From Nemertoderma westbladi (taxonomy: Eukaryota > Animalia > Xenacoelomorpha): DNA of 64,000 nt. The position numbers and the translations under genes are program-made. Below the pieces are notes generated by a model. It ran no database searches. It saw only the letters and a list, made by a program, of their open reading frames with translations, and was not told the origin of the DNA. The stretch is from contig JAUCBJ010008936.1 in NCBI GenBank assembly GCA_032718475.1, positions 62,001 through 126,000 on the forward strand, read 5' to 3'. Below are positions 1-64,000 of this stretch, piece by piece (the first letter of the stretch is position 1; each line of letters starts with the position of its first letter).

Positions 1-261
1 ACATTAATCCTAAGCTAATGATTGTTAAAGACTGCAGTACTGGTTCATTTAGGCCTATTATTAGCTTGTTTGTTTATTATCATTCATAAACTGCTGTCAC
101 ATCAGGTAGAAGTATGTAAACGATAGGCTATCCTACTACAAATCTATACCTTCCTATATAGATAAGCTATGTAACTACAGCCAGCCCCCGTGCACCCCCC
201 CCTCCAATGCAATATAATACCTTTATCCTGCTGATAATATTTTATTACAAATTTTTTTTTA

Positions 262-374
262 ATCTGATTTAGGGGGGGGGGGGGGGTCAACGCCTATCTG
301 ATGACATCTGATTTAGGGGAGGGAGGGGGTCAACATTTTGGGGAAAAGTGCAGACGTCATACTTGGACGGCCCC
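262..374. mobile_element. Right end of a G-tract MITE (PIF/Harbinger-like), related to the MITE at 47280-47429
   Basis: Ends GACGTCATACTTGGACGGCCCC after poly-G tracts, like the GACGTCATTTATGGATAGCCCC end of the 47.3-kb MITE; left TIR not seen. Confidence 0.55.
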
Positions 375-409
375 TATGACATTGAGTATAATAGATAAAT
401 TGAGTAGGA

Positions 410-687
410 CATAGAAGCCATTGACTCCAATGCTGTAATACCTGTTATTAATATAGAATAAGAACACTTGACTTGCCCGTGGAAAATGTAGATAGTGATT
501 GAATTTATATTGTATTTTGGCATAACAAACGATGAATATTTAGCGCCACCCTCCATTATTGGGGAGGACATAGCATCCATTGTCTCCGACTCTGTAATAC
601 CTGTTATTAATATATAGATGAACACTTGACTTGTCCGTGGGAAATGTGATATGGGAAATCCTATGTTGTATTTTGGCATAAGAAACA
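410..687. repeat. Diverged tandem duplication, about 160-bp period
   Basis: catag..ccattg..ctgtaatacctgttattaatata..gaacacttgacttg.ccgtgg..ttgtattttggcataa occurs at ~410-530 and ~569-687. Confidence 0.8.
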
Positions 688-749
688 TGGTGTATTATTG
701 ACATGAAATATTTTTTGTCTCGGGCGGTGGGTATTATAAATTTACTATT

Positions 750-858
750 GTGACAGATGAGGGAGCTTGTGTGACACCTTGTGACAGAGATGGGAGGGGG
801 GGGGGGGGATGTATCAAACATCGGGGAAATTTGCTTGACTTACTTTATGAATGTCCCC
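750..858. mobile_element. Degenerate partial copy of the same G-tract MITE family
   Basis: gtgacacc.tgtgacaga-polyG-...tgacttactttatgaatgtcccc parallels the right half of the 47280-47429 MITE. Confidence 0.45.
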
Positions 859-1030
859 ATACTTATCATGGGACAACTATTTCCTCTTTCTTATATATTT
901 ATTTTTGCAGATCTAATCTGTCGCTTATTAATTGATATGACGATTTTTGCTACTCAGTATATTGAAATGTAATGAGTAATTTTTTATGATATTTTAATTA
1001 TATTTTTTTTTGGTTAATTATATTTGCAGG

Positions 1031-1611
1031 TGACGCAATCTGCAACGCAAGCGCAGATGTTACAAGGAATGGGAGGATGTGACGATGAACTTGTCTTACG
1101 GCGCAGTTCACATTTATTGTCTGACTGGACAATTGTCAGACTCGGAAGCTTATGTTCGCCAAGCAGTTTCCCTTGGGTTATGGTGACCCGGGGGACATCG
1201 CAGGCGTTGGAAATGTTGAAGGATTTCGTCATCTACTCCGGTTATCGTCCCAACAGTTTAGCGATTCGGAATCTGTCCTCCATGTTTTTGACATTCTGTC
1301 CCGCGAACAGGCACTGAGTAATACGTCTTTACGTTTGCGGAAATTCCCTGGCATTTGTGCGAATATTAACTCGGTCACATGCGATGAATTCAAATAATTC
1401 CTTGATAAGTCGCGTAATGAAACAGTTAATAACTCAGGGAACGCGCGATTGTTGATGACTCACGTGAAGATAGTCTCGGGAACTAAATGGGGATCCGTGA
1501 GCAACGAACTTAGGAGCGGAGAAAGTTATACAACCTGATAACTAAGTTTGGTAACCCACATCTGTTCCTCACCGTTGCTCCTAACGAAATGGGATCCCTT
1601 GCTGTTTTAAG
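1031..1611 (+). pseudogene. Helitron Rep N-terminal exon, degraded
   Basis: Across frameshifts and stops reads FAKQFPLGYGDP..FRHLLRLSSQQF..LLMTHVKIVSGTKWGS..RRKLYNLITKFGNPHLFLTVAPNE, matching the Helitron 'FP.G.G' and 'FG.P.LFLT' motifs; bounded by ttgcag| and aag|gt. Confidence 0.7.
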
Positions 1612-1828
1612 GTTACTTTATATTTAATAAAAATGGGGGAGGGTGGGTTTGTTAGTTGTACGTAGATTACGAGACACTGTATTCCGGGACATGGTATACA
1701 TTTATTTCTAAAATGTAGGGCGAGCCACAAAGTAAACGAGCATTGCATTAGCATACAGTTTAATTTTAATACATGGTCATAAATCGGCGTTGTATAAGGT
1801 TATGTTTGGATTTCTTATATAAAGATTT

Positions 1829-2425
1829 GTTGCTAGCACCAAATTTCGTATCCATGACGAAATAGTACAGGTTTGAGATAGTGCTGTTTTAAATGATTTC
1901 ATCGGATTCAGGTGATAATATATCAATATATATTTGCTTATTTTTAAAAATTTGGTGCAGGCACAACAATTTTAACCCGAAAAATATAAGTTTGAAAACT
2001 CTTACGCCATAAACATTTAAACGCGAGAAATAAGGTGTCACAAGCAATTGAACGGATTTTCAGAATTTCGTGCTGGCACCAAATTTAGCACACAGCACCG
2101 AAAAATACAAGTTTGATACGCCTGGTTCAACTCGTATATATTCCATTGAAACCAGAACCCCAAAAAACCCAAATTGTGTAAAAAACAGGTTTAAACAATC
2201 AATTTTCAACTTTGACATAATTAAAAATTTGGTGCTGGCACCAAAATTTGGCACACGACGAAAAACAAGTTTGAAATTTCTACATTTTGTGAACATTTTC
2301 ATCACTAAAGTTTAGTCAATTTTAGTTTAGTTATTTGGTGCTGGCACCAAAATTTGGCACACGACGAAAAACCAGTTTGAAATTTCTACATTTTGTGAAC
2401 ATTTTCATCACTAAAGTTTAGTCAA
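1829..2425. repeat. Array of palindromic TTTGGTGC-NN-GCACCAAA motifs including a ~106-bp near-exact tandem duplication
   Basis: Full or half motifs near 1830, 1951, 2068, 2228 and 2334; 2228-2319 is repeated at 2334-2425. Confidence 0.75.
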
Positions 2426-2513
2426 ATAGTTGATTTAAATACCTAGAAAGTCTTAGAGCTCCAAACTTAAGCTAGCTATTTAAATAATGTATTTTATTTT
2501 TTTTTGTAGATAA

Positions 2514-4293
2514 CACTGGGGAACAATTTGAAAAAAGTTTCTGTTGAGTGGGATTTTTTAGCTGATTTCGACTAAACTTGACATGCTGAATTCAAAACTG
2601 CAGTCAGTTTTTGCCTAGCACGTCAAGTTTTTGCTCTACAGCTTAGAATCTGAGCAAGCAAAATTGAATTTTAGAATTGAAAATTGAATTGAATTTACTG
2701 ATAATATACAATTACAAACATCTAAGGTTAGCAACCAGTGCAGTGTAGCCTATTTTAGGAAACTTACATTTGTCCAACACTAAATCGTGACTTCAGTAAG
2801 TTCTCAGGTGGAGGGAATTTTAAACCTGGAACTCAATTACATACATTTCTTGTCATACCAGTAGCGGTAGTGGTAGGCCTACCGGTACAGTATAGTGCTA
2901 TAGTAGGAAATCTCTGTTCTAATTTTAATACAGCTGTTGTTAAGGCCCCCGATGTACCTTCTAAACATTAATCAAAGACCTGTGAATAACTGTTTGTTGG
3001 ATGCGATTACCTCGTTCATTACCTGGTTCATTGGTTCGTCGACTCTGTCACATATCTGCTCACAGTTGTTTCAGATCATGTCTGCTCCTTCTACTTCTCG
3101 TCGCAAATGCGTAAACAGTCCCGATTCATTTTGCTATATCTGCGGTAGCTTCACCATTCCAAGCCAAAGAACAAACATTAGCGCATTTGTTAAGCATGCA
3201 TATTTCACATATTTTAAGGTAAAACTCGGTGATCAAGACAAGCCTTGGGCCCCCGAAAAGGTCTGCAAGCAGTGTGTTGAGAGTTTAAGGATGTGGACCA
3301 AAGGAACTCGTGAAAAGTTGGCATTTGGTATACCAATGATTTGGCGAGAACAAAAAGACCATTGCACTGATTGGCCTCCAAGATCTGACCTCAAATCTGG
3401 AGATCCCAATATTCTATATGACCCACTTGTTGACAGGAGTAAAATAATATTCCCACCTCTGCACATAAAACTGGGTCTCATAAAGCAATTCGTCAAAGCA
3501 CTACCAACTGAAGGCGACTGTTTCAAGTATCTCACCTTGGTATTTCCTGGGCTGTCCATTGAAAAGATCAAGGCCGGTGTCTTTGATGGTTCACAGATTC
3601 GGCAGCTCACCAGGGATGAACATTTCATTGGGACCAAGTCGCAACTGGAGGAAAAAGCTTGGTTATCATTCAAAGATGTCATAAAGAACTTTCTTTGAAA
3701 TACAAGAGCAAAGAATCACGCTGAAATTGTCCAGAAACTATTGGATAGCTACAAAGCACTCGGTTGCAACATGAGCATAAAACTGAACTTTCTTCATAGT
3801 CACCTTGATAGCTTCCCGGAAAATCTTGGTGCTGTCAGTGATGAGCAGGGTGAACGATTTCACCAAGATTTGAAGGTCATGGAAGAGCGTTATCAGGGTA
3901 GGTGGGATGTACTTATGATGGCGGACTATTGCTGGAGCATCAAGCGCGATTGTCCAAAGATTGAACACTCAAGGAAAAGCTATAAGCGTAAATTTTTACC
4001 TTAAAACATACTTTCAGTAGCCATATATCCCTATAATAACCTTAATGTGGCTATTACCTAATTTCTAAACGTTGTAATGCAATGTATTTGATCTCTATCT
4101 ATGCAATAGTTAAAAACATTATATTTTATGTATCTTTTAACCGCAGAGTTTTTCTGATATTTAAAATAAAGCGAATGATCCTATAGTTCAAAAAGTTGTA
4201 GAGAAAAACTGATATCATTTTTGGATTCAGCAGCCCAAAATTAGTGTGTTGTTCCCCAGTGCCAGTTCCCCACAAAAATTGTGTTCCCCAGTG
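2514..4293 (+). mobile_element. Chapaev3-type (CMC) DNA transposon, internally deleted
   Basis: TIRs CACTGGGGAACA.. / ..TGTTCCCCAGTG plus imperfect subterminal inverted blocks; left flank TAA; encodes Chapaev3-like transposase pieces. Confidence 0.88.
3078..4004 (+). pseudogene. Chapaev3 transposase with large in-frame internal deletion and a premature stop
   Basis: CVNSPDSFCYICG..YFKVKLGDQDKPWAP..WREQKDHCTD is joined directly to WPPR..PPLHIKLGLIKQFVKAL; TGA at 3696-3698; then GCNMSIKLNFLHSHLD..SDEQGERFHQD..MMADYCW. Confidence 0.88.
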
Positions 4294-4829
4294 AATAGAA
4301 TCGATCAACATTAACGCCAGGTGACCTACGAAGATCGAGATTGAGCAGTACCGGGACCTGGGCGACATCGACTTGTCCGCGCCCAAACTAGATGTCCCAA
4401 AAGTGTAATCCCGTGTAATCCCGCAAAGACCGCAGAGTCGCTTATTCGAGTCCCATCTTTATTCCTGAGACTTAAAGTGGTCTTATAAACTGACAAGTAG
4501 GTCCAATAATCATAAAAAAATACCTTCTCAATTAAAATTTTGTTGTGCTCTTTCTCGTGGAGATATCCAATTGGCACCACTGGGCACATAAATTTGCAGA
4601 AATTGAATGCAAACCTCAAACTTCATCGCCTTTACTGATATCGCGATATATCGGAGCCAGTATCTTCTATCCCAGCTATCTCGAAAACTAAGAAAGATAT
4701 GGGAAAACGGTTTCTATATTTGGATTCAGCATGAAATTCTGCATTAGATAGGATATGTTTCAAAAATTCGTATTTTTGGTCAGAAAATGCGCTACCCCAC
4801 CCCTTAAGTGATGCGGGGGTATTTTGTGC

Positions 4830-5455
4830 TAACTAATTTTGCGCTCAGACAAGAGTTGATGAATTAGACAAAATAAAGTGTCCGAATAACTTTCGCACCA
4901 TCGAACTTGACTTAGCTCAGGAATTTCTAGAACAAGATTTAGAAATGAACGCCCGGACGTTACATTCGCTAGAACAGGATTCGGCTGAACCTGGAAGTTA
5001 TGACATTGCTATTTCAGCCAATGAGAAGAGAAGCCCCCCCCCCCCCCCCCCCCCCCAATTGTAAGGAGGCAATTGCCGTAAAATCATCCGTCGCTCCCCA
5101 TCATCGGACAAAGTTTCTTTATCATTTGGTTTTAACGCTCGGGAGGTTTGTAACTGAGTGGGATGTTATGGAAGTTGCTTCCTTCCCTATAGCATTCCAG
5201 AATGCTGGGATGGTTGCTGATTTCAACAAGGGAAGAAGCCAACCTCATTAGTAGGCACTATGTAGAAGAACAACTGCAAACTTATTCTTTTGGCGCCAGA
5301 CAATTTTAGAAATATCTCAAAAATACCATTGCAGCAATTGATGATATATTGTTCTCCAATGGTCATTTATCTACAGATTTTCCTTCTGTTTCATACATTG
5401 ATCTACGTGAAGAATAATCTGAGCGAATTCAAACAATAGAGAATATAAGGAAAAG
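4830..5455 (+). pseudogene. Second Helitron RepHel fragment (Rep-to-helicase region), degraded
   Basis: VAPHHRTKFLYHLVLTLGRFVTEWDV..AFQNAG..RHYVEEQLQTY resembles the 'FL.H.LLS.GRF.TE.D..YI.EQL' block recalled from Helitron RepHel proteins; ends at aag|gt; same strand as 1031-1611. Confidence 0.55.
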
Positions 5456-5796
5456 GTACTTTGTGGATACAAACCATAGTGATCTACAGTAAGTAGGAAA
5501 ATGGTGATCCCCCAGAAAGACTCCTTTATCTTAGCCACTCTGGATGAGCCACTTGATTAGGATTATTATATTTTATATCAATTTGTGGCAAGTCGTAACA
5601 ATTTTATATTTACCCTAAACGTAAATTAATTCATTTGCATTTATTCTGTTGAATACATTTACTGAAATTTAAATTTACTGCTGCTGTATACAATATATTT
5701 GCTGGACTATATAGTTTATCATTTATATTTTGTTGCTAGGAAAATTTGGTGTCATCACTTCCAGCAATGACGACATTATTCGATTACTATATAAGC

Positions 5797-5826
5797 TGAG
5801 TTCGCTCGACCTAGTAGTAGTAGTAG
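5797..5826 (+). mobile_element. 30-bp 5'-truncated RTE-like LINE stub with (TAG)n tail
   Basis: tgagttcgctcgacctagtagtagtagtag flanked by 9-bp TSD TATATAAGC (5788-5796, 5827-5835); same 3' end as the insert at 14906-15008. Confidence 0.8.
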
Positions 5827-6117
5827 TATATAAGCCCAAGGTATTAGTTCAGTGTCGTTTTTCATAGTTTCAGTCTTCAGAATTACAATATTATTATCAG
5901 TCTTCATGCAGTCATTCAGAGTTCGCTTATCTGTTCTGTAGCATACTAGGCCATATACATCAAAACTAAATAAACTTCTGAATTATGTAATTATATTTCA
6001 TTTCTGTATTCTTTCTGGCATTCTCGCATGATGCCTGAGTAGAGACTCATCAGCCAGGGGGCCAACTGACGTGGAGCCCAGGAACAACAGCTGTAACGTT
6101 ACATAGTTGCAAATCAA

Positions 6118-9020
6118 GCATTGCAGAAATCTGCAACTGTGGAGCAAGATCTCCTATCATTATAATCATATGCCAGAATTTATCCAACCTTTATGTTCTT
6201 GATCGCATAAAATATAATACAAACCTTTCCAAGATGTATTTCTTGCTTTGGCCGTACATTGCCATCCTTGGAATGCATAATGAACTTGCCAAAGGAAGAT
6301 ACATCTTGGGGGTTAATATAATAATATTGTGATCTGTGTTGGAAGAAGAAATTGTAGCAATTGTCTAATTCCTCATTTTTTTTTTGTTTCTCTGTATATA
6401 CAGACTTGGTTGTCGGGATTAGTTCCCCATTGTAGTCGCAGATCACATCACCACATATGAAGGATTTGGTAGTTATAAGACACTGACCAAAAACTTCAGA
6501 GGGATGTGTCTCGACTTTGAGGTGTCCTAATGAGTGCTGGTGTTGGAAGAAGAAATTGTAGCAATTGTCTAATTCCTCATTTTTTTTTTGTTTCTCTGTA
6601 TATACAGACTTGGTTGTCGGGATTAGTTCCCCATTGTAGTCGCAGATCACATCACCACATATGAAGGATTTGGTAGTTATAAGACACTGACCAAAATTTC
6701 AGAGGGATGTGTCTCGACTTTGAGGTGTCCTAATGAGTGCTGACCTCTTTTATACACTTTGTATATATAGTGTTGCCTTTCGATGGTCTGCCGATGCCCC
6801 CAGTATGTTCTTAGATTTTTATGAGAGAGCGACTGCACTCTAAACCAGTGTGCAGAAGGGCATCCCGCAGCATTCCATCATCTGGGGTAATCTTTACACT
6901 GTGTGTTGGAGAGTATATGGCCAGAAGTTGCTCTTTGGCCTCTTTAAGCTGAATTACTGCATCCTTACCTTTCAATGGACTGGTCCACTGTCATTTGGAA
7001 GAAGATGCAGTCTTTGGACTTGTAGTTCCAGAAGTTCCTACTTTGGTATATACAGCTTCCTCTTCCACAAGTATAAGAGTTACCCCATCCATAATATGGT
7101 GGAAATTCTGGTAGCCATCAAAGATCTCAGAAATGAGCTCTGGCTGGTTGCTTTGTGACAGCAATTTAATAGATTCATGACCATCAAAGCTCTTAGTTGT
7201 GTCGAAAATGTAATTATGATCTCTCGTAACCACAGAGTGACAGATAAGATGCCAGCTTATCTCGAGTTTCTTGGCAAGATAGCTTAGAGGCAGCAGTCTC
7301 AACTATCTTCCAGATCTGAGTGGCACAAGGCTTAAACTCGAGATGGAGGCTTTCATGAATCCGCTCAATCTCCTGAGAGGGAGAGACCCCATAAAACTTC
7401 CCTCTACCATTGATGAACACATAGTTGCTATGTGAGACACCCGCTTGCTTTAGCATGCGCGGTCTAATCATATCGCAATAATGTTGAATCATCCTGTAGC
7501 GGGAGGACAACTGCAGCATTATTTGTTGCCTTTGTCTTATGGCCAGCAACCAAAATCAAGTGCTGCCTTGATTCTGACACAAAGGGCGGCTTATATGCCC
7601 GACGGAATTCCACCATCTTCATCTTTCCAGCAACACTAGGGCGTTGGTGCTCCCCAACTATGATAATGGCCATGAGGTACCGAACATAGAACGAATATAA
7701 TATGCAATCAATCCACCCTATGTGAAGTTTCCTCTAGGCCTCAATCACAGAAAGAAGGATTTTCTCATCCTTCACAAGAAACAGGGCATCTGCTGGAGTC
7801 TTATCATGAAACTCAATCATTGAGTTTAGCTCCTTCTGTCTCTCTACGGATGACCAAAGGGTGATATTTTTGTGGAAGCTCTTGATAGCCTTTCTGACTA
7901 AGGAGATCTTGGATTGTAGGTGAGATGATATTTCATCTGCACCAGTTGATCCAGATCTGAACTGAAAGAACCTCAGTAGGCACTTCAGGTGGCCATCTAA
8001 ACTTTCACCCTTTATGCCACATTTCTCATGCTCCTCTGCCATCACCAACTTCAACTGCCCAAGGTCACAGACTGACAGTTCTACAAAACCCTGATCAGTA
8101 GTGCCCAACCACCTCTGAAACTGGAATGCAATAGTAGCAACCGTGTTAAGGTTATGCTTGACATATTTTTGACTGTTTGATGTTGATCTGCCGCCATGGA
8201 GTCCTTCCATTTCTGGAGAACCTGTACATGGGTCGGATCAAACCTTAGGTCAAAATCATGTATAGCAAGCTTGCCCTTAACCGATTGCGCACCCCAGTCA
8301 TAGCCAGTTGTAACACACGTCCCTACCACCTCTTCTCAATCACTATCATCATCACTCTGGGGAGTTTAGGAGGTCGTATGATCTCTCCTTCACTATCAGC
8401 ATCATCTGAGGAAAACCAAAAACTCAAGTTCCTCCTATAACCTTTATCCTTAAGGACAGAGTCGCACCTTGCAAGGATGACTTGAACAAGGTGTGGTAGG
8501 GGAATGCAAGTTTATCGTTGAAGGTGATGCTGAAGGAATATCTACAGTAATCTGCCCCTCATTAAGGTCTCCCGTTGCCAATACCATTACCTGCCTGACT
8601 TCCTACGTTTCTATATTTTATAAAGTCATTGCCTCTTAATGATATAACTTTGTTTGGGACACCCTTATCAACTTTTTTACCTAGCCATAAAATATCCCAA
8701 TCAGACAATACTTCAGCCCCCTCCCCAACATTGTTTGAAACCATAATTTGCTTAACTACTGTATAAATATAATCTTCTAGATTATTGATGACCTTTGTAG
8801 AATTAGATTGGGACCATGCTTCTTTAAATTCTTGCATTCGTAGTTTGGATTCTTCCTTTCTTAAATTATGAACTTTCTGAAGATGTGTAGAGAGGTACTT
8901 CTGTGGCCTAGGGGGATCGCATATAGTGCAGTCGATTATATAGCGGATTGGTTTCGATGGAATTACTTTGGAGGGTCCAGTGCCAGTTGGGGCAGAATCA
9001 TCAGAATCAGAATAAGACAT
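6118..9020 (-). pseudogene. Tyrosine recombinase-SET domain fusion gene (C2H2 + YR + PR-Set7/KMT5A-like SET), multiply frameshifted
   Basis: N-terminal CTICD..HLQKVH zinc finger; YR motifs GEHQRPSV (R), VAGHKT (K), TQIWK (R to W), CHSVVTRDHNY (H/Y); C-terminal SET: GQCLITTKSF.CGDVICDYNGEL..CYNFFF..SFGKFIMHSKDGN..IIFYAIKNIKVG*ILAYDY. Confidence 0.8.
6336..6742. repeat. Recent 204-bp tandem duplication within the SET domain
   Basis: 6336-6539 is nearly identical to 6540-6742 (1-bp indel). Confidence 0.95.
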
Positions 9021-9069
9021 ATTAGATAAGAAAGAGTGGAGAGTGAAAAAAAAAGAAATAATAAATCAA

Positions 9070-9253
9070 ATTGCAGTTGAGGTTATAAAGTTAATAGAAC
9101 AATTCGTAGATCAAAGATAATACAGATTGATGTAGAAATTGAGTATATCGAAAAAATAATATTTATAGAAGAATGCAAATATTGCAGTTGAGTTGATAAA
9201 ATTCGTAGAACAATTCGTAGATCAAAGTAAATAGAGATTGATATAGAAATTGA
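9070..9253. repeat. 111-bp period duplication upstream of the YR-SET start
   Basis: attgcagttgag..tagaacaattcgtagatcaaag..gattgat.tagaaattgag at 9070 and 9181. Confidence 0.75.
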
Positions 9254-10514
9254 GATAGATAACTGAATTATTTAATTATTAGGTTATTTTTATGTACAAA
9301 TTTGAACTTCTGTCTTGACTTTAACACCCTGGTAGCTAAATGAATGGAAGCGGTGTTGCTGCAGGTATAAATCCTGCCTTTAAAATTACTTATTTTACCA
9401 ATTTTCCCAAAATACTGTATATTTAGTGATAAAGGACCAGTTACGGTATCATATTGATTTGTTTCTTACAAATTATTCTTTAGTAAAGGTTCTTACGCCA
9501 TCTTGTGCTATTACACCTATATTCGATCTAATTTCTGTTGTATGGCCTACTAAGCCTCAAATGGAATACGTGACGCTTATTGGCAATGCTCCTTCCTGAT
9601 AAAGCTAGTATATAAGTGCGGTTGTGCTATGATTGATTTTACTCTCTCTTTTTGGTATTGTTTGACAGAAGAAGTCGCACTGCCCATGCAGAGGCTTTAT
9701 TCCCCGGTCAGGTTTAACTGACTGGTGGTTATTACAGGCCAAATGTCTAAAATTAAAGAGTTAATAATTGAATTATAATTATTCATTGCTACATTGTATA
9801 TTCTACTGGTTTATTCAATTTATCTTTATTATTTGCTTAATATATCGCCGATATTATGTAATCAAGGAGGTTTTACACGCGCCACAACAGGTGGGTTGCA
9901 GTAACTAAGTATCAGTGATAATCTGGACAATTGTATCAGATTTGTGTGCTGTTATATCTCTGACTTACTAAATAATTAATATATGGCGATATTTCAGACC
10001 ATTAATGTAAGCAAAGCTCTCATTATTAATTGCATCACGATTGAGAGTTGTCACAAATTGAATACTGTAGCGATATCAATATAATTAGACCCGAAGACTT
10101 GTCTCTATACGTTTCCCCTAAAGGGAAACACAATCACCAGACTTGAGTTCTTACAGAATTAATTAGTCAGTCATTTGCTTGTTATACTGTGTTGTCACAC
10201 CCTCCCGGTATAGTGTCTCAGTCAAATACAATAGATAATCAAATACCGTATTGAACTAAGTGAAATATAGAGCAAATCAATGCATCGAAAGGAAAAAGGG
10301 CAAAGAAACAGATACAGTGAGCGGCCCTTGTTGACAGGTACACTAGCACAATCCCGTTTATTGTATCAGACCAGACATCTTGCCTTCAATTTTGCATGGT
10401 TTATTAAGTAACAGAAAAGAGTCAAAATATATGAAAATTGAGAGTGAAAGAACATAATTTACTAAAAGCACTAACACCCACAGATATTCCACTCACCAAA
10501 TGGGTCAAATTAAA

Positions 10515-10751
10515 AACTAAAATTAGTAACTAGGTACTAAAATTAGTAACTGGATACTAAAATTAGTAACTGGGAATGAAAATAGTAACTTACCATGTAC
10601 TGAAATTAGTAACTGGATAGTGAAATTAGTAACCGCGTCTTGAAATTAGTAACAGGGTACTGAAATTAGTAACTGGGTACTGAAATTAGTAACAGGGCCC
10701 TGAAATTCGTAACTGGGTACTAAAATTGGTAACCGGGTACTGAAATTAGTG
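10515..10751. repeat. 20-bp minisatellite (TACTGAAATTAGTAACTGGG)n, about 12 copies
   Basis: Directly visible tandem units with AAATTAGTAAC core. Confidence 0.92.
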
Positions 10752-11599
10752 TTTTTATACCTACGAGATTAGCACTACATTGGGGATTAACCAGACATTA
10801 TTGTAAATTACTGTTGTTAGATATATTTGCTATAAGCTAATAAGATAAAAGCATTGCGTTTTTTTACACATAATGCTAATATTATTCATATTATGATTAT
10901 AATATTAATAAATAGCGTTTTTACCCATTGTTATTCTGTAATATTATAAAACAAACCGCACCAATTTTGTTCAGATGTATTAAGTTATTGCATTTATAGA
11001 AATAACATTGTTTATATGGAAATTCTATGTAGGCCTATTACAAGATACCATGCATTTAATAACATTAAAATCATAATGTTTTAGTATTGATGTACTAATG
11101 TTAGAATAATAATGATAAAATAGTGAGAAACTAAATCAGGAATGCTATGAGAATGCTATGAAATAATTCCAATATTAGCTTAATGTTAGAATAACATTAG
11201 AATTGTAAGGGTGGGAAACCCACTAACTATTAGAATTCCAATGTTAAAATAACACTGATTAATATTGGTTACCGAATACTGCCGAAAGTGCACTTTTATT
11301 GCACAGGGTCCGAGCGCTTTGCCAAAAAAATTTAAAACTGGCATTAGTTTAACATTTGAATTTTAATATTTTATTATATGAATAAAGATGTTAATAAACA
11401 TTATTTTAATGTTGCTATGGTTTGCAGGGTAGAGGTTATGATTCAAAATTACCACAGCAACTGGGTGTTTCGACATAGCAACGGCTTCTCTAAACATTAT
11501 TAGACTATGGGACCGCTACCTACCCCTACTATATCGACTACTGCGGATTTAATGGACGCGGTACCATAGCAACACGGTGAAGCAAGTTAGAGTTACGTT

Positions 11600-11976
11600 A
11601 GTACGTTTTTAGTGTTTTATTGAACCCAAACAATGTAGATCCTGAGGACAGGGAAACAAGAATCCACGGTATTACAGAATTAGTAAGTGATATCTGTAAA
11701 CAGTATACACCAGGTCGGAATTTATCCCTTGATGAAGCATTACTACTTTTCAAAGGTCGGCTCGGATTCAATGTATTTATTCGCACGAAACGTTCCCGCT
11801 TTAGGATCAAACTATTTATTCTTTGTGACTCTAATGGGTATTTGGTTGTTGCAAGGGTGTATTTTGGGAAGAATGCCACAATACCCCAGATATTGGCAAC
11901 ACCACAGCTTCCACATAGTCGCTTTGTTACTTGATAAATCCGATTTATTGAAGAAAGGATACATTGTCCACATAGA
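11600..11976 (+). pseudogene. piggyBac (PGBD4-like) transposase, fragment 1
   Basis: YTPGRNLSLDEALLLFKGRLGF..IKLFILCDSNGY..YFGK..LLKKGYIVHI; contains the first catalytic D. Confidence 0.9.
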
Positions 11977-12265
11977 AATTCTAAACTTATGAATTATTAC
12001 TTTTAATTATTGAACTATGAATTAAAACTTATTATGAAATTCTAAACTCGTATAAAACCATAAATTATAATATATTGACCCAATATATAATATAAACCAT
12101 AAATGGATATTATATTTATATACATAAAAAATATGTAATTAGATAGAGAATAATTCGAATTATAACGATAAAAACAGCTGGTTATGTGCTCGTATCATAG
12201 TTTCCTAATATAGGTATCACAATAATTGATGCATTATAGTTCAGTTAGTATTCCCGGCGGTAGGT

Positions 12266-12589
12266 CTAGTTCAAGTCTAACTCATTTTCTATTTCTTGTA
12301 TTCCTGCAACAAATGCTGGTCTCGAGCACTTCTTCGAAAATTCGTGCCGATATTCCATACATGGAAACAAATAAAGACCCCATACATCCTTCACCCATGC
12401 GGCATCCTTTGATCCATAAAAGTAGACCCATAAACATTTACCCATCTTTAATCCCGGAGGATCGGCCATGGCTGGTGGAGCAGAAATACGACCAGGCCAT
12501 GGTGTATCTTTTTTGCGCATTTTCACCCACACCAGATCACCAATCCTCATCATTTGCGACTCATCTGACTCCAGACCAGAACTGGTCAA
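12266..12589 (-). CDS. Stand-alone PWWP-domain protein (intronless, about 95-107 aa)
   Basis: IGDLVWVKMRK..PWPGRI..WVYFYGSKDAAWV..LFP..F..GIQEIE is a complete PWWP fold signature; open ORF with AT-rich flanks. Confidence 0.8.
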   Translation of the reverse strand: MTSSGLESDESQMMRIGDLVWVKMRKKDTPWPGRISAPPAMADPPGLKMGKCLWVYFYGSKDAAWVKDVWGLYLFPCMEYRHEFSKKCSRPAFVAGIQEIENELDLN

Positions 12590-14905
12590 ATTACATTCCT
12601 CGTCAGAACTTTCTAAAATATGGATTACTATGGATGTTTAGGTTCAAATTAACTTTTATTGCTTAAATTGCTATTAAACAAGTCCAATATTTATTATATT
12701 AAATTATTATATAATTTTGTTTAAATTGTAATTTAAATTTTGTTAATCTACCGGTGATTACCACGGACGCAAGTTGGAGCCGATGAATGACCCGCCGACA
12801 ATACCCCCAGTATCGAGTCTTGCATCCCTCATAAGCTCATCGAAGGAACTCAAAAGGCTTTTACATGCGACTAGAATCATTGCAGTTACAACGGGTGAAT
12901 TTATTGTCATGTTTATTCTTTAATGTCATAACTCAACACACAGTTACTAAAATTAAAAATAATAGTATGTTGTAAATGTATATAACAATGTTCTGAATTT
13001 GTAATATAGAATACTAAATACGAAAGCTGTACCTGCAAAATAGTCTTGAGAAAAAGCAATCTACATTGAACGCAATCTATAGTTTTTCATTTTTTCAATC
13101 TGATATATTTATTATAGTGGTCATTTCGTGGCTAACCCTTAAAAGGTATTTTATATATGAAGATATTATAAAATATTTTCACACAATATATTGTATATTT
13201 ACAGATCAACATCGTCCAAGGATGCAGAGGGGCAGTGTGCAGGGGCACCTACTACGGTAGGCCGTGTCCCTGTTTTCGAATAGTGGACCCCGTTTGGGTA
13301 CTTAAGGCCGATGTCGTGCTTGAGGAAGTATTCGATAATGAGTCACGACATATCCGCCCTCATTATTTCTGCAGTAATGAGTTTACCTCATTATTCTTCG
13401 ATAAAGCGCACCTAGAAGTGAGTAATAAATAAATAGGAAATGTACCTTATGTGTAAAGTAAAGCACCAGTGTCTATTGTAACAGAAAACAAGTTGACTTT
13501 CAGTGTAATGAAAGAGTCTAGACATATAAAGTATATATCTTTTCTATTCTTCCCTATATTGATTTTACAGAGCTCTCTAATGTTAAAGTTTATTAGATAA
13601 AATATATTACTTTACAAATAGAATGTATTATGGTCACTCTTTGTGAATAAATAGTTATTAAGATATTATATTATATTATTATTATATTATTTACTATTAT
13701 AGATAAATAATATATAACATTATTTATAATATAATACAAAACTACAATACATTTGCTGTATTGAATCATATTAGTATAAACTAAAAAACTCACATGTTTG
13801 ACATTTTAGAACCTAATGTGTTTTTGGATAAAACTTATCATAATTACAAAAACTAATAGCAAAAATTAGAACTCAAGCTTTTGATTTATATTAATTAATT
13901 GAATTACTACATACAGTATGTTGAATTGTAATATTTATACAGTCCAGCTCACCAACAGAGTGCCATCGGATCCGATCTGAACCGATCGGATCCAACAGCT
14001 TCAAACACTTTCAGACAAACTCCAACAGTCCAACAACTTCAAACAGATTCAGACAGTTTCAAACAGAATCAGACAACTTCCAACAACCTGTCAATCACTC
14101 CACCCTCACTCAACCGCAACCCCAACTCAACTCCCATCTTCTTGCGCGCAGATAGAATGAAAGCGTTTGAAACTACTAAAGGAACTCCATTTATAAAGCC
14201 ACAATAACGACAGAGTGGACTGGCCACTGGCGGCGCCCTTGAACATTCACACTGTAACTTAAGCCGACCTGAAGGAACAGCCCATTAGTGAGGTCGGTAT
14301 TTCTCTTTTTCCTGCCGCTATCTTTGAATAACACAATAGCAGAAAGCTAACCAGTGGTCTACCCCCAATACAAGAAAGACAAGTTGGCTACCATTGAAAT
14401 GAACGGGGAATGGAATTCTTTGTTCACATACTAATGTTGCTTTGGGTTGGTCTAGAGCCATACAATAGAGCTTTACGGAAATACACTTCCAAAGAGCCAA
14501 GCAGTGGCGGTATAGGTCCAAAATGCCCATGTAGAATTTCTTCGAATAAGGCTCAATTTCTTTAAGTTACATTAATTAAAATACTGATAAATATATTTTG
14601 CTTTTTGCAGGAGGGACAGTATCCCCCTCTAAAGTTAATAATATAGTGTATGTAGATGTGTTAGTTATATCGTTGCGTTTATTTATATTTATACATATAC
14701 AGGTTTGGATATGATCTCTACTAGTTTGATTTTTGTTTTGTAAATTAATTAATTGTGCGGTTAATTTGTCAATCACAGCCTTAATTGGCTACATTGCTTA
14801 TTGTATGAATGAATATAATTAGTTATTAAGACATTATTTTAATTAGTATCTGGTGTGATTAGGTCTACCTTTTACATAACAACAGTACGTCAATGGCGGA
14901 TATAC

Positions 14906-15008
14906 TACTACTACTAAGTCGAGCGAACTTGGACAGTGGAAATGAGATCCTTCCAGGCTTCCCAATTCTCCATAGTTGTCGCAATTTCGTTTCTCCCAAG
15001 TTCAGAGA
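14906..15008 (-). mobile_element. 103-bp 5'-truncated RTE-like LINE with (TAG)n tail
   Basis: 13-bp TSD ATGGCGGATATAC (14893-14905, 15009-15021); minus strand encodes EIATTMENWEAWKDLISTVQVRST* followed by TAG repeats. Confidence 0.82.
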
Positions 15009-15111
15009 TGGCGGATATACATTACATCATAATATGGCATGGCAGTCACGTGAAAACAAGGGCCTTCACATTCCCAATTCTCTATCTAATCTATTATGGT
15101 TGTGCGTATGG

Positions 15112-17250
15112 TTGTATCGCTGCGTGTAATGGCGACCAAAAAGCATTGTTCAGTCTGGTAAACTCGCTGGCCAAACAAAGATTATTTTGCTGCAAAAATC
15201 CGAATTATCCGAGACAAACTAGACATTGCGAACTCCAGAACGGATCCTATTCAATGTAAATCTCATCAAATCTCTAGTGACCACACAAGAACTGCAACGC
15301 TTTCTCAATTCACTGTACTGCCTACCTCCGAAGTGGGACGACTAATATCATCAGCACCCAACAAGCAATGTCCTCAGGACCCATTACCAACCAGTATCGT
15401 AAAACAGTGCATCTCGAGTCTTTGTATACCAATCAGTATTATCACAAACATCAAATTTTCGACCTGTAAGTGGTTTACCATTTGTATCAAAAATTGCAGA
15501 GCGAGCAGTAATGTCACAATTCCTACCATACATTGATGAACACCATCCTTTACCATGCACTGAATCGGGATATCGACGATTCCACAGTACTGAAACAACC
15601 TTAATTAAAGTTCTATCCGATATCCTTATCAACATGGACAACAAGAAGGTGACATTTCTAGTGCTACTAGATCTAAGTACCGCCTTCGACACTGTAGACC
15701 ACGATCGGCTTTTGAACGTATTCGAGTCGGAACTGGGAATTTGTGGCACCTGTCTCCGTTGGTTTTCATCGTTTCTCCGAGGACGTCATCAGCACGTAAC
15801 AACATTGGGTTCGAACTCTAAGGATCACTTACTAGAATATGATTTTCCCCAGGGAGCTTGCTCATCATGTCACTACTTTGGGAACTTTGGCAGAGGGCTA
15901 TTTAAAATCATCAAGCGACACTTACCAATTGCTTTACATGGATATGCAGATGATAAACAAACCTACCACGCATTTCAGCCAACTAACAAATCCGATGAAA
16001 GCTCTAGAAAATTGCATCGCAGATTTGCGCGAATGGTTCATCGAAAATAAACTAAAAATAAACGATGATAAAACCGAGTTTATAATATTAGGAACCCCGC
16101 ACCAATTATCTAAACTAACTACTAAGTCTATTCGTGTTGGGGACTTTGAAATACATCCAGCAAAATCGGTGAAGAACCTTGGTGCATGGCTCGATCCTGG
16201 TCTAACCATGAGAAAGTTCATAACAAAAACTTGTAGTGCAGCCTTCTTCCACCTCCACAATATTCGACGCATCGCCAACTTTCTCGACCAGAAGTCTGCA
16301 GAAACCATCATACACTCGCTCATATCAAGCCGTATCGATTACTGTAACGGTCCTCTCTACGGTATACCTGGCTACCAACTTGCAAAGTTGCAATGCGTAC
16401 AAAACTGGGCTGCACGTCTACTAACCAAGGTTCACAAATACGATCACATTACACCGAGTCTCAAGCAATTACATTGGCTACCAGTTCGGAAACGCATCGA
16501 ATTCAAATTACTTCTCCTCATTCACAAGTCCCGATTGCAATGAGCACCACAGTACATCCGCGAAATGCTATCCCCGGTGACCTACGCAAACCACACAACC
16601 CGAAGGTGCACTTCACTCTCGCTCGTCGAACTGCGTTTTAAGTGCCAAACTTTGGGCCGCCGGGCCTTCCCCATAGCCGCCCGCAGACTCTGGAATAAAC
16701 TCCCCACAGATATCCGTTCGATTTCCGATACACCGACCTTCAAGCGACAACTCAAAACATACCTTTTCTCCATGGCATACGCATAATTAGTTTCGAATAC
16801 CTCTAGTATTTAATTTAATTATATTATCTAATTTGCTTCATGGAACTGTCTTTTAATGCTGTAATAATGTTGGTATGTCAGTATGTATACTGCATTGTAT
16901 ATCGTACAAACTTTTTTTTAACCATGTATTTTAACAAGCTCTAATTAATTTTACTTATATTGAAAATTTGAACTGAACTGTTGATTGAACCGTTTTATTT
17001 ATTGAAGTATTCGTAATTGTATTACTGAACTTTATGTTGATCGTTGTCGTGTCACATATCTGCCTGTTTTTGAATGCCCCAATTATTGTTATCAAAATTT
17101 GCCGGTTTTAATGCTCTAAATATTTTACATATTCGTTTGTCACTTAATTGTCCGTTTTAAATCCCTAATTAATTATTTTGCTTATATTAGTTGATCACGA
17201 ATTTGTCTATTTTGATACTTTTCGACACGCAATAAAATTACAAACCATAA
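15112..17250 (+). mobile_element. 5'-truncated L2-clade LINE (degraded RT ORF2 plus 3' UTR)
   Basis: CNGDQKALFSLVN, KQCPQDPLPT, HSTETTLIKV..LLDLSTAFDTVDH, YADD, LKINDDKTEF, SRIDYCN, HITP.LKQLHWLPV, GRRAF..LWNKLP, FKRQLKTYLF; AATAAA near 17231. Confidence 0.9.
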
Positions 17251-17708
17251 GTCCACATAGATAACTGGTATACTAGCACTCGCCTGGCGACGTTTTTTTA
17301 CAATCCAAATGGTGTGAGAGGAACGATAAATGTAACTAGAGGAATTCCAGACGAATTAAAAAACTTCAAACAGAAGGCTATTAGTTCGAAGTTTATGCGA
17401 AATGAAAGTAAAACAATCTTAGCTGTCAAATTTACTGATAAACGGGATGTTTATTTATTGTCAACTGTGGATGATGCCAAAGAGGTTAAGAAGAACCGAT
17501 TTGTCCATGGTGGTGATCAAGTTGCATTTTGTAAACCAACCCCGATTGACATGTATAACAAATTCATGGGAGGCGTTGACTTGCAGGACCAACTTATAAA
17601 AATGTACAATCCTGTACGGAAGAGCCATTCGTGGTAGAAAAAGATTGGATATAATCTGGTTATGCGTTTGGTTATAAATGCCTATGTCATTCATAAGCGC
17701 GAGAAGAA
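17251..17708 (+). pseudogene. piggyBac transposase, fragment 2
   Basis: HIDNWYTS..GT..FTDKRDVYLLST..KP.PIDMYNKFMGGVDLQDQ..W*KKIGYNL..INAYVIHK; resumes exactly where fragment 1 ends (shared GTCCACATAGA). Confidence 0.9.
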
Positions 17709-18079
17709 TAATAATAATAATAATTATTATTATTATTATTACACCCATAGTCAAAAATTGCACATATGAAATTTATTTCAAATAAAATAGATCATTAGAT
17801 AAAAATATATACAGTAAGTAGTGGGGGAGGAGACTAACCAGGCCCGTGCACTTACGGTTAGCCATTCCATTATTTAAGTTAATTAATTTGTATACTAATC
17901 GTTATAAGTACATGTAAAAGTAACTAAAAAGTATTAAATAATTAAACGTTTCCCTGATAAAAATATTTTTCTAAAAAATATTGTTAAAGATATTTTTCTA
18001 CTGCCTGTACTGAAATTGATATATCAACAATAAATAGTATTATATAATAACATGAGTTATGCCAAAAATAATCCAATTA

Positions 18080-20905
18080 TTATAAAAATCTGTTAAAACT
18101 GCAATATTTTAAAAGGTCTACATCCCGTGCTAAAATATTACTAAAAATATTAATGTTTGGGGCTGATGCAGCATTAGAAGGTAGGTCGTTCCACATACTA
18201 ACTATCCTATTACAAAAATATTTCTGACAAATTTGTAGGCGGCAAAAATTGTGTTGCAATTTATATTGGTGACCTCTAAGACCCCTTCGTGAAGCAAAGC
18301 TAAAAAAATCATCAAAATTCATTTGCACTGCACCGGTGATTATAGAGTAAACCTGTTTTAAATCAAACACATGACGTCTAACTTCGAGTGGTTGTAAGTT
18401 TAAGTACTCAAGTCTATCTAAATAAGGCACCATGGTTAATTTACATCTAAAAAATAATCTGCGCGTAAAATATCTCTGTACGTGTTCGATCAGATCTATA
18501 TGTCCTTTGGTAAAAGGAGACCAAATTACTGTACAATATTCCAATAAGGGACGCACGTAAGATTTATAAGCACAAATTAGGGCTGCCATATTACGAGTAC
18601 GAAAACATCTAAAAATCATGTTGATTACTTTAGTTGATTTCAGAGCACGCTCATGGCAATGTTTATTAAATTTAAAATCAGAAGAAATCGTAACTCCCAG
18701 ATCCTTACAATCATCCTCTGCTTTAACAAGTTTACTATCTAGAAAATATTGCTGTTGAGGGTTATTGTAACCTAAATAGAGCACTATACATTTGTGTGGA
18801 GCGATATTCAACTGCCATTTATTAGACCATTCTGTGATTTTGTACAGGGACTGTGAGATCAGTAAGTGGTCGCTGGATGGCGCATATATTTTGACGTCGT
18901 CCGCAAATAGTTTACACGATAACCCTAAATTAAAAATATCCGGTAAATCGTTAATAAAAAGCACAAATAAAATTGGACCTAGTACGCTACCTTGTATGGT
19001 GACCGACGTAACTGGACAATAATCCGAGAAACTACTACCAACTAAAATACGTTGTGATCTATATGCGAGAAAAGCCTTTAACCAATAAAATAAGTCACCT
19101 ACTATACCGTAAGAAGAAAGTTTACATAAAAGTTTTTGGTGCACAACAGAATCAAAGGCTTTCGCAAAGTCTATGTAGATTACATCAACAGTGCACTTTC
19201 TATCCAATAATTTAATCCAATCCTTTGTACATTCTAATAGCTGGGTACATGTAGACTTATTTTTTAAGAAGCCATGTTGGGCCTTATTAATTAATTTGTT
19301 AGTAAATAAGTAATCACACAAATCTTGTTTAATACACTGCTCCATAATTTTACACGCAATACAAGTCAATGAAACGGGTCTGTAGTTATATGGGTCACTC
19401 GAGTTTCCTTTTTTGTACAACGGGACAATAATAGCTGTAGACCAAATTGAAGGAAGGGCATGTGATTTAAAAGAAATATTAAAAATAACAGATAACGGTA
19501 AAGATAAAACTGACGCTAAATTACTGAATAAAATGCACGGAATACCGTCAGGCGTACGACTTGTTTTAGAACCTAATTTACGAATAATTGAGAAAACACG
19601 ATCAACTGAAAAATCGACTTTAGAAATATATACAGATTGCGGGACCCTCCGCGTAAATGTAGGGCAATCGTTATTATCAATATTAAAATTGTCTGACAGA
19701 ACCTGAGCGAAAATATCAGCCTTGACGGCATCATCTACAATTGTGGCACCATTAAATGAAAGAGGTGAAATTCCCTGTCTAGATTTGCACTTTAAGTTTA
19801 CGTAATTAAACAAAACATTCGCCTTTCCACTGTTTAGGATTTTATATTCTCGTAAACATTCAGATCGAAGAATTGCCTCTGACAGTTCCTTACAACAACG
19901 GTTGTAATCTGATTTACCAATCTCTGTGTGGCGCCGGCGCCAAAGTAACTTTTTCTTTCATTGTAGTGCGCGAATGTGATGTGGGTACACCTTTTTCTTA
20001 GTGTTTAGTAGTTTGTATGGTACAAATTTATCAACACCGTCTTTAAGTACTGTTGAAAAAACGTTCCAAAATGCATCAATCGTACTGCACGAGTCAAAAT
20101 TGAGGTGCCAATTAATGATCGAAATGTAATGGGAAAATCCTACAAAATCAGCATTTTTAAAATCGTAAAAACCCAAATTGTTAACTGGAATTAAAATGTC
20201 TGGTCCTAAAGTATAAAAGTTTACTATTGAGTGGTCACTGGTTGAAAAAGTATGCCCTACTTCAACATCAGACACAATTGATTCGTCAGAAACTAAAATT
20301 ATATCTAAAATATTATCCTCACGAGTGGGTCTTGTAACCAGTTGATCAAAACCATTTTCTAAAATAAATAAAGAAAACTGTTCGTAGTTGTGGCTTGATG
20401 GGTAATTAAAATCCTTCCAGTTAAAATCAGGCAGATTGAAATCGCCTACCACGAGACAAGGTTGGGTGACGTCGCACAGCGATGAGATACATTGCCTCAG
20501 TTTGCAGTCCAGTTCCAACTTCTCCGCTCTCTCTTCTCCGGTTTCAGAATCTGGGGTTCTGTAGGCGCAAACCATACGGAAAGGAGTCGACCCGAGAAAA
20601 TCGACAGCGACCACCTCGAGTCCATCCAGGTTGTTAGGGAGAGGAACATTCACACAACGAATGTTGTTGCGCACCAGTATTGCCACCCCGCCGCCAAGAG
20701 AGGGGCGATCTTTTCGAAAAACCTGATGCTGTTTGAAACCCACCATTGAATCAGTGACCGATCCGTCCAACCAAGTCTCGGTGATAGCGAGGACGTCGTA
20801 ATTAGAGGAAACGATCAAATGTTTGAGATCATGTATCTTGTTTTTCAGCGATCTAGAGTTCAGTAGACAACATTTCAGGCGCGGATCTGTATTGCCTCCT
20901 CCCCT
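18080..20905 (-). pseudogene. CR1 ORF2 (APE endonuclease + reverse transcriptase) with one in-frame stop
   Basis: LNSRSLKNK, ITETWL, GDFN, SDH; TGA at 19958-19960 in the same frame as the RT part; QHGF, DFAKAFDSV, QGSVLGP, FADD, KDLGV, VRPLLEY, LRGH. Confidence 0.93.
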
Positions 20906-20907
20906 CT

Positions 20908-22131
20908 CTAGTTTTCCTCTTGGTCGGCAGTAGTGTTGTTTTCTTCGGTTGTCGCCTGTGGTGGAGATTTAGCGGCGGGCGTTGGCAATCTCCACTTCCT
21001 ATCGCGTTTCCATTTCCCATTCTCGTCCGGGGTATACCGCCAAATAGACCCGTCTTGCCGTAAGCTGTAACTCTCCGAGTCGAGATCAGCCGCTAAGTTT
21101 AGTTGTTGCAACGTTTTCTTCCGTTCTCTAAACAGCTTCAGTTGCTCCTTAGATTGACTCGGTCTGATTTTTAGGTTTTTGATTATTTCCGGTACAGTTC
21201 CAGAACTCTTTGCTTCTTCGAAACCCGACCGAAAGTTCCGCGCTTCGTTTTCCGAAGTGAAAGTAACTTTCACAATGCGCTCCTTATCATCGGTTTGTCG
21301 CCCCAGCCGTTGAAACTCGTTTATCGAAGAAGAGTTTACATTGGATGCCACACAGACATCGTTTACCGCTTGTCTGTCGGCCGCCAGGTTCGCTGATTCA
21401 GGCAAACGAGAGATTATCACCTCTCTTTTCAGTTTCTCTGAAGATAACGCTTCTTTAACTGAGGACTCCACAACTTGCGACAGCACAATGTTATTCCGTG
21501 CCGAGTTCCTATATCCGCGGGTTCGAGCCTTCCGGCTTTTCTTTTTGTTTCGTCGTGTTTCCCATTCTCCCTCGCCGTCGCTGACTTCCTCGCTCTCCTC
21601 CGCTGACAAGTCGGAGTCACAAACTACCCCGAGATGTGCTTTAACGGAACCGATTTCCGCCACTACTGATTCGATGAGTTTCGTTTGATTTTCGACAATG
21701 AGTTTTAACTCGTTTACAGTTGATCGATTGCTCATCGCCTCCTCCTCTGCCGCAGTGGCCACTTGAATGAAGGTTGCACACTTGCTGCAAAACCATTTAA
21801 ATTGGCTGTACCTGTTAAACTTTTCGAGTAATTCGGAAACAAGTTTATACGACGGAAGTGAAATGTTCTCACATTTGGCATGGAACCAAACCTTACAACC
21901 GTCACATGTAATACCGTTGTCTTGATCCTGTACCAGGAAGGAACATCGTCCGCAATTATATGTGCTTAGGTCGGCTACGCTGCCGGCACGTGTACTGGGT
22001 TGTGCAGATTTGTGGACTATTCCGCCACCAGCCGCTCTAGGAGAAGTTGTTGGCGTTGCAAGTCGAGCAGAATTTCGAGGAGGAACAGTAGGTTGGTGAA
22101 TAGTTTCTTTGGGTCGGCGCGTTGTCGCCAT
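20908..22131 (-). CDS. CR1 ORF1 protein with PHD finger
   Basis: CGRC..CDGCKVWFHAKC..WFCSKC PHD finger, coiled coil, RLG..IVKVTF RRM-like region; directly upstream of ORF2. Confidence 0.88.
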   Translation of the reverse strand: MATTRRPKETIHQPTVPPRNSARLATPTTSPRAAGGGIVHKSAQPSTRAGSVADLSTYNCGRCSFLVQDQDNGITCDGCKVWFHAKCENISLPSYKLVSELLEKFNRYSQFKWFCSKCATFIQVATAAEEEAMSNRSTVNELKLIVENQTKLIESVVAEIGSVKAHLGVVCDSDLSAEESEEVSDGEGEWETRRNKKKSRKARTRGYRNSARNNIVLSQVVESSVKEALSSEKLKREVIISRLPESANLAADRQAVNDVCVASNVNSSSINEFQRLGRQTDDKERIVKVTFTSENEARNFRSGFEEAKSSGTVPEIIKNLKIRPSQSKEQLKLFRERKKTLQQLNLAADLDSESYSLRQDGSIWRYTPDENGKWKRDRKWRLPTPAAKSPPQATTEENNTTADQEEN

Positions 22132-22791
22132 TCCCGGTAAAACAGTTCAACAGTTTGTGATATTTAAAACAAACCAAATTTAAAAATTCAGTACGGTGCA
22201 GGTATGTGCGTATTCAGTAATGATGCAATACAAAGTTATACAAAACGGTACTGGTACAAAAAACAAAAGCAAACGTTACATAGCAAACGTCTTTAGAACG
22301 AAGAATATCCACATGGACACAGCAATATTATGTTAAATAAAATCTTAGTACAGCTATTTCCCTAATTTCACCAACCTTTATTTTACAGATGCTAGGGGTG
22401 TCTACAGGTAACTTCTACTAATTTTCACCAGTAACTAAATTTAATTTTGCAATTTTTCAGATAACAAAATATTCAACTGGGTTCGAACTCGGGACTGTTG
22501 AAATAACCCCGATCCCGATCCCGTAAAATAGGGATTACGAGAGCGATAATCCCGATCCTGGAAATCCTGGTACATAGCAATTATTTTAGTTTAAATATCG
22601 CTAAATTTGCTTATTTCTGGTTTAATGTGGAAGTAACAGATCTGTTTGGATCATACTATCAATCCCCAGCCATTGATTATAACTTGGTGATAGCGAAATA
22701 ACCCAACTGTTGTAGCACAAATTCTACCCAGTTCAGTCTGGTTGATTTAAACTGTCTGGTCTAGCAATGTTTGTGCGACTATGATAAGAAG

Positions 22792-23125
22792 GCGTGATAA
22801 GAAGGCAAATCTCCTAACTTTCCTAACAAACGCAATTATTTGGCTGACTCAAATGAAATGTGATAACCCCCGTAAGTGGCAACGTGGCTTCTACAAAAGT
22901 GACAGTTGTGATTCTGTAGTTCCAGGCCCAGGGGCCTTTGTCCACCACTCCCTCACACTAATTCCACCAACACCGAAGGTTCGCAAACCAAGAAACCGTT
23001 GCCGATTGTGTTACTCTGATGGGTGCAAAGAAAAACTGTCACGATATTATTGCCCGCAATGCCCCTCTAAGCCATCTCTATGTCTGTATTGTGCGACTCC
23101 GTGGCACAAGAACATAAAACAATAG
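22792..23125 (+). pseudogene. piggyBac transposase, fragment 3 (C-terminal cysteine-rich domain)
   Basis: LLTFL..H.L..IP..RCRLC..SRYYCPQCPSKPSLCLYC..WH. Confidence 0.85.
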
Positions 23126-23465
23126 GTATCTGTTCACTATAATTCCAATGTAATATCAATCAATCAATCATTTAATATATTTTTAACTATATTAGTCATT
23201 TTTTTATTCGATAATTTTGACAGACAGACTGACCGACAGACAGACAGACAGACAGTAAACCGTCAGGGTATATTCAACTAAACATGAGAATTGACTTCAG
23301 AAATGCAATCAGCAACCAGAAAACCCCCACGGCGAACGTTTTAGCTGCGTGGTAGAATTTTTTAATTTTGACAGACAAAGAAACATGGGAATTGATTTCA
23401 GATATGAATCAGCGTCCAGACAAACACCCATGGCGAACTTTAGAATTTTTTAATTTTGACATTAA

Positions 23466-23741
23466 TATACACCAAACATAATGTACTGTATATAGGTAAT
23501 GTCCAACACAACATATAGGATTACCCATAAAGCTTTGCAGCTTATTTCCATGGGGGTCCTTAATGTTACTTGGTTACAAATACAGTACAATATGAAAAAT
23601 ATGAAAATTGGCAATTGGGCTATAACTTTTACTGTCTTTTTTCATATCAATAACACTATTAGTAATGGTGGGGTCTATAAAACATTAAATGCCCTAAGGA
23701 AGGTTGGGGGGGGGGGGGGGGGTGGTGGGCGCAATTCATCC
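23466..23741. repeat. Dispersed repeat, copy 1 (copy 2 at 40581-40845)
   Basis: Shared caccaaacataatg..aacatataggattacc..aaagctttgcagc..gtacaatatgaaaaatat..agtaatggtggggt.tataaaacattaaa..gggcgcaattcatc. Confidence 0.8.
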
Positions 23742-26392
23742 TCATTAATTACAATTTTTCTAATTCTTCATAATATTTTTATAAAAATACATCCCTTAAA
23801 ATCAAATCATTACAACTTATGATACATTAATAAATTGTTGATTAACACAGGACCACCATTCCTCTAATCCAAATATATTGTAGTATAATACAGTATAATT
23901 GTAAGGCTTTATACCTATAATATACTGCTCCATACAAATAGCCTAAGAGAGCGGCATTACCGGTAGCAATTTCCGCGGACATAAAAAGATAAAATCAGCG
24001 GACATAATGAGTAAATTCAACGGACAAAAAAAAATATTGTGGATCTAAAGCACTGTATCCTAGTGGACCAGTGAATCCTTTGACAATCAGTGAATAACTA
24101 CTCCCACAGCCCACCTCCCATCTCTCTCTCACAAACTCAGCTGTCCTACCAAACTAATGTGTTCTATACTATCTCCCTATAGAACCTGTTGTATTACATC
24201 TAACCAATATTAGTTAACTTCTCTCTCTACCTTCATGAAGGGCCTATGAATTTCGATGGTTACACCAAATAATTCCACACTGCTACTAATGACTCACCAG
24301 CAGATAGCTTTTCCAGTGCCCTTCAATGATTGGCTAAACTCTTGGCTATCATTTGGTTACATGTTATGCCTGCCTGCCTATAAGCAAAACAACAACAATA
24401 TTCTGTACATTATTACTGTTCTAGGTTTGGGTATTGCGTTATTTTATATATATAGCTAATGGTCTGAATGTAGATCAATCGCACGATCGGACCACTTTTC
24501 TTCATATTTGTTTTTAAGCCTAAGGCAGTAAGGCAGGTACAACTGTAGCATACTGTAACCCGTATTTATGTTAATTAATTGCTTTGATTTTAGGTTTAAG
24601 CATAAGTACTTATGTAATTATATAGTACTTATGTAGTATATAGGCCTGTCTACCTGTAGCTTCTATGCTATATCAGTTCAGTACATAGTAGGCCAATACT
24701 TAGGCTGTTAGGCCACCAGTATTGGTTATGTGGTTTGGAAGCAGTGGAATTGTGCACTGGAAAGCACCCAACCACCCAGACCACCCACCGTGGTCTTGTG
24801 GTACTTTAAATTAATCTAATTAATAATAAAACTAATAAATTAATCATAATAATTAATTTATCTAATCTAAAGCCCCGGTTTCCATGATTTAACATAGCTA
24901 CAGTACTATAGCTATAGTACTATATACTAATACTTATATATAATATAGCTAAATTGCAAGTAATGCTAGCTGTAGTAATACTACAGCTGCAATAGTACTA
25001 CTATGCTAATTAATACTACAATTAATAGTAATACTAACAGTTGGCCGTGTCTCACAGCTACCTCCTACTGTATTTCAGATACTCTCATCCCTGTTTCACA
25101 ACACTACTACCGCTAAATGTGGAATGCCCCAGTACTGGTTCTGCTACTGCAGTACCTACAAAATCTATATATATAATTATATCAATCAAGAGATTAAATA
25201 ATATTTTTATAATCTGAGGCGAATCGGAGCAGCACTTAGGCTGCTTAGCGATAGTCCAGGCATTATTAAAAAAAATGGAAATAAAAACCAATACGAAAAA
25301 AAAGGCAATTAAAAACTGGTATTGAAGAAAAAGATAATAAAAACCAATAAGAAAAACGGCAAGTAAAGTAAAGTAAAAACTGATAGATTGCACAACCACA
25401 TGACCCCCTTGGTTTGGCCGCTGGTTCACTCTAAAAAAACTTCTTTGTAAAATTGCAAAGAAAATCTTGTTTGATCTTTTTTACTAGATTTTCTTTGGAA
25501 AAGTTTCAAGGATTTTATCAGATTACCAAGATGAAGTCAATTTGACAATATTTATCTAGGCATCTGGATCTTGTTGAAAATCATCTTGGAAATGTTGGCG
25601 GTTTGTTACCTACACAAGCAGACTTTCATACAGTACCGGCACTGTATCACTGCAGCCAGCCATGCAGTCAAGTCAGGCTGTCAGGTGGACACAGGGCAGC
25701 AGGGTAGTGCAGTACAGCAGTTCAGCAGTACAGTGTGAGTGTAGTCTGGCAGTAATGCCATTTCTGACCTTTACTGGTACCGGTACCGGTAATACTTCTC
25801 CGTACCGGTAGCGGTAATATACCAGTATACTGTGACGCCTACTGCTGTACTGGTAATACCATACTGCCATAACAGACATAGGGCAGTAGGGCCTACTTAC
25901 AGACTTAATACTGTTAGACTGTAGGCACTAATACCGGTAGGCCTACTGTAATAGCAGAGCTAATTCCAGAATACCGTACGTACCGGACCGGTCTGCCACT
26001 GCCGGTAGGCTGTCAGGCTGTACCCGTACCGGTTACCGATCTAGCACCTAGCTGCCTAGCCTGCTAGCGGTACGGTACCGGTCAGCCGGTAGTTATGCAG
26101 TTACTGACTTCTGGGAACACTTCTGACTGACTGACTGGACACTACTGACTTCTGACTGGGAAAATTGAACTTCTCCTCGACTGCTATATAGATTAGCTAG
26201 GCCTATGTATATATACCTGTATATACCTATATGGCCTATACAGCTATATAGGCCTAATATGCCAGTAATGCTTAGGCCCTTATATAGGCCTAATACTTTT
26301 ATTCTCATTCGGCATTCATTTGACTTTCATTTGGTATTCTTTTAATAATTCACGCTTTAGCAGCTTCATTAAAATTGTTATAAGACTTTAGG

Positions 26393-28957
26393 ATGCTATC
26401 CTGTATCCACTGTTCTTTGAGCTTGAGAACATTGACCTCTTATCGTAATCATTTGAGGGAATTTCATAAAATTCGAGTTCATCAAAGGTTTAAGATCATC
26501 TGCGGCCAGGATGGATGCTCATTAGATTTCTACTTCTTTCAATCGTTAAGTAGACACATAAAATCCAAACATTCCCAGTTGCTTTCAGCAGCTGGAAATA
26601 ACCAAAACACACCTCTTACTCTTCCACACTTTGGCCCACCACTACAACCTGATGCAGATTTGGGAAATGATGACGATACTATCCCTACTGCTGCTGCTAC
26701 AGATGATATTTCAACTCCGATAGTCCAGTTAGAAAAAATGCTTAATAGTAAGATAGAAAAATCAATTTCAATAAATGAGGAATTTAATGTTGATGCTCTA
26801 CTGCTGGTATCAAAACTTAAAGGGAGCCCGGTTATTCCACAATCATCAATTACAGAAATTATAAATAACATTGAAGAATGCTTCTGCTATCCACTTTCAT
26901 TAATCCGTGAAGCATTGGAACATATCTTAATAAAGGCAAATCTTTCAGAATCTGACCTTAATGATTATAACCTTGTCATAAAGGCATTACATTTTTATAG
27001 TCGTCCTTTTATAGGTATTAAAACAGATTATAAGCAGAATAAAGTTTTGGAAAAGTTGAACTGCTACATTCCCCCAAAAACATATACCATAAATCAAACA
27101 ATGGTGGCTGTCCCTGGCCACAATCCAGAAGACATTGTTTATAAAACTAAACTCCTTAATGGAAGTTACATTCCTCTTGAGCCATTACTTCAAAAGTTTT
27201 TATCTATTCCCAATGTATTCAACACAATAATTCAACACCTCAAGGGAGACAGCAATGGCAGAATAACAGATTTTAAAGATGGCCAATTATGGATTCAAAA
27301 CCCAACTCGTATGTTGCATGAGAAAGATCCTTATTCAATTGTCATTCCTGTTTTTTTTTACCAGGATGACTTGGAAGTTACAAATCCTCTTGGTTCAAAG
27401 ACCACTATTCATAAAATTGGAAATGCCTATCTCACTATTAAAGGGTTACCGCCTCGTTTTAATAGCAGGTTATCTAACTTACTACTAGCTATAATGCATT
27501 ACGCAACTGATAGAACACAGTTTGGTAACAAAGCCACATTTTCAATTCTTATTGATATGCTGGGATCATTAGAAACGAAAGGGTTTTTGTTAACTCACGA
27601 AGGTAAATCTTATACAGTGTATGTGGTTTTGTCCATGGTCCATGGTGACAACCTTGCTGTCAATTCAATGCTTGGTTATATTGAAGGTTTTACAGGGAAT
27701 TATTCCTGTCGTGCTTGCCTGTGTCACCGTGGTGACTTTGTTAAAACATTTTATGAACAAAACTCACTTAATCGGCATTGTGATAACTATCAAGAACATG
27801 TAAATAGAGATAATCCATCTGAGACGGGTATTAAAGCAGAGTGTTGCTTTAACTCACTCCCTTCATACCATGTGTACAAAAATCAAACTTTTGATATCAT
27901 GCATGATATACTAGAGGGTGTTTGCCAATATGTTATTCCAAAATGTTTGTTTAAATTGATTTTTGAATTTGAGTTCTTCACAACAAATGATCTAAACAGA
28001 CGAATTAAGGGTTTCAAATTTGATCATACTTCTATTCCTCCTCTATTTCATGAAGATAAATTGAGAAAGCAATTGTCAATTTCTATAACCGCTTCTCAAA
28101 TGCTAAATTTCTGTTTAGCATTTCCACTGTTGGTCGGAGATTTTGTTCCTTCAGGCAACATTTACTGGATTATCTTGCTAAAAATGAGGGAGGTTTTGCT
28201 TTTTTGTTTGTCTCCAAGCTTTGTTAAACAAGATCTCGAACTTTTTTCAACTGAAATAGCAGAATTTTTGGAAATATATGTTGGAACATTTGAACTCCAG
28301 AGGCTTCAGCCGAAATTCCATAATATGATCCACTATCCTGAAGCAGTGAGACAGGCAGGCCCCTTGGTATGGATGTGGTCACTAAGATGTGAAGCTAAAC
28401 ATCGCGATGCAAAAAGAACTGCAGCTGTTGTTTGTTGTTTTAAAAATATTGTGAAAACATTATCCAAGCAACATCAATTATCATTATCATATAAATTGCA
28501 CAGTGGCAGTGGTATTGGTGTTGGTGATGAAGTAGTTATAAAGATACCGGTGGCAACAACCTTTGCAAATCTCGAGAATGGTTTAGCTTTTTCAACACTT
28601 ATAGACAACTATGGAATGGATAGGGATATAATTTCTTCTACTAGTATCGATATTTGTTCTGTTCGGTATACTATTGGACATGTCCTCTGTCATGATATTA
28701 TTAACAATGATTTGAATTTTCCAGAATTCGGTTTTATTTGCCACATATTTGTTTTAGATAATGGAGATTTTGTATTTATTTGCAGCAAATTAACTACAGT
28801 AAATTACTCTGAACACCTACAGGCTTTTGAAGTTGAGAAATCATATCGAAATTCATATTTCATTATTGGTTCCATAGATTCTCTTATTAGTCCATGGCCA
28901 TTACATCTCCACTCTAGCCATTCAAAGTTTTATGTTGCTTTGCGTCATCGATTTTAA
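26393..28957 (+). CDS. EnSpm/CMC-type transposase, 854 aa
   Basis: N-terminal C2H2 pair; YQDDLEVTNPLGS..HKIG, GDNL..GY.EGF..CRAC, DIMHDILEGV, PKFH.MIHYP..GP..W.LRCEAKH; uninterrupted. Confidence 0.92.
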   Translation: MLSCIHCSLSLRTLTSYRNHLREFHKIRVHQRFKIICGQDGCSLDFYFFQSLSRHIKSKHSQLLSAAGNNQNTPLTLPHFGPPLQPDADLGNDDDTIPTAAATDDISTPIVQLEKMLNSKIEKSISINEEFNVDALLLVSKLKGSPVIPQSSITEIINNIEECFCYPLSLIREALEHILIKANLSESDLNDYNLVIKALHFYSRPFIGIKTDYKQNKVLEKLNCYIPPKTYTINQTMVAVPGHNPEDIVYKTKLLNGSYIPLEPLLQKFLSIPNVFNTIIQHLKGDSNGRITDFKDGQLWIQNPTRMLHEKDPYSIVIPVFFYQDDLEVTNPLGSKTTIHKIGNAYLTIKGLPPRFNSRLSNLLLAIMHYATDRTQFGNKATFSILIDMLGSLETKGFLLTHEGKSYTVYVVLSMVHGDNLAVNSMLGYIEGFTGNYSCRACLCHRGDFVKTFYEQNSLNRHCDNYQEHVNRDNPSETGIKAECCFNSLPSYHVYKNQTFDIMHDILEGVCQYVIPKCLFKLIFEFEFFTTNDLNRRIKGFKFDHTSIPPLFHEDKLRKQLSISITASQMLNFCLAFPLLVGDFVPSGNIYWIILLKMREVLLFCLSPSFVKQDLELFSTEIAEFLEIYVGTFELQRLQPKFHNMIHYPEAVRQAGPLVWMWSLRCEAKHRDAKRTAAVVCCFKNIVKTLSKQHQLSLSYKLHSGSGIGVGDEVVIKIPVATTFANLENGLAFSTLIDNYGMDRDIISSTSIDICSVRYTIGHVLCHDIINNDLNFPEFGFICHIFVLDNGDFVFICSKLTTVNYSEHLQAFEVEKSYRNSYFIIGSIDSLISPWPLHLHSSHSKFYVALRHRF

Positions 28958-29186
28958 GGGCCTATCAGTACCGGTACCATTATATGTACCGGTATATATA
29001 TATATATATATATACCGGTATATATTTAATATACAGATATAGGCTGCATCTTACAGTCTTACTTTTATACAACCTTATGACTGGCAATAATTATTACAAC
29101 CACACAATATATAATAATACATACAGCATATTAGGCTTTTTATACTCGTATGGTGTTTGTATTTCTGTAATTCTATTAATTTAATT

Positions 29187-31198
29187 ATGAAGGATATTCA
29201 TAGTATTATGAGAACTCACTGTAAGGATTGTGAGGAAGGTGAATGTCCGGAATACTTTTTGCCTGATGATACGGGTAAGTCGCAAGCTTGTACTTATTGT
29301 GGATGTCCACCAGTCAAACATGCCAAAGGAGATGGAGAGTCGGCTTCTGGGATTGCCCCTGATGTAGGCCTAAGTGCTGGAAATTCAAATATGGAGCAAT
29401 CTGATATTTCTCCTACTGTGTCGTCCTATACCGGTATTTGTTCACCAATACCTGAACCACCAGTGCCAATTTATTCAAGTACTCCTAAGGTGCGAATCTG
29501 CCAAGATGGTCTTGTTGATATACTGCGGATGTCCGCCGAGGGCCGTGATTTGTTAAAACGATGTGGCAATGGGGTGCCGCTTGGGGAGGCTCATAGAAGC
29601 ACGTTGGTTTCGCTTATAGTCTCTTCGTGTTATGATGCTGGGTTGAATCACGAACAACTACAAGAGTGGGCCGTTAATATTACAAAGGTATTTCCTAGCG
29701 AACGTGCAAACACCTATTTCTATAAAAAGACGGTGACAAAGTCGGTGAAAGTTAAAGATTCCGCAACCAGTAAAGACTATAAAACACAAGTTGCTTGCGG
29801 TAAACTGTATAATAGGTAAGTTGAATATTTAGTTAATTGTATAGGCCTACAACATAACATATATATTTAGACATTTCGTATTTGCAGTCATTATACAACA
29901 GTAGGGGCTACGGGGTAGTATTGTACTATCTTTGGAATTGCAGACATTGTCAATGTAATCTTTCAAAAACACAATCAAGCAAAGCAAACAGTCGGTCGAA
30001 GCCGGAGGCGACCCGAAGGCTCCTCTTTCGTAGCTGCTACCCGAAGGTAGGGGTGGGTGCTACTCCTATCCCCAGTTTTGCTCCCAATAATTCTACTGTT
30101 CCTCATTTTATCGACCCCAGAGGAAGAAAGTACAACACAAAGGAAATGTAGGTCCTCAAACGAATTGGAGACTGGCGATTAATACCGGTACATGTTAATA
30201 TTATATGAATTATAGGGATTAGGATTATATTATAGGATTTTTGGATTATATGAATGAAAATGCGATACTGTATTTAAGTTCGGTTGATTTTAATAACAGT
30301 ATATTTGTATTAACTTTTCAGGTTCGTAACTGTAAGGAAAAAACTTAAAACATCAAAGGAAAGTCAATCGGTTGGCATAGCTGCTATGGCTGTTGAACAA
30401 CCACTAAGTGGTTTTAATGTGGACGACATTAAAGCGGAAGTAGAAGAGGAGTTGAACTATCTGACACTTAATGGTTTTGAAAGAAGTAAATTCATAGCAA
30501 CAACATTGTACCGCTTAGTCGGGTTTTATCATGGGGCAATTATTCTCGCTGATCTGCCATACATGCTAGACAATAGCATAGTATATGAATGCATTTGTCA
30601 CGATTTCGTCCATTTGTGGAAGGTGGTAAAAAATGTAACAGACTTGAATGAAAACGCCTTATTCACCCCGAGTTTCATTGATGTTTGCCGCCAACTGATT
30701 GTGATGGAGAAAATAGGGAGCATTGACCCTGGTGATCTGAACGAGACTGCTACTGCAAAGATAGGTTTGTTCTTGCTGACAGAGAAGCTCTGTAATAAGA
30801 TGTCTGTACAGATATCCCGATCTAATCGAAAGTTTTGGCGCCCATCCATTTCTGATGCGAAGAGTTCGTTCATAATGGAGGCTGTGGATCATGCAGCCAT
30901 GGATAAACAGATACTGACTTTGTCATCTGAATATGCCCGTATGGGTTTGCAAGTAAACCCATTTGTAGTTCTACTTAAAGATTCCTCGCAGAGCGTCGTT
31001 ATCTATAATGATCTTCGGTTTCAGCGGCCAACCCTTCTGCAAGGTGTTGACCTAGCTTTTAAGTTGTCGAACGTGTGTTACTTACGGTATCCGGCTGCAT
31101 CGCTTCCTGTGTGGCTCTTTTTGGAGCACATTTTTGGGGTCCCACCGTCCGAAATATCTTCTAAAGTCTCAAGTCTTCTCTCCGACTTAAAGTTGTAA
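29187..31198 (+). CDS. EnSpm second (accessory) gene, two exons 29187-29815 and 30322-31198
   Basis: AG|GTAAG donor and TTTTCAG|G acceptor join in frame to give GKLYNRFVTVRKKLK; C-terminal LLQGVDLAFKL..V..LRYP..VWLFLEH is typical of animal EnSpm ORF2. Confidence 0.8.
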
Positions 31199-31854
31199 TT
31201 GTTTGTGAAACATTTCAGGTATATTGTGCTTATTGAAGGAATATTTTGTTGTTATGTTTGTAATTTGTTATGGTTGTTATGTTGTAATTTGTTATGCTAG
31301 CAGATATACTTTATCTTTTTTTTAATCGAAAAATAATTTTATTCAAAAATTTAAATATTTCTTTCCGACTTTCCGATGAGGCGTTGTTTTAATACAATGT
31401 ACCGTACCATACCGGTATAACGTGCAGTGTTTGATATGCTGATTGCAAGGCCTACTTAGGGTGCGCCATAGAATTTGACCCCAAGAGTGGATTTTAAGTA
31501 AAGTTCTAGCAGTAAACATTACTAATATATCGAACCTATTGACGTCTTGATAATAATTTCTAGGCCCTCAATTATCAGGAAGTACCAGTTGGCTGCGCGC
31601 CCTGTCTTCTATAGTAGGCCTTGGATGATTGCTACCGGTACAACAGCACAGGATATAGGAAAGTGAAACTAAAATATGACAATATGACAATGACAGTACT
31701 AATGTAATAATGTGATAGTTAATTAATGTAATAGTGTGAGCTTACAAAAAAGTGTGAGCGGACATAAAAGTTAAACTTTTATTGACGCTGTTGATACTGA
31801 CAGAGGAAATAAATGTTTAAAATTTGGAATAAAATTACATATAACGCTGCTAAA

Positions 31855-31949
31855 AGCACGTTATAGGAAAACAGTACTCGTCTACTTTAATTGCCTCGCT
31901 GCGCTCGGCGAGTAAACCGACTCGTACTGTTTAACTATAATAAAGTGCT
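31855..31949. mobile_element. Short hairpin element (Crypton-like non-autonomous MITE?)
   Basis: Imperfect inverted arms agcac.ttatag..aaacagtac / gtactgttt..ctataa...gtgct around a GCCTCGCTGCGCTCGGC core. Confidence 0.5.
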
Positions 31950-32804
31950 ATATCTTTAACTGTGATATAACTGTAATAAATAGTTATTTTTAAATGTTTC
32001 GAAGGTTTTTAATAATTAGTAGGTTTTATATTAATTAGTTTGTTTGTTTTATTTCTCAGTAGTAACTTTTTTGGCAGTATAATTTTGTAATTTAACCACC
32101 TATGAATGAATAAATAAAGTGTCAGTGTTATTAGTTTTATATCTTGTAAAGTACATCTGATACATCTTGGTAAATAAACGTTGAATCTGGTCAGTTTTTT
32201 TGCAATTACCTTTGAGCAATTTCGCTTGGTATCTGGTTAACTTGCTTAAATATCTTGCTTTGATCGCCAGATATTTTTGGCAATTACACCAGATATTTTA
32301 GTAATATAATTTGACAAGATAATCATGCCAATTTGCCAACGTATATTGTGCCTATTTTTTGGCATGATTATCTTGGCAGTTTCCATATTTTTTTTTGCAG
32401 ATTGCCAAATTATTTTTTAGAGTGTTCCTATTGATACTTTGACCTTTCTATCTAAATCATGTACCGGTACTTCAAACATTAATTTAAGTCTTTTTGGGTT
32501 GTGAACTCATAACTCAGTTCTACCCAGTAGTTACTGGTATGAAACAACTCGTATCTTGTAGTTCAATTTTAATAGCGCTCATAGTACTTTCACACCTCAC
32601 ATACTGTACTGATGTTACTCTTATTCCACTGTGCCACTTTTTTAATGTCATTCTTACACATAGGCCTTCATTCACTTAATTACTTAAATTTACTATGCAA
32701 ATATTCAATTATAATTAAATTAAAATCGTATTCATACCTTAAAATAATTGTGCAATCATTTTCACATATATACATATAATAAATGCAATACAATTATACG
32801 AATT

Positions 32805-32995
32805 CAGTTCATATAGGTATCAAGTATAATTGCTTTACTTTCAGTTACTTTTACACATTTCATAAAGGTATTAAGTATAATTGCAGTAATTCAAGGTACT
32901 TTTTTACTCAGTTCATAAAGGTGTCAAATATAATAAATTGCTCTACCCCAGTTAATTTTATTCAGTTCATAAAGGTTTAGAAGTATAATTGCATA
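32805..32995. repeat. Degenerate ~53-bp tandem repeat
   Basis: ttcata.aggt...aagtataattgc four times. Confidence 0.7.
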
Positions 32996-33544
32996 ATTTC
33001 AATTTACTTTTATTTCCAATATCTTGCTGACTGTTTGATACATCTAATGCAGAAAACAATATTTGTTTTTGTCAAGGATTTGCAGAAATCGTCTGTCTTA
33101 GAGGAACAAAATAACGTAACTCATTAAAATCGTAACTCTTTCAATCTCTGACTAAATTATACCAAACTTGGTAAACATGCAATCTTGTCTATCGGCTAAA
33201 ATATACACAATTTGCTAAAATTTTCCCTATAATGTTTTTTTCCTATAGAACAGGATGCAGTTTTATTTTAGTAGAAAACAAGCTGTTATTTGTGTAGATT
33301 TTCACCTGTGGAGGGGAGAATATTGATTCCCCCCCCCCCCCCCCCCCCCCATCAATTAGTCTGTCAAAAGATACAATTCATTATAAACATAACAAAATTA
33401 ATTATAATAATTCTAAAAATATACCCCCCCCCCCCCCCTCCGGTTTGGACCTGCTGCGTTTTCATATATTTAAAATATGTTGCGGGGTTATGGGAATGTG
33501 TTAGTACAACTACATTTAAATGTTTAGAGGTTCTCATAAATGGG

Positions 33545-33810
33545 ACGGCCATTGACAGCTTGTGGTAAGAGGCAGAAGCATTCTCGGGGAACAATATCAT
33601 GTGGGCAACAAAGTGATACTTGTAGGCTGGCCAGTTGTGCAGTTGATGCCTAGAAGAGCTATTTCCCTATAATAATCTTATCAGATAATACAACGGGTAC
33701 AGACAGGTCTTCCATGCATTCCTACAATTTCAACCATTTGAAAGTGTTTACACAATATCTTTTCAAACACACTCAGTTGTGCATTCACACATGACTCATT
33801 ATTCACATGC
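33545..33810 (-). pseudogene. Relic of a second type of Crypton-like tyrosine recombinase
   Basis: LSVFEKILCKHFQMVEIVGMHGR-VPVVLS matches the LS..EK.LC..F.RVEI.GK.GR.VPVLL motif recalled from metazoan YR proteins; a degenerate HDI follows. Confidence 0.55.
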
Positions 33811-34994
33811 TAACTTTAGCACTATGTTAACTTAACAATATGTGTTATTACTTGTTATTTGTTTAGAGAGTACTCACTCGAGACTCATAACGAGATGGTT
33901 CGGAGAGGGGACATAGAAAATCCGTCAATCAATCAAACAAACCTCTTTCCTAGGAACCATCCTGCTTTTGGAATTTAATTAGATTATAATTGAAAGTCTA
34001 TATTACAATATAGATCTATCTAGACCATATATATATTATATTGAAAGACTATATTTTTTAATAAAATCCCCGGCACTTACATGAGTGCTTGAAAGCTTCC
34101 AGCCAAAAGATGCTTGATCCTGTAACAGTGTGGAATGCAGTGATGCTGATGGCGGCCTGCAATTTCAGATGTATCTCCACATTGTTATAAAGGTCATTGC
34201 CCCCGACACGCAAGAATGTTGGGCATGGATTAGGGACAGCAGAACTATGGTAATAGTTAGTTAGATGTTGGAACTGGCTTAGAGTTTCTATGTAGTATGT
34301 ATGTATGTAGTTTGTATGACCATTAAACGCGCATCTATTGGTAGGTCAATAGGTAGGTAGAAATGTGTAATAAGCTTTCTAATCAATGTGTATAAAACCG
34401 TTACTCAATATTAATTATGTTCATAAGTTCGTAGTTATCTGCGCTGGTGGACAGAATGTTGGTGGAACTAGCTTCTTATTTTTTTCCTGATATATTACTA
34501 GACCCGGAATCACTGTTAGAAACTGAAACAATACTAGAACCTGATTCATCATCAGAACCAGATTCACTACTAGATTTAGGTTCGGAATCTGACTCACTCG
34601 TTGAAGGGTACATGTCAGCATCACAACCTATACCACTCGTCAATACCAGTGTTATGATAACCATGCTCATGAGTACTTTCTACGTCTTTCTCAATTTGTT
34701 CAGTATCCCCCCCCCGTGGTTTTTTTGTTATAATTCTGAAACAAACGCAGTTGGGAATCTGAAATTTTATGACTTTTCCTAAAAATCTATTGTCTATAAG
34801 TGAAAACCGTTTTCAAAAATATTGGGTAGTTTTCGAGTTATAGCACCATTTTTTAACCCTACTTTTGGCAATTTTTTGAGACGTTTTTTGAAAATTACAT
34901 TTCATTAAATATGATTTGTAACATCTCTATTTTTGATTTACACCAGTTTTTTGGTGTTAGCAATTGGATGGAATTCATATAAATTAATTTAGAA

Positions 34995-35310
34995 ATGCAA
35001 TGCACACATCTCCAACCAGACACTATATAACATTGGAGGTGTCTCATTGGTTCCCCCAAGCTTGACAGTAGAACAAAATCGCCTCCACTTTGCAGGACAT
35101 TGCTTTTGCTGTGAGGAACAGCCAGTGCATAATCTTGTACTTCGGCAGCCTCATGGAGTGAATAAGCATGGTGGACAGCCCATGACTTTCTTGAGACGCA
35201 TCTTAAAGGACACTGGCCTTAAAGATGCGGATGATCTAGCAAATGTCTGGGTGATAGGGAGTTGTGGCGGTGCAATTTTGTTGACAAACCGGCACAGCAT
35301 TCTTACAAAT
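34995..35310 (+). mobile_element. RTE-clade LINE 3' fragment
   Basis: HISNQTLY..NRLHFAGHC..QPVHNLVL.QP.G..GG..TF..ILKDTGL..DRELWR is the RTE ORF C-terminus. Confidence 0.75.
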
Positions 35311-35549
35311 GCAGCTGCAATGCAGCATGCCAATCCTAGTAGTTGTAATATATGAGAAATTGTCAACCACATTGACAGTGTTACCAGACGTCGACCAACT
35401 GGACGAATTCGTCTCGAATTCCATTGGGTGAGTAAACAACGCCGGCGGCTGGTATGTTGTCGGTTGGGTGAATCCCCGGCAGAGCGCTGGCAGTGAACTC
35501 ACATCACTGCTGGTGATTCATATACAGATATTGCGAATTGTCCTAGTCA

Positions 35550-35668
35550 GTATCCGGACAATTCGGTCCCGGACAATTCAGTCCCGGACAATTCAGTCCC
35601 GGACAATTCGGTCCCAAAACATAAAATTAATGGGACCGAATTGTCCGGGACCGAATTGTCCTGCTTCC
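35550..35668. mobile_element. Foldback-type MITE made of 15-bp repeats (MULE-like)
   Basis: (GGACAATTCRGTCCC) x4 followed by inverted (GGGACCGAATTGTCC) x2. Confidence 0.65.
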
Positions 35669-35835
35669 AAATAATAAACGTATAGGCCTATATAGGCGTA
35701 TATATTTAGGCGCATTAAGCTCAAACTGAAATCAACTACCGAAAAATCTAAATACAGTAGGCAATAGGAAAAGTTATGTAGAGGTATAACGGTATTTATT
35801 ATTTAAAAATTATTGTTTACATTGATTTTTTTCAG

Positions 35836-36953
35836 TTGGATGCGATAGCACCAGCGTTAATACTGGCTGGAAAAACGGAATAATTGTGAACCTCGAACGG
35901 AAACTAGAAACACCACTTCAACATGCGATATGCCTCCTTCACATCAACGAGCTTCCACTTCGACATCTGATAATAGAACTTGACGGTACTACAACAGGAA
36001 GCAACACATTTTCGGGTCCAGTTGGGAAACTCCTTCATAATTGTCACAAATTTAGCCCTGTTATATTTGAGCCTATTATCAATAATAATTTTCCTGAACT
36101 TGAACAGTCTGTTTCTTCCAAACTTTCGAGTGATCAGCGATATTTATTTGATATCTGCAATGCAGTAATATCTGGAGAACTATGTGAATCAACCGCCAAT
36201 AAAACTCCAGGACCTATCAGTCACTCGAGGTGGCTTACAACTGCGTCAAGAATCCTTCGGCTTTATGTATCTACCGAAGATCCATCTGATGTACTTTCCC
36301 GTCTTTCTTATTTTGTGATAAATATATATGCCCCTTCCTGGTTTAATATAAAGCGTAATTGGGAGATACAATACGGGGCTTTACACTTCCTCCATATGTT
36401 GATTTTGTGTGACAAGTTACTCCTCGATAATGAAAAGACCATTATATTTCCAGTTCTCCGTCAAGGGGCATATTATGCTCACAGCGAAAATGTATTATTA
36501 TCTTTGTTGTCATCTGAAGATAAGGACACTCGATTTCAGGCGTTTGATATAATACGTGAAATTAGAATATCGAAGTTGATAACTAGTGAGCCAATCATTA
36601 GAGTGTTCCGTACCCCTCACATATCGTGTACCGAGAATACATTATTAGAGCTACTTGAAACTAATGAAGAGAAACATCAACCCCCTTTAATAGCTAATAA
36701 ATCTCTTACTGAGCTACAAATGTTACTGGAGAAAGGTCCTATGAAATGGGAAATTCCATGTCATTCCCAGAATGTGGAACAATTGGTTCAATGCGTGTCA
36801 ACTGTATCCAAACGAGTCTGCGGTGTTAAGGAGAGAGATGGCTACATTAGAACTCAATTATCTAGTCGCCAAACAATGCCAAAATTTAATTCTAAGAAAG
36901 ATTTTAAGCTAAAGATAAACCTTAATATCCCCAGTAGTACAGATGGTGTTTAG
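35836..36953 (+). pseudogene. hAT-superfamily (hATm/hATx-like) transposase, 3' exon only
   Basis: After ttttcag|: GCDSTSVNTG..ICLLHINELPLRHL..PGPISHSRWLTTASRILRLY..AHSEN..PCHSQNVE; 5' exon(s) not found. Confidence 0.8.
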
Positions 36954-37468
36954 TTTGAGTTATTGGATTCTGATTTTTCTTATATTGTGTTGGTGGTGAT
37001 TAATAAAGCATCTTGATAGTACTGATCTCGTCCAGACTAATTACAATGTTCACAGACCCAGTTCTACTGTTTATTATCACAAATTTTAGGGATAAGTTGG
37101 TTAAATATACACATTGACAAACATAATGACATAAATAACGATATTTTTTTGCGTATTCGTGAAAAGCAACCTACTTTGGTGACTAGGTGCGGGGGTAGAA
37201 CATATATGAAATTGTAAAATTATCGTTTCTTACAAATAACTAACTAACCAAGAATGCTATAAAATATGGGAAAGTTGAAATATAAAAGGAAAAAAATTTC
37301 ATAAAAAATTTAATTTTTGAAAAAACGTTCGAAACAAAGTTGGCTTGTGCGGGGGTCAAATGTAAAAATAAAATGTTTTCATTTGTTTTGAAGTTATTTT
37401 TAATGAATTTGGCATCCCATTTACGATAGGAAAATTGAATTATCGAAAAAAAATTTTTGCACACCCTA
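36954..37468 (+). mobile_element. Right end of the hAT element
   Basis: Ends TTTTTGCACACCCTA (TAGGGTG TIR); subterminal GTGCGGGGGT twice. Confidence 0.7.
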
Positions 37469-40400
37469 TTATACATGGCATTGTATGGTCAGTAATAGGC
37501 CAACTCGAATATTCAAAATTGCAGCTATTTGTATGTTAATAGTATAAAGCATGGCTCATAAATTTGCAGCAAAATGACACTTCGTTAAAAATCTAGGTAC
37601 AGCAAGATACAGTAGTATTGTAGATACATACTATTCATAGGCTTACAATAAAGTTAAAGTTTATCTTCAATATTGTCAAATATAGGAGGTAATATAAGTA
37701 TGGATATTATGATGTGAAATACTAAGCTGAGTCTAAATATGTTGTCAGCATTCTTATAAGGTTCCCGTACTAACACTGATTAAAAATAAAAATCGAAATT
37801 AAATCACCATTACAAGAAACACCCCATAATAAAATCTTACATTGGGCGAAGGTGTGCCTCTATATAGATTATTGATTGTTAGGCAGATCGATCAACATTG
37901 GCAAACAATCAATATTCCTTAAAACGTTAAAACGGACATCGGAAAATAGATGAGGAAATTCCCAAGAAGCAAAAATTTCAGGTCGCTGGTGTACTGTACT
38001 ATGTTATTATTATCGTTTTTGACTTTATCGTTTATCGTTTGAAATAATGACAGTCCCTCAATCATTATTATAATTAACATCGGAAATGATAACCCGACCA
38101 GGAAAATCCAGATATAAATAATCGTAGATAGGACTTACAATAAGGATACACAACCCATCTACTGTAGGCCCCTTCTCCAGTATTCATATCTTAGTTCTCT
38201 CACAACAGAAATACCTAATGCAGCACATACATTAGTTCAAGAATTTATGCAGCCATTGTTGTGAAAATAAGCGGCAGCCAATATGCCATTATTTATACAA
38301 GAATATCTATATAATTCAGCAAAATATCTATATAATTCACCAAAATGTATATATCGAGATAATAATTGACCCAAAAATTTAAATTGCAGCCACTGTAGTA
38401 ACCAGGCTTATATGTATATCCAATGTCCCTATAGAGCCAAAAATATATATCATTTTTTAAAAGACAAATCTTGAAATTTCAGATATTGGAATCAAATTTT
38501 AATAGATGGATCTAAAATATGTGATAAATTTTGTTCCAGGAATGTTAAATTTTTTTCTAATATATCTTTCGTTATCATGACAAACATAGCAGTACACTAC
38601 ATATTTCGGAGCATTTGGAGAACTTTCTAGGATTATCAAGAATAATGGATTTTCACGTATACATAATTTCATTTTTTGCGCTTGAAAATGTTTCAATGTT
38701 TCTAATTTTTTCCATACTTACTATATTGAACATTTAAAGTTGTTAATTTGTTGTTACAGCTATTCAAAATATATAAATTTTCTAAAATGTCTCAGAGAAT
38801 ATTCAAAACTAAACATATTTATAATACAGGCTAGCTAGGTTGCTAGGAAACTACAGTATAATTTAAATAGAACATTAGTGCAAAAAATATAAAACCATAA
38901 TAATTGATTAAATGACACTAGAACGCCATCAAGATGGCTTTAAACGAACCTGTCTTACACAGACTCCAAGAAACAGATGGGGATTGGAAGATGCAAACCA
39001 AGAATGACTTGCATCAACCAAAAAACTGCCTCCCATCTAATGTAATACACATTCGCCTAGGCAAACAAATCATAATCACAATTACTACAATGATGTGTGA
39101 AATGTTATCCATATCCGTAACCTGGGAAACGGCCCCAAAGAGCAGTTTATTCTGAGGAGGGGTCTTTCTGTATTAGATAAATAAAATAAAGAATACGAAT
39201 TATTTATACCTAATACATCCTCAGTTAGCCTAATAAAAACATCGGAGCAACCAATATAATGTACATGTACAAGCATCCTATGAAAGTTTGTGAAATGTTC
39301 CCTTAAGTCTACCCAACAGCCGTTGGTACCCGGCTGGCAGCCACCCTGGTTCAGTTTTATGGTTTTGTTAGTTTAATCGACAGCTGTTGTAAACGTCCCA
39401 GATATACAAAACCTACTAAGCCTTTGCATTACAATTGAGCTTAGCCTAAGTTGATGACAGTATTATAACGATGACAATTAGGCCCTATAGATACATACGA
39501 TATATAAATGATGTACTGCTTGACATTACACTAACTGGCTGAATAGAGATAGAACTATAATAATACGTTTGGCATTCTGTCAGATTTCAGTAGTAAGTAA
39601 CCTCATAATAATTGCTAAATATCAATCACCTGAAAAACATTTCAAGCAAGGGAGTTGTGGGTATTTAATTTCGCGTTCAATAATGTTGAAAATATGCAAA
39701 TATTTCGAATATCGCACTTCGAATCGTTCCCAACTTTTTTATTCAACAACTAGACAACAATTGATAAATACTTGCGTTTACAATTTTACAATGCATGCAA
39801 GTGGTTTCAAGCCATTTGGTGAACATACATAGTGAGTGATATAGTGACATATATATATAGTGATATAGGTAAATATATATATCCATCGTGTTTTTGCCGG
39901 CCTCAGCTTTAGACAAAAACTACCCAGTCTAAAGACAGGTTCGTTATAATGCATGAATAAGGGTTGTGTAAACCCGAAAATTTGCAAAGGAGTAGCTATA
40001 TTTTTTAAGTGACTGAGTGGTGTATATTTATTTATTGAAAAATATAATACATAGAGAAATATATATATAGATATTCCTTGTATCATGCGGGCCATATGTG
40101 TATAACTCCAGTGGCCCATTCGCATCCAAGAAATATATTTTTCAGGCCTATTCGCTACCAAGTGGCCTTTTTTATCAAAGGCCATTTTGAATTTTGGCGG
40201 CCTAATTGCTGCAAATTGGCCCTGGGGCTACGTAAATTATTTACGTCGGCCTATATGCTACTAGAAGGCCTAAATGGAACTAAGAATATATTCCCTATGG
40301 CCCAGAAGCTACAATGTGGCCCCTTTGCTACCACAATTTTATAGTTATATAGTTATAGTTATGTATATAAATTAAATTATAAATTAAACGCCATCTGATG

Positions 40401-40580
40401 TATGACCATGGAATTTATTATTGGATAATTTAACCATGGCCCATATACTACTAGCGAAATATAATAAAAAATATATATTTCGTAATTTTTGGGCCATTGA
40501 GTTTTTCAAAACGTCAAAACGAGTAAAAGTTTTGTAGAATAGATTTATTTATACAATATACAGTATAAAAACAATAACAA

Positions 40581-40845
40581 ATACACCAAACATAATGGTA
40601 TTTTTTTTCACCAACATAACATATAGGATTACCCCTAAAGCTTTGCAGCATATTTCAAAGCATATTTCTAATTTATGTTACTTACAAATGCCGTACAATA
40701 TGAAAAATATAAAAATGGGTTATGGGGGATAACTTAAACTTTAACTGTCTTTTTTTCATATCAACATCTCTTTTAGTAATGGTGGGGTGTATAAAACATT
40801 AAAACAACAAAACGGAGGGGGAGGGGGGTAGGGGCGCAATTCATC
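40581..40845. repeat. Dispersed repeat, copy 2 (copy 1 at 23466-23741)
   Basis: Aligns by eye with 23466-23741 in the same orientation. Confidence 0.8.
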
Positions 40846-41477
40846 TTTCCGAATATATCATTACACTTGTATAAAAGATCACGTTCTCTCTCAATTGCAA
40901 ATATATTCTTGAGGGGCGAGCCACGAAGTGAGCGAAGCTTTAGCATATGGGCGCCATTGGCGAGTTGTATGTCGTCGTCGTAGTCTTTGATCGTTAATAA
41001 CTCAGATATTCCTTGATGAAATTAAACGAAATTTGCTATGTATGTAGTCCGTCAAAATTCAAAATCTGAAGTTTTGTCAAAAACGAACGAACGCAACGAG
41101 GAACAAGAGGAGGAAAAGTATTGTGTTGAAGACTTCTGACTAACGGCAGACAACTCGTTAATGGTGCTCATAATGGCTTTATGAAGCTCATCTTTTCCAA
41201 GTTCGTGAAACAGCGAGAGACCACATACAGCAAATGCGTAAACTGTGTCAGATGGCTACCGGTACGCGCTACTGCAGGCAACATCACTCTTGAGGTAAAT
41301 GTCTTAAATTATTTAAATTTTAGTTAAATGATTTATACTAAAGTCGTACGGCCGACTTAAAAACTAACTACTAAGTAATGCGAACGACTTACTAATTCGT
41401 TGGAACGACTCACTAAGACATTCGAATCACTTAACTACTGTATCTATGTTTCGATTGGCCATTACTAGTATTAAAAT

Positions 41478-42763
41478 ATACAATAGCGGGTTTTTAAATT
41501 CAATATACAATACTGCAGTTGAAACTCAATAATGGCTAACTCAAGACAATCTGCAGTTTTCTAGTCTGCCGCTAGAGGACGAAATGTCTGAAAGTGAATT
41601 TTTTGACCTATTCAGTCATTTATGATCCGTTCAAGCTGAAAATTGTCAGATATACATCCTGTGTCATTGTATGGTCGTTATCACTAGCGCGAAGGCTCCA
41701 CTTCGTGAATTATACAATGTAAAATTTATCGTTAAACTCTTTTAATAAAAAGACCCTTCCTGAGTTATTAAGCCTTGAAAATAAGATATTTAGCGCCACT
41801 TAACGGCAGCCAATGAAATTACAGGACGCCAAAATCCACAACTAAACTTTCTAAACCTTTTCTCTACTACATACATAACCAATTACAAAAACATTTACCG
41901 AGTCATAGATGAGATATTGGTGTGAGCCAGACAGACAGAGAAACAGAAGCGTGACAGACAGACATGGGCAGCGCCGATTTGGCCCTGTATTACACTGTAT
42001 CAGGATTAGAGATTGTAAGTCGTTCGCACGACTTAGCAAAAAAAAGACTATTTCATTTCCCTGTATGGGCTCCGCAGGTTTATTTTCAGTTCAGAAATAA
42101 AATTTGTAGTGGCCCATTTGCTACACGAATATATTTTTGTATTTGTGAGACAGGAGAAAACTTAACGAACCCCTATCGGCAAATTAAATTCTCACCGAAA
42201 TGTTAAAGTATCTATTTAGGGAAAGGGTCAGGTTAACTTTGGCACGTAATTCTAACTAAAACAATAAATTGAAGTCAATAGAAATTTATTTAGTTAATTT
42301 TTATTTATTTATTTAGTCCCCATTCAAGGATGCAAGGCAGAGATGTGCCCTGGCTAGACCCTTCAAAGCATTCGTGCCGAAACAAAAATTGCCCTCCCTG
42401 GCCTGTTAATGTTAACATGCCCTGTTAATATGCGATTATCATATGTTCTACTTGTATACTTTTCGCGACCCTCCCCCCCCCCCCCCCCCCAGGGATTCAA
42501 GGAATCGGATATCTGTTGTCTTTGTACCTCGGTGGGTTTGAACTTCATTCATAGAAAACTGTAGAAATTTTTCACAGCGGCCCATTTACTACAGACATAT
42601 ATATGAAGTGTAAATCACGCAGGGCCGTTCATAATGCAACGCCAATAGATTCTAGATTAGCATCCTCAAATTAAATAGCATTAAGAAAAGAAAAGTATTG
42701 ATTGACAACAACGACATTTCTTAATATCTATTAATTAAAAAACAAATTACAAATAAAACAAAC
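41478..42763. repeat. Long direct repeat, left copy (DR1)
   Basis: From atacaatagcgggtttttaaattc to caaattacaaataaaacaaac; colinear with 53655-55238; carries an extra ~280-bp GACA-containing segment at ~41720-42000. Confidence 0.92.
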
Positions 42764-42855
42764 TATATAAATGAACTAATAAAATATAAATGAACTAATA
42801 AAATATAATGAACTATATAAATGAACTAATAAGGAACTATATAAAAAATATAAGT

Positions 42856-44550
42856 CTGAGTCTGGGGACTACCCAAAGCGAACAACTGAGTCTGGGGACT
42901 ACCCAAAGCGAACAACTGAGTCTGGGGACTACCCAAAGCGAACAACTAAGTCTGGGGACTACCCAAAGCGAACAACTGAGTCTGGGGACTACCCAAAGCG
43001 AACAACTGAGTCTGGGGACTACCCAAAGCGAACAACTGAGTCTGGGGACTACCCAAAGCGAACAACTGAGTCTGGGGACTACCCAAAGCGAACAACTGAG
43101 TCTGGGGACTACCCAAAGCGAACAACTAAGTCTGGGGACTACCCAAAGCGAACAACTGAGTCTGGGGACTACCCAAAGCGAACAACTGAGTCTGGCGACT
43201 ACCCAAAGCGAACAACTAAGTCTGGGGACTACCCAAAGCGAACAACTGAGTCTGGGGACTACCCAAAGCGAACAACTAAGTCTGGGGACTACCCAAAGCG
43301 AACAACTAAGTCTGGGGACTACCCAAAGCGAACAACTAAGTCTGGGGACTACCCAAAGCGAACAACTAAGTCTGGGGACTACCCAAAGCGAACAACTAAG
43401 TCTGGGGACTACCCAAAGCGAACAACTAAGTCTGGGGACTACCCAAAGCGAACAACTAAGTCTGGGGACTACCCAAAGCGAACAACTAAGTCTGGGGACT
43501 ACCCAAAGCGAACAACTGAGTCTGGGGACTACCCAAAGCGAACAACTAAGTCTGGGGACTACCCAAAGCGAACAACTGAGTCTGGGGACTACCCAAAGCG
43601 AACAACTAAGTCTGGGGACTACCCAAAGCGAACAACTGAGTCTGGGGACTACCCAAAGCGAACAACTAAGTCTGGGGACTACCCAAAGCGAACAACTAAG
43701 TCTGGGGACTACCCAAAGCGAACAACTGAGTCTGGGGACTACCCAAAGCGAACAACTGAGTCTGGGGACTACCTTAAGCGAACAACTGAGTCTGGGGACT
43801 AAGCGAACAACTGAGTCTGGGGACTACCCAAAGCGAACAACTGAGTCTGGGGACTACCCAAAGCGAACAACTGAGTCTGGGGACTACCTTAAGCGAACAA
43901 CTGAGTCTGGGGACTAAGCGAACAACTGAGTCTGGGTACTACCCAAAGCGAACAACTGAGTCTGGGGATTACCCAAAGCGAACAACTAAGCCTGGGGACT
44001 ACCCAAAGCGAACAACTGAGTCTGGGGACTACCCAAAGCGAACAACTGAGTCTGGGGACTACCCAAAGCGAACAACTGAGTCTGGGGACTACCTTAAGCG
44101 AACAACTGAGTCTGGGGACTAAGCGAACAACTGAGTCTGGGTACTACCCAAAGCGAACAACTGAGTCTGGGGACTACCTAAAGCGAACAACTGAGTCTGG
44201 AGACTACCCAAAGCGAACAACTGAGTCTGGGGACTACCCTACCCAAAGCGAACAACTAAGTCTGGGGACTACCCAAAGCGAACAACTGAGTCTGGGGACT
44301 ACCTAAAGCGAACAACTGAGTCTGGGGACTACCTAAAGCAAACAACTGAGTCTGGGGACTACCCAAAGCGAACAACTGAGTCTGGGGACTACCCAAAGCG
44401 AACAACTAAGTCTGGGGACTACCCAAAGCGAACAACTGAGTCTGGGGACAACCCAAAGCGAACAACTGAGTCTGGGGACTACCCAAAGCGAACAACTGAG
44501 TCTGGGGACTACCCAAAGCGAACAGCTGAGTCTGGAGACTATCCAAAGCG
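42856..44550. repeat. 30-bp minisatellite ACCCAAAGCGAACAACT(G/A)AGTCTGGGGACT, about 57 copies
   Basis: Directly visible; near-identical units with a G/A dimorphism and a few 25-bp units; no spacers. Confidence 0.98.
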
Positions 44551-44558
44551 ACCCACCA

Positions 44559-47500
44559 TTAATCCTCGAATAGGGTCTTCTTGGCCCTCTTCATTACATT
44601 TAGGCGGGCATAAATTTGTTTGATGCTTTTTGAATTAAGTTTCAGTGCTGCAGTATTAAGGAGCTGAGTCATTGATCCTTTCACAGTTCTAACAGCGGTA
44701 GAAGTATCGCGAAAGAGGTGGTCTTTGAAGACATCTTCCATGATTTTATTCTCAGACTTTTTCCATATAGCCCGCTTTGGCTTTCCAGCCATTGGAGATT
44801 CCTCAGGTGAAGATATTCTACAAGCGTTTACATCCAACGGGCTGTTAGTCGTTGCGATTGGTGGCCCTAATGCTTCAGTAGCGGGTCCCAAGTCAATATA
44901 AGGCAGGTCAATATTGGGCTGTAATGCAATGCCGGTACGTGGCTCTAATGCGTCAATATTGGGTCCCAAGTCAATAAGCGGTGGGTCAATATGGGATTCT
45001 AAGTCAACATCTGTTTCACCGGGGTTATTGATAAGATTATAGGCCCGAACAGCTTCTGCCCCTGAATTCGCAGCATCGTATATTTTTCGTTGCGTAGACA
45101 TGGAATGTGCCAACTGTTTAGAAACCAAGTTTTGTTCAACCACGGTACGATTCTCGCGTTGGTTATAGAATGATACTGAATGTCTGTTTAAAGTTGGCGT
45201 GATCTTGGATCTCGATTGTGGGAGAATGGTCTTCCACAGATCCTGAATCGGTCTACAGATACCACCAATCGGCTGTCCCAGCGTTGTGGTAAACACGTTT
45301 TGGACCTGGATACGAACAATCGCATATTGCGGTCGACAGTACGTGCTCCATTGTTTCACTAATAAATAGGTTGCTTCATCCATGACTATTTTAGCACTTC
45401 CATACACTTGATCAGTTTTAAGTTTCGGAACACTTATAACGATTCTATTACTTCCCTCCCGTTTTCGTTTGGTTACATGTTGCAGCTCCATATTGATAAG
45501 CTGGCTAGGTCGCGCACCATTGCGTAAGGCGAGTGCTGCAAATAAGTAGGCCCGCATGTCACTAAGCTTCTCACCTGTGGTGTTTGACTTATTGTTAGTA
45601 ATGTTCTGTAAAGCTAAATGTATATTCTTTATTCTATCTGCAGCAAAAAATTCCCTGATTTCTTGTTTTGTAGGCATATTATTAGTAGCTTCGTCTAGGA
45701 CAACGTGAGCCCTTCGTTTCAGGGCCCTTTTTTGCGACCTTTGGATTGCATCCACGACACCTTTGGCAGTTAATATATCAAGTTGTGAAACACTATTATT
45801 GGTCTTTTGGGAGATGACAACGTGTTGTTGATGAGCAAAAGTCATAAACAGAACCATCTTCTGCACGTATACTCTAAGCGAAGTAATTTCCCTCAACTTT
45901 TTATTACTACAAATTGTTTCCTCTTGAAGTAATTTATACCCATTCATCAACTGGTCGCCATTGAACATTATTGCGGGTGATATGGGCTCAGGTAAAGTCA
46001 TTGCAATTAATGTGTAGTAATGTTTAACACGCTGGGCTGCAAAGTCGACATCTTTCCACTCCATATCACACATGGGTGATTGTAAATAGGCCCGAAACTC
46101 GCCGATGAGGGGTATGAACAAATTAGCAAATTCACTATCATCTTTAGGCACATCATAACGTTTCCTGTGCTTTAAAATATGCACTCGCTCTTCATTTTGG
46201 ACCCGTTTCCCATTTACCATGTCATACGTGGGAATCTCATGCGCATAGGTTAGGTGATTGGGGAGTCGAAGTGTTATAGCTCCACATAGCGAACAATTTG
46301 AAGGAACTCTTTTACTATTTTTATGATGTTTCTTAGAAAGAGCGGACATATAACGAATGTATTTCGGATTAGTAGCCTTATGCTGCTCCCTCATGTGCCG
46401 TGTAATATTAATAACTTTCTTATTGCAGGCCGGGCATTCTTTACGATATCGCTTGGTTACACCGCCATAAGACTTGCGTACGAATTGCCATTTATCACGT
46501 TTACCCAATATTGGTTTTCCAGTGTCTAAGCTTTCGTTGTCCTCAGAATCATCACAGTAAGATGAAGAATCATCCGGAGTCCAATCAGGATCATTGGTAT
46601 ATTGCAATTGCGGGATTTTTATAGCCGCAACTGCAGCATCTTCATCGTCATATGTATTAGATTCATGTGTTTCAAATGTATTCATATGACTGTTACCTAT
46701 AAAAATTAAATAAAATCGAATAATATCCACTGATACTGGGAAGACAATGGAAAGGGAACATTTTTAAAAGCAATTTTTAAATTCTCATTTTTAATGTCAG
46801 ACAAAGTCTTTTATAAAATTTCATTGTACTGTAGAAGAAACCATCCCTAAATCACACCCCGACAATAAACCAACCCCGGTCGAATTATGTATACTCAGTC
46901 CCAGTCATTTGCTACTTGAAACACTCCTGTTTAAGGAGCAGGTGAGCATCCATGCACACACCGCACATGGTCAACTTCACCTTTCCCATTTGATTATTTC
47001 CCATAACCTTTGAGGCTGTATCATGTAGGCAGGCATTAGCCCATTGTTAGCCTACCATTTTGATAGTTAAAGCTTTCTCTGTATGCCACTAGATTATAGT
47101 GTTTGTTGTGTGGTAATTTAGGATTAGCAGCAAGTGTTATATTTAAAAACAAGTGTTATAATTTCAGGTGTTTATATGATAGCAGTATTTGTTATTGCAG
47201 TGTTAAAAACAATATTTATTTTATTATTTTATTTTGCATTAAGATACCTACAGGTAGTTGCCATAGACTAATGTAATAAGGGGCCATCCATAAATGACAT
47301 CACTCTGAACAGCGGAGGGGGGGGGGGGGGGGGGGGGGTTGATATTTCGTGACGATTTGTGACGAAGGGGGGGGGGGGGGGGGGGTAAAAATGTCTTTAA
47401 AAACCGTGACGTCATTTATGGATAGCCCCTGATGTATTTTATTACCAGCCAGTCGGTAACATGATATTTAAAAATAATCAGTTCCAGAAACCGCATTGTA

Positions 47501-48891
47501 GCACTTGATTTCAACCCAATGGCCAATAATTTGAAGTGCATGTTATGTTACTAACCTCCAAAACCTTCTAATGGCATATTATCCAATTCAGTTAACATAA
47601 ATGGAACCGTATCATCTAAAAGGCTGTATGTATGATTATCATCTGTGCTAAGCAGAGGTAAATCTATGCCTTGGTTGTCATTGAAATAAATTTCAGACTC
47701 CCGGAGAGGATTATCATTTATTCCAAATTCGCCATCATCTGAAAGATAACAAACACTTTAAGTTAAAAAGTTATGCCTAGTAAACGACCGGTTAACCGGG
47801 ACGAGTTCAAACCCGGGCCGGGTTGGGGTGACCCGGACCCGTCAAAAAAGACGCCGGGTACTGGGTTTTATTAAAATTAAGCACTTGCGTGAATGAGAAT
47901 GAAAAGCCTGTTTGACATACCTATATACGTAGGTACCAGTACACAAAGTTGCCTAAAGCAGTAGGTAGTCAGGTAGTAGTAGCATCTTCTTAGATTTTAT
48001 ATCATTTTCGATTTTTTTTTTCAATTTTTTTCTTTTGATGTATCATTTTTTTTCGATTTTATTTTATTTGTATCATTTTTGATATCACAAGTGTTGACCC
48101 GGACCCTGCGTTTTTGAGACAGACCCGGATCCGGCAAAATGTTCGACCCGGTCGTTTACTAGTTATGCCCTAATGCTGTAATGGGAATGCCTATCAAAAA
48201 TAAATTGATTCCAATAAGTTGATTTAAATAATTTCAAAATAATTGTATTATTGATTGAGGCAGGCCTTAATTATTGTATAATTAATAAGTTGATTGCAAC
48301 TGGAAGAAAACTTTGGCTCTCTTTTGTGATCAAAAACCTAAAAACCTAGTTTTAGACTTTTTTTAAATTTTAGAATTTCAAATCGACAAAAACCTAGGCT
48401 TACAAAAACCTACTTTGCCAGCCCTACTAGGACCACCCTATCCAGGCACCAGGTCCCGGCAGATTGGCAGTACTGTTACTGGTTACTGAGGTAGGCCTAC
48501 CGTAATTAAATTCATTAACCAGTCATCCAGTTAACTTACCAGTATCTGCGACATCATCTTCACCAGAATTACAACTGCTACCGGTACCGGTACCGCATGA
48601 ACTACCAGTATAGCAGTCTGAAGAATTCCAATTGTCGTCGTCATCATTATGAAATACAGGAAACTTTGGCCCCTTAGGTTGCTTAGCCTTAGGCCTAAAT
48701 ACAGGCACAATGCGAGTGAGGTTTTTTTCTCTATTAATACCGGTACCGGTATTTGATCCGGAAGGGAGGCTACAGTCACCGGAAGCAGTATTAACGCCGT
48801 TGCCTGTTACCGCTACCGGTAAGGTACCGGTACCAACCACCGCCGCCGGTAGGCAGGTAGGCGTAGGACATCTACGTTTTCGTCTTCCCAT
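44559..48891 (-). CDS. Intact three-exon tyrosine recombinase gene (about 890 aa): exons 48891-48540, 47738-47556, 46696-44559
   Basis: All junctions are GT-AG and phase 1, and the joined frame is open; two C2H2-like fingers (CPAC..HMREQH, CSLC..HLTYAH); catalytic NGARP (R), KLKT (K), TLNRH (R), LAHS (H), KIYD (Y); C-terminal Myb/SANT-like RAIWKKSE. Confidence 0.82.
47280..47429. mobile_element. G-tract MITE (PIF/Harbinger-like) in YR intron 2
   Basis: TIRs GGGGCCATCCATAAATGAC / GTCATTTATGGATAGCCCC; flanks TAA and TGA. Confidence 0.8.
47778..48161. mobile_element. hAT MITE in YR intron 1
   Basis: TIRs TAGTAAACGACCGG / CCGGTCGTTTACTA; 8-bp TSD GTTATGCC; internal ACCCGG repeats. Confidence 0.92.
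48330..48426. mobile_element. Partial hAT-like MITE end
   Basis: AAAAACCTA repeats ending TTTGCCAGCCCTA. Confidence 0.5.
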
Positions 48892-49312
48892 CAAGATCAA
48901 CTGATCACAGCACCCTGCAGCACTGGTAACGGCTGAACGGGACGTGCTCTGTGCTCAGGGCAACGGACTGTCAACGGCAACGGATGTACCTGTAACGGTA
49001 CTGCTGTACTGCGGTATGGCTGTATGGTAGGCCTGTCAGCCTGTACTGCTGTACTGTAAGGTAAGGCTACTTCTGCTGGATCTGAGCCTGAGGCTGTGAG
49101 GAAGACTGGTGTTTGTGATGCGCGATGCGGTACCGGCAAGCGGCAACCGGCTGTAGCTCCTATTTCTTTTCCTGTTTTCTGCAGTCGGATCTCGGATCCA
49201 CTGACTGACTGACAGACTGATCCAGCAACTCAGTCAGCAACTCCTGAACTCCTGAACTCACCCAGTCACCAGCTCACTGCAGCACTTCTTTAAAATTATA
49301 GTCAAGAATAAG

Positions 49313-52300
49313 TATCCTTTAAGTCGGAATACGAAGCACGTGACTTCCGCTCGTTAACAACCGCAGCACGCGATGCCACTGATGGTCCAGCAGTCTGTCG
49401 GGAAATTCGAGTACGTCAGAGTTTATCTCAAATACAAAGGCTATCCCTCCGCAACACCAGAATCTCGGTACAGAAACTAAATAAGAAAGCCCATCATGAT
49501 GAAATCGGTGATGCTACTGAAAGCTATAGTCTAAAACCGGATGGCGAAGTCTGGCGGTATACAAAACACAGTGACGGCAAATGGAAACGAGACCGTCGAT
49601 GGAGTTTTGTTGAAGTAGATGCAGATCGCTCTAGGACGACTCAGAACTCCTCTCGATCAGATAGCGGTCCCCGCTCCCACCAGGCTATTTGGAGAAACCG
49701 TCCCCTGGACCAGGAAAACTAGTTAAGGGAGAGGACGCCGTAAATAGTGGACCTTTTCTAAACTGTTATAGTGCAAATGTGCAATCAATAAAAATGAAAC
49801 TTTCCGAACTTCAGGTCTTGTTAAACAATAACAAATATGATATTATAGCCTTAACCGAAACTTGGGCAAATGAAACTATAACTGATGCTATGCTAGTGGG
49901 TGGTACTGATTATGCATCTATGAGACACGATAGATTCCATCTGGATCTGGGCGGTGGGGTAGCTATCCTTTTAAAAAAAAGCATTAAATGCTGTAGAGTG
50001 ACTTTACCAAACCATCTTAGTGATGCTGAGGTAATAGGAATTGACTTATTAGGTTCTAATAAATCTAGAATCATATGTGGCTATAGACCACCTCCCAGAC
50101 CGGACGTAGTTGATAACACAGCGATTTTATTGGAATCGCTGGCTTTTTTGTGCAATACATCACTCCCTTGTGTTTTAATTGGGGACTTTAATTATCCACT
50201 TTTTAATTGGTCTGAATTTGTGTATCCAGACAATGCTTGCTACAACCAGTTTGCCACTTTTATCTTGCATAATAGCTTAACTCAATTGCAATTTAAACCA
50301 ACTAGGGGCCCAAATGTGCTGGATTTAGTGTTCACATCGGATAATCAGTTTGTTTCTAGTGTTAATACTAACGTACCCTTCTCAACCAGTGACCATGACA
50401 GTGTTAGTTTTAATATTTTAGCACCATCCCTTCATATTAATGATAATTCAACCTCGTATACAGGTTTTTATGATTTTAATAATGGCGACTATACTGCTTT
50501 CAGTGCTTACATTAAGAATAGTAATATTATTACCAGGTATGAAAGTTGTGTTACGGTAGACGATTTTTATGAGACTTTTTCCTCAGTACTTAAGGAAGGC
50601 ATAGACAAATTTGTCCCTTTCAAACCTTTTAAACAACGCAAAAAGTATTACCCGCTTTTTGTTAGACGCCTTCAGAGGGCGAAGAAATTACTGTGGAGGA
50701 AACGACATAGAGAGAATGGGCGACAAGAATATTATCGTGTGGCAAAGGCTGCAGCCTCTGCAGCTCACCGCGCTACCTGCATCAAAGAGACTGAAATCCT
50801 AAACTCGGGTAACCCTGCTTTAATTTATAAATATATAAATTCAAAGAGAAAATCCACCTTGGGTATTGGCCCTTTAAAATTCAAAGGTGATACGGTAGTG
50901 GATGATGCGACAAAGGCCCGTATATTTAACGAGGTGCTAACCCAAAATTTTACAGTTGATAACAATGTAAGCATCAATATACCCAGTAAAGTGCATAGTA
51001 GTATTAATTTGTCGACTATAAATTTTAGCCCGGTAAATGTGTTAACTTTTTTGAATAAGTTGCCCAATAAGAAAAGTGGGACCCCTGACAACCTACCGAG
51101 TATCTTATTTCATCGTTTATCAGTGTGCTTGGCTAAACCATTATCTGTTATATTTAAACTCTCTTTTGAGACACACACACTTCCATCTATTTGGCTTACT
51201 GCTACCATTATTCCTATCTTTAAAAAGGGTGATCCTTGCGACCCCTTTAACTATAGACCAATATCATTAACTTGCATCGCATGCAAAATTATGGAAATGT
51301 GTGTCAAAAATGATTTATTATCCTATTTGCTATTGAATAAATTGATCAATAAGGCACAACATGGTTTCTTGTGCCGTAGGTCTACCAATACACAATTATT
51401 GGAGTGTGTTACAGATTGGTATAATATGGTTGATAATAGGCAAAATATCGATATAATTTATATCGATTTCGCCAAAGCCTTTGATTCCGTTGTGCACAGC
51501 AAATTATTAATTAAACTGAGAGCTTATGGCATAGCTGATGACTTGTTATTGTGGCTTTCAGCCCTTCTGTCAAATAGGACACAGCGTGTTGTTGTCGGTA
51601 AATATTGCTCAGATTTTGCACCAGTTACCTCCGGTACAATACAAGGGAGTGTGCTGGGACCACTTTTGTTCCTAATGTTCATAAACGACCTACCTGAACA
51701 GCTCTTGCCAATAACTGTCAAACTTTTCGCTGATGATGTTAAAATGTATGCTGACAGTTCGCAGTGCCATTTGCTATCCAATGCACTTAATAAACTGGAG
51801 ACATGGGCCAGTACATGGCAGCTGTCGATTGCAGCACACAAATGTACTGTAGTTTATGTGGGTAAAAACAATTGCAAACATGTGTACTACTTAAATGATA
51901 GCGTCCTCAGTGAAAGTTTATTTTGTAAAGATTTAGGCTTAACAGTAATGTCAGATCTCTCATTCGATCGGTACTGCAGCGACCAAGTAGCCAAAGCATG
52001 TAAAATTGTCAACATTCTGTTTCGGTGTATTCAAACGAAAAACATTAAAGCTCTCCTTATGGCATACAAAAGTATGGTCCGCCCATTACTTGAGTATTGT
52101 ACTTCAGTATGGTCTCCATATAAAAAAAGCAGTATCAATCTTGTCGAGAGCGTACAGCATTACTTTACTAGGCGCTTATATGCAAGGTGCAATATTCCCT
52201 ATACTTGTTATACAAACCGTTTAGATTTTCTGTTCTTACAACCGCTGGAACTACGTCGTATCATATTTGATTTAAAGTTAACCTACAGTATTGACAGAAA

Positions 52301-52955
52301 CCTAGTTGATCTAGATGTAGATAAATATTTTACAAGACCACCGCGTAGTGGTCTTCGAGGGCATTCTCGTAAATTATTTGTACCTAGGTGCAGACTCAAT
52401 ATGTGTAAAAACTCGTTTAAGCACAGAGTTGTTCCTATTTGGAACGAGTTACCTGGAGATCTTGTTGATGCTGTAAACCTAACCATTTTTACACGGGGTT
52501 TGTCAGGGGTTAACCTACTTAAATATTGCTCTTTTTCAAGAGACCAGGGTAATCCATGGTTTTTTCAGTAAAATGTATTTAATCTCGTTAGTATTGTTTT
52601 TATTTTTTTTTTTTCTATTTTTTTCCAATGGTCAAACTGGATATTTTCTCTTACTTTGAACCAATTATTTTAAATTTAATGTTCTTTTTAATTTTCTTCA
52701 ACATTCCTTGTGTAATTTTAATTTTAATTTCAATTTCAATATTCTTTTTTTCACATTAAAACTAATTATGGACCACCATAAGTGCTATATGCCTGGTAGG
52801 TATCCTCTCCCTCGAACCATATAATGTATCTTATATCTCAATTACAATATTTTACTTATATTTAGTAAATGTATTTCGTGTATAATTTTGTATTAATATC
52901 TGTTGCTTTGTTTTTTTTTTAAATTTGATTTCGTGTTAATAAATAAATAAATAAG
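49313..52955 (+). mobile_element. 5'-truncated CR1 LINE related to 17709-22791
   Basis: ORF1 C-terminal remnant (..SYSLKPDGEVWRY..GKWKRDRRW..DQEN*), complete ORF2, shared 3' UTR motif, (TAAA)n tail. Confidence 0.92.
49689..52571 (+). CDS. CR1 ORF2 APE endonuclease-reverse transcriptase, uninterrupted
   Basis: NVQSI, LTETW, GDFN, SDH, QHGF, DFAKAFDSV, QGSVLGP, FADD, KDLG, LRGH; no ATG at the domain start. Confidence 0.93.
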   Translation: MEKPSPGPGKLVKGEDAVNSGPFLNCYSANVQSIKMKLSELQVLLNNNKYDIIALTETWANETITDAMLVGGTDYASMRHDRFHLDLGGGVAILLKKSIKCCRVTLPNHLSDAEVIGIDLLGSNKSRIICGYRPPPRPDVVDNTAILLESLAFLCNTSLPCVLIGDFNYPLFNWSEFVYPDNACYNQFATFILHNSLTQLQFKPTRGPNVLDLVFTSDNQFVSSVNTNVPFSTSDHDSVSFNILAPSLHINDNSTSYTGFYDFNNGDYTAFSAYIKNSNIITRYESCVTVDDFYETFSSVLKEGIDKFVPFKPFKQRKKYYPLFVRRLQRAKKLLWRKRHRENGRQEYYRVAKAAASAAHRATCIKETEILNSGNPALIYKYINSKRKSTLGIGPLKFKGDTVVDDATKARIFNEVLTQNFTVDNNVSINIPSKVHSSINLSTINFSPVNVLTFLNKLPNKKSGTPDNLPSILFHRLSVCLAKPLSVIFKLSFETHTLPSIWLTATIIPIFKKGDPCDPFNYRPISLTCIACKIMEMCVKNDLLSYLLLNKLINKAQHGFLCRRSTNTQLLECVTDWYNMVDNRQNIDIIYIDFAKAFDSVVHSKLLIKLRAYGIADDLLLWLSALLSNRTQRVVVGKYCSDFAPVTSGTIQGSVLGPLLFLMFINDLPEQLLPITVKLFADDVKMYADSSQCHLLSNALNKLETWASTWQLSIAAHKCTVVYVGKNNCKHVYYLNDSVLSESLFCKDLGLTVMSDLSFDRYCSDQVAKACKIVNILFRCIQTKNIKALLMAYKSMVRPLLEYCTSVWSPYKKSSINLVESVQHYFTRRLYARCNIPYTCYTNRLDFLFLQPLELRRIIFDLKLTYSIDRNLVDLDVDKYFTRPPRSGLRGHSRKLFVPRCRLNMCKNSFKHRVVPIWNELPGDLVDAVNLTIFTRGLSGVNLLKYCSFSRDQGNPWFFQ

Positions 52956-53654
52956 ACACGGTAGGCCTACGTACTGACGTAGGACAGTAGGAACACGGTC
53001 AGAATACAGGAATACAGAAATATCGGTACAGTAATACACAGGCAGACAGGTATACCTGGCTGTCTGATAGGTCTACCGCCCTACCGGCACCGGCAAACTG
53101 GTTATAAAACTACTCCCAGACTCCAGTGTCAGTCTGCTGGTCTGGCAGTGCAGTACAGCAGTAGCAGCAGCAGTATGCTGGTATGGTACAGCCACAGCAC
53201 TTCAATCAGGCAGTGCTGCAGTGCCGGTACTGCCAACACTGAAGACACTTTAGATCCTAACTGTGAACTTAGATCCTAACTAGGTGAACTTAGATCACAA
53301 TTTATGCTAAAAAACCTTTGGTAATCATCATGCTAGTCAGCTAGTCGCGAAGCAACTTAGATCCCACGTGTATTGCTCCCTCGATATTATAGTACAGTAG
53401 TATATTGTGTTGTGCTACATTAAGCATATAAAAGTACTTATAATGATCTAATGCAAATATGTCATACACTCAAATTAGTTGCAATCAGCGACTCACCAAC
53501 AAACAATAATTTGCCAATTATAATAGCTAATTCATTACAATGTATTGGTGGTATGATCTAAGTTCGCTTCCCGTTAAGCGTGATAAATATTTACATTAAA
53601 TGTCTGCTGGCATATGGCAGCAATGACATTTCACATTTAACACAGCTATAAAAA

Positions 53655-55238
53655 ATACAATAGCGGGTTTTTAAATTCAATATACAATATACTGCAGTTG
53701 AAACTCAATAATGGCTAACTCAAGACAATCTGCAGTTCTTTAGTCTGCCGCTAGAGTACGAAATGTCTGAAAGTGAATTTTTTGACCTATTCAGTCATTT
53801 ATGATCCGTTCAAGCTGAAAATTGTCAGATAGGAACTAGAATACACCCTGTGTCATTGTATGGTCGGAATCACTAGCGCGAAGGCCCCACTTCGTGAATT
53901 ATACACAGTACCGGTATGTATAATTTATTAGATTAGATTAGAGATCGTAAGTTGTTCGCACGACTTAGCTAAAAAAAAGACTATTTAATTTCCCTGTATG
54001 GGCTCCGTAGGTTTATTTTCAGTTCAGAAATAAACTTTGTAGTGGCCCATTTGGTACACGCATATATTTTTGTATTTGTGACATTATATTTTTACAGGAG
54101 AAAACTTAACGCAACCCCTATCGGCAAATTAAATTCTCACCGAAATGTTAAAGTAGTGAAAGGGTCAGGTTAACGTTGGCGCGTCATTCTAACCAAAACA
54201 ATAAACGGAAGTCAATAGAAAAGACGTTTCAGTTTTATTTTTGGGGAATAATCCGTTGTTATATGCGTCGTGGAAATTAGCAAATGAAATAGAAGTTGGA
54301 GACAATGTTATATTACTGAGCTACTTGCATTTTTCGTCACTCATTGGGACATATTTAAAAATACCACAATCACAATCAATCAGAAACGATTAATATTTAA
54401 TTTCGCGACAATTTTATTCAATAGTTTCGGGAATTTTCTTATAGAAAAGCAACGAATGGCTAATTTTATCTAAAAGTTGGAACCCGGTGTTATTTGTTGT
54501 GCTCTTTCTATTTTCGACTGTGTTCGATTGTGTTTGGGTGTGTTCTTGTATGTTCGCTTGTGTTCTGTAAAAAGGACTATCCAATAAAATCAAAATCAGG
54601 TTGATTTCTTAATGCTTTATGCGATTACCAAATATGTGCTACTTGTCTACTTTTCGTAACACACGGTCCTTACTGTGAAAAGTACAGTAGGGCCTAAAGT
54701 ACATTTTCGTCGGCCGTGAGACCATGGAATACACACAAAGTCTGATGACTTATTTCCAGTGCGGTCCCCACAGAACTATACTCCCCAGAGGAAACTCCAA
54801 TACTCATTTAGCTACCATTCAAGGATGCAAGGCAGATATGCGCCTAGACCCTAGACGCTTAGACCCTTCAAAGCGTTCGTGCCGAAACAAAAACTGCCCT
54901 GGCCTGTTAATGTTAACATGCCTTGTTAATATGTGATTATCATATATGTTCTACTTGTATACCTTTCGCGATACTTTTCGCGGATATCTGTTGTCTTTCT
55001 ACTTCGGTAGGTGTGAACTTCATCCATAGAAAACTGTAGTAATTTTTAAGAGTGGCCCATTTACTACAGACATATATATGAAGTGTAAGTCACGCAGGGC
55101 CGTTCATAATGCAACGCCAATGGATTCTAGATTAGCATCCTCAAATTAAATAGCATTAAGAAAAGAAAAGTATTGATTGACAACAACGACATTTCTTAAT
55201 ATCTATTATTTAAAAAACAAATTACAAATAAAACAAAC
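53655..55238. repeat. Long direct repeat, right copy (DR2)
   Basis: Colinear with 41478-42763; has ~590 bp at ~54222-54810 that is absent from DR1. Confidence 0.92.
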
Positions 55239-55622
55239 CAAATAAAATAGAAGCACTATTTGAAGAGACAGTAACAATACCTGCAATATCTTACTGTAAA
55301 GTTTGTGAATCAAATCATAAATCCGACCTTCTCACCAAAACAGTAAACTCTAAGTAAGCGAATATATTGCAGTATCGATCTCTCATAACCGGTGAGGCAG
55401 AAAACAGTCTACGAGCAGACAAACTTCGATAAAACAAAATCCCGCGCAGCGAATCCTAAAATCAGGCTGACTCACTGACGGACTAAGGGGCTCGTATACT
55501 TTGCCGCGGTGTGATTTATATGGTTGGGCGAAAGGGACGCTAGCTAGGGGCAGAGATTTGGAGATGTCTAACTAGCGGGCAAAGTGCAGTACGGACAAAA
55601 GTTAATTTTATATATTTTGAGG

Positions 55623-57660
55623 TGTAAATAATTTCTAACGCGCGTGTGTTAATTCTGAACAGTCAAAGCAGTTTTGCTCCTTCATATATATAATTACTGG
55701 GTACGGTGTGCATTTTACAAATATTCTAATTTTGTAACTTGTAGGGCCAATACTCACGAATGATAAGGCTCCTTCCCCTCTTGCGTATTTCCAGGACTCA
55801 AATTCAGGCATAAGGTTAATGCTACGCCCAGAATTCGGCAATTTTAATTTACCAGGCCCCTAATACTAAGAAGAAATGTGTTAGTTTACTACTGTAGGCG
55901 TACAGTTACTAATAGCTATCCTGGCTCTTATCTGGAATTTTAGTCACCTAGGTAGGCTGGGTAACTTCCTATCAGGACGTTGGCGGGGACACGGTAGATG
56001 TTAGTATATCCCTAATAGCCTCAATTTATTTGCGCCTAGTCGTAAACTGCCCTACCGCCTGAACGGTACAATCCTAATTCAGGTGAAACACAGCAACCCT
56101 CCTAGCCTACAAGTTCTAATGCAATGGACACCGTTGTACTACAAATAGTCGCAAACGCACCTGTACTTAGCAAGAGTTAGGCGTACAGTTTGCTGCACCC
56201 TACCAATGTGTATGCCTTGTACCGGTGTGCCTACGTCCTATCTGCGTACTAGTATCTCTGCCTGCTCTCTCTCCCCCCCCCCCCCCCCCCCCCCCCCGTA
56301 GGAATATGAAGGTCTACTGCGGTTTTTTCCTGAATTAAGACAGTACAGTCCCTAGATGTAATTTTAGGCGTACAGCGTGTCACTACTTCTACCTTTGATC
56401 TTTGGTCTTACGCTTAGGTAGCAAGGCATCGAACGCTGTCTAACCTTTCAGGCGATGGGCGAATAACTAAGATGGTATTGCGGGTTGTCTCCTGTCTACA
56501 TTCCCTTGATGTTCCCGTTCATTGCTGCGGCCCGATCTCTAGCCGGCCATCCTGTTCCTAAGTGTGTTCACCGTAGTGAATCATGGTGAAAAGAAAAGGC
56601 AGGTAGCGGTATTTCTGAATTTATTGCAGATAATAATACAAAATGTAATCTGAAAACTAATGACCGAATAAACAAATATCAGATAACTCAGAATAATTGT
56701 GTAAGTGAAGAGGGTGTGTGAGAGTGTAATTAATGAACGAAACTGCACCTTTTATAGCAAATTTGTGCTGCAATCAATCGAGAACATTCTATAATTATAT
56801 TGGGTTTTTAAAGATAATCATTGGTCCAGCTAATATATAACTTGCACGACATTGGTTACAATCTAATAACTGCAGTCTCATTGGTTAATCTAGGTACAGA
56901 CAAATGCAATTTAATTTGTAGCGGTCAATTTAAATGAGTTGAAATTCTGCACAAAAAATAATTCGCACTTACTAGGATTCGAACTCAATACCTACTACAC
57001 ATATAATTTCCAACGCTCTACCGACTGAGCTACTGAACCACTTGACTAAACATCGTACAATAGATATAACAAATACAAATGAGGACTCAAAGTAATCTTT
57101 TAGCAAAGTTAATTCGAATAAAAATAAAATTTTGAAAATCCACGGCATTTAGGGAATATAATTCTATACCGCTCCATGAAAACAGGATATTATCGTGCAT
57201 AAAATATACGGTTTTCACCAATAATCAATCAAACTATAGAATACTTAGGGCGTACTTACATATTTACAATTAAATTTCAAACAATACTTCCTTTCTACAT
57301 AATGATTCGATACAAAATAATTACAAATTCAAACTTTACGTATTTAAGGCTTTACTAAGTAAGTACAATATAAATCTAAATTAAATTCACCAATATAAAT
57401 CTATTGCATCTCAATATTGCATAAATTCAAACAATTACAAATACAAATAAGTGAAAATTTTCTATTTCACTGTAAATACAAATACTGCTTATAAGATATA
57501 AATTGCATAGTATTCGGAACAATATAAATTGCATAAGTTCGGAATAATCACAAATATAAAATATAAATCTTGCAAATATAAATTCTTACTGACTATAAAT
57601 CTTACTAAATATAAATTCTTATAATTAAATATAAAACATATAATTCAAATAAATCACAAA
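55623..57660 (-). promoter_or_regulatory. Probable 3' LTR region of the BEL/Pao element (boundaries unresolved)
   Basis: On the minus strand: four CCAAT boxes (~56800-56885), TATAAAA (~56750) and AATAAA (~56620) in U3-R order, downstream of the last ORF; partner LTR is outside the window. Confidence 0.5.
56966..57040 (-). other. tRNA-derived sequence (pseudo-tRNA or SINE head)
   Basis: A box TAGCTCAGTCGG and B box GTTCGAATCC at tRNA spacing; anticodon and acceptor stems degenerate. Confidence 0.65.
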
Positions 57661-57707
57661 TTCACAAGAAAGGCTCACGAGTCTTCCATCCACCCTTGCC
57701 CTCCCTT

Positions 57708-60700
57708 TTATCGCTTAGTTGATCGAGCCCTGCCGCGTCCTCGAAAACTGCGCACAGGTGACTTTCCTCGCGATATGGGACTCGTGGGGCGAGTCACTGG
57801 TTTCGCTTGGACGTTGAGAGACGGTGCAACTATTTCCTCGCAAATTCGTCTATTTGGTATCCCAAAACCTCGACCGATTCCTCGTGACCGATCAGTTGTC
57901 ACTACAGTTGGTAAAACGTCTGGGAACGAGCGAGAAGCGGACGACGCAGACCCAAGAGCAGCTTGCGCCCCCTTTTGATCAGCTGGTGTTTGTCCCGATC
58001 CTCCTGTTGGTTCTCTAGGAAGCGATACCGTATCCCGAGTAATTCGAATAGTCGGCTCAACTCCCTTGCGTTCTTCTATATTAATAGACTTCTTTAATTG
58101 TTGGCCTACTTTCTGGACCCGTATGATCCTACCCTGTCCATCCTCCCGAGGGTGACGTGCAGACGGCGCAACCGGAGTGGCTGGTATATTTGTCGCCTCT
58201 AGGACCTCCTCTTCCTCGAATACACTCGCTCGTATACGTTTGTGGTAAAACGCGGCTCGGTATGCCCATGCGACGGTTAACCAAGCTCCTTTATTCCGCT
58301 TTTCAGTTCGGAAACGATCGAATTCACCATACGTGATGCGATTAACGACTTTCTGAAAATTCCACGTGTTTTTGTTATCCGGGTGAATCTGTAATAGATA
58401 CTCGCGCACTACTCGGAATCCACTGTCATGGGGCAAAATATCGACTACCTCGATAAGTTTGTCATATTGGGGCATAGCTGAAATGTATCCTTCCAACATC
58501 ATCGTTTGGGGATTTACCGCCCAAAATCCAAGATGCGCCCTCATCGGAAATCGTCTTCTTTGTGCCGATACATGTTCGTCGGCTAAATCTTCCCACTCAT
58601 CGAATAATTTTCTCACGAGTTTTACAGATTCGTGTTCATAGGGTATGTCTCTTAGTTGGCATTCAGATGCTCGATGCCCTTTTATATTGCAATAAGTACA
58701 TTGAGCCATAAATATCCAGCAAGTATAAAAGGTATGAGACCCTTGATCTCCACACCATCCACAGATTAGCTGAGTCGTAGTAATGTGCTTTCCACTGCAC
58801 TTGGTCGAATGATGTCCAGCGACGCCACATTTACCACACATCGTATTGGCAGGGTACCACACTCGTTCGTATATAAGATCTCCAATCGGTCGAGCGCTTC
58901 CTCCCACACTATAATCGTAATCATCTGGATCTATGGGTTGGTAGGTTTCTGAAGGTTGTATACAAACTATAGCATCTGTTGCTTCAAGTTGTCGAATCTC
59001 CGTCTGAGATTTCTTTGGGAGGTTCCTTTCTATCTCAAGAAGTTCCTCTAAAGGATCGTCGGTGATCATAGTAGTTACTTCGAAATCATCACCAAGGTGA
59101 CCGATAGGCGCGCGCGTCTGCCGTGATTCATCCGTAATCTCCACGATACGTTCTCCTTCATAGGGTAACAATGTAAACATAGATGGTCTTTCGATAAGAG
59201 ATCCTGCACAGCGAAGATACACGTCTCGAAATATACTAAATCCTGCTCGAGTAAAGGCATTACACTGAGCGTCGGAGTTGTAGAAGGGTTCAAGGAATCG
59301 TCTAAACACATCGGTATGAATTCTCCCTTCCATGTAGAACGTATGATCTTCTCCGAGACAAAGTGGATGTCTTTTGAGAGTCCGAGACACAATGTCGGCG
59401 ATTAGGCAAACATTCACTGACGACTCTATTGCTAAATAATATTGTAGGACCGCTCTTGGAGGTGACGTAATAGCCCAATACACGCATCCTCTCCATTTAA
59501 GCTGTGATTCAAACTCACTCATATCTGGAGTATCACCTTCTCCATAAGTCTCAATATACTTGGTTCTCTTACTTTCCTTATAATCCCAATTGAATAACAG
59601 GTAGGAAATGTATCCAGTTCCAGTCTTCTGAGTATTATACTCACGAAAATATCCCTGTTCTATAGACCACAAAATAAGAGGTCGAGTGTCGACGTAAGGT
59701 GTCGGTAGTTGGTCATCGATGTCCGTCATGCCGGCGAAGTATCGCAAATTAAGTCCTCCCTTACTCCTGATCCAATCTTTACAACAGTTTTATCTAAAAT
59801 CATGTTTCTTACCATCTTCGGTAGCATTCTAGCGTCGATATTACAAGCTTGGTCCATCTTCTTTACTATGTCAGTGATAAGATGGTGTCGCTTTGTATTC
59901 GCTGGAGGTATCGGCATTCGTTTGTCGCTCCTCTGTCTACTGAAAACGTGCAGGACTCCGTCCGCCGCTCTAATTTGTATAGTCTTAGAAGTCAAACTCT
60001 GTTGATGACTGCCGCCCTCGTTATCATAAAACATGTAACCATTTTCCTGAAACGATCTAAACGTTCTATTCCATTCATCCAACAATTCTTCCGAAGGTTG
60101 CCAAATCTTCTCTATGTCCTTATCATCTTCGAAACGAATAACCTTACCTCGCCAATCCGCGGCAATATCTGTATCCGACTCGAAGGTTCCGGTTCCAATC
60201 CATAAACGAATCGTCTTGGTTAAATATCCTTTCAAATTACTCGGAGCTATATCGGCACCAGCTCTATCCAGTTCCTTAAAGTCTTGAATACGATGATCCA
60301 CGATGGGTATTTCGTACGTCGTATCCTGTCGGACTGGTATACTAATAGGAAAATTGAGTGTCGTACTCAATGGTTTCGTAGTCGAAGTACTATATGGTTG
60401 CATTTCTCTTGTCCTCTCCAGGGATGCAATCTGTAGTCTCTGAATAACATTTTGAGCAAAGTTTATGCTCTCAAAAACTTCCGGTGTCATCTCCTTAGCT
60501 GGAGTTTGATCGTGTGACGTCCAATGGTAAGGTAGGCTCGCGAGTCTTCCGCCCCATTCTTCCATCTCACCTTTCTCGAAAGCCTTGTAGGCTCTGTATA
60601 GGCTAAGAGCTTCTTTCTTTTCGCGGGTTGACTGATTCGCCTCGTCCAGCGTAAGTTCAAATACATCGGGTTCAACAACCTTAGGTGGGTAAACGACAGT

Positions 60701-61321
60701 TTCTCCCGCCTTTGGTCCGGTCATAGCAAATGAATGATATGGATTCGATAAAGGATACCCTCCTTCCTGGTAGCGTAGTTGTTGATGGTTCGAACACCTC
60801 GCCAATATCGGTTCGGGATTTTCCTTATTCAAACGCATCGGAATCGCATTTCGTTGTTCGCGCATACAAGAACCGCATTGATAATAAAGTTTATAAACTG
60901 AAAATGCTTCCTTGGTTTCTCTATCGTCCCCTCGAGTTCGTCTGTAAAGATGCATTCCATCGAATTCATCGCGTACCGCGGGCATAGGTTCATGCGCCTT
61001 TAGGTATTGCATGGTATGATACAAACGACTAATTTCAGTATCGGGGTCTTCGCTAATGTCTCCCGTATCACACAAAGTGTCGTACGGGTAAAGTTAATTG
61101 AAGGTTTTGTGCAAACTTTCGATTCTTTCATTTAATGCGTTTTGTCTTTTCTTTAATACATTTGAGTCATATTTAGTTCTCGCGAGTTTCGCAGTACTTT
61201 CTGATAATTCTTTTATACCAAATATAGTGTAGTCCTTGGCTCCAAATCTTTCGAATGGCGCTGCTGCCTCCTCTTGGATATCATATCCCCATCTCGGCTC
61301 TCCTTGTATCCCTTTCTCCAT
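57708..61321 (-). CDS. Extra ORF region downstream of the BEL integrase (pieces 61094-61321, 59726-61075, 57708-59747), with three CCHC-type knuckles
   Basis: CGKCGVAGHHSTKC, CGWCGDQGSHTFYTC, CTYCNIKGHRASEC; basic C-tail; pieces adjacent or overlapping, suggesting one frameshifted ORF of about 1200 aa. Confidence 0.65.
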
Positions 61322-61981
61322 GATTAGAGGTGTAGTTACATAATCATTACTACTAGAGGGAATACAACAGAGTTTGTAGTTAGTTGTGAGGAGACGTGAG
61401 AGTTTCGTCTGCCCTTTTGGCTCGACAACGCTCTAACCTCCTACCCATAGCCTAAGATCTAGGGTTTCTTTAATGACACGCTGCTTCTTATCTAAAATTT
61501 TTTGCCGAAATAAAAACGAATTTGGGCTAAACTGGCTGTGAGTCTAAAATACTCACTTTTTGATCCCAAACTATTATCAGAAAATAAGCAGTCAAGAATT
61601 AGTAATAAATATAGGGAAGTCTTATTTTTGACGTAACTTATTGAAACAAGACCGTGTAAAATTTAATTAAAATTTTAAGAAAGGCTCGCAAGTCTTCCTC
61701 TCTTGTTTCTCTAATTTTAAGTTCCACCCGACTGTACCCTGAAATCTATTCACTGGAGAAAATTTTAAAAATTTTCAAATCCAAATGGATTGTCTAAAAT
61801 TTCGAAAATGTCTCAATATTGTGAGTTCCAAGTAGAATTCCATTTCTTATACCTACAAATCCCGCTCCTATGTGACACATAAGGGTACTACCCTCAATGT
61901 TCACATATAAAGACAATGGAATTCTACCGCTGTCCTTACTACGGTGTACAGGTACGTGGAAATCTATTTGTAAACTCCTAA

Positions 61982-63500
61982 TTATTTACTAATATTAGGA
62001 GGAGATTTGTAGTCTCCAGACTCGTTACGAGTCTCTTCAAGAAGTACGAGACGTTGAGTCGGTCTGTCTACTGTACGACCATCAATTGTCCGTACCGTCA
62101 CAGTTCTTGTCACTCCATCCATAGATGGATGTGTGGCTAAAATTACACCTGTTATCCAGAAGCGTCTTTTTAGATTCACTTCTGCTAACAGCACGTGATC
62201 TCCCGGCTTTAATGCGCGGGTGTTATTGTACCAGTTTGTTCTGGCAGAAATAGAGGGCAAATAATGGTTTTGCCATATTTCCCAGAATTTGTTAGCTAGT
62301 AGTTGCGTGATTTTCCACGCTTTTCTACCGTAGCTATCGCCTTCTATTGGAATAGAAATAGGCGTTAATGTCGTCGGTGCCTGCATAAGCAGGTGTGCCG
62401 GTGTTAATGCAAACTGGGATTGTTTGTCATCGGGTACTAATACTATTGGTCTAGTATTTAGTATTGCCTCGATTTCAACAAACAGTGTTGTCAGTTGGTC
62501 GTCTGTCAATATGTGGTTTACTGGAATGACCTTTGCCATTGCCGTTTTGATAGATCTAATCAATCTCTCCCAGACTCCGCCTCTCCATGGACTATCTGGA
62601 GGATTAAACTTCCAAACAATCTTGTGAGGTTGTAGTTCGTTCGAGATTTGATCATGATCTAATTTCTTAAAGGCTCTAGCAATCTCATTTCGAGCACCAA
62701 CAAAGTTTGTCCCTTGGTCTGAGTACAAGCACTTCACTAGTCCGCGTCTGTCTAGCGATAAATCGCCGCAATGCTAGTATAAACGCGTTGGTGGAAAGAT
62801 CCATCACACGTTCAATATGAACTGCCCTACTGGACATACATGTGAAAATCAGTCCCCAGCGTTTTACTAGTATACGTCCACGTTTCGTATGTATGGGACC
62901 AAAGCAATCAATTCCAGTCTCTGTAAAAGGTGGTCTGAATGCTTGAAGTCGTGCTTGTGGAAGTTCACTCATTTCTTGGGTACCTATTCTAGAATGTACC
63001 TTTTTACAAATAATACACGTACGTGTCACTGAACTTAACGCTTTACTGGGTCTAATTAATACAAATCTTGTACGTAAGTAGGAAAGACAGTGGTGTCTTC
63101 CAGCGTGTTTCAGATGTAAATGTGCGTCCAGTATCATTGCACGTTGTAGTTCGTGATGCTGTGGTATTATTATTGGGTATCTAAAGTTTGTGTTAAAGTC
63201 AATGTTTTGAAGCCAAGATTTATGACAAATTAAGCCATTATAAATAATCGGACTCCAACTCAGTATTGGTGACGACTTGATTGGTTGACCTTGATTTATA
63301 GATGTGAATTCGCGCGCGAAATATCGCAGTTGGTAATGGCGAATTAATTTAATCTCACACCTGTCAATCTCAGTCAATGTAAGTCGACGTGTAAAGTCTC
63401 GTTTGCCTTTAACGTATTGTACAAAACGTACAATTCACGCTAATTTTCGGCAAGCGTTTGTCCAAGAGTCTGTTAAGTTTACAATACGGTCGACGTGAGT
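61982..63500 (-). pseudogene. BEL/Pao LTR retrotransposon integrase plus C-terminal domain, frameshifted near 62740
   Basis: H..H..CIIC zinc finger, PFTETGIDCFGP, KRWGLIFTCMSSRAVHIE, SDQGTNFVGA, PWRGGVWERLIRS, EAILNTRP, LTPAHLL, FWEIW..YLP, DGVTRTVTV. Confidence 0.93.
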
Positions 63501-64000
63501 ATTTGTGACGTCATCAGGTAAGTCAATGGAGAATTTGGAAGGTTTTTATTTACTAGAAGGGCCCACGGGTCCGCCGGTAATTATTCCCTTGTTGACTGTT
63601 GATCCGTCCGGGTCTACAAGTAATTTGTCCTTCTTCGTCTTCTTACCTTGGTTGTCAGTACTTTGTAAGTCGATCGTTAATGGTGGTTTGAACTCTATGG
63701 GGTCAGTGGGTTTCGGTACACTTATTTTTCTGCCGATATTAATCCCGGGTCTCACCATAGGTTGCAAGTTTGGTATGTCTCTTGAGCGCAGAGTAACACC
63801 TGTATTTACATTAGCGTAGGTACTACCCACATGAGGTATCACTGTGCTTATGGTTGCTCAAGTGTGTCAAATTTGGTAGTTTGTCTATAGAAGGCCGCTC
63901 CAATAGGGAAACTGCGGCTTTTCTATTTGTCAATATGTTACTAGTGTCTGGTAGAACATTTTGTGACATGTCTGGTAAAATGTTTCGCGGAACATCCGGC

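Follow-up and report, generated by a model that had tools for sequence, protein, structure and literature searches.

The window, i.e., the whole stretch of 64,000 nucleotides of Nemertoderma westbladi DNA that was analyzed, harbors, on its minus strand at 9020-6114, a single gene in decay that spans about 950 codons, in which a C2H2-like finger, the core of a likely tyrosine recombinase (YR), and, at the C-terminus, a KMT5A-like SET domain follow each other in series (Table 1). Strand and order agree with a preliminary description of this DNA, and the single decayed gene is confirmed, with caveats on the YR, whereby finger and YR are motif-based assignments. The path with the fewest breaks through 9020-6118 has to cross stops or frameshifts 11 times on the minus strand versus 24 times on the plus strand, and shuffled versions of this segment contain 32.3 ± 3.2 breaks, with 11 or fewer in none of 200 shuffles.

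Table 1. Features of the decayed gene and its surroundings (positions are those of the window).
Feature	Position	Strand	Remarks
N-terminal open stretch from ATG 9020	8562..9020	-	C2H2-like finger at 8868-8930
Degraded linker, partly acidic, three frame switches	8180..8561	-	
Likely helical core-binding part of recombinase	7734..8179	-	Premature TAG at end; deduced from position
Likely tyrosine-recombinase catalytic domain	7210..7733	-	Two frameshifts
YR-SET linker, ~155 codons	6743..7209	-	One TGA (6990-6988), one frameshift (near 6.82 kb)
204-nt tandem duplication of SET first half	6336..6742	.	Doubles it; matches 99% to exact; absent from the preliminary description
KMT5A/PR-Set7-like SET domain, C-terminal	6114..6524	-	Pfam PF00856, PDB KMT5A
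AATAAA/ATTAAA hexamer, candidate polyadenylation signal	5640..5645	-	Only one in 5451-6120; near the probable 3' edge
30-nt insertion (5797-5826) of high-copy (TAG)n-tailed repeat between 9-nt direct repeats	5788..5835	+	
Stand-alone HDGF/HRP3/LEDGF-type PWWP ORF	12266..12637	-	3.2 kb upstream; Pfam PF00855 E 1.8e-12

In the N-terminal part, the finger was recognized by its motif alone, as the Pfam search gave no match; such a motif occurred in 2 of 2000 shuffles, with a pattern that had been drawn up after viewing the sequence. In the degraded linker behind it, indels of other copies near 8.57 and 8.48 kb connect successive open frames of the window, and the frame switch near 8.18 kb is missing from most other copies. 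Of two AlphaFold models, both at low confidence (pLDDT 39), one was all-helical in the putative core-binding part. A fold search yielded nothing at E ≤ 0.001; neither the models nor this search carry weight either way.

The YR identity of the decayed core is likely, judging from motifs and spacing. Its putative residues are Arg (7643-7641), Lys (7538-7536), His (7239-7237), and Tyr (7212-7210), whereby the Trp (7312-7310) of a Thr-x-x-Trp motif occupies the position of the second Arg. The preliminary description had reported the same YR layout for an intact gene at 44.6-48.9 kb, which holds for the spacing: counted in codons (SET gene/44.6-kb gene), the distances are 35/31 for Arg-Lys, 75/78 for Lys-Arg2, 24/26 for Arg2-His, 9/9 for His-Tyr, and 144/144 for Arg-Tyr, and in both genes Thr replaces the His of the canonical HxxR. 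The pattern HSxxTxxxxY, which was derived from the 44.6-kb gene, appeared at the expected place in 22 of 20,000 shuffles. In a direct comparison, however, the two recombinase sequences showed no significant similarity and thus belong to different families. As to its intactness, the 44.6-kb gene is an unbroken ORF from 44559 to 46685, but reaching 48.9 kb would require splicing. It matches Phage_integrase with an E value of 2.7e-4, which falls short of the curated cut-off, and the Pfam search found no SET in it. Of the Phage_integrase plus SET architecture, for which a profile search had been proposed, Pfam recovered the SET in the decayed gene; for its YR, no match was obtained in Pfam, PHROGs, NCBIfam, or PDB-profile searches.

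The SET domain, which had been described as PR-Set7/KMT5A-like, is indeed of this type: it matches Pfam PF00856 with an E value of 1.3e-12, and the best 14 of 35 sequences in the PDB search are KMT5A/SETD8 (E 7e-16 to 1e-14), followed by EZH2 (2.5e-6). Both Tyr residues of the YDY motif and the earlier active-site Tyr are kept, as are the CY, F, and H residues aligned to KMT5A, and the conserved Tyr presumably sits at the Phe/Tyr-switch position. At the NHS position there is MHS (Met for Asn, which would take two base changes), the GRG position reads GQC, so that the GxG motif is eroded, and the KMT5A alignment ends short of the last residues of the domain. Because the NHS Asn and GRG are missing and the match ends early, methyltransferase activity and H4K20 specificity appear uncertain. 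A premature TAA (6182-6180) lies four codons ahead of YDY, and the end is formed by TGA 6116-6114.

Contigs from public sequencing runs contain several diverged versions of the YR-SET sequence, which marks it as a repeated sequence. Among 145 contigs of run X1, 38 are at least 99%, 51 are 95-99%, 38 are 90-95%, and 18 are less than 90% alike; it is possible that the samples were pooled, and depth does not equal copy number. In sample S1, the linker-SET junction exists in three or more versions (X1 record 2, X1 record 1, and an X3 joint at 6485-6822), and in two diverged versions, which are about 85-90% alike, the linker stays joined to SET, with X2 record 10 bridging 6742-7195 and X1 record 1 bridging 6162-6982. 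In the latter contig 195 other letters replace 6523-6762, and one diverged copy has about 160 additional letters immediately upstream of SET, which read in frame into SET. A separation of SET and YR in intact copies had been named as the observation that would refute the fusion. Within the run contigs, the fusion was not refuted; the linker-SET junction is kept in diverged contigs, but no single contig reaches from the catalytic Tyr to SET. Within the linker, the GC content is that of the coding parts (0.40-0.47 versus 0.22-0.37 in most flanks), and from the catalytic His to the start of SET (7240-6742) there are 3 breaks versus 5.6 ± 1.4 after shuffling, a value as low being reached in 19 of 500 shuffles. 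The frameshift near 6.82 kb is absent from most of the X2 and X3 depth, so that the frame continues into SET, and a loose end in X2 runs in frame into the SET N-terminus.

The differences between copies also bear on the frame of the gene as a whole. Among 12 of the 22 indel rows, seven sites within the gene carry frame-changing indels, whereby five of the seven join consecutive open frames and two would disrupt the frame in other copies. Majority substitutions fall on codon positions 1, 2, and 3 in 9, 16, and 13 cases (38 of 40 rows), a spread that is expected under neutral decay. None of 40 substitution rows, out of 110, lies on the four stops or on catalytic codons; it may thus be that the TGA of the linker, the Trp, and the MHS are native or present in other copies as well. 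Among the run contigs there was no intact copy, and X1 and X3 have a near-identical defective version that carries the same deletion near 7.5 kb.

At the downstream side, a contig that occurs in X1 and X2, with at most one difference, stops at 5625. The preliminary description had called for the termini to be defined, and this did not succeed. Two inverted arms of 27 nt, at 5799-5825 and 14903-14929, were rejected as termini, as both are ends of the high-copy (TAG)n repeat; each is a separate insertion between direct repeats (9 nt at 5788/5827 and 13 nt at 14893/15008), and for the right arm, X1 and X3 show 47-50 different flanks. The (TAG)n stretch at 5812-5826 was likewise rejected as insertion target, since it has its own 9-nt direct repeats and is skipped by contigs that continue on both sides; contigs of X1, X2, and X3 cross from 5795 to 5869 without the 30-nt insertion. 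Comparison of 5.4-11.7 kb with 11.7-15.1 kb revealed no further inverted match above chance and no end pair of the TTAACCC-type known from piggyBac. Neither element termini nor empty or filled insertion sites were found. Rfam gave no matches in 4-16 kb, and Pfam analysis of 20 ORF pieces from 4.8-15.0 kb revealed no reverse transcriptase (RT), capsid, polymerase, or helicase, whereby decayed or unfamiliar genes could escape such a search. The window is crowded with nested repeats; by eye, the nearest RT-like ORFs lie at 15.2-16.5 kb, past a separate high-copy repeat, and small GC-rich ORF islands are located upstream at 11.6-13.4 kb.

The best PDB matches of the upstream PWWP ORF are HRP3 (E 2e-8) and LEDGF/PSIP1 (E 9e-6), and it is possible that this ORF is a second gene of the element. 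Its summed depth is of a similar order to that of YR-SET in X1-X3, which is not proof of linkage. Run X4 contains a PWWP piece while YR-SET is uncovered, and with just 15 of 30 bins covered it is silent on linkage. High-copy repeats and a piggyBac fragment lie between the PWWP ORF and the YR-SET gene. It is conceivable, albeit doubtful, that the element covers the region between about 5.6 kb and a point past 12.6 kb and that PWWP would tether the recombinase-SET protein to methylated nucleosomes, so that a self-encoded reader-writer would pick and mark insertion sites. In a comparable manner, host LEDGF tethers HIV integrase. In fission yeast, Pdp1 is described as a partner of the H4K20 methyltransferase (PMC10553808).

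In order to find relatives, word-index and exhaustive sequence searches as well as viral contigs and metagenomes were used, and none of them yielded a full-length YR-SET relative. The word-index homolog search found no relative of the YR stretch and none of the 44.6-kb YR. The sole relative, P0003, came from the exhaustive search and was the only match in the search with alignment A2; it shows 45% identity to the YR over 65 aa (pairwise E 1.7e-11, library E 9e-4) and is placed among animal clusters at 0.97, with weak leads to the protelomerase, DUF3435, and NDC10 families at 0.86-0.87. The other two of the three matches of the exhaustive search were discarded as spurious, P0001 being a PRC-barrel protein and P0002 a repeat. 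Viral contigs gave two loci for a YR piece, of which L001 is a short chance match within a phage gene and L002 has the same 26-residue match; with A2, none of 19 viral candidates held up. In two metagenome scans, none of 91 and none of 265 candidates held up. The earlier assessment that metazoan YR-SET elements are poorly characterized stands: no description of such an element was found in the literature searched, which did not extend to Repbase Reports and most subscription journals, and the nearest entries are Hydractinia proteins with SET and DNA_BRE_C domains.

Overall, we consider it probable that we are dealing with the dead copy of an element that is repeated in animal DNA, likely a DNA transposon of the Crypton type, and that its one gene combined a zinc finger, a likely YR, and a C-terminal KMT5A-like SET domain, likely within one protein. 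Since termini and insertion sites are undefined, mobility of the YR-SET sequence is putative. As in Cryptons, the recombinase would bind the element ends, excise a circle via a phosphotyrosine link, and reinsert it elsewhere. Its DNA binding might bring the fused SET to nucleosomes and thereby replace the basic N-terminal anchor of host SETD8, and SET would then monomethylate H4K20 on the element and at the target site, in line with the Tyr at the Phe/Tyr-switch position. The most plausible purpose would be to keep the chromatin of the element open, so that it can be transcribed in the germ line or in early embryos; a second possible use would be to steer repair at the insertion site. The formerly suggested evasion of silencing is ambiguous, since H4K20me1 goes along with open chromatin but is also turned into H4K20me3, which is repressive (PMC10368294).

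It might also be that the same fused transposon protein has a natively degenerate SET, which would act by binding histone tails or by methylating a protein other than a histone, be it the recombinase or a repair factor of the host. The two base changes behind MHS, the GQC, and the unmatched KMT5A C-terminal end would fit this, and host SETD8 is reported to methylate p53, PCNA, and Numb as well (PMC8897848). However, the Tyr residues and the CY, F, and H positions aligned to KMT5A are retained, and in a copy that decays neutrally the losses may be private, which makes a native degeneration unlikely. We regard it as distinctly unlikely that YR and SET belong to one element but to separate products, with TGA 6990-6988 ending the recombinase and SET being encoded by a further ORF or by an exon that is spliced alternatively. 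For such an arrangement speak the linker stop, which is absent among the differences in the 40 of 110 substitution rows, the openness of the linker, which is modestly beyond chance, and the added letters upstream of SET in one diverged copy, which could be an intron. Yet these letters read in frame into SET, the linker has the GC content of the coding parts, in most of the X2 and X3 depth the frame enters SET, and single proteins with SET and DNA_BRE_C exist in Hydractinia (PMC10368294, S8 table).

Two further explanations dispense with a self-mobile fusion element. The gene could be cargo of a larger virus-like or composite element, including the PWWP ORF and the small ORFs at 11.6-13.4 kb, or a member of a host gene family spread by segmental duplication. 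The lack of termini, the GC-rich ORF islands, the near-identical defective version shared by X1 and X3, and the SET gene of adomaviruses mentioned in PMC13696692 point in this direction; but the ORF pieces gave no capsid, polymerase, or helicase match, the viral contigs held no true relative, and repeats and a piggyBac fragment separate PWWP from the gene, so that this explanation seems very unlikely. That a processed KMT5A pseudogene came to lie behind a dead recombinase by chance is barely credible. Nesting is common in the window, but the SET is distant from KMT5A and comes without the KMT5A upstream region, and neither a poly(A) tail nor a target duplication is present around it. X1 record 1 and X2 record 10, which retain the same junction despite their divergence, largely refute this idea.

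Should YR-SET elements indeed form a class of transposons, a DNA transposon would import its own histone-marking enzyme into animal germ lines, which would be a way around host silencing that we did not find described in the literature searched. In addition, one could then explain, in a testable manner, why Hydractinia and sea urchin have dozens of "extra" H4K20 methyltransferase genes that are switched on at genome activation (discussed in PMC10368294), some of which would then be transposon genes and not host regulators. The locus itself is a dead copy; its value is that it adds a further lineage, in which SET is C-terminal, in contrast to the three Hydractinia proteins, and in which PWWP is a candidate partner.

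Among known systems, SETMAR/Metnase is a domesticated single-copy primate gene that combines an H3K36-type SET with a mariner DDE transposase. The present gene likewise joins SET to a likely transposition enzyme, but here the SET is inside a repeated YR element. Endogenous DNA viruses (adomavirus, Polinton) have capsid, packaging, and replication genes, none of which was found among the 20 ORF pieces from 4.8-15.0 kb. DIRS retrotransposons are also YR elements, and some are described as carrying a methyltransferase domain, which is of the DNA adenine-methylase type and lies beside RT/RNase H (PMC13465315; PMC3537659), whereas here it is a protein-lysine SET; DIRS and Ngaro have RT/RNase H beside the YR, whereas no RT was seen among the pieces scanned in 4.8-15.0 kb. 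With KMT5A/SETD8/PR-Set7 (PDB 5teg, 4ij8), the best PDB match, the SET shares the active-site Tyr and His; it differs from KMT5A as presented in PMC8897848 in the recombinase fusion, the MHS, the stop and duplication, and in that no basic N-terminal nucleosome anchor was seen. Expanded "KMT5A-like" genes have been reported in Hydractinia, Hydra, and sea urchin (Ayers et al., 2023; PMC10368294), and as in the Hydractinia genes, the SETD8-type SET is here likely part of a long protein. Three of the 24 listed Hydractinia genes combine SET_SETD8 with DNA_BRE_C, the tyrosine-recombinase domain, and become active 4 h into development (PMC10368294, S8 table), whereby their SET is N-terminal to the recombinase, whereas here it is C-terminal. 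PMC10368294 does not call these proteins mobile and interprets them as host H4K20 methyltransferases, and the words recombinase, integrase, and Crypton are absent from its main text. Parallels also exist with the Crypton DNA transposons (Goodwin, 2003; Kojima and Jurka, 2011, PMC3212892), above all CryptonV (Kapitonov and Jurka, 2012, Repbase Reports, cited via PMC8869645). As in Cryptons, there is a YR, here a likely one, no RT within the scanned 4.8-15.0 kb, and repetition in an animal genome, and no terminal inverted or long direct repeats were found, whereby the true ends are undefined here. Some CryptonV families target microsatellites, whereas no microsatellite target was seen at this locus. 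Compared with the R-H-R-Y set of Cryptons, the Arg, Lys, His, and Tyr are spaced as in the 44.6-kb YR, and Thr and Trp replace the HxxR His and the second Arg. According to PMC3212892, the animal CryptonA and CryptonI have a YR without C-terminal domain, whereas the gene described here continues into a C-terminal SET.

The window is repeat-rich animal DNA in which, read by eye, LINE-like, LTR-like and DNA-transposon ORFs stand side by side. The preliminary description had proposed one decayed minus-strand gene with a finger, a tyrosine recombinase (YR) and a SET domain in series (the YR-SET gene), and the minimal-break path through 9020-6118 bears this out: the minus strand required 11 stops or frameshifts, compared to 24 breaks for the plus strand, whereas shuffled sequences needed 32.3 +/- 3.2 and none of 200 came down to 11 or fewer. 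The C2H2-like finger has no Pfam match; its motif, whose pattern was defined post hoc from the same sequence, occurred by chance in 2 of 2000 shuffles. The YR-SET gene is a real feature, namely a dead copy of what is likely a Crypton-type transposon (a YR-bearing class) with a fused KMT5A-like SET domain.

Features of the YR-SET gene and of the surrounding window
Feature	Position	Strand	Remarks
N-terminal open stretch	from ATG 9020	-	153 codons; contains the C2H2-like finger
C2H2-like finger	8868-8930	-	motif
End of YR-SET gene	TGA 6116-6114	-	protein-like sequence reaches the TGA across several frame switches
PWWP ORF	12637-12266	-	stand-alone, own stop; Pfam E 1.8e-12; 3.2 kb upstream of YR-SET gene
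piggyBac transposase fragment	11602-11934	+	PF13843, E 2e-12
111-nt tandem repeat	9070-9254		immediately before the start codon of YR-SET; number of units apparently differs between copies, judged from joints
High-depth repeat blocks	9363-11617; 13873-14774		20-nt x 11.6 array (10516-10750), palindrome near 13966-13993, 10-nt repeats 13991-14085; perhaps the ends of a different element that surrounds the PWWP ORF
Very high-copy repeat family	14893-15020; 5788-5835		common end AGTTCGCTCGAC-(TAG)n; target duplications of 9-13 nt; resembles truncated non-LTR insertions
GC-rich exon-like stretch	13205-13418	+	clean TTTACAG acceptor, GTGAGT donor; no Pfam match
Second small island	12750-12920		near the exon-like stretch
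44.6-kb gene	44559-46685	-	intact 708-aa YR ORF of another family than YR-SET; two zinc-finger-like motifs; no SET; Atlas neighbours animal, including one Myb-bearing cluster
Tandem array, 30 nt x 57	42856-44551		adjoins stop codon of 44.6-kb gene
ORFs of 857, 233 and 294 aa	26384-31198	+	no Pfam match; by eye, presumably EnSpm/Mirage-type zinc-finger transposase and accessory ORFs
CR1-like LINE (by eye)	18080-22146	-	ORF1 with PHD finger (E 5e-8)
CR1-like LINE (by eye)	49665-52571	+	
Long ORFs	57708-63434	-	CCHC knuckle upstream; 455- and 693-aa ORFs of no clear Pfam family; BEL/Pao-like integrase pieces at 62-63.4 kb (by eye)
Transposase-like ORF	2907-4004	+	no significant Pfam match
Transposase-like ORF	35826-36953	+	no significant Pfam match

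The KMT5A/PR-Set7-like identity suggested for the SET domain was confirmed. The final 137 codons match the Pfam SET model with E 3.8e-10, or E 1.3e-12 including the duplicated part. The first half of the domain is present twice, owing to an exact 204-nt tandem duplication at 6336-6742. Among solved structures, KMT5A/SETD8 accounts for the top 14 of 35 sequences (E 7e-16 to 1e-14), and the EZH2 match is much weaker (E 2.5e-6). The KMT5A alignment stops short of the last KMT5A residues; it shows that the SET domain retains the "EY" Tyr, the i-SET residues CY and F, the NHS His and the two YDY tyrosines.

The recombinase stretch is likely a YR, judged from its motif layout. Searches with Pfam, PHROGs and NCBIfam models and a PDB profile search gave no match for it. 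The 44.6-kb gene, to which it has no significant similarity, itself matches Phage_integrase with E 2.7e-4 (under the cut-off) and an NCBIfam integrase with E 7.7e-4. The shared layout nevertheless held: the distances in codons in the YR-SET and the 44.6-kb gene, respectively, are 35/31 (Arg-Lys), 75/78 (Lys-Arg2), 24/26 (Arg2-His), 9/9 (His-Tyr) and 144/144 (Arg-Tyr), and both carry Thr in place of the canonical HxxR His. Of 20000 shuffles, 22 contained the motif HSxxTxxxxY, derived from the 44.6-kb gene, within the interval where it is expected. The second-Arg position of the decayed copy is Trp (TGG). The sole true relative found is P0003, a 204-aa fragment with 45% identity over 65 residues, whose closest company in the Atlas is unnamed animal clusters (0.97); protelomerase, DUF3435 and NDC10 families come up there as weak leads (0.86-0.87). 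Two structure models (pLDDT 39) were too poor as evidence.

Other copies were traced in contigs from publicly available sequencing of this organism. Three runs, from two samples and two studies, contain about half of the sequence words between 5.7 and 14.9 kb. Over 5835-9330, run X1 yielded 145 contigs, 38, 51, 38 and 18 of them 99% or more, 95-99%, 90-95% and less than 90% alike, whereby contig depth does not equal copy number and samples may be pools. Since distinct contigs cover the same places, the YR-SET sequence is repeated. Ten of the 12 indels considered (of 22) lie inside the gene, at nine sites, two in-frame and seven frame-changing. Five of the latter (near 8.57, 8.48, 8.18, 7.50 and 6.82 kb) coincide with frame switches of the window, and the indel lengths there keep the frame open; at the other two the frame is broken in the copies concerned. 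None of the 40 substitutions considered (of 110) falls on stops or catalytic codons, so that the TGA in the linker (6990-6988), Trp at the second-Arg position and MHS for NHS may be shared by other copies. The listed majority differences spread 9/16/13 over codon positions 1/2/3, which is a neutral-decay pattern.

On our overall appraisal, it is rather probable that the gene represents a dead Crypton-type YR-SET transposon whose local H4K20me1 would have kept the element open. That the SET domain is degenerate or acts on a non-histone target is improbable; the SET residues named before are kept, and the losses in this copy comprise NHS Asn to Met, GRG to GQC and a premature TAA four codons upstream of YDY. 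Slightly less probable is that YR and SET are separate ORFs. The linkage in copies that had been anticipated stood for the linker-SET junction, which occurs in at least three versions in sample S1 and is shown to be conserved among diverged versions. Record 1 of X1 (about 90% alike) reaches from 6982 to the end of the SET at 6162 and has 195 different letters where the window carries the SET duplication; the more diverged record 10 of X2 extends from 7195, right after the catalytic Tyr, as far as 6742. One loose end in X2 continues in-frame into the SET N-terminus. None of the contigs compared covers the catalytic Tyr and SET together. A chance nesting of SET and recombinase is highly improbable.

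That the gene is cargo of a larger element, or part of a segmental duplication, is unlikely, a little more so than separate ORFs. The repeated sequence may have its 3' edge near 5.63 kb, since a contig that shows 0-1 differences (X1, X2) stops there beside the sole AATAAA; high-copy repeats at 9.4-11.6 kb obscure the 5' edge. The definition of termini failed for the candidates at hand: 27-nt inverted arms (5799-5825 and 14903-14929) were rejected, because each is the end of a very high-copy repeat with direct repeats of its own (9 nt left, 13 nt right), the left arm is absent from contigs of three runs crossing 5795-5869, and the right arm has dozens of differing flanks. As termini next to (TAG)n tracts, the arms would have suited a CryptonV that targets microsatellites.

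For the transposon reading, the kept Tyr of the SET domain, which we take to be the residue behind the Phe/Tyr-switch prediction of monomethylation, would predict the addition of a single methyl group. In host SETD8, specificity is tied to this switch, the product is H4K20me1, and a basic N-terminal extension gives nucleosome access (excerpt of PMC8897848); the element's SET would instead reach chromatin via recombinase DNA binding. As for Cryptons, which are excised as a circle and re-inserted by their YR (excerpt of PMC3212892), the YR would excise the element as a circle and re-insert it. H4K20me1 is associated with accessible chromatin and convertible to repressive me3 (excerpt of PMC10368294), and the choice between 53BP1 and BRCA1 in repair is steered by H4K20 methylation (excerpt of PMC8897848). 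Local H4K20me1 would keep the element open and expressed.

The PWWP ORF is closest to HRP3, HDGF and LEDGF, lies in repeated DNA and was also found in run X4. High-copy repeats and the piggyBac fragment on the opposite strand separate it from the YR-SET gene, and since none of the run contigs joins the two, it is a candidate partner only. LEDGF is the chromatin tether of HIV integrase. Together with the requirement of fission yeast H4K20 methylation for the PWWP protein Pdp1 (excerpt of PMC10553808), this makes the pairing attractive.

The architecture is surprising and seems undescribed as a mobile element; this copy itself is broken. As the preliminary description had supposed, such elements are poorly characterised: the literature searched, including excerpts of PMC9406493, PMC3537659 and PMC13465315, held no description of one. 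CryptonV is named in excerpts of PMC8869645, PMC4455052 and PMC5753468, and adomaviruses have a free-standing SET gene (excerpt of PMC13696692). The sole printed occurrence found of SET combined with a recombinase is table S8 in Ayers et al. 2023 (PMC10368294), whose main text does not mention recombinases; it lists SET_SETD8 and DNA_BRE_C in 3 of 24 Hydractinia genes. There, SET comes first, whereas in the Nemertoderma westbladi gene it occupies the C-terminal end.
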